Positions 1 through 64,000 of a DNA stretch of 64,000 bases are shown one piece after another. The position numbers and the translations under genes were made by a program. The notes beneath the pieces were generated by a model, which searched no databases, had not been told where the DNA came from, and was given only the letters and a program-made list of their open reading frames with translations. Source of the DNA: Escherichia coli (GTDB lineage Bacteria > Pseudomonadota > Gammaproteobacteria > Enterobacterales > Enterobacteriaceae). The stretch lies in assembly GCF_050920415.1 (NCBI RefSeq), contig NZ_CP169309.1. One strand, 5' to 3'. How positions within the stretch are numbered: the stretch's first letter is position 1; each line of letters opens with the position of its first letter.

Positions 1-69
1 TCCTGCTCCGGCACCTACCACTAACGCCAGCACGGCGCTGACCACGCCCGCCACCACGATTTTCTTCAT
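1..69 (-). CDS. N-terminal 23 codons of a membrane protein in the FliL/LafF position; rest lies outside the window
   Basis: Reverse complement of 1-69 reads ATG then MKKIVVAGVVSAVLALVVGAGAG (hydrophobic N-terminus), starting 7 nt downstream of the FliK-like stop. Identity is inferred from position only. Confidence 0.3.
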   Translation of the reverse strand, partial: MKKIVVAGVVSAVLALVVGAGAG

Positions 70-76
70 CTTGCCT

Positions 77-1141
77 TTACACTTTGATTAAAACGGATTC
101 GTTCTGTGGAAATTGAGGCGCATCGTCAAGAAGTAAGGCGGCACTCACCTCTTCCTGCTGATGGCCCGACTGTTGTTGCTGTTGCTGCGACTGCCCTTCG
201 GAGGAGACCTGTACGTTCACCTCCATAAAATTTTGCGCCGTCAGATGCTGGCGGAGATCGTCGCTAAACTGCTGTAACGCGCGACAAACCTCGCTTTGGT
301 TCGCGCCGAGGTGCACCGTCAGTTTGCCGTTGTCGAGTTGCACGGCGATCTCGAGCTTGCCAAGCGACGGCGGATCAAGACGTATCGTGGAGATCTGCTG
401 TTGTTTGTTGAGCTGAAAGTGGATCTGATCTTTCAGAAGCGTCGTCAGCTTTTCGCCCAGTTCGTCCATCGAAAGCGTGGCTGGTTTGGCGACAATCTCC
501 TGATGATCGCTGACCAGCTCCGGCGTCTTAACCTGCAACACGGCCCTCGCAATAACCGGCTCGCTGTCTGCTACTTTTTCCGTTTTACGCTCGACCTGCG
601 GGCGCGCGGTCACGCGGTTTGGCTCAGGTTTCGGACGAGCGGGCTGTGCCGATACGCGCGGCTGCGTCGGCGCAATGGCATGTAAATCTTCACTGGCGTA
701 AGTCGCCAGTCTGGCCTGCTGCTCCGGTTTCGCCTGTGGCAACTGGCCGACCAGCGCCTGCAACTGCGGCGGCAACGGCGTGGGCTCCTGCTGTTGCGTC
801 GGGTATTGTGGCGCGTTTTGCGCCACCGCTTTCGTCAAGTGCTGGATAACCGGCGATGTTGCGACATTTCGCGGCTGCGGCGTGTCCTGATGCGGCGCGG
901 CAGGTTGCGGAAGTAAGAGCGCCATTAGCGCCTGCATCGCCACCGGATCGTTCTCCTGCGGATGCGTCGCCTGTTGCTGGCTGGTTTTAGCGTTATGAAC
1001 GCGCTCTGCCACCGCGGCCACCGCCATTTTCGGCAGGGTAAACGCGGGCGCGTTTTCACCGCTCACCGACGGTAAAATATCCGCCTTCAACGACGCGGTT
1101 TCCGCAAGTGTTCCGAGCGTGGCAAGCAATGCCGGATTCAT
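77..1141 (-). CDS. lafE: Flagellar hook-length control protein, FliK-like (Flag-2 LafE position)
   Basis: 354 aa; Pro/Gln-rich central region and a C-terminal segment typical of FliK C-domains (…LDPPSLGKLEIAVQLDNGKLTVHLGA…), followed by a Gln-rich tail. Confidence 0.75.
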   Translation of the reverse strand: MNPALLATLGTLAETASLKADILPSVSGENAPAFTLPKMAVAAVAERVHNAKTSQQQATHPQENDPVAMQALMALLLPQPAAPHQDTPQPRNVATSPVIQHLTKAVAQNAPQYPTQQQEPTPLPPQLQALVGQLPQAKPEQQARLATYASEDLHAIAPTQPRVSAQPARPKPEPNRVTARPQVERKTEKVADSEPVIARAVLQVKTPELVSDHQEIVAKPATLSMDELGEKLTTLLKDQIHFQLNKQQQISTIRLDPPSLGKLEIAVQLDNGKLTVHLGANQSEVCRALQQFSDDLRQHLTAQNFMEVNVQVSSEGQSQQQQQQSGHQQEEVSAALLLDDAPQFPQNESVLIKV

Positions 1142-1449
1142 GACTTCTCCGATAATAAATTAACAATTGAGTAGGCCAGCACGCCTTCCTGATGGCGCTG
1201 ATGCTGTTCCATACGCGCCTTCAACACTTCTGCACGCTGCTCGCGCCGTTTAATCAGGGCATTAAACGCGCCGTACAATTGTGCTTTCACCGCACACAAC
1301 TGCGCCGCATCGGTTTCCGCCGCCGCGTAATCGTGAAACTGGCGCATCAATTGCTGATGCAGTGCCGGAAGGCGTCGCCAGCGTTGTTTATCCAGTGCCT
1401 CATTCATCGCCTCAACCAGCGCGAAAAGTTGCCTGCATTGTTTTTCCAT
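1138..1449 (-). CDS. lafD: Small helical flagellar export chaperone, FliT-like (LafD position)
   Basis: 103 aa helical protein between the FliS-like and FliK-like genes; stop/start overlaps the downstream gene. Assignment by synteny and size. Confidence 0.5.
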   Translation of the reverse strand: MEKQCRQLFALVEAMNEALDKQRWRRLPALHQQLMRQFHDYAAAETDAAQLCAVKAQLYGAFNALIKRREQRAEVLKARMEQHQRHQEGVLAYSIVNLLSEKS

Positions 1450-1453
1450 CGTC

Positions 1454-1846
1454 TTAACCCAGCTTGCCCGAAAGCCCTTCCCAGCCTTCGCGCAGGTTGC
1501 TTAAAATCAGCATCACTTCATCGATTTTCTCTGCCGACAGTTCGCCGCTGGCCTCATACAAGCGATACACACAGTGGTCATAGAGGCGTGAAAGGTTGAC
1601 CACCAGCTCGCCGCCGGTTTCAAATTCCAGCGAACTGGTGAGCGCATTGAGAATGTCGATGCATTTATTGATGCTCTGGGCTTTCTTCTCGAAACGCCGC
1701 CCTTCAATATGACTTTTGGCGCGTTCCAGCTCGTCCATCAGGCCAGAAAACAGCACCAGCACCAGTTCCAGAGGCGATGCCGCCGCTGTACGCGCCGCGA
1801 GATCGATCTCTTTATATTGCGAATAGCCATCCTGTACTTGGTACAT
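1454..1846 (-). CDS. lafC: Flagellin-specific chaperone FliS-like
   Basis: 130 aa; matches FliS family features (…SPLELVLVLFSGLMDELERAK…, …LSRLYDHCVYRL…) and lies directly downstream of the FliD-like gene. Confidence 0.85.
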   Translation of the reverse strand: MYQVQDGYSQYKEIDLAARTAAASPLELVLVLFSGLMDELERAKSHIEGRRFEKKAQSINKCIDILNALTSSLEFETGGELVVNLSRLYDHCVYRLYEASGELSAEKIDEVMLILSNLREGWEGLSGKLG

Positions 1847-1868
1847 CTTTAGGGATATTCCTTCTGAG

Positions 1869-3185
1869 TTACGCGAATGCCGCCATGCTGGCTTTCATGG
1901 TGTACACCTCAACCAGCGTGTTGGTGTACTCCTCCAGATAACGGTCGTAGTTGGCGTTATAGGTATCGGTAAGCTGATCGCCTTCGTCCTGAATTTTGCT
2001 CATCTGATCGTCAATGTTCTGCTGGCGCAGGGTGATGATGCCGTTGCTGGAGTCCGTGTAGGTGTTAATCAGATCGTCCATCTGTGCCACCATGCTGTTG
2101 TCGCCAACGAAAATAGAGGTCAGACCGTCAGGATTTTTCGCCATTTCGTCGTTGAACTGGTCGGAGTCAATCTGTAAGTGGCCGTGAGAATCAAGCGTGA
2201 TGCCATAGTCAACAATCGACACCCCGTTGTAGCTGGCATGGGCGATATCATCGAGCTGGTTCGCCAGTGAGCTGAGTCCGGCATCACCCGCAAATACCCC
2301 GGCGCTGGTACTGTCATCACCGTGGGTGGTCAATGAATCAACCGTATCAATCAAGGTGTTATAGGCATCAACAAAGGTCTGTACTTTCTCCTGGCTGGCG
2401 CTGGAATCTTCGCTGATGTTAAAGGTAGTGAGATCGCTGTCAGAATCGCTGACTTCGGTAAAAGTCATGGTGACGCCGGGGATCACATCATCAAAGGTGT
2501 TGCTGCTATTGGTGATGGCGGGCCCCGTGGCACTGCCGAGATGAATAATCGCGTCCTGAGCGGAGGAAACATCCGTAGCAACGGGCGCGCTGGCGCTGTC
2601 GTTGCTGGCATCATGCCCCGTTACGCTCACCGAAAACGCGCTCTGCGCCCCGGTGCTATCCGAGGTGAGCATAATGGTGGTGGTGCCATCGGTTTTTACC
2701 AGTGCCGCTGAAACGCCGGGGTTATCGTCAGAGTCGTTAATCGCATTCACCAGCTCGCTGGCGTCGATAAAACCGTCGCCGTCACCGTTCTGATCCGCCG
2801 CCGCCAGGTCGATATCCATGGTGCTGTCGCCCATCGTCAGCTCGAAGGTGCCGGTAGCGGAAAAGGCGTCGTCGCCCATACTGAACGTGGTCTGCTGCCC
2901 CTGCGCCAGTTGCTCAACGAAAAATGAGTAGCTTCCCGCCTGTGCCTGCGAGTTAGCGGAAACGGTCGCTGAGTCATTATTGCTGGTGGCGGCAAATGTT
3001 ACCGGGCCGTCGGTATCGCTGTTCAGCGCATCGACGGCACTTTGAAAGTCGCTCAACGCCGAGCTGAGCGTATCCAGGCCGCTGCTTTCGGCATCCAGCT
3101 CCGTTTGCTTCTCCTGCAAATTTGCCGCCTGAGTGGCGACATCCGCATAAGCGATTTCCTGGGCAATAGTTCTTGGGTTAATCAT
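1869..3185 (-). CDS. lafB: Flagellar filament cap protein FliD-like (HAP2)
   Basis: 438 aa; N-terminal coiled-coil, Ser/Thr/Asp-rich central region and C-terminal helical segment typical of FliD; sits between the flagellin and FliS-like genes. Confidence 0.85.
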   Translation of the reverse strand: MINPRTIAQEIAYADVATQAANLQEKQTELDAESSGLDTLSSALSDFQSAVDALNSDTDGPVTFAATSNNDSATVSANSQAQAGSYSFFVEQLAQGQQTTFSMGDDAFSATGTFELTMGDSTMDIDLAAADQNGDGDGFIDASELVNAINDSDDNPGVSAALVKTDGTTTIMLTSDSTGAQSAFSVSVTGHDASNDSASAPVATDVSSAQDAIIHLGSATGPAITNSSNTFDDVIPGVTMTFTEVSDSDSDLTTFNISEDSSASQEKVQTFVDAYNTLIDTVDSLTTHGDDSTSAGVFAGDAGLSSLANQLDDIAHASYNGVSIVDYGITLDSHGHLQIDSDQFNDEMAKNPDGLTSIFVGDNSMVAQMDDLINTYTDSSNGIITLRQQNIDDQMSKIQDEGDQLTDTYNANYDRYLEEYTNTLVEVYTMKASMAAFA

Positions 3186-3364
3186 TGATGACTCCGGTTA
3201 ACGATGTCAGGTTATTGGCAAAAGGCGTGCCAATATTTTTTATGTTAATAATCAATAATTTGAAAAATGGGCGGAAAGCGTGTTTCCGGTTCGGCGGAAA
3301 AGTGCCTGCCGCAAAAAGCACAACACCGCCCGCAGGCGGTATTGAGACTGATGACAAACGCAAC

Positions 3365-3466
3365 ACTGCCTGATGCGCTGCGCTTATCAGGCCTACAAGG
3401 TTTCTGCAATATATTGAATTTGCAATATTTTGTAGGCCGGATAAGGCGTTCACGCCGCATCCGGCA
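3365..3466. repeat. BIME: two inverted REP palindromes downstream of the flagellin gene
   Basis: gcctgatgcgctgcgcttatcaggcctac … gtaggccggataaggcgttcacgccgcatccggca; classic E. coli REP sequence. A near-identical pair with the same linker occurs at 24050-24152. Confidence 0.75.
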
Positions 3467-3474
3467 ATCCCGCA

Positions 3475-4389
3475 CTACTGCAGCAGGCTGGAAACCATGC
3501 TGGACATGCTGTTGGACTGTTTCAGCATGGTGATACCGGTCTGCATCAGCACCTGCTGTTTGGTCATGTTGGACGCTTCCGTCGCGTAGTCGGTATCCAT
3601 AATGTTGCCGATAGCGACTTCGGTGTTGTCCTGCATGCTGGTCAGGTTGTTGGCAGTGTCGTTCAGACGGTTAATAGACGCACCCAGCTTGGATTGGATC
3701 TGCGAAACATCATCCATCGCGGTAGAAATGCTGGTAATCATCTGGTTAGCTGAGCCAGACGCAGTCAGTTCAGTACCGCCAGACACGCCTGCGGTGCCCG
3801 TGGTGTCAGCCTGATCCGCACTAAAGGAGTTGCTGATAGCAGAAAGATCCGTCACCAGCGTGTTCAGTTGGCTTGAAATGTTCACGGTCATGGTATCGGA
3901 AGATTCCGCTCCCACCTGGAAAGTCACCGCGCTCTGGAACAGGCCGTCAGTACCGGTGTTGCTGGTGCCGGAAACACCGAACAGGTTGGTGCCGCCGTAA
4001 GTGGTGTTTTGCAGCATGTCAGACATCTGCTGGCCCAGTTCGTCGTATTCGTCCTGCATCGCCTGCAGGTCATCGTCGCTGTAGGTGCCGTTCGCTGCCT
4101 GAGTTGACAGGTCTTTCATACGACCCAGCACATCAGACATTTCGTCGAACATGCTGTCAGCGGTTTGCAGCATCGCCGTTGCATCATTAATGTTGCTCAG
4201 TGCCACCCCCATACCGCTGGACTGTGCAGTCAGACGGTTAGCAATCTGTTTGCCTGCGGCGTCATCGGCAGAAGAGTTAATCCGGTTACCTGTTGCCAGG
4301 CGTTCCATAGATGTAGACAAAGAAGAACTGCTTTTGCTGATTGCATTAACGGCGGCCATTGAGGCGTTATTGGTGTTAATAGATAACAT
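3475..4389 (-). CDS. lafA: Lateral flagellin
   Basis: Starts MLSINTNNASMAAVN… at the internal Met of the 330-aa ORF (304 aa from that Met); conserved flagellin N-terminus (…LATGNRINSSADDAAG…) and C-terminus (…TEASNMTKQQVLMQTGITML…). Confidence 0.9.
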   Translation of the reverse strand: MLSINTNNASMAAVNAISKSSSSLSTSMERLATGNRINSSADDAAGKQIANRLTAQSSGMGVALSNINDATAMLQTADSMFDEMSDVLGRMKDLSTQAANGTYSDDDLQAMQDEYDELGQQMSDMLQNTTYGGTNLFGVSGTSNTGTDGLFQSAVTFQVGAESSDTMTVNISSQLNTLVTDLSAISNSFSADQADTTGTAGVSGGTELTASGSANQMITSISTAMDDVSQIQSKLGASINRLNDTANNLTSMQDNTEVAIGNIMDTDYATEASNMTKQQVLMQTGITMLKQSNSMSSMVSSLLQ

Positions 4390-4874
4390 GATACTGCTCC
4401 TTGGGATTAATCGTTTTCGTTTCGATACCCTGTAAAAACGACACCTCAGGCGCAAACTTAAAATCACTATGAAAAAAATTTCGCCACGTATTATCCGATG
4501 CCACTTTTAGCTAAAAAAAGCAGAGGTTAAATTCAGATAAAAAGATTATTAGCAATATCTGCCACATGGCCAGGTATCAAAATATGTCTTTATCAATTGC
4601 TTGATATAGTTAAGATTGTCATCAATTAACGCGTTTTCTTCACAATGTACTGATGCCAAAATTTACATTGCGTTGCAAATAGTACACATTTGGCTATTGT
4701 ACCTGTCCTGTCATTTCGTTACATTCCCACGCCATATAGTGATTAAGAATAATCCTATTACCATAAAATATTAATTATCACGCAGAAAAATCATCTTCTC
4801 AGGGACGTATAAGACTGTGCTTTATGTAAAGCACTATCAGGAACCATTTATCCCTTGCTAAGGTAAACTCAACT

Positions 4875-5717
4875 ATGAGTATTATTATCAACAACTGGCG
4901 GATGGACCCGTCACTCAATGCCTTAATACATTGCGAAACGGGTGAAACACGTCGTCTCGGCGAATACCATTTTATTTTGCTGGAAACATTAGCAAAAAAT
5001 GCCGATGTGGTTTTATCGCGATCTTATTTATGTGCCGAAGTATGGAAGAACCGCATTGTCGGCGGTAACAGCCTGCCGACGGCGATCCATGCGTTGCGCG
5101 TTGCTATCGACGATGATGGCAAACAACAGAACATTATCAAAACCATCCCGAAAAAAGGTTACTTGTGCAATAAAGAGTATGTGTCTTTGCCGGAATCATC
5201 GCCTGCGGAAAAGCTGATGATTACCGACCAGGTACAGAAAACTGTGCCAGAAAAGATATCTTCGACAACACCGCCTTTACCTGGTAGAAAAAAATATAAA
5301 GAAATGATAGGGCTGGCGTTGAGCGCAGCTGTTATTTTTGTTGGCTCGACCGTGGGCTATTCACACTTGAAAAGTACACCTGACGCCCCGCAACTGGTAA
5401 AAGAGTCAATTAACAGTCCAAGAATAAAAATATTTCATTTAACTTCTGCTGGAGAAAATACTTCCGTACCGTTACTATCACAAACCCTCGCACCAGGAAA
5501 AGACAAACTCGATAATTTATTGTCAGCGCATAATATGACAATGACAACCTATTATAAATATGTTCGTAACCGACTGGAGAGTGATATTGTTCTGCGCAAC
5601 CAGTGCAATGGTAGCTGGCAATTAACCTTTAATGTGGAAGGCTGGCAGAACAGTGATATTAATAGCACGATGTATCAGAATTTAGAGAAGTTGTTAAATA
5701 CTGTGCAGAAGTGCTGA
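4875..5717 (+). CDS. lafZ: ToxR/CadC-like membrane-anchored winged-helix transcriptional regulator (LafZ position)
   Basis: 280 aa; N-terminal OmpR/PhoB-type winged-helix-like region, one hydrophobic span (…IGLALSAAVIFVGSTVGYSHL…), then a C-terminal domain; AT-rich upstream region. Confidence 0.55.
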   Translation: MSIIINNWRMDPSLNALIHCETGETRRLGEYHFILLETLAKNADVVLSRSYLCAEVWKNRIVGGNSLPTAIHALRVAIDDDGKQQNIIKTIPKKGYLCNKEYVSLPESSPAEKLMITDQVQKTVPEKISSTTPPLPGRKKYKEMIGLALSAAVIFVGSTVGYSHLKSTPDAPQLVKESINSPRIKIFHLTSAGENTSVPLLSQTLAPGKDKLDNLLSAHNMTMTTYYKYVRNRLESDIVLRNQCNGSWQLTFNVEGWQNSDINSTMYQNLEKLLNTVQKC

Positions 5718-5730
5718 TGAATACGAATAT

Positions 5731-5771
5731 ATGCCGGATGCGACGCTAAACGCGTCTTATCCGGCCTACCG
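5731..5771. repeat. REP element
   Basis: atgccggatgcgacgctaaacgcgtcttatccggcctacc; canonical REP palindrome. Confidence 0.7.
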
Positions 5772-5775
5772 ATAA

Positions 5776-6753
5776 TTACCCCAATAAATTCCTCACCGTC
5801 TGGCTGGAAATTCGCGCCTGACCGTTCACCGCCTGCAATAAAACCTGATAGTTATGATTGGCGCTGTCGAGCACACCGCCGAGATTTTCCGACGCCTGTA
5901 CCGCACTTTCTGTCTGCGGGAAGCGGGACATGCCGTCGATCAACTGGCGGGCCTTTTCCTGCTGCACAGCCATCTTCGCGCGCTGCTGATTAATGTTTTC
6001 TAACGTCTGAGAAATCCCCGCCCCGCCCTGTTGCAGGCTTTGAGCTAACCGCTCAGCCTCAGAGGGTTCGGCAAAGGTTTTTAGTGGCATAAACGCTGAT
6101 TTATCGCCATCGGTGCGCACGCTTAACGTGCGTTCAATGTCAGGCCACTGTTTTTCGGTGGTGGAGAAGCTGATGCCATCCGCTTGCTGATGCAGCTGCA
6201 CGCCTACGCGGCGCAGGGCGTTGGTCAGCCGTGTCTGGTACTGCCCGGCGTTATCATCCTCAGACAGCATCACCGCCGAAAGCTGGGTCTGCCGCCCGTC
6301 AGAAACGCTGAACATCCGCGTTCCCAGTGTGGGGTTGTTGACGAGATTCGCCAAATCCGGCGAGTGAAAGGTCACCCGCGCTTCCCCCTGCAACACCGGC
6401 TGCAACTGGCGGTCCACCGCGCCGCCGGAAAGTGCGGTGCGTTTGTCCAGCATCTGCGTGAGCGCCGTACTCTGCGCCTGCCCGCCCTTACGCAGGCTGT
6501 GACGATAATCGAGCAACTGCTGTTCCAGTTGCCCGAGATAGTGATCCGCCTGCTGCAAGGTGGTGAGCTGGTCGTTAAGCTGCACGCTGTAACGCTGCGG
6601 GCGAGTGGTAATCAGCGGCGAGGCCGGATATTCACTCGCCGTCGCCGGGAGCTTTTGCCGCACCGCCTGAGTGGGCGCAACGGTTGACGACGATACCGCA
6701 GCGCTATGCGCACCGCCGGTGGCGAGTGATGAAGATGTAAGTCCGACCTGCAT
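5776..6753 (-). CDS. lafW: Uncharacterised Flag-2 protein (LafW position)
   Basis: 325-aa ORF between the FlgL-like gene and the regulator; Gln/Leu/Ala-rich helical composition; no motif I can assign. Gene symbol is by position only. Confidence 0.45.
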   Translation of the reverse strand: MQVGLTSSSLATGGAHSAAVSSSTVAPTQAVRQKLPATASEYPASPLITTRPQRYSVQLNDQLTTLQQADHYLGQLEQQLLDYRHSLRKGGQAQSTALTQMLDKRTALSGGAVDRQLQPVLQGEARVTFHSPDLANLVNNPTLGTRMFSVSDGRQTQLSAVMLSEDDNAGQYQTRLTNALRRVGVQLHQQADGISFSTTEKQWPDIERTLSVRTDGDKSAFMPLKTFAEPSEAERLAQSLQQGGAGISQTLENINQQRAKMAVQQEKARQLIDGMSRFPQTESAVQASENLGGVLDSANHNYQVLLQAVNGQARISSQTVRNLLG

Positions 6754-6769
6754 ACTGTTCCTGAAAGAG

Positions 6770-7597
6770 TTAGAGAACGCTGAATAAATTCAACTCACTC
6801 ACTTTCGAGTAAGTCTTGAGGGTAGCTTCCATTGCCACTTCCAGTCCGGTAAAGGTGATCGACGCAGGGCCGTAATCGAGATCCTGCAATGAACCAATCA
6901 ACTCATCATTAGAGGTAGAGATATCGGTCTGCGCATCGCTCAGCATCGACATGGTGTTTTGTGTCTCGCCGAGCGACGCAATCGAGGCGTTGAGGTCGTC
7001 CGAGGCGGTGTCCACCACATTAACGGCGTTTTGAATATCGCTTTGTACCTGCGGATCTGCCGGGTCAACGTTAGGGTCTTGCAACTCCTGAGAGAGCGAA
7101 TTGAGCGTGTTGAGCACATCTAAATTACTTCCGAAGAAATCGCTCACCGCCACGTTGGTATCCACTTCAACGCCGTTCGACACCGTCGTCTGGCGATGGT
7201 CGCTGTTACCCTGATAGCTGTAGCTATCGGTCACGCCATCACCGTCATCGTCCAACGCCACAATCGGCGGCTGATCGTTGATGGTGCCGCCAAAGACGTA
7301 ATGCCCGTCTTCATCCTGATAGTTGAGCGCCGCCAGCAGGCTGTTGTTGACGCCATCGAGAATCGACTCCTGCTGGCTTAACCCCGCCGACGCAGAGTCA
7401 ATATTGCTTTGATACTGCTCAATCGCCGACTGCTGGCGGTTCAACTGAGTGATGCGTGTGGCGGCGATAGGATCATCCGATGGCTGCAAAATTTCCTTGC
7501 CGGTTGCCATCTGCTCGACCACGTGCGCCAGTTCGCCAGAAAGATTATTAAAACTTTGCGTCATCGAGACGTAGGTTTGTTGAGTGGTTACTCGCAT
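6770..7597 (-). CDS. lfgL: Hook-filament junction protein FlgL-like (HAP3)
   Basis: Start chosen at the internal ATG (MRVTTQQTYVSM…), which has a GGGAG Shine-Dalgarno upstream and a 14-nt gap after flgK; flagellin-like terminal helices. The ORF track start at 7621 is the alternative. Confidence 0.8.
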   Translation of the reverse strand: MRVTTQQTYVSMTQSFNNLSGELAHVVEQMATGKEILQPSDDPIAATRITQLNRQQSAIEQYQSNIDSASAGLSQQESILDGVNNSLLAALNYQDEDGHYVFGGTINDQPPIVALDDDGDGVTDSYSYQGNSDHRQTTVSNGVEVDTNVAVSDFFGSNLDVLNTLNSLSQELQDPNVDPADPQVQSDIQNAVNVVDTASDDLNASIASLGETQNTMSMLSDAQTDISTSNDELIGSLQDLDYGPASITFTGLEVAMEATLKTYSKVSELNLFSVL

Positions 7598-7611
7598 TTT
7601 CGCGCTCCCGC

Positions 7612-8988
7612 TTAGCTGCACATTTCCAGCACCGAATCGAAAATCTCGGCCCCGGCGGAAATGACTTTCAGATTGGCTTCATAAATTTGTTGATAGGTGA
7701 TCAGGTTCACCGCCTCTTCGTCCATGCTGACGCCGCTGACGCTGCTCTGCTGGTTTTGCGCCTCAGAATAGACATTGGACGCAGCGGTCACTTCGGTCTG
7801 GTTTTGCTGAGTGTAAATGCCGATATTGCTGATGATTGACGAGCACGCTTGCCCGACCGTCACGCTGCCGAGGTTGCCTATCTCCAACGGCTCAGTGGAG
7901 ATGTTGATCAGCGCCTGCAGGTTGTCGCTGTTGCCGCTTTCATCCGGCGAACTGGAGAACGCCAGTTCATCGGCGGTGATATCCGGGTTAACGGTCAGCG
8001 GGCCATCGGCATTACTGGCATCGTAAATAAACAGCGGCTCGCCGGGGTTACCGTTGAGATCGTAGCCCTGCGCCAGCTGGTTGTTGACCGCATCGGCAAA
8101 CTGCGACGCCATGCTGTTGATGGTGTCGGTCAGCGGCGTCAGCACGTCGTTTTGATAATCAAAAAGTGCGCCTAATGAACCGCCGGTGTCGGTGGTCATG
8201 GTCGAGGTCGTTCCGGCAAAGGTCAGTGTCATCGTTGGCGTGCCATCGGCGTTGGTTTCCAGCGCAATGGTCGAGCTTTGCTGCCCGCTCACCAGCGGCT
8301 GACCGTTTTGCAGGGTGACGTTGTAGTTGCCCTGGTCGTCGATATTGACCTGCACATCCATCATCCCGCTGAGTTCTTCCACCATCTGGTCGCGGGCATC
8401 GTACAGCGCAGAGGCGTTATCGCCGTTGGCTTCGGCCTGGGCGATTTGCTGGTTATAGCTGGCGATGCCGCTGGTGAGGGTGTTAATTTGCGACACCATC
8501 GCCTGCTGCTGGCTGATGATTTCCGTGCTTTGCGAGTCGATGTAATCGAGCGTGTTATCGATACGCAACGACAGCGCCCCGGCTTCGCTGATCACCTGCT
8601 CGCGCAGGGCAGAATCATCGGGGCTGGTGGTCGCTTCGTTGAGGGCCGCGAAAAAGTTATCGAACCCGCCGCTCAGGCTGCTGTTATCGTCGCTCAATAC
8701 CGCTTCCAGTTGCGTGAGATACCCTTGCTGGGTGTTGTAATAGCCGTAATCGCTGGCGGCATACCACACCTGATTCACCTGATACTGGTTGGAGACGCGA
8801 CGAATGCTGTCGACCTGCACACCGTTTCCGGCGCTGTTCGGCGAACCGCCGCTGGCACCGATGGTGCTGATCTCCGCCACCTGGCGGGTGTAGCCCGTGG
8901 TCATGGCGTTAGCGGTGTTTTGCGCCGTGACGTTCAGCTCCACCTGCGCCGTTGATGCGCCGCTGTAGCCGATGTTAATCATGTCCAT
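7612..8988 (-). CDS. lfgK: Hook-associated protein FlgK-like (HAP1)
   Basis: 458 aa; N-terminus MDMINIGYSGASTAQVELNVTAQNTANAMTTGY… and C-terminal …NLITYQQIYEANLKVI… are typical of FlgK. Confidence 0.85.
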   Translation of the reverse strand: MDMINIGYSGASTAQVELNVTAQNTANAMTTGYTRQVAEISTIGASGGSPNSAGNGVQVDSIRRVSNQYQVNQVWYAASDYGYYNTQQGYLTQLEAVLSDDNSSLSGGFDNFFAALNEATTSPDDSALREQVISEAGALSLRIDNTLDYIDSQSTEIISQQQAMVSQINTLTSGIASYNQQIAQAEANGDNASALYDARDQMVEELSGMMDVQVNIDDQGNYNVTLQNGQPLVSGQQSSTIALETNADGTPTMTLTFAGTTSTMTTDTGGSLGALFDYQNDVLTPLTDTINSMASQFADAVNNQLAQGYDLNGNPGEPLFIYDASNADGPLTVNPDITADELAFSSSPDESGNSDNLQALINISTEPLEIGNLGSVTVGQACSSIISNIGIYTQQNQTEVTAASNVYSEAQNQQSSVSGVSMDEEAVNLITYQQIYEANLKVISAGAEIFDSVLEMCS

Positions 8989-9070
8989 GTTGGATCCTTA
9001 CCGGTAAATCGTGCCGGATAAAAGCGGCGTGAAGTTGGGGATTCTTAAGTGGGAGGGGGTGCGCGCATTG

Positions 9071-9192
9071 CCCCCTCACCCTAACCCTCTCCCTGAGGGA
9101 GAGGGGACCGATCGAGCACGGTATTGAACAGGGTGCCGGTTTTCTCCCTCTCCCTGTGGGAGAGGGCCGGGGTGAGGGCATCAGCGCGCACC
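9071..9192 (+). repeat. Copy A of a ~120-bp composite palindromic intergenic repeat
   Basis: ccccctcaccctaaccctctccctgagggagagggg … ttttctccctctccctgtgggagagggccggggtgagggc; two hairpin modules. Nearly identical to copy B (11346-11470) and inverted copy C (21429-21545). Confidence 0.8.
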
Positions 9193-9197
9193 TCCCC

Positions 9198-9497
9198 TCA
9201 CCTATGCTTCGGCGACAACTGCTTCACAATCATCGCCGCAATCCCTATCCCGTGCTGCTGCGCCAGGGCGTTACACAACTCATCGTCATAAAATCCCTGC
9301 ATCATGCGCACCGAATCGCTGTTAAATGGGTTATCTTTCGAATCAAACAACTCGTTGGTTTTTCGCATCTCTTTGAGCATGTTGCGTAAAAAAATCGCCT
9401 CAAACTGTTCGGCGGCCTGCTTAATATCATTGGCCTGAACCTTCGGCCCCATTAACGCATCGCTGCCGTCAATCCCGCCGCTGGCGTTGACTTTCAT
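9198..9497 (-). CDS. lfgJ: Short FlgJ-like protein (rod-binding domain only; no muramidase domain)
   Basis: 99 aa; …IKQAAEQFEAIFLRNMLKEMRKT… matches the FlgJ N-terminal rod-binding motif. The ORF ends at 9198, so no glucosaminidase domain is encoded. Confidence 0.75.
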   Translation of the reverse strand: MKVNASGGIDGSDALMGPKVQANDIKQAAEQFEAIFLRNMLKEMRKTNELFDSKDNPFNSDSVRMMQGFYDDELCNALAQQHGIGIAAMIVKQLSPKHR

Positions 9498-10612
9498 CAG
9501 ATCACCTCCAGGTCGGCATCCAGCGCGCCCGCTTCATGCAGCGCCTGCAAAATCGACATAATGTCGTCCGGCGTTGCGCCTAAACTGTTCAGCGCATTGA
9601 CCAACGTTTTCAGGCTGCTCGATTCCGGCAAACTCACCACGCCCGGACGGGCATGATTCACCGCGATATTGCTCTGCGGCGTCACCGCCGTGCGCCCGCC
9701 AGCAAAGGCATTCGGCTGGCTGACGTTGCTGGTTTCGTTAATTGAGACGGTCAGGCTGCCGTGCGACACCGCCGCCGCGTGCAGCGCGATGCCATCGCCC
9801 ATCACCACCGTACCGGTACGCGAGTTAAACACCACGCGGGCGCGGATTTTCTCCGCCTGTACCTGCACATCATCCAGTTGCGACATAAACGCCACCCGCG
9901 CGCCGGGGCTGGTGGGCGCACGCACGGTGACGTTGGTGGAACTCTGCGCCGTGGCAATGCCGCCAAACGAGGCGTTGATCGCCGCCGCAATGTTGTTGGC
10001 GTCTTTAAACGACGGACGTTTCAGGTTAAGCGTGATGGTGTCGCCCATCTGAAAATCGCTGGGAATTTCGCGCTCCACCGTCGCGCCATTGGGGATTAAT
10101 CCGGCGGTCGGCGTATTAACCGTTACGCTCGAGCCGCTGGCCCCGGTGGCGTTCATCCCGCCCACCACCACGCTGCCCTGCGCCAGGGCATACACTTCGC
10201 CATCTGCGCCGTGCAACTGGGTCAGCAGCAAGGTGCCGCCGCGAATACTTTTGGCATCGCCAATCGACGAGACGGTGACATCAATGGTCTGCCCGCGCGA
10301 GTACATCGGCGGCAACGTGGCACTCACCGCCACCGCGGCGACGTTTTTCACCTTCGGGTCGATTTTATTTGGCAACTGCACGCCAAACTGGCGCAGCATA
10401 TTGGTGATGGTCTGGTTGGTGAATTTGACCTGGTTTTTATCGCCCGTACCGTCGAGGCCGACCACCAGGCTGTAGCCGACCAGTTGGTTTTCACGCACGC
10501 CCTGTACGTTGACCAGCGACTCCAGCGATTGCGCCAGCGCCACGCCGGGTAGCGCCAGGGTTACGGCTACCATCACCGTTTTTATCCAGTTTTGCATTGC
10601 ACTCTCCGGCAT
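9497..10612 (-). CDS. lfgI: Flagellar P-ring protein FlgI-like
   Basis: 371 aa with signal peptide (…[14 protein letters not shown]…); start ATG overlaps the flgH stop (TAATG coupling). Confidence 0.9.
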
Positions 10613-11277
10613 TAAATCGGGAACAGAGGATGGTTAAACAGCCGGGTCAGCCAGCCTGCGGCGTTGGCGTCACTTAACGCGCCACGTCCGGCATAGGAGA
10701 TACGGGCATCGGCGATCCGCTGGGAAGAAACCGAGTTGTCATTCTGGATATCGTCGGCGCGCACCAGGCCGCTTAAGCGGATGTACTCATCGCCCTGATT
10801 GAGGGTGAGCCATTTCTCGCCGCGAATTTCCAGGATGCCGTTGGGCTGCACCGCATGAACGGAAACGGTGATCTCCCCGCGCAGGCTGTTCTGCTGCTGG
10901 GAGGTGGCGCTGCCGTCAAAGTCGCGGTTGGCGTCGATGGAGCCGGAAAGGTTATTTTTGGTGTGACCAAATACCGTTGGCGCGGTAATATCGACGCTGT
11001 TGCTTTTGCCAAAGTTGGTTTTCGCCTGTTTGCTCGACTGGGTGGATTCTTCGAGGATCACTGTCAGAATATCGCCCACGCGGTAAGCCCGCCGATCGGC
11101 GGTTAGCGACCAGTTGTAGCCCGTTTCAAACAAGCCCCCGGCACGCCCGTCTGCCGGAGGCGGCGCTTCGGTTTTCGGTGGCGCAAAGTATGCGTCGTCT
11201 TTTTTGACCAGAATGGCCTGCGATTCACACCCGCTAAGCAGGGGAAGCAGCGCCACCAGCCAGAGATAATTTTTCAC
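10612..11277 (-). CDS. lfgH: Flagellar L-ring lipoprotein FlgH-like
   Basis: 221 aa; lipoprotein signal [17 protein letters not shown]; conserved FlgH core (…[13 protein letters not shown]…). Confidence 0.9.
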
Positions 11278-11345
11278 GTTCTGCCTGTTTAGTGTTGCAG
11301 GCCACGGGGGTGGCCGGTTGTTTGGTGGGTGCGGAGCTGTTTGTT

Positions 11346-11470
11346 CCCCCTCACCCTAACCCTCTCCCTCAAGGGAGAGGGGACTGACCTGTGCGCGTTG
11401 TTACATTGTGCACCGCTTTTCTCCCTCTCCCTGTGGGAGAGGGCCGGGGTGAGGGCATCAGGCCGCACCG
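11346..11470 (+). repeat. Copy B of the composite palindromic intergenic repeat
   Basis: ccccctcaccctaaccctctccctcaagggagagggg … ttttctccctctccctgtgggagagggccggggtgagggc; lies between the flgH start and flgG stop. Confidence 0.8.
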
Positions 11471-11481
11471 CCCTTAACGCC

Positions 11482-12267
11482 TTACAGCGTCTGACTGATG
11501 TACTGCAACATATCGTCCGCCGCCGAAACCATTTTGGCGTTCATCTCGTACGCGCGTTGCACCGTAATCATCGCCACCATTTCGTTGACGATATCCACGT
11601 TCGAGCCTTCGAGCGCATTGTCCTGCAAGGTGCCAAGCCCATCTTCGCCCGGTACGCCTTCGGTCGGCTGACCGCTGGCGGCGGTTTCCAGATAGAGGTT
11701 GTCGCCCTCGGCGGAAAGCCCCGCCGGGTTGGCGAAGTTCACCAGCGTCAGTTGCCCTAACTCGGTCACGTCGCTGTCGCCGGGTAAGATAGCCGTCACC
11801 GTACCGTCCTCACCAAACGCAACATTCGTCGCCCCCGCCGGAACGTCGATTTCCGGCTGCAATGGCAAGCCCTGCGAGTTGGTTAGCACGCCGTCGGCAT
11901 TCACCTGCAAATTGCCGTCGCGGGTATAGGCGATATCGCCGTTGGCCTTTTGCACCTGCAAAAACCCCTGCCCCATAATGGCGACATTCATCGCGTTGTC
12001 GGTGGTTTCGACGTTGCCTTCGGTAAAGGTTTTCTGAGTGCCGACAATGCGCACGCCGCTACCGAATTGCAGCCCGGTCGGCATGATGTTGTTCTGGTCG
12101 AGCATCGCGCCCGGCGCTTCCTGGGTCTGGTAGAACAGATCCTGAAACATCACCCGGTCGCGCTTGAAGCCGGTGGTGTTAACGTTGGCGATGTTGTTGG
12201 CAATCGCGCTCATTTCAGCATCCTGCGCCGAGAGGCCGGTTTTGCTGATCCATAATGCTGCGTTCAT
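11482..12267 (-). CDS. lfgG: Distal rod protein FlgG-like
   Basis: 261 aa; N-terminal …ALWISKTGLSAQDAEMSAIANNIANVNTTGFKRDR… and C-terminal …NVDIVNEMVAMITVQRAYEMNAK… rod-family motifs. Confidence 0.9.
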   Translation of the reverse strand: MNAALWISKTGLSAQDAEMSAIANNIANVNTTGFKRDRVMFQDLFYQTQEAPGAMLDQNNIMPTGLQFGSGVRIVGTQKTFTEGNVETTDNAMNVAIMGQGFLQVQKANGDIAYTRDGNLQVNADGVLTNSQGLPLQPEIDVPAGATNVAFGEDGTVTAILPGDSDVTELGQLTLVNFANPAGLSAEGDNLYLETAASGQPTEGVPGEDGLGTLQDNALEGSNVDIVNEMVAMITVQRAYEMNAKMVSAADDMLQYISQTL

Positions 12268-12293
12268 GGTGCTTTATTCCCTGATGTCTGTTA

Positions 12294-13031
12294 TCACGAG
12301 CCGCGCAATAAGCGGTTGCCCGCGTCGCTGATATCTTCGGCAGTTTTCATCATCTTGATCTGCGCTTCAAACTGGCGATTCATGGCGATGGACGACATCA
12401 TTTCGCTCACCGCCGAGACGTTGCTGCCTTCGAGAAAACCGCCGCTGACTTTGATGTTTTCATCGCGCTGGGCCGGAATGCCGTCGCTAGTCACCAGCAT
12501 CCCTTCAGGATTTTTCGCCAGGTTAGCGACAGGGATATCCACCAGCTTCAGGCGGTCGATATCCATCGTGGCGGTCACGTCGCCGTCATCGGGCGTCACC
12601 GAGAGCGTGCCGTCGCTGCCAAAAGAGGCGATGGCGTTCGGCGGCAGAATGATCGGGCCGTTATCCCCCAGCACCAGATTGCCGTCGATGGTCAGTTGCC
12701 CCTGATCGTTCTGCTGAATATTGCCGTTGCGGGTATAGACTTCGTTGCCGTTTTTATCCTGCACCGCAATGTAACCCGCCCCCTGAATCGCCACGTCCAG
12801 CGGGCGTTCGGTTTTCTCCGCCACACCCGTGCTGTCGTTCACGCCGCTGGCCCCTTCCTGCGCCATATAGCGCGTGTCGAAGCCGCCACCTTTCACCTTG
12901 TCGTTGGTCGCCATCGCCATATCGGCGCGAAAACCGTTGGTGTTGACGTTCGCCAGGTTGTTGGCGCTAATCTGCTGCTCATACAACGTCTGCGAAGCCC
13001 CGCTCAGGGCGGTATAAATCAGGCGATCCAT
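12294..13031 (-). CDS. lfgF: Proximal rod protein FlgF-like
   Basis: 245 aa; rod-family N- and C-terminal motifs (…NNLANVNTNGFRAD…, …NVSAVSEMMSSIAMNRQFEAQ…). Confidence 0.9.
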   Translation of the reverse strand: MDRLIYTALSGASQTLYEQQISANNLANVNTNGFRADMAMATNDKVKGGGFDTRYMAQEGASGVNDSTGVAEKTERPLDVAIQGAGYIAVQDKNGNEVYTRNGNIQQNDQGQLTIDGNLVLGDNGPIILPPNAIASFGSDGTLSVTPDDGDVTATMDIDRLKLVDIPVANLAKNPEGMLVTSDGIPAQRDENIKVSGGFLEGSNVSAVSEMMSSIAMNRQFEAQIKMMKTAEDISDAGNRLLRGS

Positions 13032-14233
13032 TACATTGCCTGGAACAGCGCGTCATCGAGCTGCGTGCTGGTGGCGATAACTTTGGTGTTGGCCTGATAG
13101 TTACGCTGGGCGGTCATCAGGTTAACCAGTTCGCTGGTGATATCGACGTTAGAGCTCTCAAGCGCTCCCGACGTGAGCGTGCCGCAGGTGCCGGAGCCGG
13201 GAACACCAATCAGTGGCGTGCCGGATTCCCCGGTTTGTACCCACGCGGTGCCGCTTACGGCTTGTAGGCCATCATCGTTAGGGAACGTCGCCAGCACTAC
13301 CTGCCCCTGCAACATGCGCTCGCCGTTGCTGTAGGTGGCGTAAACTTTGCCGTCGTCATCGACCTGCACACCGTTCTGAGTGGCAGAGGCGTAGCCATCG
13401 GCGGCGTTGGTGGTAACCGAGAAGTCAGAGCCGTATTGCGTACAGGTGGAGTAATCGACGGTCAAATCGATGGGCGCGGCGGCGTCGGTCTGAAACTCAA
13501 TGGTCTGCGGGGTGGTGGGCGAAGTCAGTTTTCCGGTATTCGGGTCGAAGGTTAAGGTCGTCGCCGGAACACCGGTCTGCTGCTGACCGTCGAAGGTGTA
13601 CTGCACTTCCCAGGTGTTATCGCTGGTTTTGGTGAAGTACTGGCATACCGAGTGTTCGTTACCTAATGAGTCATACACCGTGGTGGTGTAACTGTCGGTG
13701 TACGAACTGCTGTTGGTCGGATCGAACGGCACGGTAGTGCGGTCGATAGCGTCGTCGCTGGCATCGAGGTTGGCGGTAAAGGTCAGGCTGCTGCTGGCCT
13801 GCGCCGGGATATTGCCGGTTTTGATCTGGATATCCGTCACCGTACCGGTTTGCAAAGTGCCGCTGTCATCGACCGGATAGCCCTGCAAATAAGCGCCCGA
13901 GGCGTTGACGATATAGCCGTCTTTGTCCGTTTCAAACGATCCGGCGCGGGTATAAGAGATGTTGCCCGCGCTGTCGCACATCACAAAAAAGCCGTCGTCG
14001 TTAATCGCCAGATCCAGCGCATTACCGGTGGAGACCAGCGAACCGCCGCGCGAAATACTTTGCGCGGTGCCCGCCACGCTGACGCCCATTGCCTGGCTTC
14101 CGGCATACATGGCTGAAAACTGGGTAGTCATCGACTTATACCCCACCGTTCCGGCGTTAGCGATGTTGTTACTGATCCCGTCCAGCTGTTCGTTAACGGC
14201 ATTCAGCCCCGTTGCGGCAATTTCATAACTCAT
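13031..14233 (-). CDS. lfgE: Flagellar hook protein FlgE-like
   Basis: 400 aa; MSYEIAATGLNAVNEQLDGISNNIANAGTVGYK… and C-terminal …SNVDITSELVNLMTAQRNYQANTKVI…. Confidence 0.9.
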   Translation of the reverse strand: MSYEIAATGLNAVNEQLDGISNNIANAGTVGYKSMTTQFSAMYAGSQAMGVSVAGTAQSISRGGSLVSTGNALDLAINDDGFFVMCDSAGNISYTRAGSFETDKDGYIVNASGAYLQGYPVDDSGTLQTGTVTDIQIKTGNIPAQASSSLTFTANLDASDDAIDRTTVPFDPTNSSSYTDSYTTTVYDSLGNEHSVCQYFTKTSDNTWEVQYTFDGQQQTGVPATTLTFDPNTGKLTSPTTPQTIEFQTDAAAPIDLTVDYSTCTQYGSDFSVTTNAADGYASATQNGVQVDDDGKVYATYSNGERMLQGQVVLATFPNDDGLQAVSGTAWVQTGESGTPLIGVPGSGTCGTLTSGALESSNVDITSELVNLMTAQRNYQANTKVIATSTQLDDALFQAM

Positions 14234-14256
14234 TGTTTCTTCCTGTTAATTGATTC

Positions 14257-14970
14257 TTACGCCACATCACTGTCGGCATCGGGTACGCCAAACTGGCTAA
14301 TCATGGTGAACGGCACTTCGCCCACACCTGCAACGTTGAGCACCGGAGAGCTGCCGTCGAGCGGGATACGTACATCCTCCACTTCGCCGGAGACTTCAAT
14401 CGGTACCTCTTCTTCCCCGGTGTTGGTCACCACCGAAACGTCGTAATCACCCGGCGGGATGCCGTAATCCGCCGGATTAATCGAGAAATCAACCTGGCCT
14501 GGTCCAACCGACGAACTCCCTTCCGGGATCAGCGAGACGGTGTAGTCATCGCCCGCGGCATCGGTAAAGTGGAGTTCGGCGGTGGTACAGGCGTCGTCCA
14601 GTGTGGCGCGACCGTTAATGGTCTGGTCACTCACCTGCAAGGCGGTGGTCTGCACCATAATGTCGTCGCCCACCAGGTTGCCGAGCGCCATCACCTGAAT
14701 GTTGCTCATCAGCACCGCGTTGGTATTGGCCTGCACGCTCATCTCTTCCATCATCGCCACCTGCGCCATCGACGAAAGCTGGTCGATATATTCGGTGGCA
14801 TCGGTCGGGTCGGTCGGGTCCTGGTTTTGGATCTCGGCGACAAACAGCGTCAGAAAGGTATCAACGGGCGAGCTATCGCTGCTGCTTGTCGTGTCGCTGG
14901 CCGCCACAGTGTTGCTTTCCGCCGTGGCGGTCGGCTGCGGTGATTGCGCATTCAGCGCCAGGGTATTCAT
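14257..14970 (-). CDS. lfgD: Hook capping/assembly protein FlgD-like
   Basis: 237 aa; N-terminal …DTFLTLFVAEIQNQDPTDP… FlgD motif. Confidence 0.85.
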   Translation of the reverse strand: MNTLALNAQSPQPTATAESNTVAASDTTSSSDSSPVDTFLTLFVAEIQNQDPTDPTDATEYIDQLSSMAQVAMMEEMSVQANTNAVLMSNIQVMALGNLVGDDIMVQTTALQVSDQTINGRATLDDACTTAELHFTDAAGDDYTVSLIPEGSSSVGPGQVDFSINPADYGIPPGDYDVSVVTNTGEEEVPIEVSGEVEDVRIPLDGSSPVLNVAGVGEVPFTMISQFGVPDADSDVA

Positions 14971-15401
14971 CAGGCTTCTCCCAGTTTCAGCAGGCTTTGC
15001 TGCATACTTTTCACGTTGTTGAGCACATCGACGTTAGTTTCAAAATCGCGCGAAGCCGACATCATGTCCGCCATCTGTTCCACCACGTTGACATCGGGAT
15101 ACCAGACATCACCGTTGGCATCCGCCAGCGGCGAATGCGGTTCATAGCGTTTCACCGCCCCGCCGGTTTGCAGCACGTCCTGCACCTGCACGCTGGCACC
15201 GTCAATGGCATGGCGATGCGTTCCCGCCAGCAAGCTGTGGTGATAGACCGCCGCAAACACCGGGCTGCGCGCTTTATACGCCTGCGCCTCGCTGCCAGCG
15301 GGCGCATTGGCATTTGCCAGGTTACTGGCAACGGTATTCAGACGTAGCGTTTGCGCCGTCATCGCCGAGCCGGAAATCTGATAGATATCAGTAAATGACA
15401 T
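14970..15401 (-). CDS. lfgC: Proximal rod protein FlgC-like
   Basis: 143 aa; …LRLNTVASNLANANAP… and …NVDVLNNVKSMQQSLLKL…; reading frame intact. Confidence 0.9.
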   Translation of the reverse strand: MSFTDIYQISGSAMTAQTLRLNTVASNLANANAPAGSEAQAYKARSPVFAAVYHHSLLAGTHRHAIDGASVQVQDVLQTGGAVKRYEPHSPLADANGDVWYPDVNVVEQMADMMSASRDFETNVDVLNNVKSMQQSLLKLGEA

Positions 15402-15403
15402 GC

Positions 15404-15769
15404 TTATTTCCCTTCAATGGCCTCTCTGATGCCGCTGATTTGCAGATTCAGAAAGGTCAGACTGCTTTGATAATCCATACTATTTTGTGAAAACCGCGCC
15501 TGTTCGCTGTTCAGTTCCACGGTGTTACCATCTTCCGATGGCTGCATCGGTACGCGATACTGGACATCCACCGCCGCGTTATTTGCCCGTTGCATCTCCC
15601 TGGCAAAATCAATATCTTTAGCCTTGAAATTTGGCGTATCGACATTCGCCAGATTCGCAGTCAGTAGCTCGGTCCTCTCAAGACGTAACTTCACTGCCTG
15701 CGGATGTACTCCCAATGCTTGTTGAAAACTGATCCCCATTTCTTGCGCCACTCCCGCTTCAATCCGCAT
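15404..15769 (-). CDS. lfgB: Proximal rod protein FlgB-like
   Basis: …RTELLTANLANVDTPNFKAKDIDF… FlgB motif. Start uncertain: the longest ORF begins at 15769; an internal ATG at 15739 has a GGGAG upstream. Confidence 0.8.
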   Translation of the reverse strand: MRIEAGVAQEMGISFQQALGVHPQAVKLRLERTELLTANLANVDTPNFKAKDIDFAREMQRANNAAVDVQYRVPMQPSEDGNTVELNSEQARFSQNSMDYQSSLTFLNLQISGIREAIEGK

Positions 15770-15799
15770 ACGCTAAGCAATCGCTGTGCCAATTTTTAA

Positions 15800-16558
15800 G
15801 TGACTGATGAGAAAGGGTTTATGAGGTTTCAATTTTGCAGGCGGAAGTTGTATTTCCTCCTGGCGCTGGCCTTACCGGGCTACGCCGCCGTCCATCCCGT
15901 GCAACATAGCGCGCGGGAACAAATCAACGCCCAGGTGCTGAATGCCGCGAGCCAGCAGATTGAATCGCTGGCGCAACAGCGGCAGTGGCATGACTATCGC
16001 TACACCTTTAAGGTCTACATTCCCTCGCAGATTGCGACCGCCGCGCCCTGCGCTACGGCCCCCGGCGTCACGCTGACGTCGCCTGCGGAAATCGCTCTCA
16101 ACCGGATGAACTTCACCGTCAGTTGCCCGCAAAGCTGGCAGATGAACGTTGCGGTGCGCCCGGATGTTCTGGTGCCGGTGGTGATGGCGAAGTCACTGGT
16201 TGCCCGCGATACGCCGCTCACGGCAAATGATGTGGAGCTGAAGCCCTACAACGTCAGCGCCCAGCGGCGGGATGTGCTGATGGATCTCAATGAAGCGATT
16301 GGTTTAAGCAGCAAACATGCCCTGCAACCAGGCAGGCCGCTTACCAAAGAAGAACTGGTTTCGCCAGTGCTGATCGAGCGCGATCAGCCGGTGATGATTG
16401 TTTACCAGAGCGCGGGGATCACCGCCTCGATGCCCGGCGTGGCGCTGAAAAATGGTCGCAAAGGGGAAATGGTGAAAGTACGTAACGCCAGCAGCCAGCG
16501 GGTCATTAGCGCGATGGTGGCCGAAAGCGGCGTGGTGACAACGGTAAGCGCGGAGTAA
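15800..16558 (+). CDS. lfgA: P-ring assembly chaperone FlgA-like
   Basis: 252 aa with signal peptide (…LLALALPGYAAVHP…), divergent from flgB. Alternative start at 15821. Confidence 0.8.
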   Translation: MTDEKGFMRFQFCRRKLYFLLALALPGYAAVHPVQHSAREQINAQVLNAASQQIESLAQQRQWHDYRYTFKVYIPSQIATAAPCATAPGVTLTSPAEIALNRMNFTVSCPQSWQMNVAVRPDVLVPVVMAKSLVARDTPLTANDVELKPYNVSAQRRDVLMDLNEAIGLSSKHALQPGRPLTKEELVSPVLIERDQPVMIVYQSAGITASMPGVALKNGRKGEMVKVRNASSQRVISAMVAESGVVTTVSAE

Positions 16559-16704
16559 TTTGCTTCGATACCGCGTAGCATATGTATGACTATCTCCCAA
16601 TATTATGACTTTCTGACAAATTTCATCGTGTCTTTTGGATAATTATTGAGCACTCAATCACTACTGTTTAAATATCCAGATGGTAACTATTTCATCTGGG
16701 TCAA

Positions 16705-18171
16705 ATGAGTGATACTGTATCACCAATAAGACCTATGGGGGATGCTATGTCTGAATTTGAATTACTCGTGAAAGATCTTCTTTTAAAATCAGAAGAAGAC
16801 GAGAAAAAGCGACAAGAAAAAGATCGAGAATTAATTTCAAAGGTCCTTGAAATCTATGATCAAAAATATGTTGCAGAACTCTTACGAAAACTAGGAAAAA
16901 ATGAATGGAGCAGAGAAACACTTAACCGTTGGATAAATGGTAAGTGCAATCCTAAGCAATTAACTTCTGCGGAGGAAACTTTACTCCGCAAGATGCTTCC
17001 AGAACCTCCTGAACATCATCCTAACTACACATTTCGTTTTATTGATTTATTCGCAGGGATTGGTGGTATTCGTAAAGGTTTCGAAAACATTGGTGGACAG
17101 TGTGTTTTTACCAGCGAATGGAATAAAGAAGCGGTAAGAACCTACAAAGCTAATTGGTTTAATGATGAACTAAATCATAAATTTAATCTTGATATACGAG
17201 AAGTCACTTTAAGTGATAGAGATGATGTTTCCGAAGTAGAAGCCTATAATCATATAGACAAAAATATTCCAGATCATGATGTCCTTCTGGCCGGTTTTCC
17301 ATGTCAGCCCTTTAGTCTGGCTGGGGTAAGCAAGAAAAACTCTCTGGGGCGTGCACATGGTTTTGAATGTGAGGCACAAGGAACACTATTTTTTGATGTC
17401 GCTCGGATTATTAAATCAAAAAAACCAGCTATTTTTGTGCTTGAGAATGTGAAAAACCTTAAAAGTCATGATAAAGGTAAGACTTTTAAAGTCATCATGG
17501 AAACACTCGATGAATTAGGATATGAAGTCGCCGATGCTGGTGTTACTGGCTCAGATGATCCCAAAATTATAGATGGAAAACATTTTTTACCCCAACATCG
17601 TGAGCGTATAGTGTTGGTAGGATTTCGTAGAGATCTGAATATTCACAAGGATTTCACGTTACGAAACATTAACCGCTTTTACCCTCAAAACAGGCCAACA
17701 TTTGGTGAATTATTAGATCATGATGTTGACGATAAATATATTTTGACTCCAAGGTTATGGGAATATCTTTACAATTATGCAAAAAAACATGCAGCAAAAG
17801 GCAATGGGTTTGGTTTTGGTTTAGTGGATCCTAAAAATCCAGATAGTATCGCAAGGACTCTGTCTGCTCGTTATCATAAAGATGGCTCTGAAATATTGAT
17901 TGATCGTGGCTGGGATAAGGCTGTCGGTGAAATTGACTTTAGTAATCCAGCGAATCAAGAGCATCGTCCAAGAAGACTGACACCTCACGAATGTGCCAGG
18001 CTAATGGGTTTTGAAAAACCAGGGGGAAGACCTTTTAGAATACCTGTATCGGATACACAAGCCTATAGACAATTTGGGAACTCAGTTGTTGTTCCAGTAT
18101 TTGAAGCTGTAGCAAGATTACTAGAACCATATATACAAAAGGCAGTCAATATGCATATTATTAACGATTAA
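16705..18171 (+). CDS. DNA (cytosine-5)-methyltransferase, Dcm/M.EcoRII-like (predicted CCWGG specificity)
   Basis: C5-MTase motifs read directly: [11 protein letters not shown] (motif I), [11 protein letters not shown] (motif IV), ENVKNL (motif VI), [10 protein letters not shown] (motif X). Overall layout closely parallels E. coli Dcm as I recall it. AT-rich gene. Confidence 0.9.
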
Positions 18172-18193
18172 TAATAATTAATTTTCACTATTG

Positions 18194-18216
18194 TGAGGCC
18201 TTTTTATTAAAGGCCT
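18194..18216. terminator. Hairpin between the convergent methyltransferase and endonuclease genes (candidate bidirectional terminator)
   Basis: gaggccttt-ttatt-aaaggcctc: 9-bp perfect stem with 5-nt loop in an AT-rich spacer. Confidence 0.6.
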
Positions 18217-18257
18217 CTAAATATATAATCATGAGTTTTTACAAGTATGTTTTTATA

Positions 18258-19463
18258 TTATACAAAATCTTCATAAAGCGTTATTAACTGTGTAATAAAA
18301 CCATCTAATGTTAATATTTCCTCCCTGATTTCCTCCGGGTATTTTTTATGAAGAGGGGAAGGTACAACCAAGGTGACACCTTCAGCTCTCATTTCGTTAA
18401 ATTGAGCAACAGAGACACCCTCTTGCAAGGTAAACAAATATATCTTGTTGATTTTATTTGCTTCATTAAGCGCCTGTCGCCACCGATCCTTACATGTTGT
18501 TTTTACAGCAAGCATACGGAGTTTTTCTCTTGGAAAGTGATCATCATGGTAAGCTGCCGCTGATGGGAAAAGAAAATCGGGTTTCTTTTTTCCTTCAGTA
18601 ATACATTGAGTAGCAAAATGATGCAGTCCATGCTCAATAAAAATTTGCTCAAGATGTAGCTCCAGTGATTTCCCGGCTCGAGATTTTCTTCTATTACTAA
18701 CAGAGTTAGCCATAGCTATAAAATCATCTACAGAACCAAATCCTTGACGGATGATGTCCAGTACGTGAATTTCTTCAACCATTAGAAAGAGATCATATTC
18801 AATACGGCGGCGTTCTAAAAGTTGGTCATCTGGACTGGTTACGCCTGTTGGGTAATAACCTGCCGCATATTGGATAATATCTAAGCCAGAAGGAAAACTA
18901 TGTTTCCAGCTTTCCGGAATAACATATTCCTTTTGAGAGATTTTTGGCCTTGATGCGAGTACACCAAGTATTTCACTGGCAGGCCCAAACATTAAAGTTC
19001 CTGGAATGATCTCCCCAACAGCTGATTCCAGTACATCCTCTTCTTCTGGGCTTACACAAACCCATACATCAACACTTTTGCTGTCTCTCCCAGGCTCATG
19101 TTCAAACGCAAGCACAGACAAAGCACCTGTATTTTCCGGATCTTGTAGGGGACTGCCAGCCCCCCACCGAGTGATACGTTTTTCATTTCTTGTTTGCCCG
19201 AAATACTTATTATTGTAGTAAATAGCGCGAACCTCACTGTCTACACATTCATGAGAGGAATAAGTTGCGCGCAATAAAACCGAAGGATTTTTTTCTGACG
19301 TATGATCTATAGATGGGAAAAGTTCACCGACGATACCGGAAGGGATATATACCCCCACTTGATGCCCTCCTGTTGCACCAGTGTCGTTTGCTGAAAGACG
19401 TTTGATATAGAGATAATTGTTACCACCGACCTTATCAAGCAGCCAATCTTGTAATCCTGACAT
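18258..19463 (-). CDS. Type II restriction endonuclease, EcoRII-like
   Basis: 401 aa, convergent with the Dcm-like MTase. N-terminal …YIKRLSANDTGATGGHQVGVYIP… and overall length match my recollection of R.EcoRII (~400 aa, two-domain). Not verified by alignment. Confidence 0.75.
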   Translation of the reverse strand: MSGLQDWLLDKVGGNNYLYIKRLSANDTGATGGHQVGVYIPSGIVGELFPSIDHTSEKNPSVLLRATYSSHECVDSEVRAIYYNNKYFGQTRNEKRITRWGAGSPLQDPENTGALSVLAFEHEPGRDSKSVDVWVCVSPEEEDVLESAVGEIIPGTLMFGPASEILGVLASRPKISQKEYVIPESWKHSFPSGLDIIQYAAGYYPTGVTSPDDQLLERRRIEYDLFLMVEEIHVLDIIRQGFGSVDDFIAMANSVSNRRKSRAGKSLELHLEQIFIEHGLHHFATQCITEGKKKPDFLFPSAAAYHDDHFPREKLRMLAVKTTCKDRWRQALNEANKINKIYLFTLQEGVSVAQFNEMRAEGVTLVVPSPLHKKYPEEIREEILTLDGFITQLITLYEDFV

Positions 19464-19633
19464 AAGACATCCTTATTTTTGCATAGTATCCGATTCAGAT
19501 TTTTCCACATATCCATCAGAACGACCAGAACCAACATATCTGAACAAAAAGTAAATATGCGATAACGATTAAAGTTTTGCCGCCTGTTAACCGCTTTACC
19601 GGAGTAACCACCCAATACCGAGACGAGGTTGCG

Positions 19634-19912
19634 ATGAAAATCACCCCGACGATGCCAGGCAATCGCCCGACAGCCACAACGGCAGGCTCCAGCCAGCCGC
19701 GTAAAAGTACGGCGACCACCACCACGACGCTGAGTGCCGACGACATTACCCAGGCGGGATTGCAGTCTGCCCAGCAAACGCTGAACGACCAGCAAGAGAG
19801 CGATATCGACAGCGATAAAGTGGCGCAAATGCAGGCGATGCTGGCGTCCGGCAGCCTGCAAGTGGACACCGAACAGTTAGCCAGCGACATGCTGAGTTTT
19901 TTCCAGAACTAA
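19634..19912 (+). CDS. lfgM: Anti-sigma-28 factor FlgM-like
   Basis: Start at internal Met (MKITPTMPGN…), 92 aa; Thr/Ser-rich N-terminus and C-terminal …MQAMLASGSLQVDTEQLASDM… typical of FlgM. Confidence 0.8.
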   Translation: MKITPTMPGNRPTATTAGSSQPRKSTATTTTTLSADDITQAGLQSAQQTLNDQQESDIDSDKVAQMQAMLASGSLQVDTEQLASDMLSFFQN

Positions 19913-19924
19913 GAGGCCGATGAA

Positions 19925-20353
19925 GTGAGTATCCGGTTACAACAGGTGAAGGCGTTGTTGCAGGGCATTCGTGACGATGACGCGCTGTACGATTCCCTGC
20001 GCGAACTTCTCCAGCGTCAGCGGATCTGCATGATTCGCCGCGCCAGTGAAGAGTTGCTGGCGGTAAACGACGAGATAACGCAGCACTATGAGCAGTTGCA
20101 TGGACATAGCCATCAGCGCCATAGCCTGCTGAAAATGCTCGGTGTTAGCGTCAATCGTGACGGTCTGGCGCAGGTGTTTGCCTGGCTTCCGGCGGTACAA
20201 AAAGCGGCAGCACAACAGTTGTGGCAACGCCTGGAGCAAAAAACGGAACGCTGCAAAGCCTATAACGATAAAAACGGCGAGCTGTTGATTCGTCAGTATG
20301 AATTTATTCAGTCTTTTTTAGGCAGCGAAGCGGATTTTCTGTATCAGGAATAA
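19925..20353 (+). CDS. lfgN: Flagellar chaperone FlgN-like
   Basis: 142 aa helical protein directly downstream of flgM; GTG start; FlgN-like composition and position. Confidence 0.7.
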   Translation: MSIRLQQVKALLQGIRDDDALYDSLRELLQRQRICMIRRASEELLAVNDEITQHYEQLHGHSHQRHSLLKMLGVSVNRDGLAQVFAWLPAVQKAAAQQLWQRLEQKTERCKAYNDKNGELLIRQYEFIQSFLGSEADFLYQE

Positions 20354-20440
20354 CGCGAATACCTTCCCCATAGCGGAAACGGATTTTCCGCCTGATTTCC
20401 AATCCTTTGTTTTTGATTAAAAAAATTCCCGGCACGCTTA

Positions 20441-21409
20441 TTGCACATCCTGCACAGCATTAAAGACTGGAAGCCACCTATGAGTTTTATTGAATGTTAC
20501 GAACCGGAATATGCGCGCAATTTTATGGCGCAATATCCCGATTCGCCTTTATACGTCCGCAAGGTGTGGAAGAATGAGATTCGCCAGAGCCTGGCATTGA
20601 CCGATATTGCCAGTTGCAAAGCAGTGCTCAACAATGCCAGGGCCTTTGAATTACAGCTTACCTATCGCCCTGTGGAAGAAAATGCCGCAGCGCTATCTGC
20701 GCGCGATGCGATAGTAAACCAGATAATTTTGAGCACCCTCACGCTCCCGGATTTAACCCCAGAGCTTTCACTGTATGCCGTCGGGATTTTGCTCTCCCGC
20801 GCCAGTAAAATGCCGGGCAGAGACGGCGACACTCTCGCCCGGCTGACAGCACTGCCGCAGGCGCTGGCCGATCACGCACAAAAAGGCACGTTACAGGCAC
20901 AGTTCGCACAGCTACCGCCTGTGCCACAGCTGGCGCGCCAACTGGTGACGCTGCTCGGGAGTTTTGCGTTTGACTGGTCGATTCTGCCGAAAAGCCCGCG
21001 CAAAGCCTCACTGCCGTTGCAGGTTACCTTGCTGACGCTGCACGACGCCAACAGCGAAGCCCTGTTGCAGCAGCAGCTTCAGACACAGTGGCAAACTACC
21101 TGGCAACAGCATTTTGCCACCGCGCCGTGGATGATGCGTAACTGGCTAATTTACCGGGTTTATCACGATGTGATTGGCCAGGCAGACGGGGCGGATTATT
21201 TCCCGCTGGTGTGCGATTTTTACCTCATCCGCACGTTAATCAGTTTATGGACGCTGGATGATTCACCGCTGCGGCAGGAGGATATTTTCGCCCTCTTCGC
21301 GGTGTTTGAACGCTGGCGAACCAGTGAAAATGCCGTGCTGATTCGCCAGCAAATTCAGTCATTATGTGCCGCCGACCCGCTGCTTTCAGCGTTTTCGTTG
21401 CTGACGTGA
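20441..21409 (+). CDS. Hypothetical protein (GC-typical), function unknown
   Basis: 322-aa ORF downstream of flgN (alternative start 20480, MSFIECYEP…); no motif I can assign. Confidence 0.5.
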   Translation: MHILHSIKDWKPPMSFIECYEPEYARNFMAQYPDSPLYVRKVWKNEIRQSLALTDIASCKAVLNNARAFELQLTYRPVEENAAALSARDAIVNQIILSTLTLPDLTPELSLYAVGILLSRASKMPGRDGDTLARLTALPQALADHAQKGTLQAQFAQLPPVPQLARQLVTLLGSFAFDWSILPKSPRKASLPLQVTLLTLHDANSEALLQQQLQTQWQTTWQQHFATAPWMMRNWLIYRVYHDVIGQADGADYFPLVCDFYLIRTLISLWTLDDSPLRQEDIFALFAVFERWRTSENAVLIRQQIQSLCAADPLLSAFSLLT

Positions 21410-21428
21410 GTCGCTCTGTGCGCGCTTT

Positions 21429-21545
21429 GCCCTCACCCCGGCCCTCTCCCACAGGGAGAGGGAGAAACCCTGCGCCCAATTCAGCACCGCGCTCGATCGG
21501 TCCCCTCGCCCCTTCGGGGAGAGGGTTAGGGTGAGGGACATCAGC
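21429..21545 (-). repeat. Copy C (inverted) of the composite palindromic intergenic repeat
   Basis: gccctcaccccggccctctcccacagggagagggagaaa … ccttcggggagagggttagggtgaggg; reverse complement aligns with copies A and B. Confidence 0.8.
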
Positions 21546-21596
21546 GCGCGCATTCAGCACCTCCATCACATTCACCCACTAACTCACCCAAACACC

Positions 21597-24041
21597 ATGC
21601 CAACACCAAGCATCATCAAAACACTCGCCACCCACCGCGAAAAACCGTTCGTCAGCGTCGTCACGCCAACATGGAACCGCGGCGCATTCCTCCCGTACCT
21701 GCTCTATATGTACCGCTATCAGGACTACCCGGCAGACCGCCGCGAACTGGTCATCCTTGACGACTCGCCGCAAAGCCATCAACACATCATCGACCGCCTG
21801 ACCAATGGCACGCCGGAAGCCTTTAACATCCGCTACATCCATCACCCGGAAAAACTGCCGCTGGGAAAAAAACGCAATATGCTCAACGAACTGGCGAGCG
21901 GCGAATATATCCTCTGCATGGATGACGACGACTACTACCCGGCAGATAAAATCTCTTACACCATCGCCATGATGCAAAAACACCGGGCGCTGATCTCCGG
22001 TTCCGACCAGATCCCCATCTGGTACAGCCATATCAACCGCATCTTTCAAAGCCGCAGCTTTGGCCCGCGTAACATCCTCAACGGCACCTTTTGTTATCAC
22101 CGTAACTACCTGAAAAAGCACCGTTACAATGACGATTGCAATTTAGGCGAAGAGAAAAGTTTCACCGACAATTTCAGCGTAAACCCGCTGCAACTGCCCG
22201 GCGAGCGCACGATTTTGTGTATTTCGCATAGCCACAACACCTTTGATAAAGACTTTATTCTCGGGGCCAGCACGCCAGTAAACGCGGCGCTTACGGATAT
22301 CGTCACCGATCCGCTGCTCCGCAATGCTTATCTGAGTCTGCATAACGCCACGCATCACCAGGGGATCAACCATCAGGCGATCTATCAGATCGTTCTGCTG
22401 AATCTGGATAAACGCCCGGATCGTTTACGGCAGATCCGTGAAGAGCTGGCATTGCTGCATATTCCGCCTGAAAAAATTACCCGCCTTGCCGCCTGTGAAG
22501 ATGAAAACGGTCAACGGGGCCGCCGCCTGTCGCACTTGCAGGCGCTACGCCTGGCGCAACAGCACGGCTGGCAAAACTATCTGCTGCTGGAAGATGACGC
22601 GGTTATTCTCAAGCAGGAGAAACATATTCAGGTGCTGAACACGCTGCTGGCGAGCCTGGCGAAAATTCCCTGGCAGGTGATGATCCTCGGAGGCGAAATT
22701 TCGCAAGGAACAATGCTAAAAAGCCTGCCGGGGCTGGTGCACGCGCAGGACTGCCGCAAAGTGTGCGCTTATCTGGTGAACAGCCGGTACTACCCACAAC
22801 TGGCGCAGCAGATGAGTAACGATGAGCACTCGCTGGAAGACGGCTGGCAGCCACTGCTGCGTGCCGACAAATGGCTGGCCTGTTACCCGAGCCTTAGTTA
22901 TCAGCGACCGGGCTTTAGCGATATCGAGAAAAAAGCGACTGATAACATTAACCACTACTTCAATAAGTTACCCGTAGCCACCAAGCCATCTACATTACCT
23001 ATCGCCGACACCATCGGCTTTTTAATGGAAACCTCATTCCACTACGCGCTCTATCGCCCAATCATCACCGCTCTACAGGCGCAGGGGCAGAGCTGCACGC
23101 TGGTGATCAACGACCGCGTGTTTAAACCGTTTCTGGATGAAATGCTGGAGACGCTAAAAACCATCGACGATCCGCAGCTCAAAGGTATGCGCTTGTCTGA
23201 GATGCAGGCACACGGTCAGCGGGTGAAATGCCTGGTCAGCCCCTACCACACGCCCGCGCTCAATGGCCTGGCAGCGGTGAACATCCGCGCTATGTACGGC
23301 TTAGCCAAAGAAACGTGGAACCACGCCGACTGGAACCGTTTTTATCAGCGCATTTTGTGTTATAGCCACTACAGTCAGCAGGCGCTGGCGCATTTCGGCA
23401 GCGCAAAAGTGGTCGGCAATCCACGCTTCGACGCCTGGCATAACGGCACGTTCGACCGTGCGTTGCCGGAAAATATCCAACCAGATTACCGTAAACCTAC
23501 GGTGCTCTACGCCCCAACATTTGGCGCATTAAGCTCCCTGCCCCACTGGGCAGAAAAATTGGGCCGCTTAAGCGGTGATGTGAACCTGATTTGCAAACTG
23601 CACCACGGTACCTGCTCGCGCCCGGAAGAAGCCGCATCGCTGACCCTGGCACGCAGGCATTTAAAGCAGAGCACCGACTCCGCCCGTCACACGCTGGCGA
23701 TGCTGGCAAAAGCCGATTACGTGCTCACCGATAACAGCGGCTTTATTTTCGATGCTATCCACGTTGATAAGCGGGTGATCCTGCTCGACTTTCCGGGCAT
23801 GACGGAACTGCTCGACGGTGAGAAAAGTTATTCCACACCGGAGAGCGCCGACCAGCGAATCCGCGAAATATTACCGGTGGCTCATGATATGGCTGAGCTG
23901 CGTTACTTATTGTCAGAGGCGTTTGACTGGGGGGCGGTACAGGCGCGGCTTACGGAGATTCGCCATCACTATTGTGACGCGTTTATGGATGGCAAGGCGG
24001 GAGAACGGGCGGCGATGGTGGTTGTGGAGGCATTGGGGTAA
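21597..24041 (+). CDS. Large multidomain glycosyltransferase (GT2-like N-terminus, GT25-like centre, TagB/TagF-like C-terminus); candidate flagellin-modification enzyme
   Basis: N-terminus …VSVVTPTWNRGAFLPYLL…ILDDSP… (GT-A fold); central …LLNLDKRPDRL…LLEDDAVI… (GT25-like); C-terminus …YAPTFG…KLHH…VLTDNSGFIFDA… resembling CDP-glycerol glycerophosphotransferases. Start taken at ATG 21597; the ORF extends back to 21531 across repeat C. Confidence 0.65.
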   Translation: MPTPSIIKTLATHREKPFVSVVTPTWNRGAFLPYLLYMYRYQDYPADRRELVILDDSPQSHQHIIDRLTNGTPEAFNIRYIHHPEKLPLGKKRNMLNELASGEYILCMDDDDYYPADKISYTIAMMQKHRALISGSDQIPIWYSHINRIFQSRSFGPRNILNGTFCYHRNYLKKHRYNDDCNLGEEKSFTDNFSVNPLQLPGERTILCISHSHNTFDKDFILGASTPVNAALTDIVTDPLLRNAYLSLHNATHHQGINHQAIYQIVLLNLDKRPDRLRQIREELALLHIPPEKITRLAACEDENGQRGRRLSHLQALRLAQQHGWQNYLLLEDDAVILKQEKHIQVLNTLLASLAKIPWQVMILGGEISQGTMLKSLPGLVHAQDCRKVCAYLVNSRYYPQLAQQMSNDEHSLEDGWQPLLRADKWLACYPSLSYQRPGFSDIEKKATDNINHYFNKLPVATKPSTLPIADTIGFLMETSFHYALYRPIITALQAQGQSCTLVINDRVFKPFLDEMLETLKTIDDPQLKGMRLSEMQAHGQRVKCLVSPYHTPALNGLAAVNIRAMYGLAKETWNHADWNRFYQRILCYSHYSQQALAHFGSAKVVGNPRFDAWHNGTFDRALPENIQPDYRKPTVLYAPTFGALSSLPHWAEKLGRLSGDVNLICKLHHGTCSRPEEAASLTLARRHLKQSTDSARHTLAMLAKADYVLTDNSGFIFDAIHVDKRVILLDFPGMTELLDGEKSYSTPESADQRIREILPVAHDMAELRYLLSEAFDWGAVQARLTEIRHHYCDAFMDGKAGERAAMVVVEALG

Positions 24042-24049
24042 ACCGCAGA

Positions 24050-24152
<103 letters not shown>

Positions 24153-24367
24153 AACAGCGCACTTATCTACCCTTCGATTTTAAATACATCTCTTTATGGC
24201 TGGTGAATCGGTAAAGTCGTAGATTGTGGGGGAGCGATCTTTATGAATTCTGAAAAAACCCTGAATCTTGCTAAACATATTGCTTATCATAAATATAGGT
24301 TACACACTATAAAAATTACTGCGTAATTTAACATCTTGCCTAAAAATGATAGAGCGTAAACGATAAT

Positions 24368-25189
24368 ATGACTTCTGATAAAAAAGTAACTTCCGGTACG
24401 ACAAGCCAGAAACAAAACAACATTGTCACTCAAAAAATATCACGCCAGAAGGAATTGTTTCTATTATTTTGGGTTGATGAGTCCGATGATAGCCGACGTT
24501 CTATTTTTGAAGAAGCATGTCTGACGCGTTATTTCAATATCCTTTATTCCCCCGAGTATAAAAAAGAAACACAGATAGTTTATCATTTATCAATTAACAC
24601 ATTTAATCAAATCAAAGAAATATTAGAAATCTTTATAAACAAGAATGGAGGTAAAACTAAAGCAAAGGTTAAAGAAGTCAGTTTATTCTCACATGGGGGG
24701 CCAATTCATGGTCCTACAACCTCAAACTCTATAAATACACCTTCCGTGCCTAAATACCCACAACAAATGGACATATCCGGAGGATGGGATTCAATTGATT
24801 TTAACTGGTCAAACAATGCTATGTTTGTTATGTATGGTTGTCGCACTAGTTATGCAAGTGATGATTCAGGACAAGGTTTTGCCAGTAAATTATCCCTATT
24901 AGATAATTTTAAGGACGTGAATGTCTGGGGTCAAACAGAAAGTACTTATCCATCTTATTTCCCAGATATCAGGACAACGTCGATTATGAGGTCAATAAAT
25001 ATAGGTTGGTCTTTTTCACCAACATATATGGTTGCCAATTCTGAAGGTCAAGGATGGGATGCATTATTCCCGGATAATCGAAATCCATTAAAAGCTCTCC
25101 CTATGCAGTGTTATAATAATGGGACATTGATTTTAACCTGCGATCAAAGCAATTTTAATGATCACCGGAAGAATAAATCAAATGATTAG
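24368..25189 (+). CDS. Hypothetical protein with a caspase-like (clan CD peptidase-type) His…Cys dyad; AT-rich
   Basis: 273 aa; hydrophobic strand + SHG (VSLFSHGGP, His109) and, 49 residues later, hydrophobic strand + GC (AMFVMYGCRT, Cys158), the arrangement of caspase/CHAT-type catalytic dyads. Inferred by eye only. No signal peptide. Confidence 0.45.
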   Translation: MTSDKKVTSGTTSQKQNNIVTQKISRQKELFLLFWVDESDDSRRSIFEEACLTRYFNILYSPEYKKETQIVYHLSINTFNQIKEILEIFINKNGGKTKAKVKEVSLFSHGGPIHGPTTSNSINTPSVPKYPQQMDISGGWDSIDFNWSNNAMFVMYGCRTSYASDDSGQGFASKLSLLDNFKDVNVWGQTESTYPSYFPDIRTTSIMRSINIGWSFSPTYMVANSEGQGWDALFPDNRNPLKALPMQCYNNGTLILTCDQSNFNDHRKNKSND

Positions 25190-25721
25190 CATTGTATTGA
25201 GAAGCTTTATTTTATTATTCATAATAATAGTGTATCCGGATTATAATAAAAACCCACCTGCCTTTGAAGTATATGGGGAAAATGACATACTTAAGGATAT
25301 GGTTATTAATATGAAAACTTATAGATACCATAGTAAGGAAAACTCTTCCCCCACAGCTATAGTGCAAACCATCCTTTTTAAAGGAAATATACAGCAAGTT
25401 TTTGAAAGCAATGACATGGGTGGTGCGAGCTTCTTTTTTTCTTATAATAATAAGGTTGAAACGCTGGTAACAGACGCTTTCTTTTTAAATAAAAAATTAG
25501 ACAAACTGCATGATGCAAATATTTTTGAGGTTATAAAGCATAAGGAAAACATCGTTATTAGATATTACAAGTGCAAAATTGAATATATGCAAAGAGAAAA
25601 ATTTATCGAAATAGAGATATCAACAAACAAAAATAGTTATTTTAACAAGAATGGAATAAAACAAAAAGATACAAATAAATATAACACATATTTCTTCAAT
25701 TACTTTGAGTCTCAAAAATAA
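25158..25721 (+). CDS. Hypothetical small membrane-anchored protein, partner of the upstream gene; AT-rich
   Basis: 187 aa; N-terminal hydrophobic segment (ISIVLRSFILLFIIIVY), Lys/Asn-rich remainder; overlaps the upstream gene (alternative start 25182 gives an 8-nt overlap). Confidence 0.45.
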   Translation: MITGRINQMISIVLRSFILLFIIIVYPDYNKNPPAFEVYGENDILKDMVINMKTYRYHSKENSSPTAIVQTILFKGNIQQVFESNDMGGASFFFSYNNKVETLVTDAFFLNKKLDKLHDANIFEVIKHKENIVIRYYKCKIEYMQREKFIEIEISTNKNSYFNKNGIKQKDTNKYNTYFFNYFESQK

Positions 25722-25724
25722 ATT

Positions 25725-26129
25725 TTATTTTGTCATGCGCGCCCTCCTAATCACCTCAATAATCCCCGTCGTCGACACCGACGGCGTGCGGGGGAAATAG
25801 ACCACCTCACAAATATACGCGAAGCTATCAAACTTCCCTGCCCAGTCATCGCCCATCACCAAAACATCCGCACTGTACCCCCGCAGATATTCCGCTTTCT
25901 GCGCCAGCGATTCCTCGAGAAATACGCCATCCACGCACGCCAGCCCGGCGATAATCGCCATGCGGTCATCCTGAGGGTAAACCGGTGCCCTGCCCTTTTT
26001 GGCAATATTTAAGGCGTCGGACGACACGCCAACCAGCAGCCGTTCGCCCAGCGTGCGGGCGCGTTGTAAAAGGCGCAGATGACCGACATGAAACACATCG
26101 AAGGTGCCGAAGGTGATGACCGTTTTCAT
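25725..26129 (-). CDS. Cytidylyltransferase, TagD/glycerol-3-phosphate cytidylyltransferase-like
   Basis: Start at internal Met (MKTVITFGTFDVFHVGHLRLL…); HxGH nucleotidyltransferase motif; 134 aa; begins 3 nt after the fliJ stop. Confidence 0.75.
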   Translation of the reverse strand: MKTVITFGTFDVFHVGHLRLLQRARTLGERLLVGVSSDALNIAKKGRAPVYPQDDRMAIIAGLACVDGVFLEESLAQKAEYLRGYSADVLVMGDDWAGKFDSFAYICEVVYFPRTPSVSTTGIIEVIRRARMTK

Positions 26130-26131
26130 GG

Positions 26132-26566
26132 CTACTCCGCTAATTTGTGCCGTAGCCAGCACTGAACGGCGATGTCATCCACCGCTTTTTGCGCTTTCGC
26201 CGTGGCACTTTCTTGCTGCTCGCGGCGTTTGTCATCCAGCGTCAGGGCCACCACTTTCTCTTCGCATGCCGCCGCCGTCAGGTTTTTCTGCATTCGCGTA
26301 GCCTTGATGTTAGCCAGCGTTTTTTCCTGCTCCTGCCAGGCGATCACTTTGCGCAAGGTGCCTTTGTAGCCGCTGACGTTTTTCAGCGATTCCACCGACG
26401 CCGCCGCGCCCGCAGATGTTTTCTCCACCAGGTAGCCTAACGCTTTGATATTGTTGTCATAGCCCGCGCAAATCTGTTTTTGCTTTGCCAGCTCGACGGT
26501 TTTGTCTTTGACCGATTTATCCCGCAGGCGCTGCAATTGCGCGAGGGTGTCGATGATTTGTCGCAT
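26132..26566 (-). CDS. lfiJ: Flagellar export protein FliJ-like
   Basis: 144-aa coiled-coil protein immediately downstream of the FliI-like ATPase gene. Confidence 0.7.
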   Translation of the reverse strand: MRQIIDTLAQLQRLRDKSVKDKTVELAKQKQICAGYDNNIKALGYLVEKTSAGAAASVESLKNVSGYKGTLRKVIAWQEQEKTLANIKATRMQKNLTAAACEEKVVALTLDDKRREQQESATAKAQKAVDDIAVQCWLRHKLAE

Positions 26567-26568
26567 AG

Positions 26569-27906
26569 TTACTGTTCTGCCTTTTTGGCACCAGGAAAGA
26601 GGATTTGCAGGCGGCTTTGTACCAGTTCGAGGGAGGCGGGTTCGCGCATCTCCTGGCGTAAAAATCGCTCGATGGCCGGGAACATTTTCACCGCTTTGTC
26701 GACGCTGGCATCCGCGCCTGCCACGTAGCCACCGAGTGGGATCAGCGGTTTGATCTCCATATAGGCGGCGTAGTTTTGCTTTAACGCGCGAGCGGATTGC
26801 TGATGTTCCGGGCGGGTGACCTGGTTCATGCAGCGGCTGATCGACTGGCCGATATCGATGGCCGGATAGTGCCCCGCTTCCGCCAGTTTGCGGGTTAATA
26901 CGATATGCCCGTCCAGCACCGCGCGGGCGCAGTCGACGATGGGATCTTGCTGGTCGTCGCCTTCCGCCAGCACGGTGTAGATGGCAGTCATCGATCCCGC
27001 GCTTTCGCTGTTGCCTGCGCTTTCGACCAGTTTGGGGATCATGCCGAATGCCGACGGCGGATAGCCTTTGGTAGCGGGCGGTTCGCCAAGAGAGAGCGCA
27101 ATTTCACGCTGCGCCATCGCATAGCGGGTCAGGGAATCCACCAGCAGCAAAACGTGATGCCCGCGGTCGCGAAACCAGGCGGCGATGGAGTGACACAGTT
27201 CGGTGGCTTTCAGGCGCATCAGCGGCGATTCATCGGCGGGCGCGACGACGACGATAGACTTCGCCAGCCCGTCCGCGCCCAAGGAATGGTCGATAAACTC
27301 TTTCACTTCGCGCCCGCGTTCTCCTATCAGCCCAACCACCACAATATCGGCTTTAGTCTGGCGGGTGATCATCCCCAGCAGCACGCTTTTCCCGACGCCG
27401 CTACCCGCCATTAGCCCGACGCGCTGGCCTTTGCCGATGGTCAGCAGACCGTTGATCGCTTTCACACCCACGTCTAAGGGTTCGTCCACCGAACGGCGGG
27501 TTAAGGGATTGACCGAGGGCGGCAACGGCGGCAGAAGGTCGTTGCCGTTCAGGCGGCCTTTACCATCCAGCGGTTCGCCGAGGCCATTCACCACGCGGCC
27601 TAACCAGCTTTCGCCTATCAGGATGTCGTGGGCTTTTTCTTCCGGGAAGACACGCGCCCCCGCCATCAGGCCGACCGGCTGTTTAAACGGCATTAAATAG
27701 GTGATGTCACGATTAAAGCCCACGGCCTGCGCGTCAATTAGCGTGTGATTAGCGCTTTCGATGCGGCACAACTGCCCGGTCATTAATGGGCAGCCGACGC
27801 TCTCCAGCAGAATGCCGTTCAGGCGCACCAGCCGTCCGGCGACGCGAGCCAGCGGGATCGACTCCAGCGAACGCAGGGCGTTATCGAAAGCAGAAAAATC
27901 ACTCAC
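26569..27906 (-). CDS. lfiI: Flagellum-specific ATP synthase FliI-like
   Basis: 445 aa; Walker A (GLMAGSGVGKSVLLGMI) and F1/FliI-type ATPase core (…VLLLVDSLTRYAMAQREI…). Confidence 0.9.
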   Translation of the reverse strand: MSDFSAFDNALRSLESIPLARVAGRLVRLNGILLESVGCPLMTGQLCRIESANHTLIDAQAVGFNRDITYLMPFKQPVGLMAGARVFPEEKAHDILIGESWLGRVVNGLGEPLDGKGRLNGNDLLPPLPPSVNPLTRRSVDEPLDVGVKAINGLLTIGKGQRVGLMAGSGVGKSVLLGMITRQTKADIVVVGLIGERGREVKEFIDHSLGADGLAKSIVVVAPADESPLMRLKATELCHSIAAWFRDRGHHVLLLVDSLTRYAMAQREIALSLGEPPATKGYPPSAFGMIPKLVESAGNSESAGSMTAIYTVLAEGDDQQDPIVDCARAVLDGHIVLTRKLAEAGHYPAIDIGQSISRCMNQVTRPEHQQSARALKQNYAAYMEIKPLIPLGGYVAGADASVDKAVKMFPAIERFLRQEMREPASLELVQSRLQILFPGAKKAEQ

Positions 27907-28609
27907 TCTGCGTCTCCGGCGTCAGCGTCTCTTGCAGTGCGGTCATGCATTGTTCAAGGCGATGCTCGCAGCCGATGTCCAGTTCTGATTTATCGGTGAT
28001 CACCCGGCATTCCCCCGGCGGCAAATCCGGCGAAGGCGTCAGCCCCCATTCGCTGACCTTTTCCGGCACCGCGTCGCGCAGGCGGTTAAACTCTTCCGTG
28101 CTCAGCATCACTTGCAGGGTTTCCGGCATCGCCGGGAAGGCCGCCAGCGCCTCTTCCACCAGCGCCAGTAACTGCGTCGGTTGCAGCGCCAGTTCGCAGC
28201 GGATCACCTGGCGGGTGACTTTCTCCACCAGTTGCAGCAAATCTTCCCGCTGTTTACGTTCGATATGGGCGAGGAAGTCGTTCACTTTTCCAGTGATGGC
28301 TTCCAGCGGCTGCGCTGCCTCAACAAACTGCTTGCGCCCTTCCTGCTGCCCGGCGAGGCTGCCTTCGGTGTAGCCCTGACGTCGCCCCTCGGCAAAACCT
28401 TGCTGATGACCTTCGCTAAAGCCCTGCTCCTGACCCTCGGTCATGCCCTGAGCAAACCCTTTTTGCAGTCCTTCCTGAAAACCATCCATCAACTGGCGCT
28501 GGTAATCGGCGGCGCTAATGCTGGCAGTGAGCGGTTCTCCGGTCACCGCACGCTGACGCGGCGGGAAACGGTGCAGGCGATAGCGCCCGCGCAGTGTTTC
28601 AATGGTCAT
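27899..28609 (-). CDS. lfiH: Flagellar assembly protein FliH-like
   Basis: 236 aa; E/Q/G-rich repeat region (…GQEQGFSEGHQQGFAEGRRQGYTEG…) typical of FliH; overlaps the fliI start. Confidence 0.75.
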   Translation of the reverse strand: MTIETLRGRYRLHRFPPRQRAVTGEPLTASISAADYQRQLMDGFQEGLQKGFAQGMTEGQEQGFSEGHQQGFAEGRRQGYTEGSLAGQQEGRKQFVEAAQPLEAITGKVNDFLAHIERKQREDLLQLVEKVTRQVIRCELALQPTQLLALVEEALAAFPAMPETLQVMLSTEEFNRLRDAVPEKVSEWGLTPSPDLPPGECRVITDKSELDIGCEHRLEQCMTALQETLTPETQSE

Positions 28610-28612
28610 GGG

Positions 28613-29656
28613 TTACTCCGCCGTCTGTTCCGCAAAGAGCTGTAGCTGAAGTTCGCCCGCCTCTTCCAGTTCACGGGCGATACCCATGATTTCGCGGCGG
28701 ATCTGTTCGATACGGCTGACCGGCACCGGCCCCAGGCGCGCGGTAATTGCTTCCAGTTGCTGCACCTGACGTTTTGGCATCACCGCGTAAATGGAGCGAC
28801 GCAGCAGAGCTTCGGTGCCTTTCAGCGCCACCGCCCAGTCTTCCATTGGCACTTCGTCGAGCAGGCGACGGCGCACCTCTTCGTTCTGGCGGCTGAGAAT
28901 AAAGAAGTCGTACATCTCATCCTGGAGCTGCTCCAGCACGTCTTCGTCGCGCTCGCGCATCTGGTCGAGGATCACCTGCTGGTTTCCCTGGAAGCGGTTG
29001 ACAATATCCGCCGCCTGTTTGATGCCCTTCACCTTCGAGCCATGCTCTGAAAGCACCGACAGGCCGCGTTCGATCAGACGATCCAGTTCATCCACCACAT
29101 CGCGGTTGACGTCGTTGAGTTTTGCTACCCGGTAAAGAATTTCGTTTTGCACCGATTCGTTGAGATAAGAGAGCACCGCCGCCGAGATTTCCGGCGTCAG
29201 AAACGCGAGGAACACCGCCTGCAATTGCAGATGTTCTTCGGAGATCAGCATCGCCAGCTGGCGCGGTTCCACCCATTGCAGGCGCGCCATCCGCGAGCGG
29301 ATCTCATCGCCGTAGATGCCGTTGATCACGCTGCTGGCGATCTCGGTGCCCAACGCCTTGTTAAGAATGCCCTGCAACATGGAGCGCGACGCACCGTTGA
29401 TCCCGCTCTGTTCGCGGAACTCATCAAAGAAGTTATTGATCACCTTGCGCGCCATGCTGGTTTTGACGCCGGAAAGCCGCGCCATGTTTTCGCTCAGGCG
29501 CACTACTTCTTCGCGGCTGAGTTTTTGCATCACCGTTGCCGCTGCTTCTTCGCCCAGACACAGTAGCAGGATCGCCGCCTGTTCGAGGTAGCTGTTGCTC
29601 TTATTTATTGTCAATTCGCTCATTGCTGGTAATCCATTGTCTGAGAACTTCGGCAA
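28613..29656 (-). CDS. lfiG: Flagellar motor switch protein FliG-like
   Basis: 347 aa; FliG middle and C-terminal domain features (…MPKRQVQQLEAI…). Confidence 0.9.
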   Translation of the reverse strand: MPKFSDNGLPAMSELTINKSNSYLEQAAILLLCLGEEAAATVMQKLSREEVVRLSENMARLSGVKTSMARKVINNFFDEFREQSGINGASRSMLQGILNKALGTEIASSVINGIYGDEIRSRMARLQWVEPRQLAMLISEEHLQLQAVFLAFLTPEISAAVLSYLNESVQNEILYRVAKLNDVNRDVVDELDRLIERGLSVLSEHGSKVKGIKQAADIVNRFQGNQQVILDQMRERDEDVLEQLQDEMYDFFILSRQNEEVRRRLLDEVPMEDWAVALKGTEALLRRSIYAVMPKRQVQQLEAITARLGPVPVSRIEQIRREIMGIARELEEAGELQLQLFAEQTAE

Positions 29657-31247
29657 CGCGATCGGTGTCGCTCATGGCCAGTTTTTGCAGGAACTCGAGT
29701 TTCACTTCGAGGCCAGAACTCTGGGACGGCAGGCTGTCATCGCCAGGCAGCGACGGCAGGTCGACATTTTTACGCTCCTCTTCCGGCACGGCGATCCACG
29801 GTTCGCTGATGGCTTCCGGTTCTGGTGTGATAACCGGCGCACGTACCGCCGTCAGTCGTTTCATCAGCGGGCGCACCACAAAGAACAGCAGCAACAGGGC
29901 CAGCAGGCCGCAGCCAATCAGCCGCACCCACGCCAGTACGCTGTCATCTTTCCACAGTGGAATAACCGGTTCGACAGGCACCGCCTGCGGCACAAAGTTG
30001 AGCAGTGATAAGGTGAGATTGTCACCACGCTGGGCGTCGATTCCGGCGGCATTGTTCAGCAACGCGGTCAGTTGCGTGGTTTGCTCCGGCTTCCAGTTTT
30101 TCAGCGCCGGGGCGTTTTGATTGAGCACCACCGCCACGTTGAGGCGTTTCACCGCAAAGCCGGGATGCTGAATATGCTGGACGCTGCGGTCGTAAGAGTA
30201 GTCGCGCTTACTTTCGCTGTGTTTGGAAAGCGCTTCCGGCGAGCGGTTTTCTTCCGCACCGTTGGTCATCTGATTCGCTGCAATCGGCGGACGGTTACTG
30301 AGCGAACCGGGCACGCCCATCGCCACCTGATTGGTGTCGCTGTCCAGCACGCTCTCTTCGCGGTTGATTTTCGGCGCGTCACCGTAGTGTTCCTGGGTTT
30401 CGTCGATGGTGCTGAGGTCGAGATCCGGCATCACGCTGACGCGGTAATTCCCGCTGCCAACCAGCGAATCCAGTACGTTCGCCACGCTGGCACGGGTTTT
30501 GTCCTGAATGTCTTTGAGGATCTGATCGCGTTTACGGGTCGCGGCAGAAACCGCCTCGCCCGCGCCAATGCCGTCGGTCAGCAGATTTCCCGCCTGATCG
30601 ACGACGCTGACTTTGCTGGCCTGTAGCCCTGGAATACTGCCGGACACCAGATGCACAATGGCGTTCACCTGGTCCATATTCAGTTTCGCGCCGTAATGCA
30701 AGCGCACCACCACCGAGGCACTGTTTTGCGGCTCATCGCTGACCACAAACGAGCTTTCTTCGTTAAGCGCCAGATGCACCCGCGCGCTCTCCACCGCGTC
30801 CAGCGACATGATGCTCTGCGCCAGCTCCCCTTCGAGACTGCGTTTATAGCGCACGTTCTGCATGAACTGACTGCTGCCGAGCACTTCGTCTTTGTCCATC
30901 AGCTCGTAGCCGCTGGGCAATATCGCCTGCACGCCTTTGGCGGCAAGGGTCATGCGCGTTTTCGACAGTTCGTCTTCCGGCACCAGTATCTGCCCGCTTT
31001 GCGGGTCGATGCGGTAGGTGAGCTTTTCGCCGTCCAGCACGGTGACAATCTGCGACACGGGCAGATTTTCCTGGCGTCCGTAGAGCGAGACGTAGCCGCG
31101 ATTCCCCGTCCACAGCACGCTAACGATAATCGCCGTTGCCGCAACGGCAAGCCCCACTCCCGCCATCAACGCCCAGCGTTTGTTATCTGCGAGACGCAGT
31201 CGAAACGCCGGAAACGCCTGGGTTAACTTCTTTATTTGTGCATTCAT
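29601..31247 (-). CDS. lfiF: Flagellar MS-ring protein FliF-like
   Basis: 548 aa; N-terminal membrane anchor, conserved ring-building core and C-terminal membrane span; 3' end overlaps the fliG start. Confidence 0.9.
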   Translation of the reverse strand: MNAQIKKLTQAFPAFRLRLADNKRWALMAGVGLAVAATAIIVSVLWTGNRGYVSLYGRQENLPVSQIVTVLDGEKLTYRIDPQSGQILVPEDELSKTRMTLAAKGVQAILPSGYELMDKDEVLGSSQFMQNVRYKRSLEGELAQSIMSLDAVESARVHLALNEESSFVVSDEPQNSASVVVRLHYGAKLNMDQVNAIVHLVSGSIPGLQASKVSVVDQAGNLLTDGIGAGEAVSAATRKRDQILKDIQDKTRASVANVLDSLVGSGNYRVSVMPDLDLSTIDETQEHYGDAPKINREESVLDSDTNQVAMGVPGSLSNRPPIAANQMTNGAEENRSPEALSKHSESKRDYSYDRSVQHIQHPGFAVKRLNVAVVLNQNAPALKNWKPEQTTQLTALLNNAAGIDAQRGDNLTLSLLNFVPQAVPVEPVIPLWKDDSVLAWVRLIGCGLLALLLLFFVVRPLMKRLTAVRAPVITPEPEAISEPWIAVPEEERKNVDLPSLPGDDSLPSQSSGLEVKLEFLQKLAMSDTDRVAEVLRQWITSNERIDNK

Positions 31248-31251
31248 AGGG

Positions 31252-31593
31252 TTAGATCGACATACTCATCAGATCGTTAAATCCGGTGGCGATTTTGTTG
31301 CGCACCTGCACCAGCGCGGAGAAAGAAAGCGACGCCTGCTGGCTGGCGATCATCGCCCCGGCGAGGTCATCACTTTTGCCCGTGTCGACAGCCGTTTGCT
31401 GCTGCTCCGCCACCTGCTGGAACTGGTCAACGTGACCGAGCGCGCCGGACATAATGCGATTAAACGACACGTCCGGGTCGGTGGAACTGAAGGTCATGGC
31501 GGGTAGCACTGGCGCCTGGGCGTTGGCCTGCATCCGCTGCACGTCCTGCATAATTTGCGCCTGCATGGTGCTGTTGATTGTGGTAATGCTCAT
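31252..31593 (-). CDS. lfiE: Flagellar basal-body protein FliE-like
   Basis: 113 aa; C-terminal …ASQQASLSFSALVQVRNKIATGFNDLMSMSI typical of FliE. Confidence 0.8.
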   Translation of the reverse strand: MSITTINSTMQAQIMQDVQRMQANAQAPVLPAMTFSSTDPDVSFNRIMSGALGHVDQFQQVAEQQQTAVDTGKSDDLAGAMIASQQASLSFSALVQVRNKIATGFNDLMSMSI

Positions 31594-31607
31594 TTTTAAC
31601 TTCCGGG

Positions 31608-32594
31608 TCAGGAGAAAACTTCGATACCGTGCTTGCGCATGGAGGCCAGTCGATAGCGCAGGGCGCGCGGGGTAATGCCTAACAAGTCGGCGATTTTGCT
31701 GCGGTTGCCCTGATATTTACGCATCAGGTCGGCGATATATTGATACTGCGCGCTTCGTCCGTGCTGGCCTAAATCACCGGTTTCGGCAATGTGGACGGCG
31801 GGCTGAACAGGCCATTGCAGATCGCTGTGGTCTGCAATATCGGTGTCCGGCAGGCCTAATGCATCCGGGTAAATTACGCCGTCGCGATTTAAAATCATTC
31901 CCCGCTGAATGGCGTTTTCCAGTTGACGCACGTTACCGGGCCAGCGGTAATTAAGCAGCGCGCGGCGGGTGGATTCGGACAGGGTGATATTTTTCACCAG
32001 TACCGTTGAGTATTTTTTAATAAATGACTCTGCCAGCGGAATAATATCGTTCAGGCGTTCACGCAGTGGCGGCATGGTAATAGGGATAACCGCCAGACGA
32101 TAATAGAGATCTTCACGAAAACGTCCGGCGGCAACTTCCTGCTCCAGGTTTTTATTGGTGCAGGCAATCAGGCGAAAATTGAGTTTGATTTGTCGGTTGC
32201 TGCCTAATCGCTCAACCTGTTGTTCCTGCAACACGCATAATATTTTGGCCTGTAGCGCCAGCGGCATTTCACCAATTTCATCGAGTAATAAGGTGCCGTT
32301 ATTTGCCAGTTCCATTTTTCCTGGCACGCTGGCAATTGCGCCGGTAAATGCACCTTTGTCGTAGCCAAATAACGTCGATTCCAGCATATTTTCCGGGATC
32401 GCCGCGCAGTTCACGCCGATATAGGGCGCATTATCATTTTCACCAAAGGCTACGGTGTGAATATATTTCGCCACGCACTCTTTCCCCGCGCCGGTTTCGC
32501 CCTGAATCAGGACCGGCACGTTAAAGGCGGCGACACGCTTTGCCAGAGTAAAAGCGTTTATGCTGGAGGCGGCAGATGCAATAAGTTCAGACAT
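31608..32594 (-). CDS. lafK: Sigma-54-dependent transcriptional activator LafK-like (AAA+ domain plus C-terminal HTH; no N-terminal receiver domain)
   Basis: 328 aa; Walker A GETGAGKE, GAFTGA sigma-54 contact motif, Fis-type HTH at the C-terminus. An in-frame stop 25 codons upstream of the ATG excludes an N-terminal extension. Confidence 0.85.
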   Translation of the reverse strand: MSELIASAASSINAFTLAKRVAAFNVPVLIQGETGAGKECVAKYIHTVAFGENDNAPYIGVNCAAIPENMLESTLFGYDKGAFTGAIASVPGKMELANNGTLLLDEIGEMPLALQAKILCVLQEQQVERLGSNRQIKLNFRLIACTNKNLEQEVAAGRFREDLYYRLAVIPITMPPLRERLNDIIPLAESFIKKYSTVLVKNITLSESTRRALLNYRWPGNVRQLENAIQRGMILNRDGVIYPDALGLPDTDIADHSDLQWPVQPAVHIAETGDLGQHGRSAQYQYIADLMRKYQGNRSKIADLLGITPRALRYRLASMRKHGIEVFS

Positions 32595-32711
32595 AGGGTG
32601 AACAATATAAGTAGCGACAATAATCAGGATGTTCTGAAGCGTATCACCGGCGGGATTAACAAGTTTGAATTAAACGATAATAAAAATATTATTTCATTTT
32701 AAACAATGAGT

Positions 32712-32800
32712 TAGAGTCGTATGGCGGATAAGGTTTTTACGCCGCATCCGGCAATTGTGCACCGGTGCCTGATGCGACGCTGCGCGTCTTATCAGGCCTA
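32712..32800. repeat. BIME in the divergent lafK / fliM control region
   Basis: atggcggataaggtttttacgccgcatccggcaa … ggtgcctgatgcgacgctgcgcgtcttatcaggcctac. Confidence 0.7.
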
Positions 32801-32980
32801 CAGGGCGTGCAATGTTTTATGACGATGCCCGATATCTCACCCTTTAATAATTTAATTATTTTTTCACCCTATTAATAATTTGCCCCTTTCACGCCCCGTC
32901 TATTTAATACCTCACCTTGTGTCACTGCCGGAATTGCGTGCACAAAAACGCCCATACCATTACAGCAGAGAAAGTAAGCC

Positions 32981-33832
32981 ATGCTGAAGTACAGTAAAAC
33001 GCCAGGCATCTTTAAATTAGAAGGTAATCGGCTCGGACGCCCCTACCATCGCCTGCCGACCCTGTTTACGGGGAATTTTGACGTGATTGATTCGCATCTC
33101 GGCAGCTACTTTCTCAAAAAGCATCGCAGCAATATCACTTTAAAAAAGATTGGCTGCGAAATGGATATTATTAATAAAAACGCCGAGTTGATGGTTTCCC
33201 AAGTCGGGCATCTGGCATTTGATATCGATCGCTCCTTATTGTTAATGCTGCTGGGCAATTTTTATGGTCTGGAGTCTTCTCTTGAAGAGGCAAAAGCCCA
33301 TAATGGCCTGCCGACCAAAACCGAAACACGATTAAAGAACCGACTCGCGCTGGATATCTGCACGCTGATATTTAATCTGCAAACCTCCGGTATTGCGCTG
33401 AAATTAAAGCTGGACAGCAGCACGGTAATTACCCACTGGGCGTATCAATTAACCTTTACCCTCGCGGGCGATGAAGAGAGCCGTTTTCGTATTTTGCTCG
33501 ACGATGCCCACACCGATTTTATTTTAAATCTGATCCGCCACAGTGAGCACAGTAAACCGCAGCAGGTGGCGAAATCCGTCAACAAGCCGGCACTGATTAA
33601 AGAGATCATCCGCTCTCTGCCGTTGACCCTGAACGTCAAAATCGCCGAGCTGTCGATGAATGTTGCCGATCTGGCGCAGATAAAAGCCGGAGATATTTTA
33701 CCCATCTCGCTGGGAGAAACGTTCCCGGTGGCGATTGGGCAATCTGAATTATTTAGCGCCCTGATTGTGGAAGACAAAGACAAACTGTTTTTGTCGGAGC
33801 TGGCGGGCAAAAATGAGAATAGCCATGAGTAA
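32981..33832 (+). CDS. lfiM: Flagellar motor switch protein FliM-like
   Basis: 283 aa; C-terminal FliN-like SpoA region (…AGDILPISLGETFPVAIGQSELFSALIVEDKDKLFL…). Confidence 0.85.
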   Translation: MLKYSKTPGIFKLEGNRLGRPYHRLPTLFTGNFDVIDSHLGSYFLKKHRSNITLKKIGCEMDIINKNAELMVSQVGHLAFDIDRSLLLMLLGNFYGLESSLEEAKAHNGLPTKTETRLKNRLALDICTLIFNLQTSGIALKLKLDSSTVITHWAYQLTFTLAGDEESRFRILLDDAHTDFILNLIRHSEHSKPQQVAKSVNKPALIKEIIRSLPLTLNVKIAELSMNVADLAQIKAGDILPISLGETFPVAIGQSELFSALIVEDKDKLFLSELAGKNENSHE

Positions 33833-34196
33833 GCAAGAAGATATTTTAACCGGGGATTTTGGCCTCACCGATGACGTTGCGCCTGTCACGAAACCCGCCG
33901 ACGCCGACACGCTGGTCACTCGCCTGGAAGACCGCTTTTCCGACTCGATGACGCTGCTGAAACGCATTCCGGTGACCTTAACGCTGGAAGTGTCGTCGGT
34001 GGAAATCATGTTAGCCGACCTGCTGAACATCGACGACGACACGGTGATTGAGCTGGATAAACTCGCCGGGGAGCCACTGGATATCAAAGTGAACAATATC
34101 CTGCTGGGCAAAGCGGAAGTGGTAGTGGTCAACGAGAAGTACGGCCTGCGCGTGCTGGAGTTTAACACCCGCGATATCAACGACCTGGCACCATGA
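33813..34196 (+). CDS. lfiN: Flagellar motor switch protein FliN-like
   Basis: SpoA domain (…VTLTLEVSSVEIMLADLLNIDDDTVIELDKLAGEPLDIKVNNILLGKAEVVVVNEKYGLRV…). Start uncertain: 33813, 33825 or the ORF track's 33765. Confidence 0.8.
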   Translation: MRIAMSKQEDILTGDFGLTDDVAPVTKPADADTLVTRLEDRFSDSMTLLKRIPVTLTLEVSSVEIMLADLLNIDDDTVIELDKLAGEPLDIKVNNILLGKAEVVVVNEKYGLRVLEFNTRDINDLAP

Positions 34197-34945
34197 AACG
34201 CCGCGCTCAACTGACGCTGGGCCTGGCGCTGCTGGCGCTCGCGCCGCTGGCAATCGCCCAGGGCGGTGATATTGCGCTGCTTAACGTGGTCACTCATGGC
34301 AACACTCAGGAATACAGCGTCAAAATCCAGGTTCTGATTCTGATGACCCTCGTCGGTTTGTTGCCGACGATGGTGCTGATGATGACCTGCTTTACGCGCT
34401 TTATTATCGTGCTTTCACTACTGCGCCAGGCGCTGGGGCTGCAACAAACGCCGCCAAACCGCATTCTGATTGGCATTGCGCTCTCCCTCACCCTGCTGGT
34501 GATGCGCCCTGTCTGGCTGAATATTTACGACCACGCGGTGGTGCCGTTCGAAAACGATCAGATTACCCTGACCGATGCGCTAAGCACCGCCGCGACGCCG
34601 CTGAAACGCTTTATGCTGGCGCAGACCGACAAAAAAGCGATGGCGCAAATCATGACCATCGGTGGCGCGAAGGGCAATGCCGCCGACCAGGATCTCTCCA
34701 TCGTGGTGCCCGCCTATGTGCTGAGCGAGCTGAAAACCGCTTTCCAGATTGGCTTTATGATTTACATCCCGTTTCTGGTTATCGACCTGATTGTCGCCAG
34801 CGTATTGATGGCGATGGGGATGATGATGCTGTCGCCGCTGATCGTTTCGCTGCCGTTTAAACTGATGCTGTTTGTGCTGATCGACGGCTGGTCGCTGACC
34901 ATCGGCACGCTCACCACCAGCATTCGCGGGCTGGGGCTGGGCTGA
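34193..34945 (+). CDS. lfiP: Flagellar export apparatus protein FliP-like
   Basis: 250 aa; signal peptide and conserved FliP membrane core (…MTCFTRFIIVLSLLRQALG…); ATGA overlap with the fliN stop. Confidence 0.9.
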   Translation: MKRRAQLTLGLALLALAPLAIAQGGDIALLNVVTHGNTQEYSVKIQVLILMTLVGLLPTMVLMMTCFTRFIIVLSLLRQALGLQQTPPNRILIGIALSLTLLVMRPVWLNIYDHAVVPFENDQITLTDALSTAATPLKRFMLAQTDKKAMAQIMTIGGAKGNAADQDLSIVVPAYVLSELKTAFQIGFMIYIPFLVIDLIVASVLMAMGMMMLSPLIVSLPFKLMLFVLIDGWSLTIGTLTTSIRGLGLG

Positions 34946-34947
34946 TT

Positions 34948-35220
34948 ATGTTGACCGTAGACGTAGCCGCCGACATTGTCGCCAGCGGCATTAAAGTAGT
35001 GATTTTGCTGGTTTCGGTACTGGTGGTGCCAAGCCTGCTCGTTGGCCTGCTGGTGAGCGTGTTCCAGGCAGTGACGCAGATTAATGAGCAGACACTGAGC
35101 TTTTTACCGAGGCTGATTGTCACGCTGGTGGTGCTGGGGGTGTGCGGTAAATGGATGATTATCCAGTTGCATGATCTCTGCATTCATCTGTTTACCCAGG
35201 CCGCGTTGCTGGTGCATTAA
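34948..35220 (+). CDS. lfiQ: Flagellar export apparatus protein FliQ-like
   Basis: 90 aa, two hydrophobic helices (…FQAVTQINEQTLSFLPRLIV…). Confidence 0.85.
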   Translation: MLTVDVAADIVASGIKVVILLVSVLVVPSLLVGLLVSVFQAVTQINEQTLSFLPRLIVTLVVLGVCGKWMIIQLHDLCIHLFTQAALLVH

Positions 35221-35221
35221 G

Positions 35222-36004
35222 ATGCGCACAAGCGACGTTACGCAACTGATGGATCTGGCGCTGGGGCTGTGGTTTCCCTTCGTGCGCATTATGGCGTTTC
35301 TGCGCTATGTGCCGGTGCTGGATAACAGCGCCCTGACCGTGCGCGTGCGGATTATTTTGTCGCTGGCGCTGGCAATCATCATCACGCCGTTGATCCCCCA
35401 TCCCATTCCCCACGACCTGCTTTCGCTCAATAGCCTGATCCTGACGGTGGAGCAAATTTTATGGGGCATGTTATTCGGGCTGATTTTTCAGTTCCTGTTT
35501 CTGGCGCTACAGCTGGCCGGGCAAATTCTCTCGTTCAATATGGGGATGAGCATGGCGGTGATGAACGACCCGAGCAGCGGCGCATCGACCACCGTACTGG
35601 CGGAGCTAATCAACGTTTACGCGATCCTGCTGTTTTTTGCCATGGACGGGCATCTGCTGCTGGTGAGCGTGTTGTACAAGGGCTTCACCTACTGGCCGAT
35701 TGGCAACGCCCTGCATCCGCAAACCCTGCGCACCATCGCGCTGGCCTTTAGCTGGGTGCTGGCGTCGGCATCGCTGCTTGCGCTGCCGACCACTTTTATC
35801 ATGCTGATTGTGCAGGGCTGCTTTGGCCTGCTCAACCGCATTGCGCCGCCGCTGAATCTCTTTTCACTTGGCTTTCCCATCAACATGCTGGCAGGGCTGG
35901 TCTGTTTTGCCACCCTGCTCTACAACCTGCCGGATCACTATCTGCATCTGGCGAATTTTGTGTTGCAGCAGCTCGACGCGCTGAAAGGTCACTATGGCGG
36001 ATAG
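35222..36004 (+). CDS. lfiR: Flagellar export apparatus protein FliR-like
   Basis: Start taken at the ATG just after the fliQ stop (MRTSDVTQLMDLALGLWFPF…), 260 aa, polytopic membrane protein. Confidence 0.8.
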   Translation: MRTSDVTQLMDLALGLWFPFVRIMAFLRYVPVLDNSALTVRVRIILSLALAIIITPLIPHPIPHDLLSLNSLILTVEQILWGMLFGLIFQFLFLALQLAGQILSFNMGMSMAVMNDPSSGASTTVLAELINVYAILLFFAMDGHLLLVSVLYKGFTYWPIGNALHPQTLRTIALAFSWVLASASLLALPTTFIMLIVQGCFGLLNRIAPPLNLFSLGFPINMLAGLVCFATLLYNLPDHYLHLANFVLQQLDALKGHYGG

Positions 36005-37133
36005 CAGCAGCGAAGAAAAAACAGAGAAACCTTCGGCGCAAAAGCTGCGTAAAGCGCGTGAAGAGGGACAACTGCCGCGCTCGAAGGATATGGGGCTGGC
36101 GGCGAGCCTGTTTGCGGCGTTTGTGGTGATCTCCAGCAGCTTCCCGTGGTATGCCGATTTTGTACGCGAGAGTTTTATCAGCGTGCATCAGTACGCGCAG
36201 GAGATTAATAACCCGGACGTTATCGGCCAGTTTCTGCGCCATCACCTGTTAATTCTCGGCAAGTTTATTCTCACCTTGCTGCCGATGCCCGCCGCCGCAC
36301 TGCTCTCCTCACTGGTGCCTGGCGGCTGGCTGTTCTTGCCGAAAAAAATCCTCCCGGATTTCAGCAAAATCAGTCCGTTAAAAGGCATTGGACGGCTGTT
36401 CTCCAGTGAACATCTTGCGGAAACAGGCAAGATGACGGCGAAGTCGGTGGTGGTGCTGGTGATGCTGTGGATTAGCCTGCGCAATAACTTTGCCGCCTTT
36501 CTCGGCCTGCAGGCGCTGCCGTTCAAACTGGCGATGAATGAGGGTTTGTCGCTCTACGCCAGCGTGATGCGCAACTTTGTCATCCTGTTTATTTTCTTCG
36601 CGCTTATCGACGTGCCGCTGGCGAAAGCCCTGTTCACCAAAGGGCTGAAGATGACTAAGCAGGAGCTGAAAGAAGAGTACAAAAATCAGGAGGGCAAGCC
36701 GGAAGTGAAAGCGCGTGTGCGGCGGCTGCAACGGCAGCTGGCGATGGGGCAAATCCGCAAAGTGGTGCCGAAAGCCAACGTGGTGATCACCAACCCGACC
36801 CACTACGCCGTGGCGTTGCAGTATGACCAGTCGCGCGCCGCCGCGCCGTTTGTAGTGGCAAAAGGTACCGATGAAATCGCCCTCTATATTCGTCAGGTCG
36901 CCACTGAAAATCAGGTGGAAGTGGTCGAGTTCCCGCGGCTGGCGCGCTCGGTTTACTACACCACCCAGGTGAACCAACAAATTCCGTTTCAGCTTTACCG
37001 GGCCATCGCCCACGTTCTGACCTACGTCCTGCAAATGAAACACTGGCGCGAGGGCGCACAGCCGCGCCCGGCCCTGAACAGACATATTTCCATTCCCAAA
37101 GAGGTGCTTAAACTGGATGGCGAAAACAACTAA
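35994..37133 (+). CDS. lfhB: Flagellar export switch protein FlhB-like
   Basis: 379 aa; N-terminal …EKTEKPSAQKLRKAREEGQLPRSKD… and the autocleavage NPTH motif (…VVITNPTHYAVAL…). Confidence 0.9.
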   Translation: MADSSSEEKTEKPSAQKLRKAREEGQLPRSKDMGLAASLFAAFVVISSSFPWYADFVRESFISVHQYAQEINNPDVIGQFLRHHLLILGKFILTLLPMPAAALLSSLVPGGWLFLPKKILPDFSKISPLKGIGRLFSSEHLAETGKMTAKSVVVLVMLWISLRNNFAAFLGLQALPFKLAMNEGLSLYASVMRNFVILFIFFALIDVPLAKALFTKGLKMTKQELKEEYKNQEGKPEVKARVRRLQRQLAMGQIRKVVPKANVVITNPTHYAVALQYDQSRAAAPFVVAKGTDEIALYIRQVATENQVEVVEFPRLARSVYYTTQVNQQIPFQLYRAIAHVLTYVLQMKHWREGAQPRPALNRHISIPKEVLKLDGENN

Positions 37134-39210
37134 ATCGTTCCTCGCGCTGCTGCGCGGCGGTAATCTCGGCGTACCGCTGGTGATCCTGTGTATTCTGGCG
37201 ATGGTTATTCTGCCGCTGCCACCTGCGCTGCTGGATATTCTGTTCACCTTCAACATTGTGCTGGCGGTGATGGTGCTGCTGGTGGCGGTGTCGGCGAAAC
37301 GACCGCTGGAATTCAGCCTGTTCCCGACCATTTTGCTGATCACCACCTTAATGCGCCTGACGCTCAACGTTGCTTCTACGCGCGTGGTGCTGCTGCACGG
37401 GCATCTCGGCGCGGGCGCGGCGGGTAAGGTGATTGAGTCGTTTGGTCAGGTGGTGATTGGCGGCAACTTTGTCGTCGGTTTCGTGGTGTTTATCATCCTG
37501 ATGATCATCAACTTTATCGTCGTCACCAAAGGGGCCGAGCGTATTTCCGAGGTTTCTGCCCGCTTTACCCTGGACGCGATGCCCGGCAAACAGATGGCGA
37601 TTGACGCCGATCTTAACGCCGGGTTGATCAACCAGGCGCAGGCGCAGACCCGCCGCAAAGATGTTGCCAGCGAGGCCGATTTCTACGGCGCAATGGACGG
37701 GGCATCGAAATTTGTGCGCGGGGATGCCATCGCCGGGATGATGATTCTGGCGATCAACCTGATTGGCGGCGTTTGTATCGGGATCTTCAAATACAACCTG
37801 AGCGCCAATGCCGCCTTCCAGCAGTATGTCCTGATGACCATTGGTGACGGGCTGGTAGCGCAGATCCCTTCCCTGCTGCTCTCTACCGCGGCAGCGATTA
37901 TCGTCACCCGCGTCAGCGACAACGGCGATATCGCCCATGATGTGCGCCACCAGCTGCTGGCAAGCCCGTCGGTGCTCTACACCGCCACCGGGATTATGTT
38001 CGTGCTGGCGGTGGTGCCGGGAATGCCGCACTTCCCGTTCCTGATGTTCAGCGCCCTGCTTGGTTTTACCGGCTGGCGAATGAGCAAACGCCCGCAGGCG
38101 GCGGAGGCGGAAGAGAAAAGCCTCGAAACGCTGACCCGCACCATCACCGAAACCAGCGAGCAACAGGTCAGTTGGGAAACCATTCCGCTGATCGAGCCCA
38201 TTAGTTTAAGCCTCGGTTACAAGCTGGTGGCGCTGGTGGACAAAGCGCAGGGTAATCCGCTCACCCAGCGGATTCGCGGCGTGCGGCAGGTGATTTCCGA
38301 CGGCAACGGCGTGCTGCTGCCGGAGATCCGCATTCGGGAAAATTTCCGCCTCAAGCCCAGCCAGTACGCCATTTTCATCAACGGCATTAAGGCTGATGAA
38401 GCGGATATTCCGGCGGATAAGCTGATGGCTCTGCCCTCCAGCGAAACCTACGGCGAGATTGACGGCGTGCTGGGGAACGACCCGGCGTATGGGATGCCGG
38501 TGACCTGGATTCAGCCCGCGCAGAAGGCGAAGGCGCTGAATATGGGGTATCAGGTGATCGACAGCGCCAGCGTAATTGCCACACATGTGAATAAGATTGT
38601 GCGCAGCTATATTCCTGATTTGTTTAACTATGACGATATTACTCAGCTGCATAACCGTTTGTCGTCGATGGCACCGCGCCTGGCGGAGGATTTGAGTGCG
38701 GCGCTGAATTACAGCCAGTTGCTGAAAGTGTACCGGGCACTGCTGACCGAAGGCGTTTCCCTGCGCGATATCGTCACCATCGCCACCGTGCTGGTCGCCA
38801 GTAGTACCGTCACCAAAGATCATATTCTGCTGGCGGCCGATGTGCGCCTGGCACTGCGGCGCAGCATTACCCATCCGTTCGTTCGCAAGCAGGAGCTGAC
38901 GGTGTATACGCTGAATAATGAGCTGGAAAACCTGCTGACCAACGTGGTGAATCAGGCGCAACAGGCTGGCAAAGTGATGCTCGATAGCGTGCCGGTGGAC
39001 CCGAATATGCTCAACCAGTTCCAGAACACGATGCCGCAGGTGAAGGAGCAGATGAAAGCCGCAGGTAAAGACCCGGTGCTGCTGGTGCCGCCGCAGCTGC
39101 GCCCATTGCTGGCGCGTTATGCGAAGTTGTTTGCGCCGGGGTTGCATGTGCTGTCGTATAACGAAGTGCCGGACGAGCTGGAGTTGAAGATTATGGGGGC
39201 GTTGAGTTGA
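37117..39210 (+). CDS. lfhA: Flagellar export gate protein FlhA-like
   Basis: 697 aa; conserved N-terminal membrane domain (…FPTILLITTLMRLTLNVASTR…) and large cytoplasmic C-terminal domain. Confidence 0.9.
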   Translation: MAKTTKSFLALLRGGNLGVPLVILCILAMVILPLPPALLDILFTFNIVLAVMVLLVAVSAKRPLEFSLFPTILLITTLMRLTLNVASTRVVLLHGHLGAGAAGKVIESFGQVVIGGNFVVGFVVFIILMIINFIVVTKGAERISEVSARFTLDAMPGKQMAIDADLNAGLINQAQAQTRRKDVASEADFYGAMDGASKFVRGDAIAGMMILAINLIGGVCIGIFKYNLSANAAFQQYVLMTIGDGLVAQIPSLLLSTAAAIIVTRVSDNGDIAHDVRHQLLASPSVLYTATGIMFVLAVVPGMPHFPFLMFSALLGFTGWRMSKRPQAAEAEEKSLETLTRTITETSEQQVSWETIPLIEPISLSLGYKLVALVDKAQGNPLTQRIRGVRQVISDGNGVLLPEIRIRENFRLKPSQYAIFINGIKADEADIPADKLMALPSSETYGEIDGVLGNDPAYGMPVTWIQPAQKAKALNMGYQVIDSASVIATHVNKIVRSYIPDLFNYDDITQLHNRLSSMAPRLAEDLSAALNYSQLLKVYRALLTEGVSLRDIVTIATVLVASSTVTKDHILLAADVRLALRRSITHPFVRKQELTVYTLNNELENLLTNVVNQAQQAGKVMLDSVPVDPNMLNQFQNTMPQVKEQMKAAGKDPVLLVPPQLRPLLARYAKLFAPGLHVLSYNEVPDELELKIMGALS

Positions 39211-39241
39211 TTGAGGATTCTTTTCCATACTTTGCAGCACC

Positions 39242-39302
39242 TGACACCATTAATTGACGTCACACTGCAAAGAGACTACGATGACACCATACAATGACGT
39301 CA
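39242..39302 (+). promoter_or_regulatory. Two direct copies of a 21-bp palindrome-containing motif plus a sigma-70-like promoter upstream of the HicA-like gene (candidate operator)
   Basis: tgacaccattaattgacgtca (39242-39262) and tgacaccatacaatgacgtca (39282-39302), each with TGACGTCA; -35 TTGACG at 39254-39259 and -10-like TACGAT at 39277-39282 (17-bp spacer). The second copy overlaps the -10 and ORF start. Confidence 0.45.
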
Positions 39303-39593
39303 TGGATTGATAGTATGATTAAGGTCAGCGCGCTAGGCTCTCGTCATAGAAAAACATTCGACGATGTAATGACGGAGCCGCCAAAATCTGGAATTAAATG
39401 GGATGATGTTGTTGCTCTCATTAAAGCGGTGGGTGGATCAATAAAAAATAACAACGGCTCCAGACGAAAATTTCAGATTGGAACGACCAAATTCAGCACA
39501 CATGAGCCGCATCCAAAGAATGTGATGGATAAAGGCGCAGTAGCAGGTCTTAAGGAGTGGTTTGTTAACTGTGTAGGGGTAGATTATGAATAA
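39294..39593 (+). CDS. HicA-like toxin (mRNA interferase family), putative
   Basis: 99-aa ORF (alternative start 39315); C-terminal half (…NGSRRKFQIGTTKFSTHEPHPKNVMDKGAVAGLKEW…) resembles the HicA pattern as I recall it; 8-nt overlap with the downstream gene. Confidence 0.45.
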   Translation: MTSWIDSMIKVSALGSRHRKTFDDVMTEPPKSGIKWDDVVALIKAVGGSIKNNNGSRRKFQIGTTKFSTHEPHPKNVMDKGAVAGLKEWFVNCVGVDYE

Positions 39594-39942
39594 AGCATCG
39601 AACATTATCACAATTAAAGGTCAACCAGCCGCAGTGACATTTGAAGCCGATATCAACGCATTTCGCGGCAAGTTCCTCAATGTAAACGGTTATTGTGACT
39701 TTGTAGCCACAAGTATTGAGGCATTATATCGTGAAGGCGAAAGCGCTCTGGATGAGTGGATGGCGGATTGTGAAGAGGACGGTATTGCCCCTTTTCGTGA
39801 AGAAGAAGAGCAAAAACGCCTGACGCTTCGTGTGCCGCATCACATCGATTCGCGGCTGACCATCGTCGCCAGACAACATTCCATTTCAAAAAACCAGCTC
39901 ATTATTGATGTCTTAGAACGTGAGTTTTCAGCCCAGATGTAA
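39586..39942 (+). CDS. HicB-like antitoxin with C-terminal ribbon-helix-helix, putative
   Basis: 118 aa; N-terminal HicB/UPF0150-like region and C-terminal RHH-like segment (…KRLTLRVPHHIDSRLTIVARQHSISKNQLIIDVLEREF…). Confidence 0.55.
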   Translation: MNKASNIITIKGQPAAVTFEADINAFRGKFLNVNGYCDFVATSIEALYREGESALDEWMADCEEDGIAPFREEEEQKRLTLRVPHHIDSRLTIVARQHSISKNQLIIDVLEREFSAQM

Positions 39943-39998
39943 ACAGGTCGGATGCCGCGTGGCATCCGACCTGTTGCCAGTTCGTCAATATTACCCAT

Positions 39999-40757
39999 TT
40001 ACAAAATCGTCTCTTCCGTCAAAATCCGCCGCGCGCCTAAAAAATGATCCTGCCAGAAAGGTTCAGCTAACCGACTTACCCGAATGGTTTCCCCGGTGCG
40101 CGGCGACTCGATAAACTGACCGTCTCCCAGATACACGCCCATATGGTCGGCAATCTCGCGGCTGTGAATATGGAAAAACAGCAAATCTCCCCGGCGCAGG
40201 TCGTTATTTGCCACAATGGTTGCCCGACGGTAGTGATACATCTCATTGGCCGTGCGCGGGAGTTTCGCCTCGAGGATCTTGTTGTAGGCATAAAAAACCA
40301 ACCCGCTACAGTCGAAGCCTTGATCGGGTCGCGTGCCACCCCAGACGTATGGCTTGCCAAGCTGCTGCTCCAGACGGTGAATCGCCACTTCGGTGATATT
40401 ATGCAGGTGGTTACTGCTGAGGAAATGATTGTTTTCCGCCAGCGCCTGCCAGCGTCTGTCACTCGCCTTGAGCGGCGCAGGAAACCATTCTGGATGCTGT
40501 TTTATCTGTTCGCGGTTGTGTTGCCGCAGTGCCCTTCTGCTTTCGGCATTGCCTTCCACAATATAGCTGGCCTGCTTTTTCAGATGAATTTGGTACTGTT
40601 TTAATAAACGCGCACGGTTTTGCATCCGCTGGCGGGCGGCGTAGCTGAAAGAGATATGTGATGTGGTGGCGCTGGCGAGTAAAGGGAGCAAAACGCATAA
40701 CGAAAACACGCCTGGATGCAGAAATCTGCCGAGCAAGAACGAAGACATGAAGGACAT
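39999..40757 (-). CDS. yafL: NlpC/P60-family lipoprotein peptidase YafL
   Basis: 252 aa; signal sequence and NlpC/P60 catalytic Cys motif (…GFDCSGLVFYAY…) with downstream His. Alternative start 40748. Confidence 0.8.
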   Translation of the reverse strand: MSFMSSFLLGRFLHPGVFSLCVLLPLLASATTSHISFSYAARQRMQNRARLLKQYQIHLKKQASYIVEGNAESRRALRQHNREQIKQHPEWFPAPLKASDRRWQALAENNHFLSSNHLHNITEVAIHRLEQQLGKPYVWGGTRPDQGFDCSGLVFYAYNKILEAKLPRTANEMYHYRRATIVANNDLRRGDLLFFHIHSREIADHMGVYLGDGQFIESPRTGETIRVSRLAEPFWQDHFLGARRILTEETIL

Positions 40758-41048
40758 AAACCGGCTGAATGAAGGTGAGAATTTTAAAAGACCGGAGGAG
40801 TAAACGGGATTATTAATTGCTTATTTGCATATTACTATTGAGGTTTCATAATCTTAGGAAATAAATGATACATGCGCTTTTCGGACTAATGAAAACTGCC
40901 CTTGTGCTAAATTTGTAAACCCTGCGCCGACAGGCTTGCGTAAAACTCTTTTGGTGATAATGTGAGCCTTCCAAATCCAGACTATTCCGATTTGGGATCC
41001 ATTTTGCCGTCCTGGCGTGTGTAACCGTTTTATCAAGGAATAAGCAGT

Positions 41049-41789
41049 ATGCGTAAAATCGCATTAATTCTTGCGATGTTGTTGATCCCGTGCGTTTCGT
41101 TTGCCGGTTTGCTGGGCAGCAGTAGCTCGACCACGCCAGTGAGCAAAGAGTATAAGCAGCAGTTGATGGGATCCCCTGTCTACATCCAGATCTTCAAGGA
41201 AGAACGTACGCTCGATCTCTACGTCAAAATGGGCGAGCAATATCAGCTGCTCGACAGTTATAAAATCTGTAAATATTCCGGCGGCTTAGGGCCAAAACAG
41301 CGTCAGGGCGATTTCAAAAGCCCGGAAGGGTTTTATAGCGTCCAGCGTAATCAGTTAAAACCAGACAGCCGTTACTACAAAGCGATTAATATTGGTTTCC
41401 CCAATGCCTATGACCGTGCGCATGGTTATGAAGGGAAATACCTGATGATCCACGGCGATTGTGTTTCCATCGGCTGCTACGCAATGACCAATCAAGGTAT
41501 TGATGAGATCTTCCAGTTCGTTACTGGTGCGCTGGTGTTTGGTCAGCCGAGCGTGCAAGTGAGTATTTACCCGTTCCGCATGACCGACGCCAATATGAAG
41601 CGCCATAAATATTCCAACTTTAAGGACTTCTGGGAGCAACTGAAGCCGGGTTACGACTACTTTGAACAGACCCGTAAGCCACCGACCGTTTCTGTGGTCA
41701 ATGGCCGTTACGTGGTCAGCAAGCCGTTAAGCCACGAAGTTGTGCAGCCACAACTGGCATCAAACTACACGCTCCCCGAGGCAAAATAA
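41049..41789 (+). CDS. yafK: L,D-transpeptidase-fold periplasmic protein YafK
   Basis: 246 aa; signal peptide and YkuD-like domain (…[18 protein letters not shown]…). Confidence 0.85.
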
Positions 41790-42527
41790 GCGCCATTCGC
41801 CTGGCATAATCTTTTGCCAGGTTTCATTGCCCGTCAGCGGCTGTGTCGCAATCACCGTGACCACATCATTCGGTGTGGTCTGCGAGCTGAAGTCGATTTC
41901 CACATCCTGATCCAGCAACGTTGCCACGCCAAACGGCGCGCGGCGGGTGATCCAGTGTAAATTAGTCGAGCAATACGCCATTACATAGCGCCCGTCAGAA
42001 AGCAGCATGTTGAAAACGCCCTTCTGCCGCAGTTCATCCGCCAGTGAGGCGATATATTTAAACACTGCCGCCATGTTGCCCGGTGTGCGTGGGTAACGCT
42101 GCGTTAATTTATGCAGCAGCCAGCAAAAGGCTTTTTCGCTGTCGGTTTCACCTACCGGGCGGAAGTTGCCGGTTTCCAGTGACTTGTACCCCGTCAGTTG
42201 CCCGTTATGGGCATAAGTCCAGTTGCGTCCCCATAACTCGCGGGTAAACGGATGAGTATTTTCCAGTGCCACCTCGCCCCGATTCGCCTGGCGAATATGA
42301 GCAATTACCGAGCAGGATTTGATTGGATAGTCCTGGACCAGTTTAGCGATAGGGGAATTAAAGCTGGGTTGCGGATCTTTAAATGTGCGACAGCCTTTAC
42401 CTTCGTAAAAGGTAATGCCCCAGCCATCTTTATGTGGCCCGGTTCCACCACCACGCTGCACCAGACCGGTGAAACTAAAGCAGATATCGGTAGGGACGTT
42501 AGCGCTCATCCCGAGCAATTCGCACAT
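41760..42527 (-). CDS. yafJ: Class II glutamine amidotransferase-like protein YafJ
   Basis: Starts [10 protein letters not shown]… (Cys2 nucleophile typical of class II GATase), 255 aa; convergent 30-nt overlap with yafK. Confidence 0.85.
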
Positions 42528-42589
42528 GGGTAACCTCCACAACAGCGGGAGCGCATGGCCCCCGGCGAAGATTGATTTAAGAATTTTCA

Positions 42590-42729
42590 GGTCGGATGCA
42601 GCGTGAACGCATTATTCGGCCTACGGTTCGGGTACAGATTTGTAGGCATGATAAGACGCGTCAGCGTCGCATCAGGCATCAGCGCACAAGTGCCGGATGC
42701 GGCGTAAACGCCTTATCCAGCCTACGCCA
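42590..42729. repeat. BIME with three REP palindromes
   Basis: gtcggatgcagcgtgaacgcattattcggcctac … gtaggcatgataagacgcgtcagcgtcgcatcaggca … gccggatgcggcgtaaacgccttatccagcctac. Confidence 0.75.
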
Positions 42730-42732
42730 GAC

Positions 42733-43311
42733 TTACTTAACCATCTCTTTTTCAATTAACTGGATCAGGATATGGATCACTTTAATGTGGATCTCCTGAA
42801 TGCGGTCGGCATAACCAAAGTGCGGAACGCGAATTTCGATATCCGCCGCGCCAGCCATTTTGCCGCCGTCTTTACCCGTCAGGGTGATCACTTTCATCCC
42901 CTTCTCACGCGCCGCCGAGATCGCTTTGATCACGTTTGCAGAGTTACCAGAGGTGGAGATCCCCAGCAATACATCGCCTTCGCGACCTACCGCTTCAACG
43001 TAGCGGGAGAAAATATCATTGAAACCGAAATCATTACCGACGCAGGAAATATGACTAACGTCAGAAATAGCAATCGCCGGATAGCCCGGACGGTTTTCAC
43101 GGTAGCGCCCCGTCAACTCTTCGGCAAAGTGCATGGCGTCGCAATGGGAACCGCCATTACCGCAGGAAAGCACCTTACCACCGGCTTTAAAGCTATCTGC
43201 TAACAGGACCGCCGCGCGCTGAATGGCGTGAATATTGGCGTCATCTTTTAAAAAGTTAGCCAGCGTTTCCGCCGCTTCGTTCAGTTCGTTACGAATAAGA
43301 TCCTGGTACAT
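42733..43311 (-). CDS. gmhA: Sedoheptulose-7-phosphate isomerase GmhA
   Basis: Starts [10 protein letters not shown]…, 192 aa; SIS-domain motifs (…[17 protein letters not shown]…, …[11 protein letters not shown]…). Confidence 0.9.
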
Positions 43312-43550
43312 GAGGATATCCTTCAGCATAAATGTAATAGACAAAATGCAGTGTACCGGATACCGCCAAAAGCGAGAAGTACGGGCAGGTGCGATGACCA
43401 GGACTTTTTGACCTGAAGTGCGGATAAAAACAGCAACAATGTGAGCTTTGTTGTAATTATATTGTAAACACATTGCTAAATGTTTTTACATCCACTACAA
43501 CCATATCATCACAAGTGGTCAGACCTCCTACAAGTAAGGGGCTTTTCGTT

Positions 43551-45995
43551 ATGATGATTTTGAGTATTCTCGCTACGGTTGTCCTGCTCGGCGCGTTGTT
43601 CTATCACCGCGTGAGCTTATTTATCAGCAGTCTGATTTTGCTCGCCTGGACAGCCGCCCTCGGCGTCGCTGGTCTGTGGTCGGCGTGGGTACTGGTGCCT
43701 CTGGCCATTATCCTCGTACCGTTTAACTTTGCGCCTATGCGTAAGTCGATGATTTCTGCGCCGGTATTTCGTGGATTCCGTAAGGTGATGCCACCGATGT
43801 CACGCACTGAAAAAGAAGCGATTGATGCAGGCACTACCTGGTGGGAAGGCGACTTGTTCCAGGGTAAGCCGGACTGGAAAAAGCTGCATAACTATCCGCA
43901 GCCGCGCCTGACCGCAGAAGAGCAAGCGTTTCTCGACGGCCCGGTAGAAGAAGCCTGCCGGATGGCGAATGATTTCCAGATTACTCATGAGCTGGCTGAT
44001 TTGCCGCCGGAGCTGTGGGCGTACCTTAAAGAGCATCGCTTCTTCGCGATGATCATCAAAAAAGAGTACGGCGGGCTGGAGTTCTCGGCTTATGCCCAAT
44101 CTCGTGTGCTGCAAAAACTCTCCGGCGTGAGCGGGATCCTGGCGATTACCGTCGGCGTGCCGAACTCATTAGGCCCGGGCGAGCTGCTGCAACATTACGG
44201 CACTGACGAGCAGAAAAATCACTATCTGCCGCGTCTGGCGCGTGGTCAGGAGCTCCCTTGCTTTGCACTGACCAGCCCGGAAGCGGGTTCCGATGCGGGC
44301 GCGATTCCGGATACCGGGATTGTCTGCATGGGTGAATGGCAGGGCCAGCAGGTGCTGGGGATGCGACTGACCTGGAACAAACGCTACATTACGCTCGCGC
44401 CAATTGCGACCGTGCTTGGGCTGGCGTTTAAACTTTCCGACCCGGAAAAACTGCTGGGTGGCGCAGAAGATTTAGGCATTACCTGTGCACTTATCCCGAC
44501 CACCACGCCAGGCGTGGAAATTGGTCGTCGCCACTTCCCGCTGAACGTACCGTTCCAGAACGGACCGACGCGAGGTAAAGATGTCTTCGTACCGATCGAC
44601 TACATTATCGGCGGACCAAAAATGGCCGGGCAAGGCTGGCGGATGCTGGTGGAGTGTCTCTCCGTGGGCCGCGGCATCACCCTACCTTCCAACTCAACCG
44701 GCGGCGTGAAATCGGTAGCACTGGCAACGGGCGCGTATGCGCACATTCGCCGTCAGTTCAAAATCTCTATCGGTAAGATGGAAGGGATTGAAGAGCCGCT
44801 GGCGCGTATTGCCGGTAATGCCTACGTGATGGATGCTGCGGCATCGCTGATTACCTACGGCATTATGCTCGGTGAAAAACCTGCCGTGCTGTCGGCTATC
44901 GTTAAGTATCACTGTACCCACCGCGGGCAGCAGTCGATTATTGATGCGATGGATATCACCGGGGGCAAAGGCATTATGCTCGGGCAAAGCAACTTCCTGG
45001 CCCGTGCTTACCAGGGCGCACCGATTGCCATCACCGTTGAAGGGGCCAACATTCTGACCCGCAGCATGATGATCTTCGGTCAGGGAGCGATTCGTTGCCA
45101 TCCGTACGTGCTGGAAGAGATGGAAGCGGCGAAGAACAATGACGTTAACGCATTCGATAAACTGCTATTCAAACATATCGGCCACGTCTGCAGTAACAAA
45201 GTTCGCAGCTTCTGGCTGGGCCTGACGCGCGGTTTAACCAGCAGCACACCAACCGGCGATGCCACTAAACGTTATTATCAGCACCTGAACCGCCTGAGTG
45301 CCAACCTCGCCCTGCTTTCTGATGTGTCGATGGCGGTGTTGGGCGGCAGCCTGAAACGTCGCGAACGCATCTCGGCACGTCTGGGGGATATTTTAAGCCA
45401 GCTTTACCTCGCCTCTGCCGTTCTGAAGCGTTATGACGACGAAGGCCGTAATGAAGCCGATCTGCCGCTGGTGCACTGGGGCGTACAGGATGCGCTGTAT
45501 CAGGCTGAACAGGCGATGGATGATTTACTGCAAAACTTCCCGAACCGCGTGGTTGCCGGGCTGCTGAATGTGGTGATCTTCCCGACCGGACGCCATTATC
45601 TGGCACCGTCTGACAAGCTGGATCATAAGGTGGCGAAGATTTTACAAGTGCCTAACGCCACCCGTTCACGTATTGGTCGCGGTCAGTACCTGACGCCGAG
45701 CGAGCATAACCCGGTTGGTTTACTGGAAGAGGCGCTGGTGGATGTGATTGCCGCCGACCCAATTCATCAGCGGATCTGTAAAGATCTGGGTAAAAACCTG
45801 CCGTTTACCCGTCTGGATGAACTGGCGCATAACGCGCTGGCGAAGGGGCTGATTGATAAAGATGAAGCCGCTATTCTGGTGAAAGCTGAAGAGAGTCGTC
45901 TGCGCAGTATTAACGTTGATGACTTTGATCCGGAAGAGCTGGCGACGAAGCCGGTAAAGTTGCCGGAGAAAGTGCGGAAAGTTGAAGCCGCGTAA
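43551..45995 (+). CDS. fadE: Acyl-CoA dehydrogenase FadE
   Basis: Starts [13 protein letters not shown]… (814 aa); N-terminal membrane segment and acyl-CoA dehydrogenase core. Confidence 0.9.
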
Positions 45996-46004
45996 TTGAA
46001 TAAC

Positions 46005-46029
46005 GGAGCCGAAAGGCTCCGTTTCTTTA
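46005..46029. terminator. Rho-independent terminator hairpin between convergent fadE and ivy
   Basis: cggagcc-gaaa-ggctccg stem-loop followed by tttcttta. Confidence 0.7.
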
Positions 46030-46037
46030 TCCGCTAA

Positions 46038-46511
46038 TTATTTAAAATTAAAGCCATCCGGATGGTTTTCCAGGCTGCCGGTCAACGCCGCGAATAGCAC
46101 CGTTTTACCATCAATCGAAAGCGCATCATTCACATTCAACCAGGTGAGTTTCTCTTGCGAGGTTTTCTCATCAATGGTCGAGAACAGCCCCGTCATCTGA
46201 TTAGATTTCTCGGACCACATCACAGCGATACGTTGCGAGCCACAGTCATGCGGTTTGCACGCGCTCATCACCTGATACGTCTCATCTCCCAATGTCACGG
46301 TTTGTGCGGGGGTATAAGTACCGCCTTTCATCACCCAGGCTGGCAGCTTATGCCCTTGCACCATCTGACTAAATGCAGCGTTGGTGGTTTCGCCCTTTGC
46401 AAGGCTGCTAATGGTTAAATCATCCTGCGCCATTGCACTGGTGGCGATGACCAGAGCGGCGACTGTTGTTATTGCCTTAAACATCATTCCTCCCGAGCTT
46501 ATCCTGCCCAT
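46038..46511 (-). CDS. ivy: Inhibitor of vertebrate lysozyme Ivy
   Basis: 157 aa; signal peptide (…ALVIATSAMAQ) and the CKPHDC loop motif characteristic of Ivy. Confidence 0.85.
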   Translation of the reverse strand: MGRISSGGMMFKAITTVAALVIATSAMAQDDLTISSLAKGETTNAAFSQMVQGHKLPAWVMKGGTYTPAQTVTLGDETYQVMSACKPHDCGSQRIAVMWSEKSNQMTGLFSTIDEKTSQEKLTWLNVNDALSIDGKTVLFAALTGSLENHPDGFNFK

Positions 46512-46664
46512 GTTATTAACCTCCTAAAGCCTGGCGACAACACGATAATTTGCAAATCAGATATTTCCAATATCAGCATTTGTTATCAATTTATTCTGCG
46601 CTAAGGCAACTGCCTGATAAGGTGTTAAAGTTATAAAACCCTTCGCATAAAGGAGTTGTACACC

Positions 46665-47435
46665 GTGCCTGGTTTGAAGATTACGCTTTTGCAGCAACCA
46701 CTGGTGTGGATGGATGGTCTTGCCAACCTGCGCCATTTTGATCGTCAACTGGAAGGTATTACCGGGCGCGATGTGATCGTTCTACCGGAGATGTTTACCA
46801 GCGGCTTTGCCATGGAAGCGGCAGCTTCGTCGCTAGCACAAGATGACGTAGTGAACTGGATGACAGCTAAAGCGCAGCAGTGCAATGCGCTGATTGCAGG
46901 CAGTGTTGCATTACAAACGGAGTCTGGTTCGGTTAACCGCTTTTTGCTGGTTGAGCCGGGCGGCACGGTACATTTTTATGATAAGCGTCATCTGTTCCGA
47001 ATGGCAGATGAGCATCTGCATTATAAAGCGGGCAATGCGCGAGTGATTGTGGAATGGCGCGGCTGGCGTATTTTGCCGCTGGTGTGCTACGACCTGCGTT
47101 TTCCGGTGTGGTCGCGCAATCTCAACGATTATGACCTCGCCATCTACGTCGCCAACTGGCCTGCCCCACGCTCTCTGCACTGGCAGGCATTGCTGACAGC
47201 CCGCGCGATTGAGAATCAGGCGTATGTGGCGGGATGCAATCGCGTCGGCAGCGATGGCAACGGCTGCCATTATCGCGGTGACAGCCGGGTGATTAATCCA
47301 CAGGGCGAGATTATCGCTACTGCCGACGCGCATCAGGCAACGCGCATTGATGCGGAGCTGTCGATGGCGGTGTTAAGGGAATATCGCGAAAAGTTTCCGG
47401 CATGGCGGGATGCGGATGAGTTTAGGTTGTGGTGA
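46665..47435 (+). CDS. yafV: Nitrilase-superfamily omega-amidase YafV
   Basis: GTG start 9 nt after an AGGAG Shine-Dalgarno (256 aa); C-N hydrolase motifs (…VLPEMF…, …RKRHLF…, …VCYDLRFP…). Confidence 0.85.
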
Positions 47436-47464
47436 GTGGGGGTTGTGTTTAGGGCCGGGGAGAG

Positions 47465-47700
47465 TTGGGGTATGACTACGAAAGCCCGCTCTCCTGCGAC
47501 CACTTTTATCATAGGAGTGTGGAAGTGCTTTTCCATCAATCGCGATGACGTCTTTGTCATCTGAAGAATGACATTCACGCATCCGGTTAATAAAGCATTC
47601 GTGAAATTATACTGAACGGATACAAGACATAACTCTAATTATGGTGCCGTGAACAGGATTACCATTTTCAAAATTACGATATTATTTGCAGTAATTATGT
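47465..47700 (-). mobile_element. Degenerate ISAs1-family (H-repeat) transposase remnant abutting the yafV 3' end
   Basis: About 80% nucleotide similarity by eye to 49396-49620; minus-strand translation …[26 protein letters not shown]… matches the transposase fragment at 49323-49781. Confidence 0.5.
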
Positions 47701-47706
47701 TATTAA

Positions 47707-48219
47707 TCATTGTGATATTTCCATCTCTGTGATTAATACCGGATACGCATTTAATTGCAGAGTTTGCACGAAATTATCGCAGATAACTGGCAATAACAAT
47801 AACCCATCAGCCCGCTGCTGTAATACCTCCATTCGTTCTACTGATTCAACATTAACAACCAAACCAAGGGCATTTAGCGATTTAAGGATCTCCAGATGTT
47901 CACTCATCCAGCGCAGAGAAAAAGGATCATCACCAATTATAAAAACAGGCCCCCAGCCGGTTAATAACTGGCGTTTCATTACGGAACCAGGATGAAGTCG
48001 AGTACATATTACAGGAAATACCCCCTGTTGCGATGGTTCCGATGATGTGGATAATTCAGAAATATTTTCCATTGTTAGTGAAGAATTAACATCCATTAAT
48101 AATGGTGAAACAACCTCACTTTCCTTGCTAGTAATGGCTGCACTAATCTGAGAGGAAAATAACAATATTATTACGTATAAACTCATTTTTAACATAACAA
48201 ATTCAATCCGTTTATTCAT
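47707..48219 (-). CDS. Hypothetical secreted/membrane protein, AT-rich
   Basis: 170-aa ORF with N-terminal hydrophobic signal-like segment (MSLYVIILLFSSQISAA); no assignable motif. Confidence 0.45.
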   Translation of the reverse strand: MNKRIEFVMLKMSLYVIILLFSSQISAAITSKESEVVSPLLMDVNSSLTMENISELSTSSEPSQQGVFPVICTRLHPGSVMKRQLLTGWGPVFIIGDDPFSLRWMSEHLEILKSLNALGLVVNVESVERMEVLQQRADGLLLLPVICDNFVQTLQLNAYPVLITEMEISQ

Positions 48220-48285
48220 GTTATAGAATAATGATGCTATAAATCATCATTAATGTTCAATTATTTAATCACACAGTTTAAAAAA

Positions 48286-48789
48286 TCATTGACCAATGTG
48301 AATTGGCAATGTACCACTCAAGTTAAAATCACTGAATATTTTATCAATTTCTCTTGCAGTTTCTATATATTTAACCTCTTTCGTACTTGCATTATAAATA
48401 GCCCAAGCCTCGGGATGGGATGTTCCACCAAACCTTACAAAAAAACTTGATTTCATATTATTATATAAATTAACATCAGGAAAAGGATCTTCTCCAAAAT
48501 TAGTAGTATTGAATAATGAAAGTTCGTATCGCTTAGAAAATTCTATTGGTAGGATAGCTTCACTGCCATCAATAGCATTCATCCAGAGTTTGTTACCATT
48601 ATATTCCAACAATAATCTCTGTTTTGCATGTGTTTTATCTCGTTCTTTAACGACAGCGAATACCTTTTTAACAACCTGCTGTGCGGATGGTCCTATTGTA
48701 TTACCAAAAGATGGCAACCCGATTTTGCCATAAACACTCTCCTGAATGAAATAAATATCCGTTTTATCGGCCTCGACAATATCTACCAT
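48286..48789 (-). CDS. Hypothetical cytoplasmic protein, AT-rich
   Basis: 167-aa ORF; no signal peptide; no assignable motif. Confidence 0.45.
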   Translation of the reverse strand: MVDIVEADKTDIYFIQESVYGKIGLPSFGNTIGPSAQQVVKKVFAVVKERDKTHAKQRLLLEYNGNKLWMNAIDGSEAILPIEFSKRYELSLFNTTNFGEDPFPDVNLYNNMKSSFFVRFGGTSHPEAWAIYNASTKEVKYIETAREIDKIFSDFNLSGTLPIHIGQ

Positions 48790-49101
48790 TTATCCCTCCA
48801 AACAAGACCTGACTCCAGGACAAGAGCATAGTGTGTAGTAAACACATCATGCTCTTGCCCTGACCATTGAAATAACAACTTTCGTTTGTTTACTGTACGC
48901 TGTCTAAATAGCTGCGTGGAATAAAGTTGCACTTTTTATCATCCCTTGTAGAGCAAGATTACGAAAGCCCGCCCCCGCAAGGGCTGACGCGAGGTAGTCT
49001 CTGTCCGCAGCTGCTTTTCACATCTTACATCTTGCCCCTGCCTTGAGTATCTTATCTTTCGTTAAAATATTAATAGCGATCTTCCGTATCCCTGAAAATA
49101 A

Positions 49102-49781
49102 TTATGCTGCATTTCCTCTTCTTATTTTGAAGTCGTCTTTATTCATTACCACTTCCAGATGCCAGTGCAATTTATTCTCCACTTGCCAGTGATTTCGGTT
49201 CGCTGTGGCGAACTTCTCTGCGGTTAAATCAGCAGAAATGCTATAATATCTGACCGTCATTTCGGGATTTTTCTTTTGTTCTGCTATTATTGAGCGAAAT
49301 GAGACTGCCATGCATAATTTCTTCAGCCCTTTCCATTCAAACGTAAAATCAATAAATTCATCAGAGACATGCAAACAATATGAAGACGGATTTTAATGAC
49401 ATAAGTTGCTCCCTTGTGACGAGTTTTATCATAAGAGTGCCGGAGCGTTTTTCCATCAATTGCAATGACGTCTTTATCATCTGAAGAATGACATTCACGC
49501 ATCCGGTTAATAAAGCATTCGTGAAATTTTGCAGGACTGATACATGATACAACTCTGGCAATAGTATCGTGAACAGGAATACCATTTTCAAAATCACCAT
49601 ATTGCTTCAAAAAATCGAGATGAGTTTCCCCGAAATCCTCTATATCTTCCCAGCCTTCTGCACCCGAAATAACGGCGCAAATAGTCAACAGTAGAATATC
49701 CGATAATTTATGCTCCACTTTCCAGGCTTGTCTGTAATCGGGGATAATAGAAATATGTTCCATCAATTTTTTAAGTTCCAT
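49102..49781 (-). pseudogene. ISAs1-family (H-repeat-associated) transposase, internally deleted/frameshifted
   Basis: N-terminal 152 aa ([51 protein letters not shown]…) and a separate 90-aa C-terminal piece (…[30 protein letters not shown]) lie in different frames; the catalytic middle is missing. Confidence 0.7.
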
Positions 49782-49904
49782 TTTGTTCTCCTTAATTATG
49801 TAAGGAGTATTTGATCATGTATAAGCAATAAAAAACAGCTTCAGGTAATGAGGAATATCTCAATTTTTAAACATAAAATGCGAATTATTTAGTACAAAAA
49901 AGCA

Positions 49905-51796
49905 GCGTTAAGTGAGTAGGCCACCGGAACCTCCCCGACAGCCTCTCGCAGAACCGTACGTGAAACTCTCGCTTCATACGGCTCCCGTCAGGCAAACGCG
50001 CTTCCTGGTCCTGCTTTCCAGTGGGCAAACAACTCCGGCTTCTCTTTTGACAGCCTTTCCATTAGCTGACACGCCTTCGTCTTTCTATACCGCAGGGTTT
50101 TATATTTCTTTCTCGCCCACGCAATCAGCGTCAGATTAATATATCTGCATACTTTCTTCATCGCTGATTTGTGGTATCTCGCGTAATAATTCAGCCACCC
50201 CGATATTATCGGATTCAGCCACTTCGCAATATCTTCGAGACTCATCTCCACCCTGCGTCTGATCCACAGTTTCCTGAGTTTTCCAATCATGCCTTTCTGC
50301 GCACGGTTACTCGCCGCCGGGCTGAAACTCGTAAAGAGGTTTCCCCGCCGGTGGTTACGTGCTCTTCGCGCTCTGAACGTATACCCCAGAAAATCAAACT
50401 GCACTGTTTCATGGTTCGCCTGTCGTTCGCTGTCTTTGCAGTAAACTACTTTCGTTTTCTCCGGATGTAATTCCAGTCCACATTCCTGAAAACGTTTTGC
50501 CAGCTTATTCAGTAATTCCTCTGCCTGTTGTTTACTGCCACAATGAATTAATCCATCATCTGCATAACGGCACAGGGAATTTCCGGATAATGTAACGTCA
50601 GCCATTTATCAAACACATAGTGCAGAAATAAATTCGCCAGTACCGGGCTGATGACTCCACCCTGTGGCGTACCTTTATTTCTTTCCTTCAGTGTTCCATC
50701 CGGCATCTGCACCGGCGCTGTCAGCCACCGGCGAATAGACAGTCTTACCCATTTATCCGCACAATGTTTATCTACTGCCCTGAGTAATAAATCGTGGGAG
50801 ATATTATCGAATAACCCTTTAATATCAAACTCAAGACACCAGTCGTATTGCCAGCAACGTTTTCTGGTGACTGCTATTGCATCCAGCGCTGATTTTCCAT
50901 GCCGGTATCCGTATGAATCATTCAGGAAATAACGCTCCACTAATGGTTCAAACGTTACCAGCACCGTCATCTGCGCTATTCGATCGCTTACTGTCGGTAT
51001 TCCTAAAAGTCTTTTGCTGCCATCCTTCTTCGGAATTTCCACCGCACGCACTGGCGGCGGCATCCAGCTTCCCGACGATAACCTGTTCCAGATTTTGTAC
51101 AGATTTCCTTTCAGATCCCGCTCAAAATCTTTCAGCGTCTGGTTATCCACTCCGGCAGCTCCGGCATTCGCCTTTATCCGCCGGTACGCTTCCACCACAT
51201 GCAATTTACTGACCTGAAACGGTTTTGTCTGTTCACACACAGCCTCCTCCTGCCTACAGTTGGGCTGTGATGCAGACTGCCCGACGCTGTCCCTTCGCTC
51301 CACGTTCATTACAAACGCTTCCTCACTACTACGAACAGCTCTGCCCCGGTTTCGCACATCGATACTCTCATACTCATAATTTCGGTTATTTGTATTTCTC
51401 TCTTGAAATTGCGACGACCGGTTCCCGTAGTTCCTGCAAAGAGCCTGATACAGCGTCATGCCTGCTATACACCGGACACCATTCACGCAGCATTCGGAAT
51501 TCACCCGTAAATTAATCCCGGCGGTATCACGAAACCTCCGGTTTTGATGTCACTTAGGACTAACGACGTTTCAACACAGGTTCGGGTTTACTCATCTCAC
51601 TGTATCTCACATAGGATCAGATCTCGTCTGATCGTTCCCCCTGCGCTCACTACCATGGCTCTTTACCACAGCAGCCGGGGTTGTTTGGGACCGACTTCCG
51701 ACAGCAGATCCCGGTGGGCCTGCCACCATCTCTTCACAAGCTTATGCTTATTACATGCAAAACGTCCCGTTTTGCATCTTTGTGCCTACGGCACAC
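49905..51796 (-). mobile_element. Bacterial group II intron (about 1.9 kb)
   Basis: 5' end GTGTG on the minus strand (complement of cacac at 51792-51796); RT/maturase ORF; domain V-like hairpin gagccgtatgaagcgagagtttcacgtacggttc (complement of 49951-49984) just after the ORF stop. 3' boundary is approximate. Confidence 0.65.
49988..51309 (-). pseudogene. Group II intron reverse transcriptase/maturase, frameshifted
   Basis: RT motifs (…GIPTVSDRIAQ…, …TPQGGVISPVLANLFLHYVFD…) in ORF 50548-51504; YADD and maturase domain X (…GWLNYYARY…) in ORF 49988-50605. The two parts are in different frames. Confidence 0.7.
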
Positions 51797-51843
51797 GATG
51801 ATCTTTCCCTGATTACTTGACCTTTCCCTGGGAGTACAGAGTG

Positions 51844-51893
51844 AAGTTTCCGGCATGGCGGGATGCGGATGGGTTTGAACTGGGGTGATTAGG
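51844..51893 (+). repeat. Duplicate of the yafV 3' terminus (direct repeat of 47381-47432)
   Basis: aagtttccggcatggcgggatgcggatg identical in both copies (28 bp), with decaying similarity over the next ~20 bp; second copy would encode …[14 protein letters not shown]. Confidence 0.7.
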
Positions 51894-51942
51894 CACTACA
51901 TGTCTACATTTTCCCGGTCTCCAACCCCTCAATCTTATAAAC

Positions 51943-54042
51943 TTAACCTCGGCTCACCGTTTTCGATTCCATCCAATAAATGACCCGGTTGGATGTGGGC
52001 TGATCGCCAACAACTTTGCCATCTGCAGAGATTAGCTTCAGCTCTTTATTAGCCTCATCACCGAAGTAAATCATGCGGTAGCGAAAATAACCGCCCCAGG
52101 GTTCGCGTCCACCCAGCGAACTTTGCATAAACCAGGCGCGGGAGTCGTGAACCTGGTCATCATAGAGAGCCAGTAATTCAGCGCAGGGCTGAGTTCGCGT
52201 TCGCGTTCCCGTTCCCAGTGAATCAATAAAAAATTGTGGATAGAGTCCGTTTCCCATAGCCTTAATTTGTTGATATTCCTTTGCTTCATCATCGCCATTA
52301 ATCAGATACACCGGATATTTAGGAATGACATCCACAAGAATCTGAATGGCTTTCTCCGTGACGCTGCCGTTAATATCGCGCGTCCATCCTTTATAATCGC
52401 TCTGAAATTCTCGGGCTGCCTCTCGCAATTGGTACTGAGCGTTCGTCGGGTCAAGGATAGGTATGCCCTGATTACTTTCATCAAGTGTGCCATTGCCTTT
52501 CTGCGTGTTCGCCCGCTCTTTTTCGATATTTTCCATTTGTTCTTCGCGCGCTTGGGCCTCTTTATCAAGTCCATCTTTATCCAGCTGTGGCGCCTTAATA
52601 TAAAAAGGTTGCACAAGAAGGCTGTTGTTCGCATAGCGACCGATACGCCAGGCGGTGATCCAGCCGATCTGATCGCTAATTGCGCTTTCAAGAACCTGGG
52701 CAAGTTGATAGGGGTGATAACCTTCCCTCGTATCAATCATTTCTTCTGTACCCTGCAAGGTGGTGTTCAGCAGCGTTTGTCGCCAGATGTTGAAGCGTTT
52801 TGTTAATGAATTAGCAATCGTAAATTCCTTTACGCTAGAAGGACTCATAATTCGCAGAGGCGACACACCTTTTATTAATGGAGTAACAAATTTAGAATAA
52901 ACAGCAAGTGGTGCTCCTGAATCAAATGCAGCAAGATACATATCATGCAGGGCTATCTGAGAAAGAATTTCGCCTGAGTCACCACAGGACTTCCCCTGAT
53001 CGCGAACGGGATAGCCACCACCGACATCAGAGTGCATCCCCGGATAGATAACTTCCTCTGCATATAAAGGATAATTGCCTTCAGGACGACGGATTGAATC
53101 CAGCGGAAAGCACAACCGCTGTTCATGCGCAGCGACGAAGTGGCGGCAGCATTTAATCAGGCCGGGAAACTGCGTCTCATCAGGGAGTTGCTGAGTACTA
53201 TCGGCCCATCCCATATGACCGGCTGCGCCCGGTAAAACATGCGCCGCCCCCACAGAAGCTACGGTATCCAGCAGCCCCAAAAACTCAATACTGACAGCTA
53301 AACCGGCCAGCATCACCTGTTGCCTCTGCGGGCAAGCTAACTGAGTCAACCAGTTAACAAAAGTTCGTGCTTCCGCTGCGCCACGGGAAAATCCGTAGAT
53401 AAACAGCCTTACGTTTAGCAGGCGCGGACTAGCTTGTTCTAACTGTCCCTGTAATTTTTCCAGGTAGGGGTTAATCACATTGCGACGATTCACTTCACCA
53501 GTCATCGGCCAAGGAGCACGCATAAGAGGAATGTGCTCTTTTGCCACCTTCTCATTCAGTCCATTTTGGGTTGGGTCAATAGCATAGCTAAGGGCATCCA
53601 CGAGACGTAATAATGCCCAATTAATTCGGTCTTCACCACCGGTGGCAAATTCCAGTCCGCTGTTGCTGTAATCCATTTCACCTATCTTGGGAAATGGTGT
53701 GCCTACACCAGGTATGTAATAGGAAAAATACCCAGCATTACGGTCTTTAATACTTGCGTGGAATAATTTCGCAATATTGGTTGGATGAGAGGCTTTTGTG
53801 TCATTATATTCATTATTATTTGTACCATCAAAAAACAGACTAATATGCAGACTTTGACTACATGTAAAGCCAATTCTAAATCCAGCCTGTTTACTACAGT
53901 TGGTTTTGTGCTCCTCTGTTTTATTGATTTGTTTCAGGTAGTTCGCGTTTACCTGCGCTTCAGATAATATTAATCGCCCATCTTCAGGGAACACCGGGGG
54001 GGCATAACACGGAAAAGCCAGACCACTTATTTCGCTGGACAT
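51943..54042 (-). CDS. tle1: Type VI secretion phospholipase effector, Tle1-family (DUF2235 alpha/beta hydrolase)
   Basis: Start at internal Met (MSSEISGL…), 699 aa; N-terminal …LFFDGTNNN… motif and GxSxG nucleophile elbow (IYGFSRGAAEA) characteristic of Tle1/DUF2235. Confidence 0.75.
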   Translation of the reverse strand: MSSEISGLAFPCYAPPVFPEDGRLILSEAQVNANYLKQINKTEEHKTNCSKQAGFRIGFTCSQSLHISLFFDGTNNNEYNDTKASHPTNIAKLFHASIKDRNAGYFSYYIPGVGTPFPKIGEMDYSNSGLEFATGGEDRINWALLRLVDALSYAIDPTQNGLNEKVAKEHIPLMRAPWPMTGEVNRRNVINPYLEKLQGQLEQASPRLLNVRLFIYGFSRGAAEARTFVNWLTQLACPQRQQVMLAGLAVSIEFLGLLDTVASVGAAHVLPGAAGHMGWADSTQQLPDETQFPGLIKCCRHFVAAHEQRLCFPLDSIRRPEGNYPLYAEEVIYPGMHSDVGGGYPVRDQGKSCGDSGEILSQIALHDMYLAAFDSGAPLAVYSKFVTPLIKGVSPLRIMSPSSVKEFTIANSLTKRFNIWRQTLLNTTLQGTEEMIDTREGYHPYQLAQVLESAISDQIGWITAWRIGRYANNSLLVQPFYIKAPQLDKDGLDKEAQAREEQMENIEKERANTQKGNGTLDESNQGIPILDPTNAQYQLREAAREFQSDYKGWTRDINGSVTEKAIQILVDVIPKYPVYLINGDDEAKEYQQIKAMGNGLYPQFFIDSLGTGTRTRTQPCAELLALYDDQVHDSRAWFMQSSLGGREPWGGYFRYRMIYFGDEANKELKLISADGKVVGDQPTSNRVIYWMESKTVSRG

Positions 54043-54584
54043 GTTGCAGGTTCCTTCATCTCGCGGGGTTCTTTGATAGGATAATTTGGTGTACCATATT
54101 TCTGGCAGACGGTTGTCACTTTTATCTGATTGCACGATAGAAAATGAACGGTCAGGCCACAAAGCTCAGCATCGTATTCCGGGATATCAACAATTACTTT
54201 ATATTTTTGATAATTTGCAGCATGTTTAGCATACGCATCTTCTTCATAGCCAAAACCTTCTTTTTTCATTGCAATAGGTTCAAGGGGGTTCGGGTCTACT
54301 TCCCACTCAATCCGGGCCTTTAATCCCACACGCCACTTATCTGGCAGCATAACGCAACAATATCCTCCACCGTCCCCGAATGGAGAAATATTTGGCCCAC
54401 CGTAACCATTGATGTGTAAATAATTTATAGCCTTATCCGTATGATTTATCCCATTAATATCCACAGCAGTGTAATCTCTGCTATTTTTTGCCATTGAACA
54501 GCCTGATACTGCAAATAAAATCATTAGAGAATAACATTTGAAAATCGCTCTCATACTGATACTTTTCCTTATTTCGCTGGACAT
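54027..54584 (-). CDS. Lipoprotein, putative Tle1 immunity protein (Tli-like), tandem copy 3
   Basis: 185 aa; lipobox (…LFAVSGCSMA…); paralogous to the two upstream copies, with a divergent central segment. Confidence 0.7.
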   Translation of the reverse strand: MSSEIRKSISMRAIFKCYSLMILFAVSGCSMAKNSRDYTAVDINGINHTDKAINYLHINGYGGPNISPFGDGGGYCCVMLPDKWRVGLKARIEWEVDPNPLEPIAMKKEGFGYEEDAYAKHAANYQKYKVIVDIPEYDAELCGLTVHFLSCNQIKVTTVCQKYGTPNYPIKEPREMKEPATCPAK

Positions 54585-55123
54585 GTTGCAGGTTCCTTCA
54601 TCTCACGGGGTTCTTTGATGGGATAATTCGGTGTGCCATAACCCTCGCAGACGGTTGTCACTTTTATCTGATCGCATGGCAGAAAATGTACGGTCAGGCC
54701 ACAACGTTCAGCGCCGTATTCCGGGATATCAACAATTGTTGAATATTTTCTAAAACTGTTTAGCGCAACTTTCTTCCATGCTTCAAATTTCTCCCTGTCC
54801 ACATAACCTGGAGGCAGAGGAGCTGTATTTGGATCAACCTCCCACTCAACCCGGGCTTTTAATCCAGAATGCCACTTATCTGGCAACATAACACAACAAT
54901 ATCCTCCACCGTCCCCGAATGGAGCAATATTTGGACCACCGTAACCATTGATGTGTAAATAATTTATAGCCTTATTCGTATGATTTATCCCGTTAATATC
55001 TCCAGCAGTGTAATCACCGCTATTTCTCGCCATTGAACAGCCTGATACTGCAAATAAAATCATTAGAGAATAACATTTGAAAATCGCTCTCATACTTATA
55101 CTTTTCCTTATTTTGATGGACAT
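54569..55123 (-). CDS. Lipoprotein, putative Tle1 immunity protein (Tli-like), tandem copy 2
   Basis: 184 aa; lipobox; near-identical N- and C-terminal thirds to copies 1 and 3. Confidence 0.7.
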   Translation of the reverse strand: MSIKIRKSISMRAIFKCYSLMILFAVSGCSMARNSGDYTAGDINGINHTNKAINYLHINGYGGPNIAPFGDGGGYCCVMLPDKWHSGLKARVEWEVDPNTAPLPPGYVDREKFEAWKKVALNSFRKYSTIVDIPEYGAERCGLTVHFLPCDQIKVTTVCEGYGTPNYPIKEPREMKEPATCPAK

Positions 55124-55662
55124 GTTGCTGGTTCCTTCATCTCGCGGGGTTCTTTGATGGGATAATTTGGTGTACCATATTTCTGGCAGACGGTTGTCAC
55201 TTTAATCTGATTACACGTTAGAAAATGAATCGTCAGGCCACAAAGCTCAGCATCATATTCCGGGATATCAACAATTGTTGAATATTTTCTAAAACTGTTT
55301 AGCGCAACTTTCTTCCATGCTTCAAATTTCTCCCTGTCCTTATTGCCTGGAGGCAGAGGAGCTGTATTTGGATCAACCTCCCACTCGACCCGGGCTTTTA
55401 ATCCAGAATGCCACTTATCTGGCAGCATAACGCAACAATATCCTCCACCGTCCCCGAATGGACCAATATTTGGTCCGCCGTAACCATTGATGTGTATATA
55501 ATTTATAGCCTTATCCGTATGATTTATCCCGTTAATATCCACAGCAGTGTAATCACCGCTATTTTTCGCCATTGAACAGCCTGATACAACAAATAAAACA
55601 ATTAGAGAATAACATTTGAAAATCGCTCTCATACTTATACTTTTCCTTATTTTTCTGGACAT
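55108..55662 (-). CDS. Lipoprotein, putative Tle1 immunity protein (Tli-like), tandem copy 1
   Basis: 184 aa; lipobox (…LFVVSGCSMA…); 16-nt overlaps link the three copies head-to-tail. Confidence 0.7.
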   Translation of the reverse strand: MSRKIRKSISMRAIFKCYSLIVLFVVSGCSMAKNSGDYTAVDINGINHTDKAINYIHINGYGGPNIGPFGDGGGYCCVMLPDKWHSGLKARVEWEVDPNTAPLPPGNKDREKFEAWKKVALNSFRKYSTIVDIPEYDAELCGLTIHFLTCNQIKVTTVCQKYGTPNYPIKEPREMKEPATCPSK

Positions 55663-55975
55663 GTTGCAGGTTCTTTTACTTTGAGAGATTTTAATTGATG
55701 GGTGTTATTTCTACGACAACAAAGTTTTGACAAAGAAGCAAATAAAATGCATATCTTTTGATTGTCACACATTGGAATATCGACAGAGCATTGATGATAT
55801 TACGCAAAATATATTGCAGCCAAGTGAACTGACATTACGATCGAACACAAATGCAACATGATGGATACTACCATTACATGTCGAGCTTGATTTTCCGCTT
55901 ATTTTACGATTATCTCTTGATATTAACAGCTACGGACTTTTAAACAGATAAATCTCCCCGTACATCACTACAATA

Positions 55976-56740
55976 TTATCCTTCGAAGTCCCGCAAAGCT
56001 CCAAAATATTTCGCGTCATTGGCCCTGAAAGCAATATCAAGACAGTGGGCAAAATAGCTTTCCTGACTGAGTTCACTGACTGCTTTTTCCTTCATCAGGG
56101 CTTCAGCGTCGCAGATACAGCCCATCAATCCCACCTGTACATCATCCACCCGATTCATCTCCGGGTTGTCAGTAAGCCTGCGTTCTGGTGAAAAACTTCC
56201 TGATTTCCAGTTAATCTCTCCATCACGGTCTAACCAGCTCCAGAACAACGCAATATCAGTAAATGTCGCCTGCTGCTCGTTGGTCAAAACATGTGTGAAC
56301 AGCAAAGGGAACACCCGATTATCATAGTAACGCAGCAATCCGGTCTGTTCTTCCCACTGAACCTGTGACAATACCTGAAGATGCCGCCCCAGCAGGTCGA
56401 ATGTAAGAGGGGATATCAACAAAGTAAGACGCGGCGTATCAGCAAATGACGCCATCAGTTGCGCCAGAAATTTGCGATGACTACTGAGCGCAAAGTACAG
56501 GCGTAACACTACAGGGGAATACTCCATCGTCTCAGCTTCAGGCGTTCCTTCAAACAGGGCATACCAGTGAATGGCTGGCGACAGATGAAGCATATCATTT
56601 TGCAAAGGTTGGTCTGTTCCAGCCTGGTCAACAAGCACATCTATGTAATCCAAACCAGCGGCAGAACAGAATGATTCAGTCTGCTTCAGCCAGATAATAT
56701 ATTTGTCTTGATCGGTAGCGTGTGGCGATACTGTTATCAT
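55976..56740 (-). CDS. DUF4123-like type VI effector adaptor/chaperone, putative
   Basis: 254 aa, directly downstream of vgrG; …LLRYYDNRVFPLLF… resembles the DUF4123 (R/Y)FYDPRV signature as I recall it. Confidence 0.5.
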   Translation of the reverse strand: MITVSPHATDQDKYIIWLKQTESFCSAAGLDYIDVLVDQAGTDQPLQNDMLHLSPAIHWYALFEGTPEAETMEYSPVVLRLYFALSSHRKFLAQLMASFADTPRLTLLISPLTFDLLGRHLQVLSQVQWEEQTGLLRYYDNRVFPLLFTHVLTNEQQATFTDIALFWSWLDRDGEINWKSGSFSPERRLTDNPEMNRVDDVQVGLMGCICDAEALMKEKAVSELSQESYFAHCLDIAFRANDAKYFGALRDFEG

Positions 56741-56752
56741 TGTCTTTCTCCC

Positions 56753-57447
56753 TTATCCACGAGGCGCAAAAGCGGCGGCGGCTTCCTGCGCCCTTTTCAG
56801 GCACTCCTTACACACCGATTTTTCTGGTGCTTCCTCATCCTCATCGTTGTTATCATTCTGATCGGACGACGCATTACTGTCATTTTGCTCAGCCGCTAAA
56901 CTTTTATCATCTGCCAGCGCTTTCAAAACCGCCGGTTGTAGCGTCGGCACCGGCGTTCCCGGACTACCGCCGCTATTGAGATTGATTTTCGGCCCGACGA
57001 TGTCCACGCCCCCTGAATGGATGACCACAAACGAACCACCCACCTTCAGGGTGATTTTACCGCCACTCTCCAGTACGATTTCATCCCGGACCTTCATTCC
57101 CAGCGCACCGGTAATCTTCCTCGCCAGGTCGCCCTTCACCTCCAGACTGTGCTTTCCCTCCACCAGACTGATATGGTTCCCCGTCGTCTTATGCTCCTGC
57201 TTCCCTTCCACCGTCACTTTACGGTCGTTTCTGACATACAGGCCGTCATCGTGACTCACGCTCACCGTCCGGTCATTCGTCACCTTCAGCGTCTGGTCAT
57301 TACGTACCGTTATGCGCCGGTCGTTCGCCACCGTGATACTCTGGTCGTGGCCCCCTTCTTTTCTGGTGCCGACCTCAACCGTCTGCCCCTTCACCACCCT
57401 TATCTTCTGGTCGTTACCGATGGTCTCCGTATGGTCATGCTTCACGT
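56753..57447 (-). pseudogene. vgrG: vgrG, C-terminal part (gene interrupted by an IS21-family insertion)
   Basis: 230-aa frame with VgrG beta-helical repeats (…ITVANDRRITVRNDQTLKVTNDRTVSVSHDD…); in frame with the N-terminal part once the IS and one target-site duplication copy are removed. Confidence 0.8.
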
Positions 57448-57547
57448 GTCAGCGCCAATGATATAAGACAGTAATTCACCATTTGGATTGTCCGCTCCAC
57501 CCAACATGTTGTTTCCTTAAGGTTCCTACACCACAAAGGGAACACTC

Positions 57548-58718
57548 ATGCTGAGCAGAGAGGACTTTTACATGATAAAGCAAATGCGCCAGCAAGGTGC
57601 GTATATTGTTGATATTGCCACTCAGGTTGGTTGCTCTGAGCGGACTGTCAGACGGTACCTGAAATACCCGGAACCTCCGGCCAGAAAAACACGCCACAAA
57701 ATGGCCAAACTCAAGCCGTTCATGGACTATATCGACATGCGTCTGGCTGAGAATGTCTGGAACGGCGAGGTCATCCTGGCGGAAATCAAAGCGATGGGTT
57801 ATACCGGTGGCCGTTCCATGTTGCGTTACTACATCCAGCCCAAACGTAAGATGCGGCCATCGAAGAAAACGGTTCGCTTCGAAACTCAGCCCGGTTACCA
57901 GCTACAGCATGACTGGGGAGAAGTTGAGGCTGAGGTTGCCGGGCAACGATGCAGGGTTAACTTCGCGGTTAATACGCTGGGGTTCTCACGTCGCTTCCAT
58001 GTCTTCGCGGCACCAAAGCAGGATGCTGAACATACCTATGAGTCACTGGTCCGCGCCTTTCGCTACTTCGGCGGCAGCGTGAAAACCGTGCTGGTCGATA
58101 ACCAGAAAGCCGCAGTGCTGAAAAATAACAACGGGAAGGTGGTGTTCAACTCCGGGTTCCTGCTGCTGGCCAATCACTATGGCTTCCTGCCACGGGCCTG
58201 CCGTCCACGAAGGGCCAGAACCAAAGGTAAGGTGGAACGGATGGTGAAATACCTCAAGGAAAACTTCTTCGTCCGGTACCGCCGGTTCGACAGCTTCGCC
58301 CATGTTAATCAGCTACTGGAGCAGTGGATGGCTGACGTTGCCGACAGGCGGGAACTTCGCCAGTTCAGGCAGACACCGGAACAGCGCTTCACGCAGGAAC
58401 AGGTGCATCTGCAGGCGCTGCCAGGTACGGACTTCGATACCAGCTACTTCGATATCCGTCATGTCTCCTGGGATGGCTATATCGAGGTTGGCGGGAACCG
58501 TTACAGCGTGCCGGAAAGCCTGTGTGGCCAGCCGGTATCAATACGGATCTCGCTGGATGATGAACTGCGATTTACAGTAATGAGCAACAGGTAGCATCGC
58601 ACCGTCTCTGTTCGGCTGTATACGGCTGGCAGACCGTGCCGGAGCATCACGCCCCACTCTGGCAGCAGGTCAGTCAGGTGGAACACAGGCCGTTGAGTGC
58701 CTATGAGGAGCTGTTGTG

Positions 58719-58719
<1 letters not shown>
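57548..58719 (+). pseudogene. istA: IS21-family transposase istA, frameshifted near the 3' end
   Basis: 348-aa ORF ends at 58594; the expected C-terminus (…WQTVPEHHAPLWQQVSQVEHRPLSAYEELL*) continues in another frame and ends at the TGA overlapping the istB start. Confidence 0.75.
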
Positions 58720-59512
<793 letters not shown>

Positions 59513-59569
59513 TGACCAATAGCGGACATTAAAAATGGCGAAAAACGGCCAATAATCTTGGCGTTGACA

Positions 59570-61111
59570 CACGTCCGTCGTCCGGTCGTTAAGCACCTCC
59601 GTGTCCATGTTCTTCTGCGCGTGGATATACACCTGCTCACTGTCCGTCGCATCCTCGAAACGCAGTTCATTAAAGCCGCTTCCTTTATAGGTCTTCGAGC
59701 GGATGGTCATCTGCGTCCGCGTGCCCGGTAAATCCCCCGGTGAACGGTTGTCTTCATGGTAGGTCCGCCCCGTCACAATGGGCTGGTCCGGGTCGCCGTT
59801 CAGAAAGTCCACTATCACTTCCTGACCCACACGCGGTATCGCCAGATTGCCGAACCCCGGTCCCGCCCATGCCTGCGACACCCGTATCCAGCATGAACTC
59901 TCCTCCGTCATCCCGTGATAACGGTCCCAGTGAAACTTCACCCGTACCCGGCCATGTTCGTCGCAGAATATCTCCTCGCCCTTCGGCCCGGTCACGATGG
60001 CACTCTGCGGGCCGTCCACCTTCGGCTTCGGCAGCGGCGCGTGACGCCACGTCCTGTCCGCCGGTATCACCTCAAACTGATTGCTCAGCGTCGTTCCCTC
60101 GCCGTGACTCCCGTGCAGCGCCTGCGGCTGTTCTCCCCGCAGTGTGCTTCCCACAACCTGCCATTCCCGGTTCAGCGTCCCTGAGGGATGGCCCGTCAGC
60201 CGGAACCGCGTTCCCGGCCACAGTCGCGCCGTGTTACACACCCCGCTCGCCGTCTCCGCCCCGTTCCGCCACCCTTCCGTCTGGTAACGCGCAAAGTCCT
60301 GGCCGTGCTGCTCATCCTTGAAACGCCCCGGATAATCAAATATCTCGTACTGCGTTCCCTGCCCGTTCAGGCTCTCCCCGGCATGGCTGTAGTACCCCGG
60401 CCACCCCGGCGTTTTGAACATATAATCCTGCGTCTCCACCGACGCCACGCTTATCTGCGCACGGTAACGAAACTCGCTGATGTACTCCGTCGTTCCCCCG
60501 GTCGTCGTGTCCGGGTTAAACGCCAGCGCCCCCATTCCCGTCAGCCCCGCCACGTCATCACACACCGCCAGCTTCTGTTCCGGCCCTTCCTGACTGCAGC
60601 GCTCATAAAAGAAGATACCTTCCTCCGCCCACAGCCGGGTCAGGAACGCCAGGTCGCTCTCCCCGTACTGCACGCAGAACTCCCGCGCCGGGTGCGCCTC
60701 ATAGAACAGCGGCATCCACGCCGTCACCCCGTTCTCTTCAAGAAGCTGTGCTGATATCGTCTGAATGTCCTGCTGCTGGAAGATACGGAAGTTCTGCCGT
60801 AACCCTGCCCGCCACAGCGGCGGGCTGATGCTCAGGGAATAACGCATCTGCCAGTCGTTGTTCTCACCGAGCTGCACCTCCGTCACGATACCGCTGACGT
60901 AACGCTGTGCAGTGTCGCCCTGCCAGACCGTCAGCAGCGCGCTTTTCTCCAGAAAATCCTCCGCCGTCAGGTCAGACAGTCCGCTGGCGATATCCACATC
61001 CAGGATGAACGGTGTGCAGTGGTGCTGGTACAGACGGAAGCTCACCACTGCCGTCGCCATCTCCACAATACCGTCCACCGACAGCGTGAAACGTAATCCT
61101 TCTGAGGACAT
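59570..61111 (-). pseudogene. vgrG: vgrG, N-terminal part (gp27/gp5-like spike domains), interrupted by the IS21-family element
   Basis: N-terminal 514 aa with VgrG features (MSSEGLRFTLSV…, …YIHAQKNMDTEVLNDRTTDV); the 561-aa ORF runs on into IS-derived sequence. Confidence 0.85.
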
Positions 61112-61327
61112 ATGACCTCCCTTGATTCACTTACAGAACACTGGTTGTCTACTGACCATGCAGCAGAGGGTGCCAGTACAGCGTTACGCTCATATTCAGG
61201 TACGCTACCGCCCGGGTTCCCGGCATCCACCATCTCCCTCATGAAAGCGTAACTCCTTACTGACACTCATTTTTTACACGTACAAAAACAACATCCTGCA
61301 CTAAGGCAGGATGTTGTTGACTCAGAT

Positions 61328-61846
61328 TTATGCTTCCAGCGGTGCACGCCAGTCATCGGCACCAGAAGTACCGGATTTGATGTGCTCCCACTCAACCTTA
61401 CGGTAGGCCAGTGATACTGCGAGCAATTGCGTAAACTCACGCTGTGCAGGGTCCTGGCAGTGCGGCATATGCAGGTTCATGTCCACAATCGTCGCGTCAG
61501 TAAGACGTGTGGTGAAGTAGTGCTCCTGCTTGCCTTCAACAGAGGTACGCCACCAGTGCAGCTCCACTTTCGGCAGCATTTCACCGGAGGCCAGCGCGTT
61601 GTACAGCAGCGGAACGGCTTTGTTCAGCGCCACGGTGAAAATGAACGGTTTGTGAGCACGCTGCCCGGAAGGCTGACCAGACTGCGGATCGGTTGGAACA
61701 GTAACGTTATGCAGAAACTCCTGCACCAGCATTTCATCTTCGTGTCCCTGCACGTAGATATTGCCGACAGAATCTGCGGTGAAAGCACCGGCAGTGATGT
61801 TCCCCTGGGTCTGACCTGTAATTGAAATGTAACATGGGGTTGGCAT
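61328..61846 (-). CDS. hcp: Type VI secretion tube protein Hcp
   Basis: 172 aa; N-terminus MPTPCYISITGQTQG… and overall size typical of Hcp. Confidence 0.9.
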   Translation of the reverse strand: MPTPCYISITGQTQGNITAGAFTADSVGNIYVQGHEDEMLVQEFLHNVTVPTDPQSGQPSGQRAHKPFIFTVALNKAVPLLYNALASGEMLPKVELHWWRTSVEGKQEHYFTTRLTDATIVDMNLHMPHCQDPAQREFTQLLAVSLAYRKVEWEHIKSGTSGADDWRAPLEA

Positions 61847-62547
61847 TTATGAACTCCTTGTGAAATTATCAACTGCTGTTTTACGAACAACCCGTCGTTA
61901 ATCCCCGACAGGTTAGAGTGTGATGCGGCTCACATCAGGAACCACACCCTTTTCTTTATTCGAGTTACAGGCACACGTAATTAGCACCTACCGAAAAACT
62001 CTTTTATGGTGTTTAAATATATTTTTAGTCAATTTCAGAACACGGTCACATAAGCTAAAAATATATCAACATCAACAGTAGAATTATCCATAACGTATCC
62101 TTACCCCCATAAAAACCTACAATTTCGTCAAAAATCAATTATTACAACACTTACTTCACCATCGTTCCGGCACGCAATTAAGATATTCCTTAAAGAAATT
62201 TCTTATGATGTATTGCTAGCAATTAATTAATTTATAAAACCATACATAAAACTTATTAATCAATTTAATAAACACATATAAATCAATATGTTATGGCGCT
62301 TTATTGGCCGTAAAATTATATTCGCCAAGTCTATAAATACCAAATTGATTTCACTATCATGTATTAATAATGAAGGATACATCTCTTTCAAAAATATAAA
62401 TAGTTCTTTTAATATTTTATTTCACGAGTAGAATACCGATCACAACAGAAGGAAGGTTACATTATCTAACTGCCACTGAAACGGTATTGTCGGTATTTGT
62501 ATGCAGTACGAAAATGCTGTGCTCATGGCCTGAACGGGAACATTTTT

Positions 62548-63051
62548 ATGAGCAAAATGAACAACAATGGCGGCAGTGTCGCGCCGAAAGAAAGAATCAG
62601 CGTTCGGTATACACCAAAAGTTGATGGGGTGGCTGCTGATATCGAATTGCCGCTGAATTTATTGATCACCGGCAATCTGAAAGGGAAACCAGATAACACG
62701 CCGTTGGATGAGCGAACTGCCATTGCTATCAACCGCTATAACCTCAACGCAGTCATTTCAGAAGCTGACATTGAACGGGAGTTTGTTGTTCCGGCTGAAC
62801 TCAGTGACGCACCCAATGAGCAAATGTACGTCAACCTGAAAGTCAAATCTATGGATGACCTTTCTCCTGACCATATTGCCAGCCAGGTACCAGAAATAAA
62901 ACGTCTGCTCGAATTGCGTGAAGCCCTGGTCGCACTTAAGTCTCCACTAGGCAATATTCCGGCCTTCCGCGCACAACTTCAGGCGCTACTGGAAAACGAA
63001 GACAGCCGCGAGCAGCTGATCCAGGAACTGGGTATCGCCGTTCAGAAATAA
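62548..63051 (+). CDS. tssB: Type VI secretion sheath small subunit TssB (VipA-like)
   Basis: Start at internal Met (MSKMNNNGG…), 167 aa; conserved TssB core (…ELPLNLLITGNL…). Confidence 0.85.
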   Translation: MSKMNNNGGSVAPKERISVRYTPKVDGVAADIELPLNLLITGNLKGKPDNTPLDERTAIAINRYNLNAVISEADIEREFVVPAELSDAPNEQMYVNLKVKSMDDLSPDHIASQVPEIKRLLELREALVALKSPLGNIPAFRAQLQALLENEDSREQLIQELGIAVQK

Positions 63052-63073
63052 TTTTCACAGAAGGATATTCAGT

Positions 63074-64000
63074 ATGTCAGTAAAGGAAGAAATTGCTCCC
63101 GTCAGCGCGTCTCAAACCGCCGCGCCCCCATCTCTGCTTGATGAAATCATGGCGCAAACCCGCGTCCAGCCTAAATCAGAAAGCTACGATATCACCCGCC
63201 AGGGCGTGAGCGCCTTTATTGCCGCCATGTTACAGGGCGACAGTAGCGCTGAACCTATCAATATCCTGGCCGTTGACGCCATGATTGCTGATATTGATGC
63301 CCGAACCAGCAGGCAGATGGATGCCATTATTCATGCCCCGGAGTTTCAGGAACTGGAATCCCTGCTGCGCTCGCTGAAGCTGCTGGTTGAACGCGCGGAT
63401 ACACGGGAAAACATCAAAGTCCATTTCCTGAATGTCACTCAGGAAGAACTGCTGGATGATTTCGAATTTGCACCTGAAATCACGCAGTCTGCGTATTACA
63501 AGCATGTATATTCAAGCGGTTACGGACAATTTGGCGGTGAGCCAGTGGCGGCGGTAATCGGCAACTTTGCCTTTAAGAACACCACGCCGAATATGAAGTT
63601 GCTGAAATATATCAGCCAGGTCAGTGCGATGGCGCACAGCCCGTTCCTCTCATCAGTATCATCCGAATTTTTCGGTCTGGACTCATGGACAGAGCTACCA
63701 GGGATCAAAGAACCAGGAGCCATCTTTGAAGGCCCGGCCTATTCCCGCTGGCGTGCCTTGCGTGAATCTGAAGATTCACGCTACCTGGGGCTGACTGCCC
63801 CCCGGTTCCTGCTGCGTCACCCTTACTCGCCAGATGAGAACCCAGCCAGGACCTTCCGTTACCATGAAGACGTCAGCCAGAGTCACGAGTCTTATTTGTG
63901 GGGGAACACCTCGTTTTTACTAGCTGCGAACCTGGCTGAAAGTTTTGCTAAATATCGCTGGTGTCCCAATATCATTGGCCCTTCCAGCGGCGGCGCAGTC
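63074..64000 (+). CDS. tssC: Type VI secretion sheath large subunit TssC (VipB-like), 3'-truncated by window end
   Basis: ATG at 63074 after a GGA-rich Shine-Dalgarno; translation MSVKEEIAPVSASQ…AVIGNFAFKNTTPNMKLLKYISQVSAMAHSPF… is typical of TssC; the frame stays open to the window end. Confidence 0.85.
   Translation, partial: MSVKEEIAPVSASQTAAPPSLLDEIMAQTRVQPKSESYDITRQGVSAFIAAMLQGDSSAEPINILAVDAMIADIDARTSRQMDAIIHAPEFQELESLLRSLKLLVERADTRENIKVHFLNVTQEELLDDFEFAPEITQSAYYKHVYSSGYGQFGGEPVAAVIGNFAFKNTTPNMKLLKYISQVSAMAHSPFLSSVSSEFFGLDSWTELPGIKEPGAIFEGPAYSRWRALRESEDSRYLGLTAPRFLLRHPYSPDENPARTFRYHEDVSQSHESYLWGNTSFLLAANLAESFAKYRWCPNIIGPSSGGAV

Follow-up and report, generated by a model that had tools for sequence, protein, structure and literature searches.

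The flagellin methylase FliB of Salmonella is SAM-dependent and carries one oxygen-sensitive [4Fe-4S] cluster, which is held by the cysteines of a CX4CX3CC motif (C17, C22, C26 and C27); in the C17A/C22A/C26A/C27A mutant the [4Fe-4S] cluster and all methylation were lost (Wang et al. 2021, PMC8598068). From variable region VR1 of the flag-2 (lateral flagella) loci, located between lfiJ and lfgN, De Maayer et al. 2020 (PMC6993521) described proteins resembling FliB, which they numbered LafV1-LafV10 ("previously termed LafV") and from which they deduced that flagellin methylation is common in flag-2 systems. LafV was present in 342 of 592 flag-2 loci, i.e. it was missing from about 42% of them (PMC6993521), and the LafV types have lengths of 228-318 aa, mostly 303-318 aa, with no conserved-domain match (PMC6993521, supplement). 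The original description of lafV is that of Ren et al. 2005, as relayed by later papers. In laboratory cultures of E. coli ST131 EC958, no expression of the Flag-2 system was seen (PMC4637896). A further described system is FlmG of Caulobacter, in which a separate helical (TPR) flagellin-binding domain of about 313 aa is required, is made before flagellin export, and is joined to a glycosyltransferase domain that, on its own, is unable to bind flagellin or to modify it (PMC7591256).

The window, i.e. the whole stretch of 64,000 nt of Escherichia coli DNA analysed here, was found to be 99.9% identical over 4.6 kb to E. coli NZ_CP169399.1 (strain MFDS1022581), and the 40 kb around the gene under study represent a complete-looking Flag-2 locus. 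The ORF listing of the window contains an ORF of 322 aa with a TTG start at 20441-21409 (+), which the first-pass annotation had reported as an unassigned gene of host-like composition between flgN and a glycosyltransferase gene, on the strand of flgM and flgN. Position, strand and composition were confirmed. The genes flgM (lfgM, anti-sigma-28 factor; PF04316) and flgN (lfgN; PF05130, E 5.6e-20) are located upstream at 19634-19912 (+) and 19925-20353 (+), and the gene for a multidomain glycosyltransferase (PF00535, E 2.2e-17), whose ORF has a length of 814 or 836 aa, is located downstream at 21597-24041 (+). On the opposite strand, a glycerol-3-phosphate cytidylyltransferase-like (TagD-like) gene at 25725-26129 (PF01467; TIGR01518 with E 2e-32, below cutoff), fliJ at 26132-26566 and a lafK-like gene at 31608-32594, encoding a sigma-54-dependent activator with a sigma-54 interaction domain, were identified. 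The GC content of 0.56-0.57 matches that of the surrounding flagellar genes; two insertions, at 16.7-19.5 kb (0.34-0.44) and 24.3-25.7 kb (0.29-0.35), are considerably poorer in GC. In contrast to its designation as unassigned, the gene bears a name in the Flag-2 literature: with a FliB-like product of 309 aa and its location between flgN (end at 20353) and fliJ it agrees with the VR1 definition of LafV, sharing with LafV1-LafV10 the position beside lfgN, the size class and the likeness to FliB (PMC6993521). We consider its identity as the lafV gene of the Flag-2 locus in E. coli practically certain, as a single joint statement together with the loss of the Fe-S cluster motif described below. 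In RefSeq, near-identical copies are labelled "hypothetical protein" or "lysine-N-methylase".

The ORF proposed at first pass is present, but its start has to be revised, since lafV almost certainly begins at ATG 20480 rather than at TTG 20441, which results in a coding sequence of 309 aa at 20480-21409 (+). This ATG is the start used by RefSeq, it is preceded by GGAAG at a distance of 8 nt, and it yields the N-terminus MSxIECYEPEF that is common to 14 homologues with identities down to 43%. The TTG codon is located inside a conserved sigma-54-type promoter (core at 20431-20444) and would precede the expected transcription start, which is predicted near 20455; on account of the homologue N-termini and of this promoter overlap it was rejected as the start of lafV. 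The 5′ extension of the mechanical ORF (20441-20479, +), which overlaps the sigma-54 core, is probably noncoding and composed of promoter and 5′-UTR.

The first-pass annotation had found no placeable motif in the protein, which does not hold. A Pfam scan of the ORF was empty because the Pfam copy used did not include the PF27117 model, so that absence of the family is not implied, and the precomputed Pfam data record a FliB_C (PF27117) match on a 100%-identical protein (P0001) as well as on most of 92 homologues, including all near-full-length ones. The NCBIfam FliB model (NF038110) matches LafV with E 2.3e-11 and 43.8 bits, covering profile positions 107-364 of 373 only. The curated cutoff of this equivalog is 85 bits over the 373-position profile, and LafV falls short of it, whereas true long FliB forms score 157-293 bits over positions 1-372. 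In a BLASTP comparison with a FliB of 401 aa, LafV residues 9-285 were aligned with FliB residues 96-376 (24% identity, E 2e-13). Profile comparison and structure prediction, which the first-pass annotation had recommended, identified LafV as a relative of FliB: hhalign aligned LafV 14-309 with FliB 101-401 (probability 100%, E 1.4e-41), and an AlphaFold (AF2) model with a pLDDT of 90.8 was obtained. The homologous C-terminal body (FliB_C) is thus found in LafV by hhalign, by BLASTP and by the order of secondary structure elements in the AF2 models. A PDB sequence search with LafV returned nothing below E 1.5.

A profile search of 1.84 billion representatives yielded 154 relatives with two architectures, a short one of approximately 290-327 aa that is aligned from residue 1 and a long one of approximately 390-450 aa, in which the match begins near residue 107-113. 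By their sequences the long-architecture relatives are bona fide FliB proteins. The motif NYLxYRLYHDxFP is common to both forms, and for both a topology of a beta-sheet followed by a helical body is predicted. LafV is homologous to residues ~101-401 (FliB_C) of S. enterica FliB (NF038110) plus its first beta-strand; both proteins are encoded in flagellar loci, and cytoplasmic flagellin is the presumed target of both. One long FliB was found to be encoded between fliC and fliA, in the arrangement fliD-fliS-fliT / fliC-fliB-fliA with no glycosyltransferase gene; lafV is instead located beside a glycosyltransferase gene in Flag-2.

In order to compare the two architectures, 59 long and 32 short representatives were aligned with MAFFT. 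Eight cysteine columns are conserved in 100% of the 59 long forms. None of the eight is kept in LafV, where the first column is occupied by Ala, the eighth by Asp42 and the six columns between them by gaps. The CX4CX3CC motif is accordingly absent (Ala at the column of C17, gaps at those of C22, C26 and C27), and the same applies to the further invariant cysteines C79, C88, C103 and C125 of the 401-aa FliB, with gaps at three of them and Asp42 at the fourth. All 11 invariant residues in the FliB alignment are located within the first 125 positions. FliB residues ~14-107, which contain CX4CX3CC, are absent from LafV; since the first ~13 residues of LafV are aligned with the N-terminus of FliB, an internal deletion rather than a 5′ truncation is indicated. 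The AF2 models agree with this: for LafV, strands at 3-9, 25-29, 33-38 and 58-64 and then an array of about 13 helices are predicted, and for the 401-aa FliB (pLDDT 91.0) strands at 2-9, 108-113, 116-121 and 141-148 and then a similar helical body, so that FliB 14-107 appears as an extra cysteine-rich subdomain, inserted relative to LafV. Due to the location of the invariant residues and of the cluster in the first 125 positions, the catalytic centre of FliB is the very part that LafV is missing. The FliB_C body that LafV retains is the more variable portion of the family, and substrate binding may reside in it. Judged by sequence, the Fe-S cluster motif has been lost from LafV, a statement that shares the near-certainty given above to the identity of the gene.

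These data bear directly on the reading of LafV as a genuine flagellin lysine-N-methyltransferase that would methylate LafA with SAM by a chemistry residing in the FliB_C body, either Fe-S-free or with a partner-supplied cluster. The clear homology to FliB, the presence of NYLxYRLYHDxFP in both short and long forms, the strong purifying selection on lafV and the annotation "lysine-N-methylase", found in many records and used by RefSeq and De Maayer et al., are in its favour. It is opposed by the absence of all eight invariant cysteines, given that the FliB mutant in four of these residues has neither cluster nor activity (PMC8598068), by the concentration of the invariant residues of true FliBs in the part that LafV has lost, and by a score of 43.8 bits against a cutoff of 85. 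Moreover, Pfam and NCBIfam revealed neither a Rossmann nor a SET motif in LafV, and the annotation of the Flag-2 locus lists no small Cys-cluster protein. Methylation by LafV is for these reasons considered unlikely; on its sequence LafV is not classifiable as a FliB-type methylase, and methylation by the FliB mechanism would be impossible for it.

The loss of cysteines appears graded among the short forms. Outside the Escherichia-Citrobacter clade, ~72% of them keep CxCxxC and one further cysteine; these short forms (for example P0102, P0106, P0112 and P0130) resemble LafV in architecture, in flagellar context and in having a GT2 neighbour, at 24-30% identity, but differ from it by keeping four cysteines (CxCxxC plus the equivalent of FliB Cys125), of which the LafV clade keeps none. 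The LafV clade (Escherichia-Citrobacter-Enterobacter-Leminorella) thus represents the fully cysteine-less end of the short-form series. The CxCxxC short forms could bind metal, and the ancestral short form may possibly still have been an enzyme.

The distribution of lafV was analysed in 5426 complete E. coli genomes, 1278 of which contain the gene, in 1277 cases at full length (at least 80% of the gene). Homologues of 309-315 aa with identities down to 39-43% occur in Escherichia, Pseudocitrobacter, Citrobacter, Enterobacter, Phytobacter and Leminorella, so that the length of LafV is conserved across at least six genera. The dN/dS values of 0.10-0.16 are close to those of flgA and of the glycosyltransferase gene and indicate purifying selection. 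LafV could be regarded as an inactive, decaying fliB remnant left after loss of the catalytic domain, as the Fe-S subdomain has been lost, the protein evolves faster than its neighbours (39-56% identity across loci versus 51-71% for the glycosyltransferase) and Flag-2 is often silent in E. coli. Such a pseudogene or relic is scarcely credible and was rejected in view of the dN/dS values and the conservation, with an intact frame and constant length across genera and in the 1277 E. coli genomes, a confident fold prediction and a conserved promoter pointing in the same direction. lafV is a functional, selected gene and is not decaying. It is at the same time an accessory and not a core gene, as the count of flag-2 loci with LafV in VR1 demonstrates, and the first-pass suggestion of a locus-specific accessory factor is in line with the data.

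The genomic context of lafV was examined in 24 species-level loci from GTDB genomes, a scan that covers the cysteine-less clade only. In 24 of 24 loci an orthologue of the 814-aa glycosyltransferase is encoded directly 3′ of lafV on the same strand; flgN is located 5′ of lafV in 23 loci, and a TagD-like cytidylyltransferase gene was found in 18. Of the distant short forms, which have 24-30% identity to LafV, six were inspected individually. In five of the six a GT2 gene for 468-502 aa is located immediately upstream, often overlapping the short-form gene or ending within a few bases of it, and the products of these five stand-alone genes show 42-48% identity to residues ~9-458 of the glycosyltransferase in the window. 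The five loci are flag-2-like, with this gene pair behind fliJ, and differ from the lafV loci in gene order and orientation. TagD-like and TagF-like genes are often found near the distant short forms as well. The sixth locus (P0130) has an overlapping upstream gene, and a cytidylyltransferase gene downstream of the short form. In one locus (L033), genes for GT2, FliB_C, cytidylyltransferase (CTase) and CDP-glycerol glycerophosphotransferase (Glyphos_transf) follow each other consecutively. The glycosyltransferase in the window contains a GT2 domain at residues 42-156, a segment matching a GT25-like protein at 255-449 and a weak Glyphos_transf match at 627-750, i.e. a weakly TagF-like C-terminus, and has the appearance of a fusion of these three parts; no recognisable flagellin-binding domain was found in it. 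Since the adjacency of LafV and GT2 has persisted through sequence divergence and rearrangement, there is good evidence from the gene neighbourhoods that both work together. The adjacency indicates a functional linkage rather than a particular role of LafV in the pathway. In addition, one metagenomic protein was detected in which a cysteine-less FliB_C is fused to a PM0188-type sialyltransferase domain; a search for recurrence of this fusion returned the query alone, from a single low-coverage contig, and the fusion carries little weight.

Two further roles for LafV have to be weighed against this context. LafV might belong to the glycan or polyol-phosphate pathway itself, as an enzyme or a cofactor that acts on a sugar or on a lipid or nucleotide donor, or that activates the glycosyltransferase allosterically, with no flagellin contact. 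Its co-occurrence with TagD-like cytidylyltransferase and TagF-like transferase genes besides GT2, and translational coupling or overlap with neighbours in several loci, are in favour of this reading. The sole characterised relative acts on flagellin, however, no catalytic family signature was detected in LafV, and all 30 contexts with informative neighbours place the short form in flagellar loci, so that this role is judged improbable. A role outside flagellin modification, for example as export chaperone, gatekeeper or regulator of late genes, is suggested by the position of lafV after flgN in nearly all of the 24 loci and by the helical nature of LafV in the AF2 model. In the distant loci, however, the short form follows fliJ and GT2, the GT2 neighbour being retained and the flgN neighbour not; lafV has its own promoter, and its absence from a large part of the flag-2 loci implies that it is not needed for assembly. 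Such a function is therefore very unlikely. The first-pass annotation had named flagellin modification or export as possible processes, and of these two modification is favoured by the FliB kinship and the pairing with the glycosyltransferase, while nothing was obtained that points to export.

The promoter region of lafV was analysed next to the coding sequence. The 126-nt spacer between flgN and lafV contains the sigma-54-type promoter element CGGCACGCTTATTGCA (-24 GG / -12 GC) at 20430-20445 (+), 49 nt upstream of the lafV ATG and with 1 mismatch to TGGCACG-N4-TTGCW. The palindrome CGGAAACGGATTTTCCG, an inverted repeat of the form CGGAAA-N5-TTTCCG at 20374-20390 and a candidate site for an enhancer-binding protein (LafK), is located 56 nt upstream of the -24 element. 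When nine spacers from four genera were aligned, the GGCA.GC...ATTGC positions and the GGAA/TTCC half-sites were invariant, while the intervening sequence drifts. The core GGCA(C/T)-N5-TTGC is present in 22 of the 24 loci, 49-111 nt upstream of lafV, and in each of these 22 loci GGAA-N7-TTCC is located 56-67 nt upstream of the core; in the two exceptions the distance from flgN to lafV is just ~27-30 nt. Three exact cores are present in the 64 kb, facing lafV, flgB and fliD, and all three have the exact palindrome 56-67 nt upstream, the GGAA-N7-TTCC repeats being located at 20375-20389, 15843-15857 and 3273-3287. In simulated windows a mean of 0.007 core-palindrome pairs was observed, and 0 of 300 reached three. 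The palindrome was also considered as a terminator of flgN, which was rejected on two grounds: conservation is restricted to its half-sites, with a variable spacer between them, and the repeat also precedes the sigma-54 cores of flgB and fliD, at which there is no gene end. A terminator scan after flgN revealed no convincing terminator, a sigma-70 scan of 19400-21700 gave 2 sites versus 1.5 expected, and inspection by eye of the region upstream of lafV revealed no convincing match to the sigma-28 consensus TAAA-N15-GCCGATAA.

The conserved sigma-54-type promoter makes the co-transcription with late flagellar genes proposed at first pass doubtful. The sequence motifs suggest that lafV and the glycosyltransferase gene form a separate LafK/sigma-54 unit rather than being reached by read-through from flgMN. 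The palindrome is a putative binding site of LafK, and the lafK-like activator encoded at 31608-32594 may regulate the lafV promoter.

On the basis of these sequence comparisons we propose, with a confidence that comes close to an even chance, that LafV derives from FliB but does not methylate, and that it joins the glycosyltransferase in acting on lateral flagellin, probably by serving this enzyme as flagellin-binding subunit. A protein that is under selection, that has lost the chemistry-bearing subdomain of its relative and that is tied to a glycosyltransferase is best accounted for as a flagellin-recognition or scaffold partner. In the mechanism that we infer, with its putative flagellin binding, glycosyltransferase partnership, LafK dependence and modification chemistry, lafV and the downstream glycosyltransferase gene would be transcribed from their own sigma-54 (LafK-type) promoter, so that synthesis of LafV would precede expression of the sigma-28 late genes or be independent of it. 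LafV, consisting of the C-terminal, mostly helical FliB body of ~300 residues and the first beta-strand of FliB, would act in the cytoplasm as flagellin-recognising or scaffolding partner of the glycosyltransferase; the TagD-like cytidylyltransferase would supply a CDP-activated polyol, and the GT2/TagF-like enzyme would add a glycan or polyol-phosphate to LafA before export. The separate sigma-54 promoter is consistent with a modification machine assembled ahead of flagellin synthesis, as reported for FlmG. The N-terminal TPR domain of FlmG offers a functional analogy only, namely that of a helical module of ~310 residues that gives a glycosyltransferase its substrate specificity: neither a sequence relationship nor a detected fold relationship to LafV exists, no TPR signature was found in LafV, and the binding domain of FlmG is fused to the glycosyltransferase, whereas LafV is a separate polypeptide whose flagellin binding is only putative. 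Extended to all FliB_C-only proteins, the proposal becomes more tentative: they may be pseudo-enzymes derived from a [4Fe-4S]/SAM methylase and re-used as flagellin-targeting subunit of a GT2/TagD/TagF-type machine, the modification possibly being a glycan or a glycerol-phosphate-containing group on lateral flagellin.

The lafV gene, its likeness to FliB and the Pfam domain are already known. The missing Fe-S motif, the obligate pairing with GT2 and the promoter architecture shared with flgB and fliD appear to be unstated in the literature examined; the description of LafV1-LafV10 predicts lysine methylation, appeared before the Fe-S cluster of FliB was discovered, and is silent on the missing Fe-S region and on the GT2 pairing (PMC6993521). 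Approximately a quarter of the complete E. coli genomes, and many genomes of Citrobacter, Enterobacter and relatives, encode a "lysine methylase" without the part that is indispensable for methylation by FliB. The homology on which the methylase annotation and the published prediction of flag-2 flagellin methylation are based is to the wrong half of FliB. If the pseudo-enzyme reading is true, the label "lysine-N-methylase" and the notion of common flag-2 flagellin methylation are both wrong. The pairing of LafV and GT2 across 24-97% protein identity and changes in gene order points to a conserved flagellin-modification module, for which LafV as substrate-recognition subunit is a concrete and cheaply testable hypothesis, and the inverted repeat with the sigma-54 architecture provides a candidate LafK operator for Flag-2. 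The silence of Flag-2 in EC958 under laboratory conditions limits the immediate biological impact.

The string "lafV" is also used in papers on Vibrio parahaemolyticus, for what we take to be an unrelated gene. Finally, the spacer between lafV and the glycosyltransferase gene contains a dispersed GC-rich palindromic repeat at 21430-21537 with 21-nt arms of 86% complementarity, other copies of which are located in the window at 9087-9164 and 11425-11441. Part of the 4.6-kb query was matched in 5425 of the 5426 E. coli genomes, at a median of 9 places per genome, and these multi-place matches are probably due to this repeat.

Within the 64-kb window, exact sigma-54 cores were found at three places only, namely before lafV (the gene for the FliB_C-only relative of the flagellin lysine methylase FliB), flgB and fliD. 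The same pair of core and GGAA-N7-TTCC palindrome that precedes lafV is located on the minus strand before flgB (core 15776-15791, palindrome 15842-15858) and before fliD (core 3217-3232, palindrome 3272-3288), and the palindrome is a candidate operator motif for the sigma-54-dependent activator LafK. Due to the fact that the fliD-proximal pair is enclosed by a 91-aa ORF (3178-3453), annotated as a hypothetical protein in RefSeq, this ORF may be spurious.

The 814-aa glycosyltransferase encoded downstream of lafV (21597-24041) is a three-part fusion, in which residues ~9-458 constitute the GT2 portion, including a GT25-like stretch at 255-449, and the C-terminal portion weakly matches CDP-glycerol glycerophosphotransferase. 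In other taxa, parts of this protein are encoded by separate genes, for example as GT2 (478 aa) and Glyphos_transf (414 aa) in comparison locus L033 and as GT2 (468 aa) and a GT25-like protein (220 aa) in comparison locus L034. This domain make-up, together with a TagD-like cytidylyltransferase gene at 25725-26129, hints at a flagellin modification containing glycerol-phosphate. Two overlapping hypothetical genes on the plus strand (24368-25189 and 25182-25721; GC 0.29-0.35) are placed between the glycosyltransferase gene and the cytidylyltransferase gene, and their sole match was a weak one to DUF4347 (E 1.5e-4). Both are missing from strain AZ147, where the glycosyltransferase gene is directly followed by the cytidylyltransferase gene, and they resemble cargo that was inserted recently into variable region VR1.

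Among the long forms of the FliB family, the closest to LafV is P0120 (L006 8001-9218), a 405-aa protein with eight cysteines, whose gene lies outside any flagellar locus, flanked on one side by a radical-SAM gene adjoining efp (epmB-like) and on the other by a gene for a 548-aa protein, behind which a Cpn10 (groES-like) gene is located. This non-flagellar context suggests that FliB-like Fe-S methylases with non-flagellin substrates exist. In the metagenomic protein P0229 (L036 391-2202, 603 aa), known from a single low-coverage contig, a cysteine-less FliB_C domain is joined with the N-terminal portion of a sialyltransferase of the PM0188 type; a search for a second example of this fusion gave none.

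The spacer between lafV and the glycosyltransferase gene is filled by a GC-rich palindromic dispersed repeat (21430-21537; CCCTCACCCCGGCCCTCTCCC ... GGGAGAGGGTTAGGGTGAGGG), which is also present at 9087-9164 and 11425-11441; in Citrobacter, Enterobacter and Leminorella this spacer measures just 23-100 nt. The matches that a 4.6-kb query from the window gave in 5425 of 5426 E. coli genomes, with a median of 9 sites per genome, are probably explained by this repeat. Left of ~7 kb, the window is offset by +102 nt relative to the mapping to the 99.9%-identical E. coli record NZ_CP169399.1 that is valid from 13 kb onward, and therefore an indel of ~102 nt separates the two somewhere within ~6.8-13 kb; the flgK-flgJ and flgG-flgH spacers, both repeat-bearing, are possible sites.

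The interval between flgA and flgM, ~80 nt in other E. coli, holds in the window an inserted EcoRII-type restriction-modification pair (16747-19463; GC 0.34-0.44), consisting of a methylase gene (16747-18171, plus strand; PF00145/PF18284) and an endonuclease gene (18258-19463, minus strand; EcoRII-N/EcoRII-C). As a result of the insertion, flgMN is no longer connected to anything that lies upstream in flgA, and flgMN expression may be altered. An unassigned Flag-2 gene, an ORF of 325 aa close to lafV in size, is located on the minus strand at 5776-6753 between flgL and a winged-helix regulator in the VR2 region, and gave no Pfam match. At the margin of the Flag-2 locus, a hicA/hicB toxin-antitoxin pair (39315-39942, from the RefSeq annotation of a near-identical record) immediately follows flhA.

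Follow-up and report, generated by a model that had tools for sequence, protein, structure and literature searches.

Two overlapping genes in the Flag-2 locus of E. coli most probably form an orphan effector-immunity cassette of the T6SS/polymorphic-toxin type, lodged in the cargo hotspot of variable region 1 (VR1). The first gene, ORF1 (positions 24368-25189, + strand; 273 aa), encodes a predicted cysteine peptidase toxin of the caspase-hemoglobinase fold (clan CD), and the second, ORF2 (25182-25721, + strand; 179 aa from the PGAP start), encodes its predicted cognate immunity protein. All positions refer to the 64-kb stretch of E. coli DNA that we analyzed, hereafter the window. The pair is a cargo insertion in this hotspot rather than a component of the Flag-2 flagellum. 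Both products are annotated as hypothetical proteins; this specific pair is uncharacterized, and the kind of system to which it belongs is already known.

An AT-rich cassette in a variable slot of the Flag-2 locus

ORF1 and ORF2 lie directly past a BIME in VR1 of the Flag-2 locus, a hotspot for cargo genes where E. fergusonii carries a VgrG-Rhs-Imm26 insert (PMC6993521). The BIME was read from the sequence as two inverted REP units (~24051-24150, no strand assigned) right past the stop codon of the upstream Flag-2 glycosyltransferase gene, and a repeat search placed its inverted repeat arms at 24068-24082 and 24115-24129. The empty site of strain RM10809-3 (L008) has the same BIME when aligned with the window. 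This alignment, the composition profile, and the repeat search delimited an inserted AT-rich cassette of ~1.57 kb (~24165-25735, + strand), with the BIME at the left border of the insertion slot. Nearly every E. coli genome gave REP-only matches. The GC content was 0.30-0.36 across 24200-25800 (~33% for the pair, compared with 55-62% on either side) versus 0.53-0.63 in the flanking genes, and the cassette is ~20 points below the Flag-2 locus as a whole. Neither the repeat search nor the empty-site alignment revealed terminal or flanking repeats in direct or inverted orientation, or a target duplication, at either edge of the cassette. No mobility gene lies within the cassette, and no tRNA was found within the 64-kb window. 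The AT-rich upstream leader (24151-24367, + strand, from the sequence) presumably holds the cassette's own promoter. A sigma-70 consensus scan returned no + strand candidate in 24151-24367, the + strand matches in the region all falling within ORFs (11 sites versus 7.7 expected), and sigma-70 and terminator scans of the AT-rich cassette DNA gave no signal above background.

The insertion is polymorphic. We found the pair in 151 of 5426 E. coli genomes (~3% of complete genomes), all of them among the 1279 genomes that contain the neighboring VR1 glycosyltransferase gene, so that the pair is missing from ~88% of Flag-2 loci. Intact VR1 sites without the cassette and VR1 sites with another fill both exist. 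Compared with the window, strain N96 was 100% identical over the cassette and 95.6% identical over the adjacent glycosyltransferase gene, and strain MFDS1022581 was 99.9% identical over 6.1 kb. In Superficieibacter, the pair occupies a nonflagellar site, with an AP-endonuclease gene on one side and a PTS operon on the other. At least 129 genomes encode a full-length ORF1 with both dyad residues (see below). Furthermore, dN/dS values of 0.15-0.18 for ORF1 and 0.11-0.21 for ORF2 indicate purifying selection on both, and therefore that both are real genes.

The genes around the pair are flagellin-modification genes, which encode a FliB-like methylase, a GT2 glycosyltransferase, and a glycerol-3-phosphate cytidylyltransferase-like protein. 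No vgrG, hcp, PAAR, or adaptor gene adjoins the pair here. The closest T6SS genes in the window begin ~26 kb away, and the vgrG of the window, ~31 kb from the pair, is split by an IS21 element and lacks the repeat domain found at the C terminus of those VgrGs that accompany ORF1 homologues; a motif search of the window for this repeat (PY[AS][NS]T..) found no occurrence. Since no delivery gene adjoins the E. coli pair, we term this copy an orphan cassette, and given the IS21-split vgrG, delivery of ORF1 is only putative. The same 64-kb window contains a Tle1-Tli1a-Tla1 set and a Dcm-type restriction-modification pair. HicAB is present in the matching region of strain N96, and a Fic gene adjoins the pair in another strain.

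Fold, predicted catalytic dyad, and relatives of ORF1

The N terminus of ORF1 is not hydrophobic (mean of the best 19-residue hydropathy window, 0.53), consistent with a protein without a signal peptide. A word-indexed protein search returned just 6 relatives of ORF1 and 4 of ORF2, and an exhaustive profile search then revealed the ORF1 family, with 292 matches. As the AlphaFold model obtained with 6 sequences had a pLDDT of 54.6, we used instead an AF2 model based on an 86-sequence alignment (pLDDT, 92.7; pTM, 0.88). The top 49 PDB matches of this model in Foldseek were all clan CD peptidases (probability of 0.97-0.99 for the best dozen), and the model displays the alpha/beta sandwich of caspases, legumain, gingipain, clostripain, CHAT, separase, and CPDs. 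S108-H109 comes right past strand 99-107 and G157-C158 right past strand 147-155. This is the order seen in clan CD, where His follows one core strand and Cys the next, with a hydrophobic stretch before each. The predicted catalytic residues, His109 (codon at 24692-24694, + strand; SHG in 'LFSHGG') and Cys158 (codon at 24839-24841, + strand; YGC in 'MYGC'), are 49 residues apart. His109 is kept in 84 of 86 and 38 of 38 family members, and Cys158 in 85 of 86 and 38 of 38. Together, the model and the alignments assign a caspase-hemoglobinase fold, with His109 and Cys158 as the predicted dyad, to the core of ORF1 (approximately residues 28 to 260), and ORF1 is predicted to be a cysteine endopeptidase or possibly a transpeptidase. 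That the His109 and Cys158 side chains would lie next to each other in space is expected from the topology of the fold and from the published Tce1/TcdB superposition (PMC13323088).

An earlier note on this DNA, made from the letters and their translations, had described ORF1 as a 273-aa protein without a signal peptide, with His109 in SHG and Cys158 in GC 49 residues on, and had placed the pair in an AT-rich segment with its own AT-rich upstream stretch past a BIME. It had also described an overlapping ORF2 with a membrane anchor and a Lys/Asn-rich composition. These descriptions proved accurate. Its proposal of a caspase-like (clan CD) fold is supported by the AF2 model, the Foldseek matches, the order of strands and dyad residues, and the near-invariance of His and Cys.

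Family annotations of ORF1 were sparse. The match to Pfam DUF4347 (PF14252) was weak (E value of 2.4e-4, 21.4 bits, residues 70-178 to model positions 25-116/164), and only 4 of the 86 relatives reached an E value of ≤1e-3 with the DUF4347 profile; several structural neighbors in AFDB are annotated as DUF4347. NCBIfam and PADLOC scans of ORF1 and ORF2 gave no match even at an E value of ≤1, and PDB sequence searches with single sequences and profiles returned nothing beyond chance matches for the toxin domain and for ORF2. We found no additional domain in ORF1 (no sensor, SAVED, TPR, or nucleotide-binding domain), which is a bare protease domain preceded by a 27-residue leader (aa 1-27, MTSDKKVTSGTTSQKQNNIVTQKISRQ; 24368-24448, + strand). 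This leader is of low confidence in the AF2 model (pLDDT, 49-61). Comparison of 86 family N termini showed a leader of similar length ahead of the domain in free-standing homologues from Proteobacteria. This segment is conserved in close relatives and looser in distant ones, and the Rhs core stands in its place in fusion proteins. The leader may be a loading or spike-binding segment. A lipase with Ser108 as the nucleophile of a GxSxG-like elbow was also considered and rejected, the residue two before Ser being hydrophobic and not small. The structural neighbors, which are Cys/His peptidases, Rhs toxins, and DUF4347 proteins, oppose the lipase idea as well, with a lone exception at AFDB rank 33 annotated 'alpha/beta hydrolase'.

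The relatives of ORF1 connect the domain to toxin delivery. An ORF1-type domain forms the extreme C terminus of large proteins of 1312-3576 aa (P0060, P0108, P0139, P0142, and P0150), where Rhs_assc_core (TIGR03696) stops right before it, and in dozens of proteins it begins directly past the Rhs core motif (DPxG...). It is thus found in the position of a variable C-terminal toxin tip past a conserved delivery region. A PDB search matched the N-terminal parts of the fusion proteins to YenC2 and to teneurin-like and Rhs structures and left their toxin domain unmatched. N-terminal fusions involve DUF6443, RHS, TssD (2 members), Hint, and LysM, and M23 domain fusions also occur. The Rhs and Hcp toxin-tip forms are from Bacteroidota. 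In addition, vgrG is directly upstream of free-standing ORF1 homologues at L011, L012, and L017 and, as C-terminal fragments, at L006, L007, and L010. The neighborhoods of the ORF1 family comprise 12 independent contexts, all in agreement. From these comparisons, we predict that ORF1 is a T6SS/Rhs polymorphic-toxin domain in its free-standing, cargo form.

The anchored partner and a possible mode of action

The longest frame of ORF2 (25158-25721, + strand; 187 aa) opens at an alternative upstream ATG at 25158; the start is not this one but ATG 25182, assigned by PGAP and matched by all homologues. From ATG 25182, ORF2 overlaps the stop of ORF1 by 8 nt (ATGATTAG, 25182-25189, + strand). The same overlap was seen in L001, L003, and L005, and its recurrence in homologous cassettes suggests translational coupling. 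The N terminus of ORF2 is strongly hydrophobic (ISIVLRSFILLFIII; mean hydropathy, 2.8), and the protein contains 11% Lys, 11% Ile, and 11% Asn. On this sequence evidence, aa 2-17 of ORF2 form a membrane anchor at the N terminus, and the protein is predicted to carry a periplasmic domain. Besides the database scans mentioned above, ORF2 had no Pfam match, nor do its relatives belong to a Pfam family.

ORF2 belongs to a small unannotated family, represented by 12 clusters in 5.8 billion proteins. A gene of this family comes next after the toxin gene in 7 independent contexts (L003, L005, L006, L010, L011, L012, and L017), and homologues were found in Superficieibacter (37% identity), in a second E. 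coli allele (54%), in Entomomonas, and in metagenomic vgrG islands. Partner identity drops from 54% to 25% as toxin identity drops, as for a small downstream gene that covaries with the toxin, and the ORF2-type partner is conserved, overlapping, and codiverging down to ~35-43% toxin identity. Beside Rhs, Hcp, and second Entomomonas toxin copies, the partner families differ, all with export signals. Indeed, each of the 11 downstream partners examined has a lipobox or an N-terminal hydrophobic anchor, including unrelated ones beside an Rhs toxin (L015) and an Hcp fusion (L016). These anchored or lipoprotein partners suggest that ORF2 is a periplasmic immunity protein and that the target lies in the envelope, although E. 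coli ORF2 has lost the lipobox cysteine of its relatives.

The proposed mechanism would be as follows. ORF1 would be made in the cytoplasm without a signal peptide and could leave the cell by one of the routes suggested by its relatives, namely, as VgrG-linked cargo, as the cleaved C-terminal tip of an Rhs/YD cage, or as an Hcp (TssD) fusion. The N-terminal anchor would hold ORF2 in the inner membrane (relatives being lipoproteins) and leave its domain in the periplasm to bind and block incoming or sibling-delivered ORF1. A periplasmic location of ORF2 would imply a toxin that acts on a cell-envelope substrate. A hint that this substrate belongs to the peptidoglycan layer comes from relatives fused to LysM and M23 domains.

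Comparison with known systems and alternative explanations

The logic of the ORF1/ORF2 pair is that of the Tae/Tai amidase (NlpC/P60) and Tle/Tli lipase pairs, in which an effector without a signal peptide shares an overlap with the next gene, whose product is an immunity protein of the periplasm or a lipoprotein; vgrG often lies upstream. The Tle1-Tli1a-Tla1 set of the window is of this kind. The fold is different, since His precedes Cys in the caspase-hemoglobinase fold of ORF1, whereas Tae-type enzymes have a papain-like fold with Cys before His. CPDs (peptidase C80), found in MARTX toxins and in C. difficile TcdA/TcdB, are internal, InsP6-activated self-processing domains that act in the eukaryotic cytosol. 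In contrast, the ORF1 domain stands alone or at the end of a protein, next to a predicted immunity gene.

Caspase-like toxin domains at the C terminus of polymorphic toxins were predicted in 2012 (PMC3482391). Domains of the Tox-Caspase class of Zhang, Aravind and colleagues come last in Rhs-type polymorphic toxins of Bacteroidetes and Gammaproteobacteria, whose delivery routes include T6SS; the class is a computational grouping without biochemistry, and its listed immunity families are Imm36 and Imm57 (PMC3482391). The ORF1 domain shares with this class the caspase-like fold, the H, C dyad, and the Rhs C-terminal position, whereas the ORF2 family, which has no Pfam match, differs from Imm36/Imm57. 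Tce1 (PA0256, DUF4347; PDB 9qpe) and Tce2 of Pseudomonas aeruginosa, the first T6SS examples of such domains, with a structural description in 2026, are H3-T6SS cargo carried inside Hcp3 rings and putative cysteine proteases; their His and Cys are separated by 54 and 50 residues, respectively, and superpose on the dyad of the TcdB CPD (PMC13323088). Like ORF1, they are small, without a signal peptide, and T6SS associated (ORF1 through its homologues), and in their alpha/beta caspase-like core His likewise precedes Cys, the spacing of 54/50 comparing with 49 in ORF1. The fusion of some ORF1 relatives to Hcp (TssD) provides a further link. However, Tce1 is remote from ORF1, with 12% identity and the marginal DUF4347 match given above. 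Furthermore, Tce1 and Tce2 have no immunity gene (PMC13323088), whereas members of the ORF1 family always have an exported partner and also occur as Rhs C-terminal toxins and vgrG-linked cargo.

We regard it as an even call that ORF1 and ORF2 represent the first antibacterial clan CD effectors acting in the periplasm and a new family of anchored or lipoprotein immunity proteins, spread over Proteobacteria (as vgrG cargo) and Bacteroidota (with Rhs and Hcp). If so, the target would be an envelope protein or peptide, perhaps linked to peptidoglycan as the LysM and M23 domains hint, and the pair would stand for a new T6SS killing chemistry, distinct from NlpC/P60 amidases, and for a bacterial-warfare branch of the caspase superfamily. 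Two hypothetical proteins of ~3% of complete E. coli genomes gain a testable assignment as a predicted caspase-fold protease toxin and its envelope antidote, and the ORF1 family offers a tractable entry in E. coli to the question whether bacteria also deploy clan CD proteases against other bacteria and which envelope substrates these would cleave.

The earlier note had proposed a protease-based toxin with its immunity protein, a defense pair, or a flagellin-processing enzyme with a membrane partner. Only the first of the three fits a domain found as an Rhs tip, as an Hcp fusion, and as vgrG cargo, always with an exported or anchored partner next to it. The position of the pair amid flagellin-modification genes would suit a Flag-2 accessory, that is, a protease that processes lateral flagellin or a glycan/glycerol-phosphate decoration together with its membrane partner, or else a substrate of Flag-2 export, De Maayer et al. 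having raised the idea that Flag-2 cargo proteins could be exported by the flagellar system (PMC6993521). Yet just 151 of the 1279 E. coli genomes with the VR1 glycosyltransferase contain the pair, empty sites are intact, and the pair or its relatives occur at a nonflagellar locus in Superficieibacter and in vgrG islands elsewhere. Neither protein matched a flagellar family, in keeping with the earlier note, and both the Rhs/Hcp toxin tips of Bacteroidota and the low GC content of the cassette relative to its locus argue in the same direction. A flagellar role is a false lead that is hereby removed, and we attach next to no probability to it. We also consider it very improbable that the pair acts in anti-phage defense or abortive infection, where infection would trigger a caspase/CHAT-like protease that kills or arrests the host and ORF2 would be a membrane effector or sensor. 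The defense and conflict genes of the locus (restriction-modification here, HicAB in N96, and Fic in another strain), the AT-richness of the cassette, and its patchy distribution are what such a system might show, but no PADLOC model matched either protein, ORF1 has none of the sensor, SAVED, TPR, or nucleotide-binding domains sought, and the Rhs/Hcp fusions and vgrG linkage are the signature of a secreted toxin, with exported lipoproteins as partners.

The two other explanations concern the target and the present state of the cassette. Clan CD toxin domains, as in CPDs, typically work in the host cytosol, and ORF1 might be an anti-eukaryotic effector, with ORF2 as a chaperone, an adaptor, or an unrelated membrane protein. 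Tce1, the closest solved relative, and its paralogue Tce2 are proposed to target eukaryotes, Tce2 being toxic in yeast and neither being toxic in E. coli (PMC13323088). However, Tce1 and Tce2 have no neighbor gene of this type (PMC13323088), whereas the partner of ORF1 is conserved, overlapping, and codiverging with the toxin over the range given above. Diverse partner families that all carry export signals are the pattern of antibacterial pairs, and chaperones are cytoplasmic; we thus view an anti-eukaryotic function as improbable. Orphan immunity genes are common among polymorphic toxins, and the lack of an adjoining vgrG and the IS21-interrupted vgrG of the source strain could likewise be taken to mean that the cassette is a decaying remnant, retained for ORF2 alone as protection against the toxins of competitors, with ORF1 no longer delivered or functional. 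This is highly unlikely, as the 129 or more genomes noted above retain a complete ORF1 with both dyad residues, and purifying selection on ORF1 is no weaker than that on ORF2. The 8-nt overlapping arrangement is also kept.

A mobile gene pair in the Flag-2 locus

ORF1 (24368 to 25189, + strand, 273 aa) and ORF2 (25182 to 25721, + strand, 179 aa) overlap by 8 nt, ATGATTAG, with the start of ORF2 at the ATG at 25182 according to PGAP and all homologues. We confirmed both ORFs of the earlier note, together with the AT-richness that it had claimed for them (GC content of 0.30 to 0.36 across the pair versus 0.53 to 0.63 in the flanks) and the upstream BIME, two inverted REP units at ∼24051 to 24150, directly after the glycosyltransferase stop codon. 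As also described there, ORF1 has no signal peptide, and ORF2 starts with a hydrophobic segment and has a high content of Lys and Asn. In addition, the ORF1 N terminus is not hydrophobic, and Ile is likewise abundant in ORF2. Both genes are under purifying selection (dN/dS of 0.11 to 0.21).

The window carries the Flag-2 (lateral flagella) locus on a segment of the Escherichia coli chromosome, and the pair sits in its variable region 1 (VR1). Its neighbors are a FliB-like methylase gene and a GT2 glycosyltransferase gene at one end and, at the other, a convergent glycerol-3-phosphate cytidylyltransferase-like gene followed by fliJ, fliI, and fliH. VR1 was described by De Maayer et al. as a hotspot of horizontally acquired cargo, such as EcoRII restriction-modification genes or, in E. 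fergusonii, a VgrG-Rhs-Imm26 insert (PMC6993521). The VR1 glycosyltransferase was present in 1279 of 5426 complete E. coli genomes, and 151 of these contained the pair, 129 of them at ≥80% coverage. Strain RM10809-3 represents the empty site, with only the BIME and ∼35 bp between the convergent genes. In strain H105, the same slot (4139 to 6548 of the compared locus) holds different cargo, namely, three small AT-rich ORFs that encode a Cys-rich protein of 133 aa (CPVCG...CGSC) and proteins of 182 and 115 aa. None of them had a match in Pfam, and they might represent orphan immunity genes or conflict genes of another kind. A Fic-domain gene follows the ORF1/ORF2 pair in the E. coli assembly GCA_910664915.

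Superficieibacter electus carries the same overlapping pair (66% identity for ORF1 and 37% for the partner), which is flanked there by genes for an AP-endonuclease and a fructose PTS, with flagellar genes absent from the surroundings. Because of this copy at a nonflagellar locus and the presence/absence polymorphism in VR1, we conclude that the two genes form a mobile cassette complete in itself and do not belong to the flagellum. A repeat search and alignment to the empty site revealed no terminal repeats, target duplication, or mobility gene. The 1.57-kb cassette is 100% identical to that of strain N96 and 99.9% identical to that of MFDS1022581, which is also the best match over 6.1 kb of surrounding sequence (99.9%). 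In the adjacent glycosyltransferase (21700 to 23900), MFDS1022581 is again 99.9% identical but N96 only 95.6%, which points to a mosaic of cassette alleles and flanks. In the majority of cassette-bearing genomes (139), the allele is only ∼94.5% identical, and cassette alleles seem to move between Flag-2 backgrounds via recombination.

A caspase-like domain in probable toxin cargo

The caspase-like (clan CD) fold suggested in the earlier note was borne out by structure prediction. A model of ORF1 from six sequences was poor (pLDDT of 54.6), but that from 86 sequences was confident (pLDDT of 92.7, pTM of 0.88), and Foldseek searches against the PDB agreed on a clan CD peptidase fold. The order of elements in the model, namely, β (28 to 36), α, β (69 to 76), α, β (99 to 107) followed by S108-H109, and then β (147 to 155) followed by G157-C158, α, and β (185 to 189), puts His109 directly behind one core strand and Cys158 behind the next, the arrangement known from clan CD. 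Both residues are where the note had put them, in SHG and YGC motifs, and are conserved in aligned relatives (His109 in 84/86 and 38/38, Cys158 in 85/86 and 38/38). Conservation is nearly as complete at T53-R54, E103, G115-P116, Q133, G188-Q189, S196, R202, and Y220. The nearest AFDB neighbors are uncharacterized proteins of Superficieibacter, Salmonella salamae, Acinetobacter, and several Flavobacteriia; entries labeled DUF4347, Rhs-associated core, and DUF6443 also occur and, further out, "caspase family."

ORF1 had no match in NCBIfam or PADLOC and a single marginal one in Pfam (DUF4347, E value of 2.4e-4). A word-indexed protein search returned only six close relatives, whereas an exhaustive profile search of 1.84 billion representatives recovered 292 family members. 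In many of them, very long Rhs/YD-repeat proteins of the Bacteroidota type (P0060, P0108, P0139, P0142, and P0150; 1312 to 3576 aa), the domain forms the extreme C terminus, and the Rhs-associated core (TIGR03696) stops immediately ahead of it. DUF6443, RHS repeats, Hint, and LysM domains (the last in one relative) are found N-terminal to the domain, and the N-terminal parts of the fusions match solved Rhs, YenC2, and teneurin-like shells. Many "short" members are C-terminal pieces of Rhs proteins; here, the domain directly follows the DPxG motif, at the equivalent of ORF1 residue 28. Two members are fused to TssD, the Bacteroidota Hcp. Free-standing proteobacterial members have a leader of ∼25 to 45 residues, which clearly resembles that of ORF1 in closer relatives only.

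Three free-standing homologues (L011, L012, and L017) lie directly downstream of a complete vgrG, that of L012 on an ICE-like element of Entomomonas sp. E2T0, and three further contigs (L006, L007, and L010) start inside a vgrG 3′ end upstream of the homologue; residues 629 to 835 of the Entomomonas VgrG align with one of these fragments at 59% identity. The linked VgrGs of L006, L007, L010, L011, and L012 have in common a C-terminal extension of 1 to 3 repeats of ∼60 to 70 residues (...F.F.DD...PYANT.Y.A...DG....G.TD..GYT..FY...), which had no Pfam match and is possibly an effector-docking domain.

At the Entomomonas locus (L012, 5497 to 11079), two ORF1-family effectors of 306 and 303 aa stand in tandem behind a single vgrG. 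Each has an exported partner of its own, in one case an ORF2-like lipoprotein (called from 9001, but with its true start at 8935) and in the other a DUF943 protein. This arrangement looks like effector duplication with immunity switching. The element also contains integrase, TraI, ParA, and DnaB genes. Downstream of the vgrG-effector-immunity set of the metagenomic contig L006, a 205-aa protein (2492 to 3109) weakly matches YopT-type cysteine proteases (Peptidase_C58, Pfam E value of 5.7e-4; TIGR01586, 4.8e-4) and is possibly a second, unrelated protease effector.

Exported partners and proposed mode of action

ORF2 had no match in Pfam, NCBIfam, PADLOC, or the PDB, and a profile built from seven partners found only 12 clusters among 5.8 billion proteins. 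Its homologues lie immediately downstream of ORF1 homologues, usually overlapping them. Identity to ORF2 is 54% in the second E. coli allele, 37% in Superficieibacter, and ∼25% at the vgrG-linked loci L006, L010, L011, L012, and L017, the L012 partner being assigned by a family-profile match (P0166) and the L017 partner by an N-terminal motif read by eye. Pairwise E values of ORF2 itself against the L003, L005, L006, L010, and L011 partners ranged from 6e-3 to 4e-12. All 11 partners examined have an N-terminal export or anchoring signal. A lipobox is clear in L003 (LPGC), L006 (LTGC), and L012 (LNGC), while the remaining partners carry hydrophobic anchors; ORF2 of the window has its lipobox Cys replaced (IVYPDYNK) and retains a signal anchor. 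Unrelated partners share this signal, namely, a 130-aa lipoprotein after an Rhs toxin (L015), an anchored protein after an Hcp fusion (L016), and the DUF943 protein after the second Entomomonas effector. Partners of this type are typical of immunity to T6SS effectors that act in the periplasm and do not fit a cytoplasmic antitoxin or chaperone. The LysM fusion and an M23 peptidase annotation in one AFDB neighbor hint at the cell wall but prove nothing.

The protease toxin/immunity reading of the earlier note is thus supported by the use of the domain as an Rhs tip, as an Hcp fusion, and as vgrG-linked cargo and by the co-varying exported partner. ORF1 would be a cysteine endopeptidase (or transpeptidase) toxin delivered by a T6SS, its 27-residue leader possibly mediating loading, and would act on an envelope substrate in the recipient periplasm. 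ORF2 would be tethered to the inner membrane and expose its domain to the periplasm, where it would bind and block ORF1.

The note had also considered a flagellin-processing enzyme, but the patchy presence of the pair, its nonflagellar copies, and the Rhs and Hcp fusions all contradict a flagellar role. A defense pair was suggested there as well; an anti-phage protease system is contradicted by the secreted-toxin architectures and because neither PADLOC matches nor sensor domains were found. An anti-eukaryotic role like that of the Pseudomonas aeruginosa effector Tce2 is possible for the fold but leaves the conserved exported partner unexplained. The cassette could also be an immunity-only remnant in the window's strain, where the pair is an orphan, with T6SS genes (Hcp, TssB, Tle1-like, Tla1, and three Tli1a) 26 to 38 kb off. 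Yet ORF1 is as constrained as ORF2, and its intact sequences and low dN/dS argue for an ORF1 that still functions.

Tce1 and Tce2 (2026) share with ORF1 the superfamily fold and T6SS association but show only 12% identity, lack immunity genes, and are proposed to have a target in eukaryotes. Their reported His/Cys spacings are 54 and 50 residues, with both pairs superposable on the dyad of the TcdB CPD, and Tce2 lost its toxicity in yeast upon a C115S mutation (PMC13323088). The computationally defined class Tox-Caspase (PMC3482391) and the CPDs of large toxins are also among the nearest described relatives. Tae/Tai and Tle/Tli pairs follow the same genetic logic as ORF1/ORF2, with a different fold. 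The papers searched contained no description of the ORF1 family or of any antibacterial clan CD T6SS effector. What is most likely to be new is the putative ORF2 immunity family, together with the site of action implied in the periplasm.

T6SS island and other cargo in the window

The T6SS island at the right end of the window (51943 to 63051) comprises a Tle1-like phospholipase gene (51943 to 54162, − strand), three tandem Tli1a immunity genes (54027 to 55662, − strand), a Tla1 chaperone gene (55976 to 56740, − strand), vgrG, hcp (61328 to 61846, − strand), and a TssB-like gene (62497 to 63051, + strand). The vgrG gene is apparently split into C-terminal (56753 to 57445) and N-terminal (59426 to 61108) parts by an IS21 element (istA/istB, 57548 to 59402), so that this strain probably has no active spike for Tle1. 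It lacks the repeat domain of the VgrGs linked to ORF1 homologues, and the repeat motif is encoded nowhere in the window.

Between flgA and flgM, a partly AT-rich insert (16705 to 19463; GC content down to 0.33 at the 3′ side) contains a Dcm-type DNA cytosine methyltransferase gene (16705 to 18171, + strand; PRK10458, E value of 2e-275) and a convergent 401-aa ORF whose N96 counterpart is annotated as a type II restriction endonuclease. This insert is an EcoRII-like restriction-modification insertion, a type reported for 21 Escherichia strains at their Flag-2 loci (PMC6993521). The stretch from yafV to the T6SS island (47707 to 51504) holds remnants of mobile elements, namely, genes for an ICE PFL_4695-family protein (47707 to 48219), an ISAs1 transposase fragment (49323 to 49781), and a group II intron reverse transcriptase/maturase split in two ORFs (49988 to 50605 and 50548 to 51504).

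Follow-up and report, generated by a model that had tools for sequence, protein, structure and literature searches.

The Flag-2 (lateral-type) flagellar locus of Escherichia coli contains a gene, lafK, for a sigma-54-dependent activator that appears to begin directly at its AAA+ domain, and this poses the question of whether such a protein is an intact regulator that does without a sensory input domain or what is left of a longer one and, if intact, where the decision to build the flagellum is taken. We have addressed this in a segment of 64,000 nucleotides of the E. coli chromosome (the window), which carries the Flag-2 locus adjoining yafL, dpaA and fadE. Positions 31400-33200, around lafK, are 99.9% identical to the same part of E. 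coli MFDS1022581, and the region is present near full length in 1270 of 5426 complete E. coli genomes, ST131 included, mostly at ~94% identity. In the RefSeq annotation of the matching genome the order starts with the genes from fliK to lafA, a winged-helix regulator, and flgL back to flgB; flgA lies divergent from flgL-flgB and is followed by an inserted restriction-modification pair, flgM, flgN and a glycosylation region, and then by fliJ back to fliE, the sigma-54 protein gene, and the divergent operon fliM-fliN-fliP-fliQ-fliR-flhB-flhA. The name lafK was reportedly given in the original Flag-2 paper of Ren et al. in 2005. It is the name used by De Maayer et al. 2020 (PMC6993521). The genes that matter most for what follows are these.

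31608..32594, minus strand: lafK coding sequence, sigma-54-dependent enhancer-binding protein, 328 aa plus stop, 987 nt, ATG start
31252..31593, minus strand: lfiE (fliE homologue), starting 14 nt past the lafK stop, with lfiFGHIJ next
32981..33832, plus strand: lfiM (fliM/fliN family), first gene of the divergent lfiMNPQR-lfhBA operon
4875-5717: LafZ, a Flag-2-specific ToxR-like membrane regulator

The layout suggests that lafK is the first gene of a single operon, lafK-lfiEFGHIJ. By Pfam scan, several of the Flag-2 genes are without known function. The same 987-nt lafK coding sequence is called by RefSeq/PGAP in the 99.9% identical genome and in the ~94% identical lineage, and it can be divided as follows, with the nearest upstream stop in its frame listed last.

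32079..32579, minus strand: AAA+ sigma-54 interaction domain, residues 6-172 (Pfam PF00158, E=1.6e-63)
32337..32354, minus strand: GAFTGA sigma-54 contact motif, residues 81-86, read from the sequence
31857..32063, minus strand: AAA_lid_14, the AAA+ lid, residues 178-246 (Pfam PF25601, E=6e-20)
31644..31745, minus strand: HTH_8, C-terminal Fis-type helix-turn-helix DNA-binding domain, residues 284-317 (Pfam PF02954, E=8e-9)
32670..32672, minus strand: in-frame TAA, 25 codons upstream of the lafK ATG

A first-pass annotation, which worked from the nucleotide sequence with no database searches, had described the reading frame as opening directly at the AAA+ domain, with an in-frame stop 25 codons upstream, such that no receiver or sensor domain could be encoded. 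Each part of this description is borne out. The Sigma54_activat match spans profile positions 3-167 of 168, starting at residue 6 of the protein, and Pfam finds no domain N-terminal to it. The 25 sense codons between the TAA and the ATG include no ATG, GTG or TTG, there are more stops past the TAA, and neither E. coli lineage has a sequence in which this frame is open. A tblastn search with six receiver domains against the upstream regions of E. coli, Citrobacter and Hafnia returned only noise, and the 386-bp lafK-lfiM region has no open reading frame with receiver similarity in any frame. Features by which bacterial enhancer-binding proteins are recognized are present, namely an AAA+ domain with Walker A (GETGAGKE), Walker B (LLLDEIG) and arginine fingers, a GAFTGA loop, and target promoters of the -24/-12 type. 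Enterobacterial LafK is a sigma-54 activator consisting of AAA+, lid and Fis-type DNA-binding domains only.

The short form is widespread. Orthologues 324-348 aa long, built from these three domains and with at most ~22 residues ahead of the AAA+ domain, are found in more than ten enterobacterial genera at 58-84% identity (Citrobacter, Leminorella, Enterobacter, Pseudescherichia, Scandinavium, Atlantibacter, Siccibacter, Budvicia, Pantoea, Hafnia, Regiella and Pragia among them). The first-pass annotation had proposed comparing LafK lengths between Flag-2 loci, reasoning that orthologues of the same length with a recognizable regulatory domain would mean that its domain limits were misjudged; the 324-348-aa forms have no such domain. 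The order of genes around lafK in Citrobacter and Hafnia matches that in E. coli. In an alignment of 17 sequences K38, N62, D105/E106, R160, R166 and R223 are invariant, as are G81, A82, T84 and A86 of the GAFTGA motif, with F83 and G85 nearly so. With dN/dS ratios of 0.083 (other E. coli lineage) and 0.048 (Citrobacter), lafK is a conserved gene under strong purifying selection, not a chance open reading frame. Four proteins with 60-73% identity that carry receiver or ACT domains (P0049, P0067, P0120 and P0079) were considered as full-length LafK and rejected as metagenome assembly chimeras, in which E. coli NtrC, TyrR or another regulator is joined to LafK at conserved motifs.

The window strain departs from its relatives at one residue.

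32235..32237, minus strand: codon 120, TGC (Cys), which is Arg in every relative, in the KLLRVLQE helix

Between 31400 and 33200 the sequence departs from the nearest genome at a single base, 32237, and this base accounts for the R120C change. The exact protein (P0513) occurs on 12 public contigs, so R120C is a real allele; it may weaken the activator.

A different architecture is found outside the enterobacteria. The lateral locus of Vibrio bivalvicida has fliP-fliN-fliM divergent from motY-lafK-fliE-fliF and encodes a LafK of 444 aa, and in Pseudaeromonas the order is flhA, lafK (459 aa), fliE. Lengths of 438-468 aa are seen across Vibrio, Photobacterium, Enterovibrio, Grimontia, Thalassotalea, Gallaecimonas, Pseudaeromonas and an Aeromonadaceae genome. 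These loci were not reached by every search: an exhaustive search of representatives returned so many generic activators that Vibrio LafK did not stand out, and the matches listed in an alignment-based genome scan were mostly to generic motifs (WPGNVR, NCAAIPE) and included one Vibrio LafK locus and several FlrC/FleR loci, with no Enterobacterales among them. The long form owes its additional ~120 residues to a degenerate receiver domain: a profile built from eight N-terminal sequences finds 7w9h, the structure of the FleR receiver, at E=7e-19, along with 276 further chains, and all eight of the N-termini tested match PF00072. Reading of the alignment indicates that the phospho-acceptor position is Ser or Ala in the Vibrio, Photobacterium and Thalassotalea proteins, that the Asp and the KPF lysine are kept in the Aeromonas-type and Gallaecimonas receivers, and that all eight long forms have Val where canonical receivers have a conserved Thr. 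Vibrio sequences taken singly fall below the Pfam cut-off for a receiver, the V. bivalvicida protein at 23.9-26 bits against 30.2.

The long and short forms are orthologous and alike in their AAA+ and HTH_8 core, in their position as the first gene before fliEFGHIJ (in V. parahaemolyticus and A. hydrophila as in E. coli), and in a near-identical recognition helix (RALRYRL against RALRYKL). They differ in that the former have a receiver-homologous N-terminus which enterobacterial LafK lacks entirely, giving it another domain architecture, and in the motY gene upstream of lafK in Vibrio, which is absent from the E. coli locus. LafK was grouped with PspF and HrpR/S as an activator without a signal-recognition domain by Francke et al. 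2011 (PMC3162934), a listing that is probably explained by the sub-cut-off scores of the Vibrio proteins. The claim is therefore already in print, and strictly it suits enterobacterial LafK better than Vibrio LafK.

The relationships of the core were examined in a neighbor-joining tree built on 316 AAA+/HTH columns. The short and the long LafK proteins each form a clade with 100% bootstrap support and the two are joined at 93%, with FleQ/FlrA in a separate clade (100%); together with synteny this confirms the assignment of the E. coli protein as LafK. The tree places LafK beside FlrC/FleR with weak support (15-64%), and this placement agrees with the ranking of solved structures, of which the nearest is the AAA+ domain of V. 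cholerae FlrC (4qhs, 253 bits, against 215 for FleQ, 210 for FlrA and 182 for PspF), as well as with the match of the long-LafK receiver to FleR. FlrC/FleR loci are also at the top among the genome matches listed, at 45-49% identity. As judged by these comparisons the LafK AAA+ core is nearest to the FlrC/FleR type of response regulator, not to FleQ or PspF. FlrC (V. cholerae) and FleR (Pseudomonas aeruginosa) are class III polar-flagellar response regulators with a canonical phosphorylatable receiver and an adjacent cognate kinase, FlrB or FleS; both of these are missing for the E. coli LafK.

The likeness to PspF and HrpR/S suggested by the first-pass annotation holds at the level of architecture, and the closest relatives in sequence are FlrC and FleR. 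E. coli PspF resembles LafK in having an AAA+ core, a C-terminal HTH and few residues before the AAA+ domain. It is nonetheless not an orthologue: LafK scores 233.4 on TIGR02974 (cut-off 443.55) and 203.3 on NF008622 (cut-off 529) in NCBIfam, and no pspA-like neighbor or psp operon is annotated in the 50 kb around lafK. HrpR and HrpS of Pseudomonas syringae, which govern a type III export apparatus, are sigma-54 activators that likewise lack a regulatory domain; they are regulated through their expression and by a partner protein, and they act as a hetero-hexamer of two paralogues, whereas E. coli Flag-2 encodes a single activator. FleQ and FlrA, the flagellar master regulators and sigma-54 activators with which LafK is usually compared in textbooks, differ in that LafK lacks the FleQ N-terminal domain and starts just past the LFRS position. 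The FleQ contacts to c-di-GMP, which are LFRS and the post-Walker-A Arg-Asn of KEVVARN, are absent in LafK, where the sequence is KECVAKY.

Flagellar activators without an N-terminal regulatory domain are also known from the fla1 system of Rhodobacter sphaeroides, in which fleT heads fleT-fliEFGHIJ and FleT, which lacks a DNA-binding domain as well, works together with FleQ. LafK, unlike FleT, keeps its HTH and is the sole activator in its locus. Two uncultured gammaproteobacterial loci (L003 and L010) have tandem domain-less activators before fliE, one FleQ-like and one FlrC-like, an arrangement that resembles the R. sphaeroides FleQ/FleT pair. These pairs indicate that receivers have been lost from flagellar activators more than once, and enterobacterial LafK probably lacks its receiver by loss, a single event at the base of enterobacterial Flag-2 being the simplest reading. 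We would put forward, tentatively and at rather less than even odds, the fuller proposal that enterobacterial LafK is a natural receiver deletion of an FlrC/FleR-derived regulator that is constitutively active on GGAAA-N5-TTTCC repeats. LafK would then exist in three states, with an Asp-keeping receiver (Aeromonas type), with a Ser/Ala receiver (Vibrio, Photobacterium), or with none (Enterobacterales), and in the last of these sensory input would have moved to lafK expression, possibly via LafZ.

To find candidate targets of LafK, the window was searched for sigma-54 promoters with the consensus TGGCACG-N4-TTGCW, the GG and GC being required. Three sites with at most one mismatch were found, against 0.27 expected, and all three lie directly upstream of Flag-2 operons.

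15776..15791, minus strand: TGGCACAGCGATTGCT, sigma-54 promoter before lfgB and a predicted target of LafK
3217..3232, minus strand: TGGCACGCCTTTTGCC, sigma-54 promoter before lafB, the fliD homologue
20430..20445, plus strand: CGGCACGCTTATTGCA, sigma-54 promoter before a 309-aa gene of unknown function and a family-2 glycosyltransferase gene

The lfgB promoter is conserved in six genera, and the lfgB and lafB sites were reported earlier for strain PCN033 (PMC4578781). For V. parahaemolyticus, RpoN-binding sites were predicted at flgB2, lafA and lafB and confirmed by EMSA for flgB2 and lafA (PMC9817140). A strict scan of the locus for sigma-28 promoters (TAAA-N14-16-GCCGATAA) gave none. Each of the three sigma-54 promoters is preceded by an inverted repeat, with distances counted from the -24 T.

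15843..15857: GGAAA-N5-CTTCC at lfgB, starting 66 nt ahead of the -24 element; predicted enhancer for LafK
3273..3287: GGAAA-N5-TTTCC at lafB, starting 55 nt ahead of the -24 element
20375..20389: GGAAA-N5-TTTCC at the glycosyltransferase operon, starting 55 nt ahead of the -24 element

GGAAA-N5-TTTCC occurs nine times in the 64-kb window when one mismatch is allowed, against 2.47 expected, and the promoter-linked repeats comprise both of the exact matches and one of the seven with a single mismatch. In the 94% identical E. coli lineage the half-sites are kept while the spacers have changed, and at lfgB the two halves have changed in a symmetrical way (GGAAG...CTTCC). Upstream of lfgB the combination of TGGCA(C/T)-N6-TTGC and the repeat is kept in Citrobacter, Leminorella, Pseudescherichia, Enterobacter and Cedecea, again with variable spacers. 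The exact repeat is absent from the lafK loci of Vibrio (L005) and Pseudaeromonas (L083), whose sequence excludes the flgB and lafB promoters. We propose that GGAAA-N5-TTTCC is the LafK enhancer; counting against it is the position of the repeat center, which at ~48-59 nt upstream of the -24 element is nearer than many enhancers.

The region between lafK and lfiM presents a different picture.

32595..32980: divergent lafK/lfiM control region, 386 bp, no sigma-54 promoter on either strand
32722..32798, plus strand: BIME/REP element (REP-derived Rfam family naRNA4, 65.3 bits with the gathering score at 59.5)

A matrix scan of 32595-32980, which the first-pass annotation had suggested, found no sigma-54 promoter, and a relaxed scan of 32560-33010 yielded sites with five mismatches only; sigma-54 promoters are likewise absent from the lafK-lfiM regions of Citrobacter (594 bp) and Hafnia (641 bp). 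This fits control of lafK at the level of transcription by another route. It agrees also with reports that the fliM(L) operon of V. parahaemolyticus is LafK-independent (PMC3930126) and that A. hydrophila lafK is a sigma-70 class I gene (PMC4481668). A sigma-70 scan of the region gave a single plus-strand consensus match, which is no more than chance, and no confident lafK promoter. The BIME noted in the first-pass annotation is genuine: it exceeds the naRNA4 gathering score, and E. coli genomes without the remainder of the locus have matches to 32718-32802 alone, at unrelated positions in the chromosome. It is present in both E. coli Flag-2 lineages, is absent from the Citrobacter and Hafnia intergenic regions, and is E. 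coli-specific.

We favor, with a probability of about 0.7, the reading that LafK is an input-free, constitutively active class II activator that acts via the GGAAA-N5-TTTCC repeats and is controlled through its own expression. Having no input domain, it would assemble and hydrolyze ATP whenever it is present; a LafK dimer would bind the repeats some 55-66 nt upstream of the -24 element and would open the class II sigma-54 promoters for lfgB to lfgL (rod, hook, rings), for the genes from lafB on (cap and chaperones, joined in full loci by the sigma-28 and stator genes), and for the glycosyltransferase operon. The decision to build Flag-2 would be taken upstream, in the transcription or translation of lafK from the sigma-54-free, BIME-bearing lafK-lfiM region. 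NtrC-type activators need a phosphorylated receiver for assembly, and removal of the receiver is not always activating; the AAA+ domain of FlrC alone forms heptamers, and it is because of this and of the conservation of the gene that LafK is expected to be constitutively active. Searches of the literature found no experiments on E. coli LafK, and its activity, oligomeric state and DNA target are accordingly predictions here.

Could lafK instead be a 5'-truncated, non-functional remnant of a longer response-regulator gene, in a flagellar system that is reported to be silent or degraded in E. coli? The Vibrio/Aeromonas-type orthologues are indeed ~120 aa longer, the BIME is inserted upstream of the gene, the window strain carries R120C at an invariant residue, and Flag-2 is silent in the ST131 strain EC958, no expressing condition having been found in the laboratory (PMC4637896). 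Yet the short form is common to more than ten genera at 58-84% identity with its catalytic motifs intact, dN/dS is 0.05-0.08, the target promoters and upstream repeats are conserved across genera, and there is no receiver remnant upstream, all of which argue for an old and maintained architecture and not for recent decay; we consider a remnant very unlikely. The silence of Flag-2 in EC958 under laboratory conditions also fits control upstream of LafK. A wrongly annotated start, with a regulatory domain supplied from upstream through a different frame, a frameshift or some unconventional initiation, is scarcely credible. In its favor, the lafK ATG has no evident Shine-Dalgarno sequence ahead of it in either E. 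coli or Citrobacter, but the frame is closed 25 codons upstream with no start codon in between, the 386-bp region holds a BIME and no receiver-like open reading frame in any frame, and the start is at the same position in the aligned Citrobacter protein and in the PGAP calls for two other E. coli genomes.

A further alternative is that LafK is intact but is inhibited or activated by a partner, much as PspF is controlled by PspA, HrpS by HrpV and FleQ by FleN, and does not respond simply to its abundance. Other known domain-less activators do work in this way, as the first-pass annotation had suggested, and the locus has several genes without known function that might supply such a partner. LafV is reported to repress surface-sensing genes in V. 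parahaemolyticus when LafK is present (PMC9303241). Against this, the annotation of the locus shows no homologue of PspA, HrpV or FlhG/FleN, the Pfam scan gave no candidate partner, and the FleQ contacts to c-di-GMP are absent. These are absences of evidence, and we regard partner control as unlikely. Control through the expression of lafK remains the reading that we prefer.

lafK is a known Flag-2 gene of a known architectural class, and the finding that it lacks a regulatory domain is correct and mostly confirms annotation and literature. The additions are modest: the contrast with the receivers of Vibrio and Aeromonas, the affinity to FlrC/FleR, and the conserved repeat, which is a testable candidate for the LafK binding site. 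Flag-2 is carried by about a quarter of complete E. coli genomes. If LafK is without an input domain, the on/off decision for this second flagellar system would have to lie in the 386-bp lafK-lfiM region or in the translation of lafK, and ectopic expression of lafK should suffice to switch on the class II genes.

The three sigma-54 promoters of the Flag-2 locus, upstream of lfgB, of lafB and of the gene for a 309-residue protein, share an inverted repeat that starts 55-66 nt upstream of each promoter. At lfgB the repeat is conserved in six genera, and it is a candidate enhancer for LafK. The features at and around these promoters are as follows.

3273-3287, 15843-15857 and 20375-20389: inverted repeat GGAAA-N5-TTTCC, one per sigma-54 promoter
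3178-3453: 91-aa 'hypothetical protein' (PGAP), between lafA and lafB
20430-24041: third sigma-54 promoter and downstream genes, for the 309-aa protein and then an 814-aa family-2 glycosyltransferase
24368-25721: two genes (273 aa and 187 aa) between the glycosyltransferase and cytidylyltransferase genes

The 91-residue open reading frame overlaps the lafB promoter and its repeat as well as a REP-like sequence (Rfam ES036/CssrF, 3389-3431), and is probably not a real gene. The 309-residue protein has no Pfam match. Because the third promoter drives a glycosyltransferase operon, flagellin modification genes appear to be included in the LafK regulon. Farther downstream, the 273-residue product has a weak DUF4347 match and the 187-residue product has no match; both genes are absent from the annotation of the other E. 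coli Flag-2 lineage (the 94% lineage, L086).

That lineage lacks the restriction-modification pair found here between lfgA and lfgM, which are separated there by a gap of 80 bp. This pair and other features in and around the locus are:

16705-19463: restriction endonuclease of the EcoRII type with its Dcm-type cytosine methyltransferase
39294-39942: HicA/HicB toxin-antitoxin pair, directly 3′ of lfhA at the Flag-2 edge
42645-42722: second naRNA4-type BIME, near lpcA
49911-51727, minus strand: group II intron RNA domains (Rfam RF00029, RF01999) on either side of an ORF region, amid ISAs1 and integrative-element remnants downstream of the flagellar locus

Over 31400-33200, the sole difference from the nearest genome, a 99.9% identical E. 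coli, lies at LafK residue 120 (codon 32235-32237), which is Cys here and Arg in all relatives examined (KLLRVLQE). The Cys120 allele is found on 12 public contigs and may lower LafK function. In E. coli (32595-32620) and Citrobacter the lafK start lacks a Shine-Dalgarno sequence, and in Hafnia there is only a far-off GAGG, suggesting that the activator would be weakly translated.

LafZ (4875-5717) begins with a winged helix of the OmpR type (residues 25-97), followed by a single hydrophobic segment (144-162) and a C-terminal part of about 118 residues, a layout like that of ToxR and CadC. Speculatively, LafZ is a candidate for the sensor that would act upstream of LafK, an activator that itself lacks an input domain.

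Two flagellar loci, one from a Steroidobacteraceae genome and the other from an unclassified gammaproteobacterium, each encode a tandem pair of activators that lack regulatory domains, immediately before fliEFGHIJ (L003, 4663-7038; L010, 2645-4969). One member of the pair clusters with FleQ/FlrA (100% bootstrap), the other near FlrC/FleR (64%). Four longer public metagenome proteins (P0049, P0067, P0120 and P0079; 462-521 aa) were rejected as full-length LafK, being assembly chimeras in which E. coli NtrC, TyrR or another regulator is joined to the LafK C-terminus at the conserved motifs FREDLYYRL, PPLRER and WPGNVR. Domain surveys could be misled by such chimeras.

What the first reader, a model, noticed from the sequence alone, without database searches (positions are those of the whole stretch)
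39229..39942. HicAB-like toxin-antitoxin pair with duplicated operator-like motif, at a junction where K-12 has other genes
Two overlapping small ORFs (HicA-like then HicB-like with an RHH tail) are preceded by two direct copies of TGACACCAT-N4-TGACGTCA around a sigma-70-like promoter, a layout expected for antitoxin autoregulation. In K-12 this side of yafL carries rayT, and the dinJ-yafQ pair lies between yafK and yafL. Here the yafL-yafK gap (40758-41048) is only ~290 bp, so dinJ-yafQ are absent and a different TA pair is found nearby.
Basis: partly seen in the sequence, partly recalled or inferred. Interest (0 to 1): 0.45.

Follow-up and report, generated by a model that had tools for sequence, protein, structure and literature searches.

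The report
Accessory HicAB toxin-antitoxin pair in E. coli
This is an untested but already annotated HicA/HicB toxin-antitoxin gene pair, carried by about a quarter of E. coli strains, with a conserved four-box operator in its promoter and a toxin that lacks the histidine essential in every HicA studied so far.

Summary
hicA (39315-39593, 92 aa; the conserved start is 39315, not 39294) overlaps hicB (39586-39942, 118 aa) by 8 nt. Two 21-bp motif copies (39242-39262, 39282-39302) straddle a TTGACG-17-TACGAT promoter.

The motif copies are four TGACGTCA-like boxes at -73, -60, -33 and -20 from the hicA ATG. This layout recurs upstream of homologous pairs in eight other genomic contexts, and the box sequence changes with the HicB RHH clade. 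That supports HicB autorepression.

The K-12 comparison holds: rayT plus REP repeats replace 39206-39999, and dinJ-yafQ replace 40685-40908. However, the two polymorphisms are independent. Most hicAB-positive genomes also carry dinJ-yafQ.

The toxin belongs to an uncharacterised long HicA subfamily. The catalytic His at the start of strand beta2 is Arg (GSR), a His-x-Pro-His-Pro motif is nearly invariant, and there is an extra N-terminal helix.

Verdict: an ordinary accessory toxin-antitoxin module with a modestly interesting toxin variant. Toxicity is untested.

The parts
39242..39262 (+). Operator O1: box 1 TGACACCA (39242-39249) and box 2 TGACGTCA (39255-39262). It overlaps the -35 hexamer.
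   Evidence: The boxes lie at -73 and -60 from the hicA ATG, as in the homologous loci.
39254..39282 (+). Sigma-70-like promoter: TTGACG (39254-39259), 17-nt spacer, TACGAT (39277-39282).
   Evidence: Relatives have a -10-like hexamer at the same aligned position, for example TATAAT in L006 and L023.
39282..39302 (+). Operator O2: box 3 TGACACCA (39282-39289) and box 4 TGACGTCA (39295-39302). It runs from the last base of the -10 across the expected transcription start into the leader.
   Evidence: The boxes lie at -33 and -20 from the ATG, as in the homologous loci.
39315..39593 (+). hicA-like gene, 92 aa (WP_000598759.1). It belongs to a long HicA subfamily with an extra N-terminal helix, G48-S49-R50 where canonical HicA has G-x-H, and H63-x-P65-H66-P67.
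39586..39942 (+). hicB-like gene, 118 aa (WP_001030482.1). [quoted passage not shown]
39942..39975 (.). Perfect 15-bp-stem hairpin between the convergent hicB and yafL genes. It is terminator-like, with only a weak U tract on either strand.
   Evidence: repeat I1. One search gives -31.3 kcal/mol and z -6.0. One search shows it is unique in the window.
39206..39999 (.). The whole slot between the lfhA stop and the yafL stop. In K-12 it is occupied by rayT plus REP repeats, and in Nissle 1917 by an array of three REP-containing repeats (BIME-like).
40685..40908 (.). yafL 5' end plus the yafL-yafK intergenic segment, with no K-12 counterpart. K-12 has yafQ-dinJ and a different yafL 5' end here.

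Best explanation
A chromosomal, strain-variable type II toxin-antitoxin operon of the hicAB kind, with the toxin gene first and an antitoxin carrying a C-terminal RHH. This is Class 4 in Gerdes' 2024 scheme.

Transcription starts from the TTGACG-17-TACGAT promoter. hicA and hicB are translationally coupled through the 8-nt overlap. HicB is inferred to do two things. Its N-terminal partial RNase H-like domain sequesters HicA. Its RHH dimers bind the four TGACGTCA-like boxes, two over the -35 and two over the -10/+1/leader, and so shut off the operon's own promoter.

[quoted passage not shown] It belongs to a subfamily in which the canonical catalytic His at the start of strand beta2 is Arg (R50). 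By strand register, the nearly invariant H63 at the end of beta3 is the cross-strand neighbour of R50. H63, possibly together with H66, is therefore the best candidate to supply the missing catalytic histidine.

Shown here: homology, fold, gene layout, motif conservation and population distribution. Inferred: toxicity, RNase chemistry, HicB-box binding and the biological role.
For: Family and fold:
- HicA_toxin is matched above Pfam's cut-off by the protein and by all 70 aligned relatives.
- The AlphaFold model has pLDDT 96, with helix 9-19 followed by an alpha-beta-beta-beta-alpha core.
- The HicB model has pLDDT 88. Its best Foldseek hits are B. pseudomallei HicB, Y. pestis HicB3 and E. coli HicB.
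- The HicB C-terminal profile matches Arc and AmrZ at E of about 0.002-0.003.

Operator:
- The motif occurs twice against 0.01 expected.
- It overlaps the promoter hexamers.
- Boxes sit at about -73/-60/-33/-20 in eight other contexts: Leclercia-type loci L003/L005 next to higBA, L006/L008, Providencia-type L014, Brenneria L015, Serratia prophage L016, the E. coli Flag-2-deleted strain L011, Klebsiella L017 and Pantoea L023.
- In the divergent HicB clade (KTFTLRYPESFG...SVN) all four boxes of L016 read TGACTTCA instead of TGACGTCA.

Constraint on the toxin: across 150 representatives at no more than 50% mutual identity, G48, S49, H63, P65 and H66 are kept in 142-146 sequences.

Asymmetric decay: hicB is present in 1,479 genomes and hicA in 1,370. 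A hicB-only allele has hicA deleted. No excess of hicA over hicB is seen.

Precedent: Y. pestis HicB3 binds two operators flanking PhicA3, the main one over the -10 (review PMC11594946).
Against: No experiment exists for this pair or, as far as the searchable literature shows, for any member of its HicA subfamily.

The His that is essential in Y. pestis, B. pseudomallei, E. coli K-12, S. pneumoniae and gonococcal HicA aligns with R50. It is never His in 150 representatives. The equivalent of H66 was dispensable in gonococcal HicA.

The Pfam score for HicA is only 2 bits above the cut-off. Single-sequence searches against PDB sequences and NCBIfam found nothing.

Boxes 1 and 3 in E. coli are degenerate (TGACACCA).

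The R50-H63 adjacency is deduced from strand boundaries, not measured on coordinates.

The box/clade covariation rests on seven loci of one clade against two of the other.
Confidence: 0.72

Rival explanations
1. The HicA-like protein is not a toxin. It would be an RNA-binding or regulatory partner of HicB, and the pair would be a domesticated or decayed TA-like regulator, because the canonical catalytic His is gone.
For: R50 replaces the His essential in all characterised HicAs. No defence or toxin model other than Pfam HicA_toxin matches. The locus is lost or replaced in about 73% of E. coli genomes with no sign of addiction.
Against: The subfamily is large: 634 representatives at E<=0.001. 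It keeps G48, S49, H63, P65 and H66 almost invariant, and all relatives examined here are paired with hicB. That level of constraint does not fit decay. The antitoxin-only allele and the frameshifted hicA copies next to intact hicB are the pattern expected when the upstream gene is harmful on its own.
Confidence: 0.15
2. The biological role of the module is anti-phage abortive infection or genome-island stabilisation rather than stress-induced growth control. The molecular mechanism would be the same as in the best explanation.
For: A 44%-identical relative sits inside a P2-like prophage between replication/methylase genes and the portal/terminase genes. The Leclercia relative is adjacent to a higBA pair. 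Related HicA proteins occur in Ralstonia and Burkholderia phages and on plasmids. Gerdes (PMC10865869) argues for a defence role of HicA modules in general.
Against: No PADLOC model matches. The E. coli slot lies between housekeeping-type genes with no mobile-element genes nearby. No phage data exist.
Confidence: 0.3
3. The TGACGTCA boxes are bound by a host factor, or are simply promoter sequence (TTGACG is the -35), and HicB does not recognise them.
For: Box 2 supplies the -35 hexamer. TGACGTCA arrays with 13-bp period also occur in unrelated bacteria without hicAB.
Against: The four-box layout at fixed distances follows hicAB across genera and insertion sites, while the surrounding intergenic DNA does not align. 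All four boxes change together in the divergent HicB clade. Boxes 3 and 4 lie downstream of the -10, where no promoter element is needed.
Confidence: 0.08

Closest known systems
Yersinia pestis HicA3/HicB3 (PDB 4p78, 4p7d)
   Same: hicA lies upstream of hicB, and HicB has an N-terminal partial RNase H fold plus a C-terminal RHH. A single upstream promoter carries two operators, one of them over the -10 (review PMC11594946). The structures are among the best matches to both models.
   Different: HicA3 is 66 aa with catalytic His28. Here the aligned residue is R50, and the protein has about 28 extra N-terminal residues that form a helix. Sequence identity is only 11-16%. The operator sequences are unrelated as far as is known.
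Burkholderia pseudomallei HicAB (PDB 6g26, 4c26)
   Same: It is the best sequence-profile match (E 0.003) and the best Foldseek match for both proteins. It is an RHH-type HicB that binds a palindrome overlapping the -10.
   Different: Gly22 and His24 are essential there. Here Gly is kept (G48) but His is Arg. B. pseudomallei HicA has Thr where this subfamily has the near-invariant H63. It has one palindromic site rather than four boxes.
E. coli K-12 HicAB (yncN/ydcQ; PDB 6hpb, 6u0i)
   Same: Same species, same gene order and same folds.
   Different: K-12 HicB uses a helix-turn-helix rather than an RHH, and the operon has two promoters. K-12 HicA is 58 aa with His23. The chromosomal locus is different. 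K-12 lacks the pair studied here and carries rayT in its place.
The paralogous E. coli hicAB next to nikR (HicB cluster P0274)
   Same: Same long HicA subfamily (GSR, HRPHP) and same HicB architecture. Its upstream region also has four boxes (TGACTTCA, TGATGTCA, TGATGTCA, TGAAGTCA). It is annotated HicA/HicB in 2,072 genomes, including O157:H7.
   Different: HicB identity is 45%, it belongs to the other RHH clade (KTFTLRYPES...SVN), and the box sequences differ. hicA is frameshifted in the copy examined.
DinJ-YafQ (K-12 b0226/b0225)
   Same: It is a type II TA pair with an RHH antitoxin, lies one gene away in the same neighbourhood, and is likewise present or absent between strains.
   Different: The toxin fold is unrelated (RelE-type, ribosome-dependent) and the antitoxin gene comes first. 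It is absent from this window. Its presence is independent of hicAB.

Membership tests
HicA toxin family (Pfam PF07927) | Match to the family HMM above the curated cut-off | tested here: met
   29.1-29.4 bits against a cut-off of 27. All 70 aligned relatives also match, best E 1.4e-13. The margin for this protein is small.
HicA toxin family (Pfam PF07927) | alpha-beta-beta-beta-alpha dsRBD-like fold | tested here: met
HicA toxin family (Pfam PF07927) | Catalytic His at the start of beta2 (G-x-H; His24 in B. pseudomallei and gonococcus, His28 in Y. pestis, His23 in E. coli) | tested here: not met
   The profile alignment to 6g26/4c26 and 4p78 places R50 at this position. Among 150 representatives it is Arg in 125 and never His.
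HicA toxin family (Pfam PF07927) | Growth inhibition or RNase activity that is neutralised by the cognate HicB | not testable with these tools
   The only evidence is indirect: hicB-only alleles and frameshifted hicA copies beside intact hicB.
HicB antitoxin, RHH class (Gerdes Class 4 hicAB) | HicB family HMM match, with hicB immediately downstream of hicA | tested here: met
   PF05534 at 40.5 bits against a cut-off of 21. hicB overlaps hicA by 8 nt, and the same layout is seen in relatives.
HicB antitoxin, RHH class (Gerdes Class 4 hicAB) | N-terminal partial RNase H-like fold | tested here: met
   The model has strands 7-10, 13-20, 25-30 and 38-41, then helix 44-65. The best Foldseek hits are HicB structures 6g26 A/B, 4p7d, 4p78_A, 6u0i and 2dsy, with probability 0.9-1.0 but weak E-values of 0.02-0.3.
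HicB antitoxin, RHH class (Gerdes Class 4 hicAB) | C-terminal ribbon-helix-helix DNA-binding domain | tested here: met
   Positions 74-116 of the HicB profile align with Arc (E 0.0023) and AmrZ (E 0.0032). T80 and R82 fall at the positions of Arc N11 and R13. Arc is also a structural hit.
HicB antitoxin, RHH class (Gerdes Class 4 hicAB) | Binds operators in its own promoter and represses it | not testable with these tools
   Indirect support only: four conserved boxes over the -35 and the -10/+1, which co-vary with the RHH clade.
DinJ-YafQ toxin-antitoxin pair | Presence of dinJ-yafQ between yafK and yafL | tested here: not met
   No blastn hit of K-12 dinJ-yafQ anywhere in the window. The 291-bp gap matches the allele without dinJ-yafQ that 2,083 genomes share.
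Catalogued anti-phage defence systems (PADLOC-DB 2.0) | Match to any defence-system protein model | tested here: not met
   No family at E<=1 for either protein.

The most novel reading that the evidence does not exclude
The long HicA subfamily is defined by GSR, HxPHP and an N-terminal helix, and has 634 or more representative clusters. It may be a mechanistically distinct toxin class. Either its catalytic His has moved from the start of beta2 to the cross-strand position at the end of beta3 (H63), with Arg taking the old site, or it inhibits growth without the canonical HicA RNase chemistry. Two copies in the E. coli pangenome, this one and the nikR-adjacent one, would make it easy to test.
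Probability: 0.35. Interest if true: 0.45.

Novelty: new variant of a known kind. Interest (0 to 1): 0.3.

Why it matters
The locus is an ordinary strain-variable toxin-antitoxin (TA) module that RefSeq already labels HicA/HicB, so the basic identification adds little. Three points are worth keeping.

(1) The E. coli pangenome holds two hicAB loci of a large HicA subfamily that lacks the histidine essential in every HicA studied. If these proteins are toxic, the family's accepted catalytic picture is incomplete. The proposed H63/R50 swap can be tested with a handful of point mutants.

(2) The four-box TGACGTCA operator gives a ready-made, sequence-defined system for studying how tetrameric RHH-type HicB repressors read DNA. 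The same applies to its TGACTTCA variant in the sister clade.

(3) The lfhA-yafL and yafL-yafK gaps are two adjacent slots where unrelated cargo segregates independently. The first holds hicAB, hicB alone, rayT plus REPs or REP arrays, and the second holds dinJ-yafQ or nothing. This is a caution for anyone using K-12 as the reference for TA content.

Tried and rejected
Searches that found nothing:
- Single-sequence phmmer of both proteins against PDB sequences gave no relevant hit. Profiles were needed (versus 26, 37).
- NCBIfam gave no meaningful hit.
- PADLOC gave none.
- Rfam on 38500-41500 at E<=1 gave none.
- Literature searches for the RefSeq protein accessions, for hicAB together with yafL/lfhA/rayT, and for Flag-2 together with antitoxin found no paper on this pair. 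The O157:H7 paper that mentions HicA/HicB cites only the K-12 hicAB papers and gives nothing on this pair.
- The three-box operator pattern has no match in viral contigs.

Readings rejected:
- Start codon ATG 39294 (the 99-aa form) is rejected. It lies inside box 4 and is not conserved, whereas ATG 39315 is.
- The 8-bp inverted repeat CTTTGCAG/CTGCAAAG around O1 (I6) has a downstream arm that is not conserved in relatives. It is treated as chance or lineage-specific.
- The idea that hicAB replaces dinJ-yafQ is rejected, because all four combinations occur.
- The idea that hicAB is linked to an intact Flag-2 cluster is rejected, because hicAB is present where Flag-2 is deleted.

Qualified result: the genome-contig scan for three perfect boxes returned 7 hits. 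Two are true hicAB promoters (Klebsiella, Pantoea). Five are 13-bp-period tandem arrays in unrelated taxa. The strict pattern is therefore neither sensitive nor fully specific.

P0033 could not be located on a contig.

Full report
**What is in the sequence**

The window is E. coli chromosome. Positions 39100-40100 are 100% identical to strain MFDS1022581. The local gene order is:
- fliR-, flhB- and flhA-like genes of an intact Flag-2 cluster (lfhA ends at 39210);
- a 92-aa ORF;
- a 118-aa ORF;
- yafL on the minus strand (39999-40757 by ORF listing);
- yafK/dpaA (41049-41789).

The mechanical ORF for the first small gene starts at 39294. RefSeq starts it at 39315. An alignment of the upstream regions of homologous loci shows that ATG 39315 and its AGGA-type ribosome-binding site are conserved, while ATG 39294 is not. 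The two genes overlap by 8 nt (ATGAATAA). The same overlap is seen in relatives.

The two 21-bp direct copies are at 39242-39262 and 39282-39302. The degenerate pattern occurs twice in 64 kb against 0.01 expected. A TTGACG-17-TACGAT promoter-like site lies at 39254-39282.

**Identity of the proteins**

The first protein matches Pfam HicA_toxin at 29.1-29.4 bits (cut-off 27), over residues 29-77 of the 92-aa form. The second matches Pfam HicB at 40.5 bits (cut-off 21). Single-sequence searches against PDB sequences and NCBIfam found nothing useful, so I built profiles.

For the toxin:
- An exhaustive profile search found 634 representative proteins at E<=0.001.
- All 70 that I aligned match HicA_toxin.
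- The profile reaches B. pseudomallei HicA at E 0.003 and Y. pestis HicA3 at E 0.13.
- The AlphaFold model is very confident (pLDDT 96). [quoted passage not shown]

For the antitoxin:
- The model has pLDDT 88.
- It consists of an N-terminal beta-sheet plus long helix, a linker, and two C-terminal helices.
- Its best Foldseek matches are B. pseudomallei HicB, Y. pestis HicB3, E. coli HicB and TTHA0281, with Arc for the tail.
- The profile of 45 HicB relatives aligns positions 74-116 with the Arc and AmrZ ribbon-helix-helix (RHH) domains at E 0.002-0.003. The invariant T80 and R82 fall on Arc's N11 and R13 positions.

In Gerdes' classification this is a Class 4 hicAB operon: hicA first, HicB with a C-terminal RHH.

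**The unusual point: the catalytic histidine**

In every characterised HicA, a His at the start of strand beta2, within a G-x-H motif, is essential. The examples are His28 in Y. pestis, His24 in B. pseudomallei and the gonococcus, His23 in E. coli K-12 and His36 in S. pneumoniae.

The profile alignments place R50 of this protein (G48-S49-R50) at that position. Among 150 representatives, none more than 50% identical to another, the position is Arg in 125 and never His. By contrast, G48 (145), S49 (146), H63 (142), P65 (142) and H66 (144) are almost invariant.

H66 corresponds to the PHP histidine of canonical HicAs, which was dispensable in the gonococcal protein. H63 is specific to this subfamily. 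B. pseudomallei HicA has Thr there.

The model's beta2 (50-55) and beta3 (58-63) form a hairpin. By strand register, R50 and H63 should therefore be cross-strand neighbours. This is my inference from the strand boundaries, because I could not measure coordinates.

The simplest reading is that the active-site His has moved to the neighbouring strand. The alternative is that the chemistry differs. Neither can be decided here. I found no paper on this subfamily.

**The operator**

The two 21-mers resolve into four 8-bp boxes at -73, -60, -33 and -20 from the hicA ATG. In E. coli, boxes 2 and 4 are the palindrome TGACGTCA, and boxes 1 and 3 are TGACACCA. Box 2 supplies the -35. Box 3 begins at the last base of the -10. 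Box 4 lies in the leader.

The same four-position layout, usually with perfect TGACGTCA, precedes homologous hicAB pairs in otherwise unrelated settings:
- a Leclercia-type locus next to higBA (L003/L005);
- a locus between kduI and a SIS-domain regulator gene (L006/L008);
- a Providencia-type locus (L014);
- Brenneria (L015);
- Klebsiella sp. (L017);
- Pantoea latae (L023);
- an E. coli strain that has lost Flag-2 (L011).

These are documented. The surrounding intergenic DNA does not align.

In a Serratia relative, whose HicB is 44% identical and belongs to a different RHH clade (KTFTLRYPESFG...SVN against K[RS][LF]TLR...SKNQ), all four boxes read TGACTTCA. The second E. coli paralogue of that clade has TGACTTCA, TGATGTCA, TGATGTCA and TGAAGTCA.

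Conservation of position, together with concerted change of sequence alongside the DNA-binding domain, is what an antitoxin operator should show. The sample is small, seven loci against two.

A reverse scan of 100,044 species genomes for three perfect boxes at this spacing returned seven places. Two are hicAB promoters. Five are 13-bp-period tandem arrays in unrelated phyla. The strict pattern is therefore not exclusive to hicAB.

The layout resembles Y. pestis hicA3B3, where a HicB3 tetramer binds two operators flanking the promoter and the one over the -10 dominates.

**The junction and the population**

Against K-12, homology ends five bases before the lfhA stop (window 39205) and resumes at the yafL stop (40000). 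K-12 carries rayT and its REP repeats in between. Homology breaks again at 40685-40908, where K-12 has yafQ-dinJ together with a different yafL 5' end.

| Element | Genomes, out of 5,426 complete E. coli genomes |
|---|---|
| hicA | 1,370 |
| hicB | 1,479 |
| rayT | 3,569 |
| dinJ-yafQ | 3,326 |
| yafL-yafK junction of the window type (no dinJ-yafQ) | 2,083 |

An evenly spaced sample of 60 genomes shows all four combinations:

| Combination | Genomes in the sample |
|---|---|
| hicAB or hicB present, dinJ-yafQ absent (the window's type) | 4 |
| both present | 13 |
| neither present (for example Nissle 1917) | 18 |
| dinJ-yafQ only (K-12, O157:H7) | 24 |
| match to dpaA only, unclassified | 1 |

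However, hicAB does not stand in for dinJ-yafQ, and most carriers have both.

hicAB is also independent of Flag-2, because it is present beside the lfhA'/lafU remnant in strain 2011C-4315. In Nissle 1917 the slot holds three REP-containing (BIME-like) repeats.

About 108 genomes carry a more divergent hicB-only allele. In it hicA is deleted, operator O1 is gone and O2 is kept. Loss of the toxin with retention of the antitoxin is the expected direction of decay for a harmful gene. This may be a single event.

**Other features**

A perfect 15-bp-stem hairpin follows the hicB stop at 39942-39975 (-31 kcal/mol, z -6). It has only a weak U tract, and it probably ends both convergent transcripts. 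Relatives have non-homologous hairpins in the same place. No Rfam family matches the region.

**Role**

The role is open. A defence or stabilisation role is suggested by several contexts: a relative inside a P2-like prophage, adjacency to higBA, and relatives in Ralstonia and Burkholderia phages and on plasmids. Against this, no PADLOC model matches, and the E. coli slot shows no mobile-element genes.

**Verdict**

It is also largely already captured by automated annotation, and it concerns a common accessory TA module.

What goes beyond the annotation is the defined four-box operator and the recognition that the toxin belongs to a large, uncharacterised HicA subfamily that fails the family's catalytic-His criterion. 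I rate it a new variant of a known kind, of modest interest (0.3).

Confidence is 0.72 that it is a functional HicB-autorepressed TA operon. The probability is about 0.35 that the toxin's chemistry is meaningfully different from canonical HicA.

Noticed in passing
L009 2915-3347 (E. coli Survcare321); corresponds to window 39206-39942: A hicB-only allele. hicA is deleted so that its ATG is fused a few codons ahead of hicB. Operator O1 is replaced, while O2 (TGACATCA...TGACGTCA) and the TACGAT -10 are kept. About 108 genomes carry this 90-95%-identity hicB class.
   Followed up: partly
L012/L013 2160-2860 (E. coli, between an ABC-2 transporter gene and nikR): A second hicAB of the same long-HicA subfamily, annotated HicA/HicB in 2,072 of 5,426 E. 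coli genomes including O157:H7. It has four variant boxes upstream, and hicA is frameshifted in the copy read.
   Followed up: partly
window 40685-40757 versus K-12 L002 6713-6776: The first ~70 nt of yafL, which encode its N-terminal signal-like region, are not homologous between the haplotypes with and without dinJ-yafQ. The indel therefore carries an alternative yafL 5' end. The annotated yafL length also differs (750 against 774 nt).
   Followed up: no
window 38503-42000 versus K-12: There is a sharp identity step. The yafK side is 98.8% identical to K-12, but yafL is 91.5% and the lfhA 3' end 93.7%. This suggests an old recombination boundary at the yafL-yafK gap.
   Followed up: no
L010 2720-3000 (E. 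coli Nissle 1917): The lfhA-yafL slot holds three tandem REP-containing (BIME-like) repeats, with neither hicAB nor rayT. The slot therefore has at least four allelic states.
   Followed up: partly
L016 1-5369 (Serratia, GCA_016076015.1): A hicAB relative sits inside a P2-like prophage, between a gpA-type replication gene plus a methyltransferase and the portal/terminase genes. Known P2-like prophages carry variable cargo genes at such positions (my recollection, not tested here).
   Followed up: no
L003/L005 3427-4138: The Leclercia-type hicAB lies directly beside a convergent higB-like/HTH antitoxin pair, so two TA modules are clustered.
   Followed up: no
window 39586-39942 (HicB residues C37 and C62): Two cysteines are invariant across 45 HicB relatives (GYCDF and DC motifs). 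A possible structural or redox role was not examined.
   Followed up: no
L018 429-475, L019 6554-6600, L020 470-516, L021 153-199, L022 1878-1926: Tandem arrays of TGACGTCA with a 13-bp period occur in Anaerobiospirillum, Streptacidiphilus, Bradyrhizobium and Bifidobacterium genomes without hicAB. Their meaning is unknown.
   Followed up: no
window 35171-39210: Intact lfiR/lfhB/lfhA-type genes show that the window carries the Flag-2 lateral-flagella cluster, which is reduced to pseudogene remnants in K-12.
   Followed up: no
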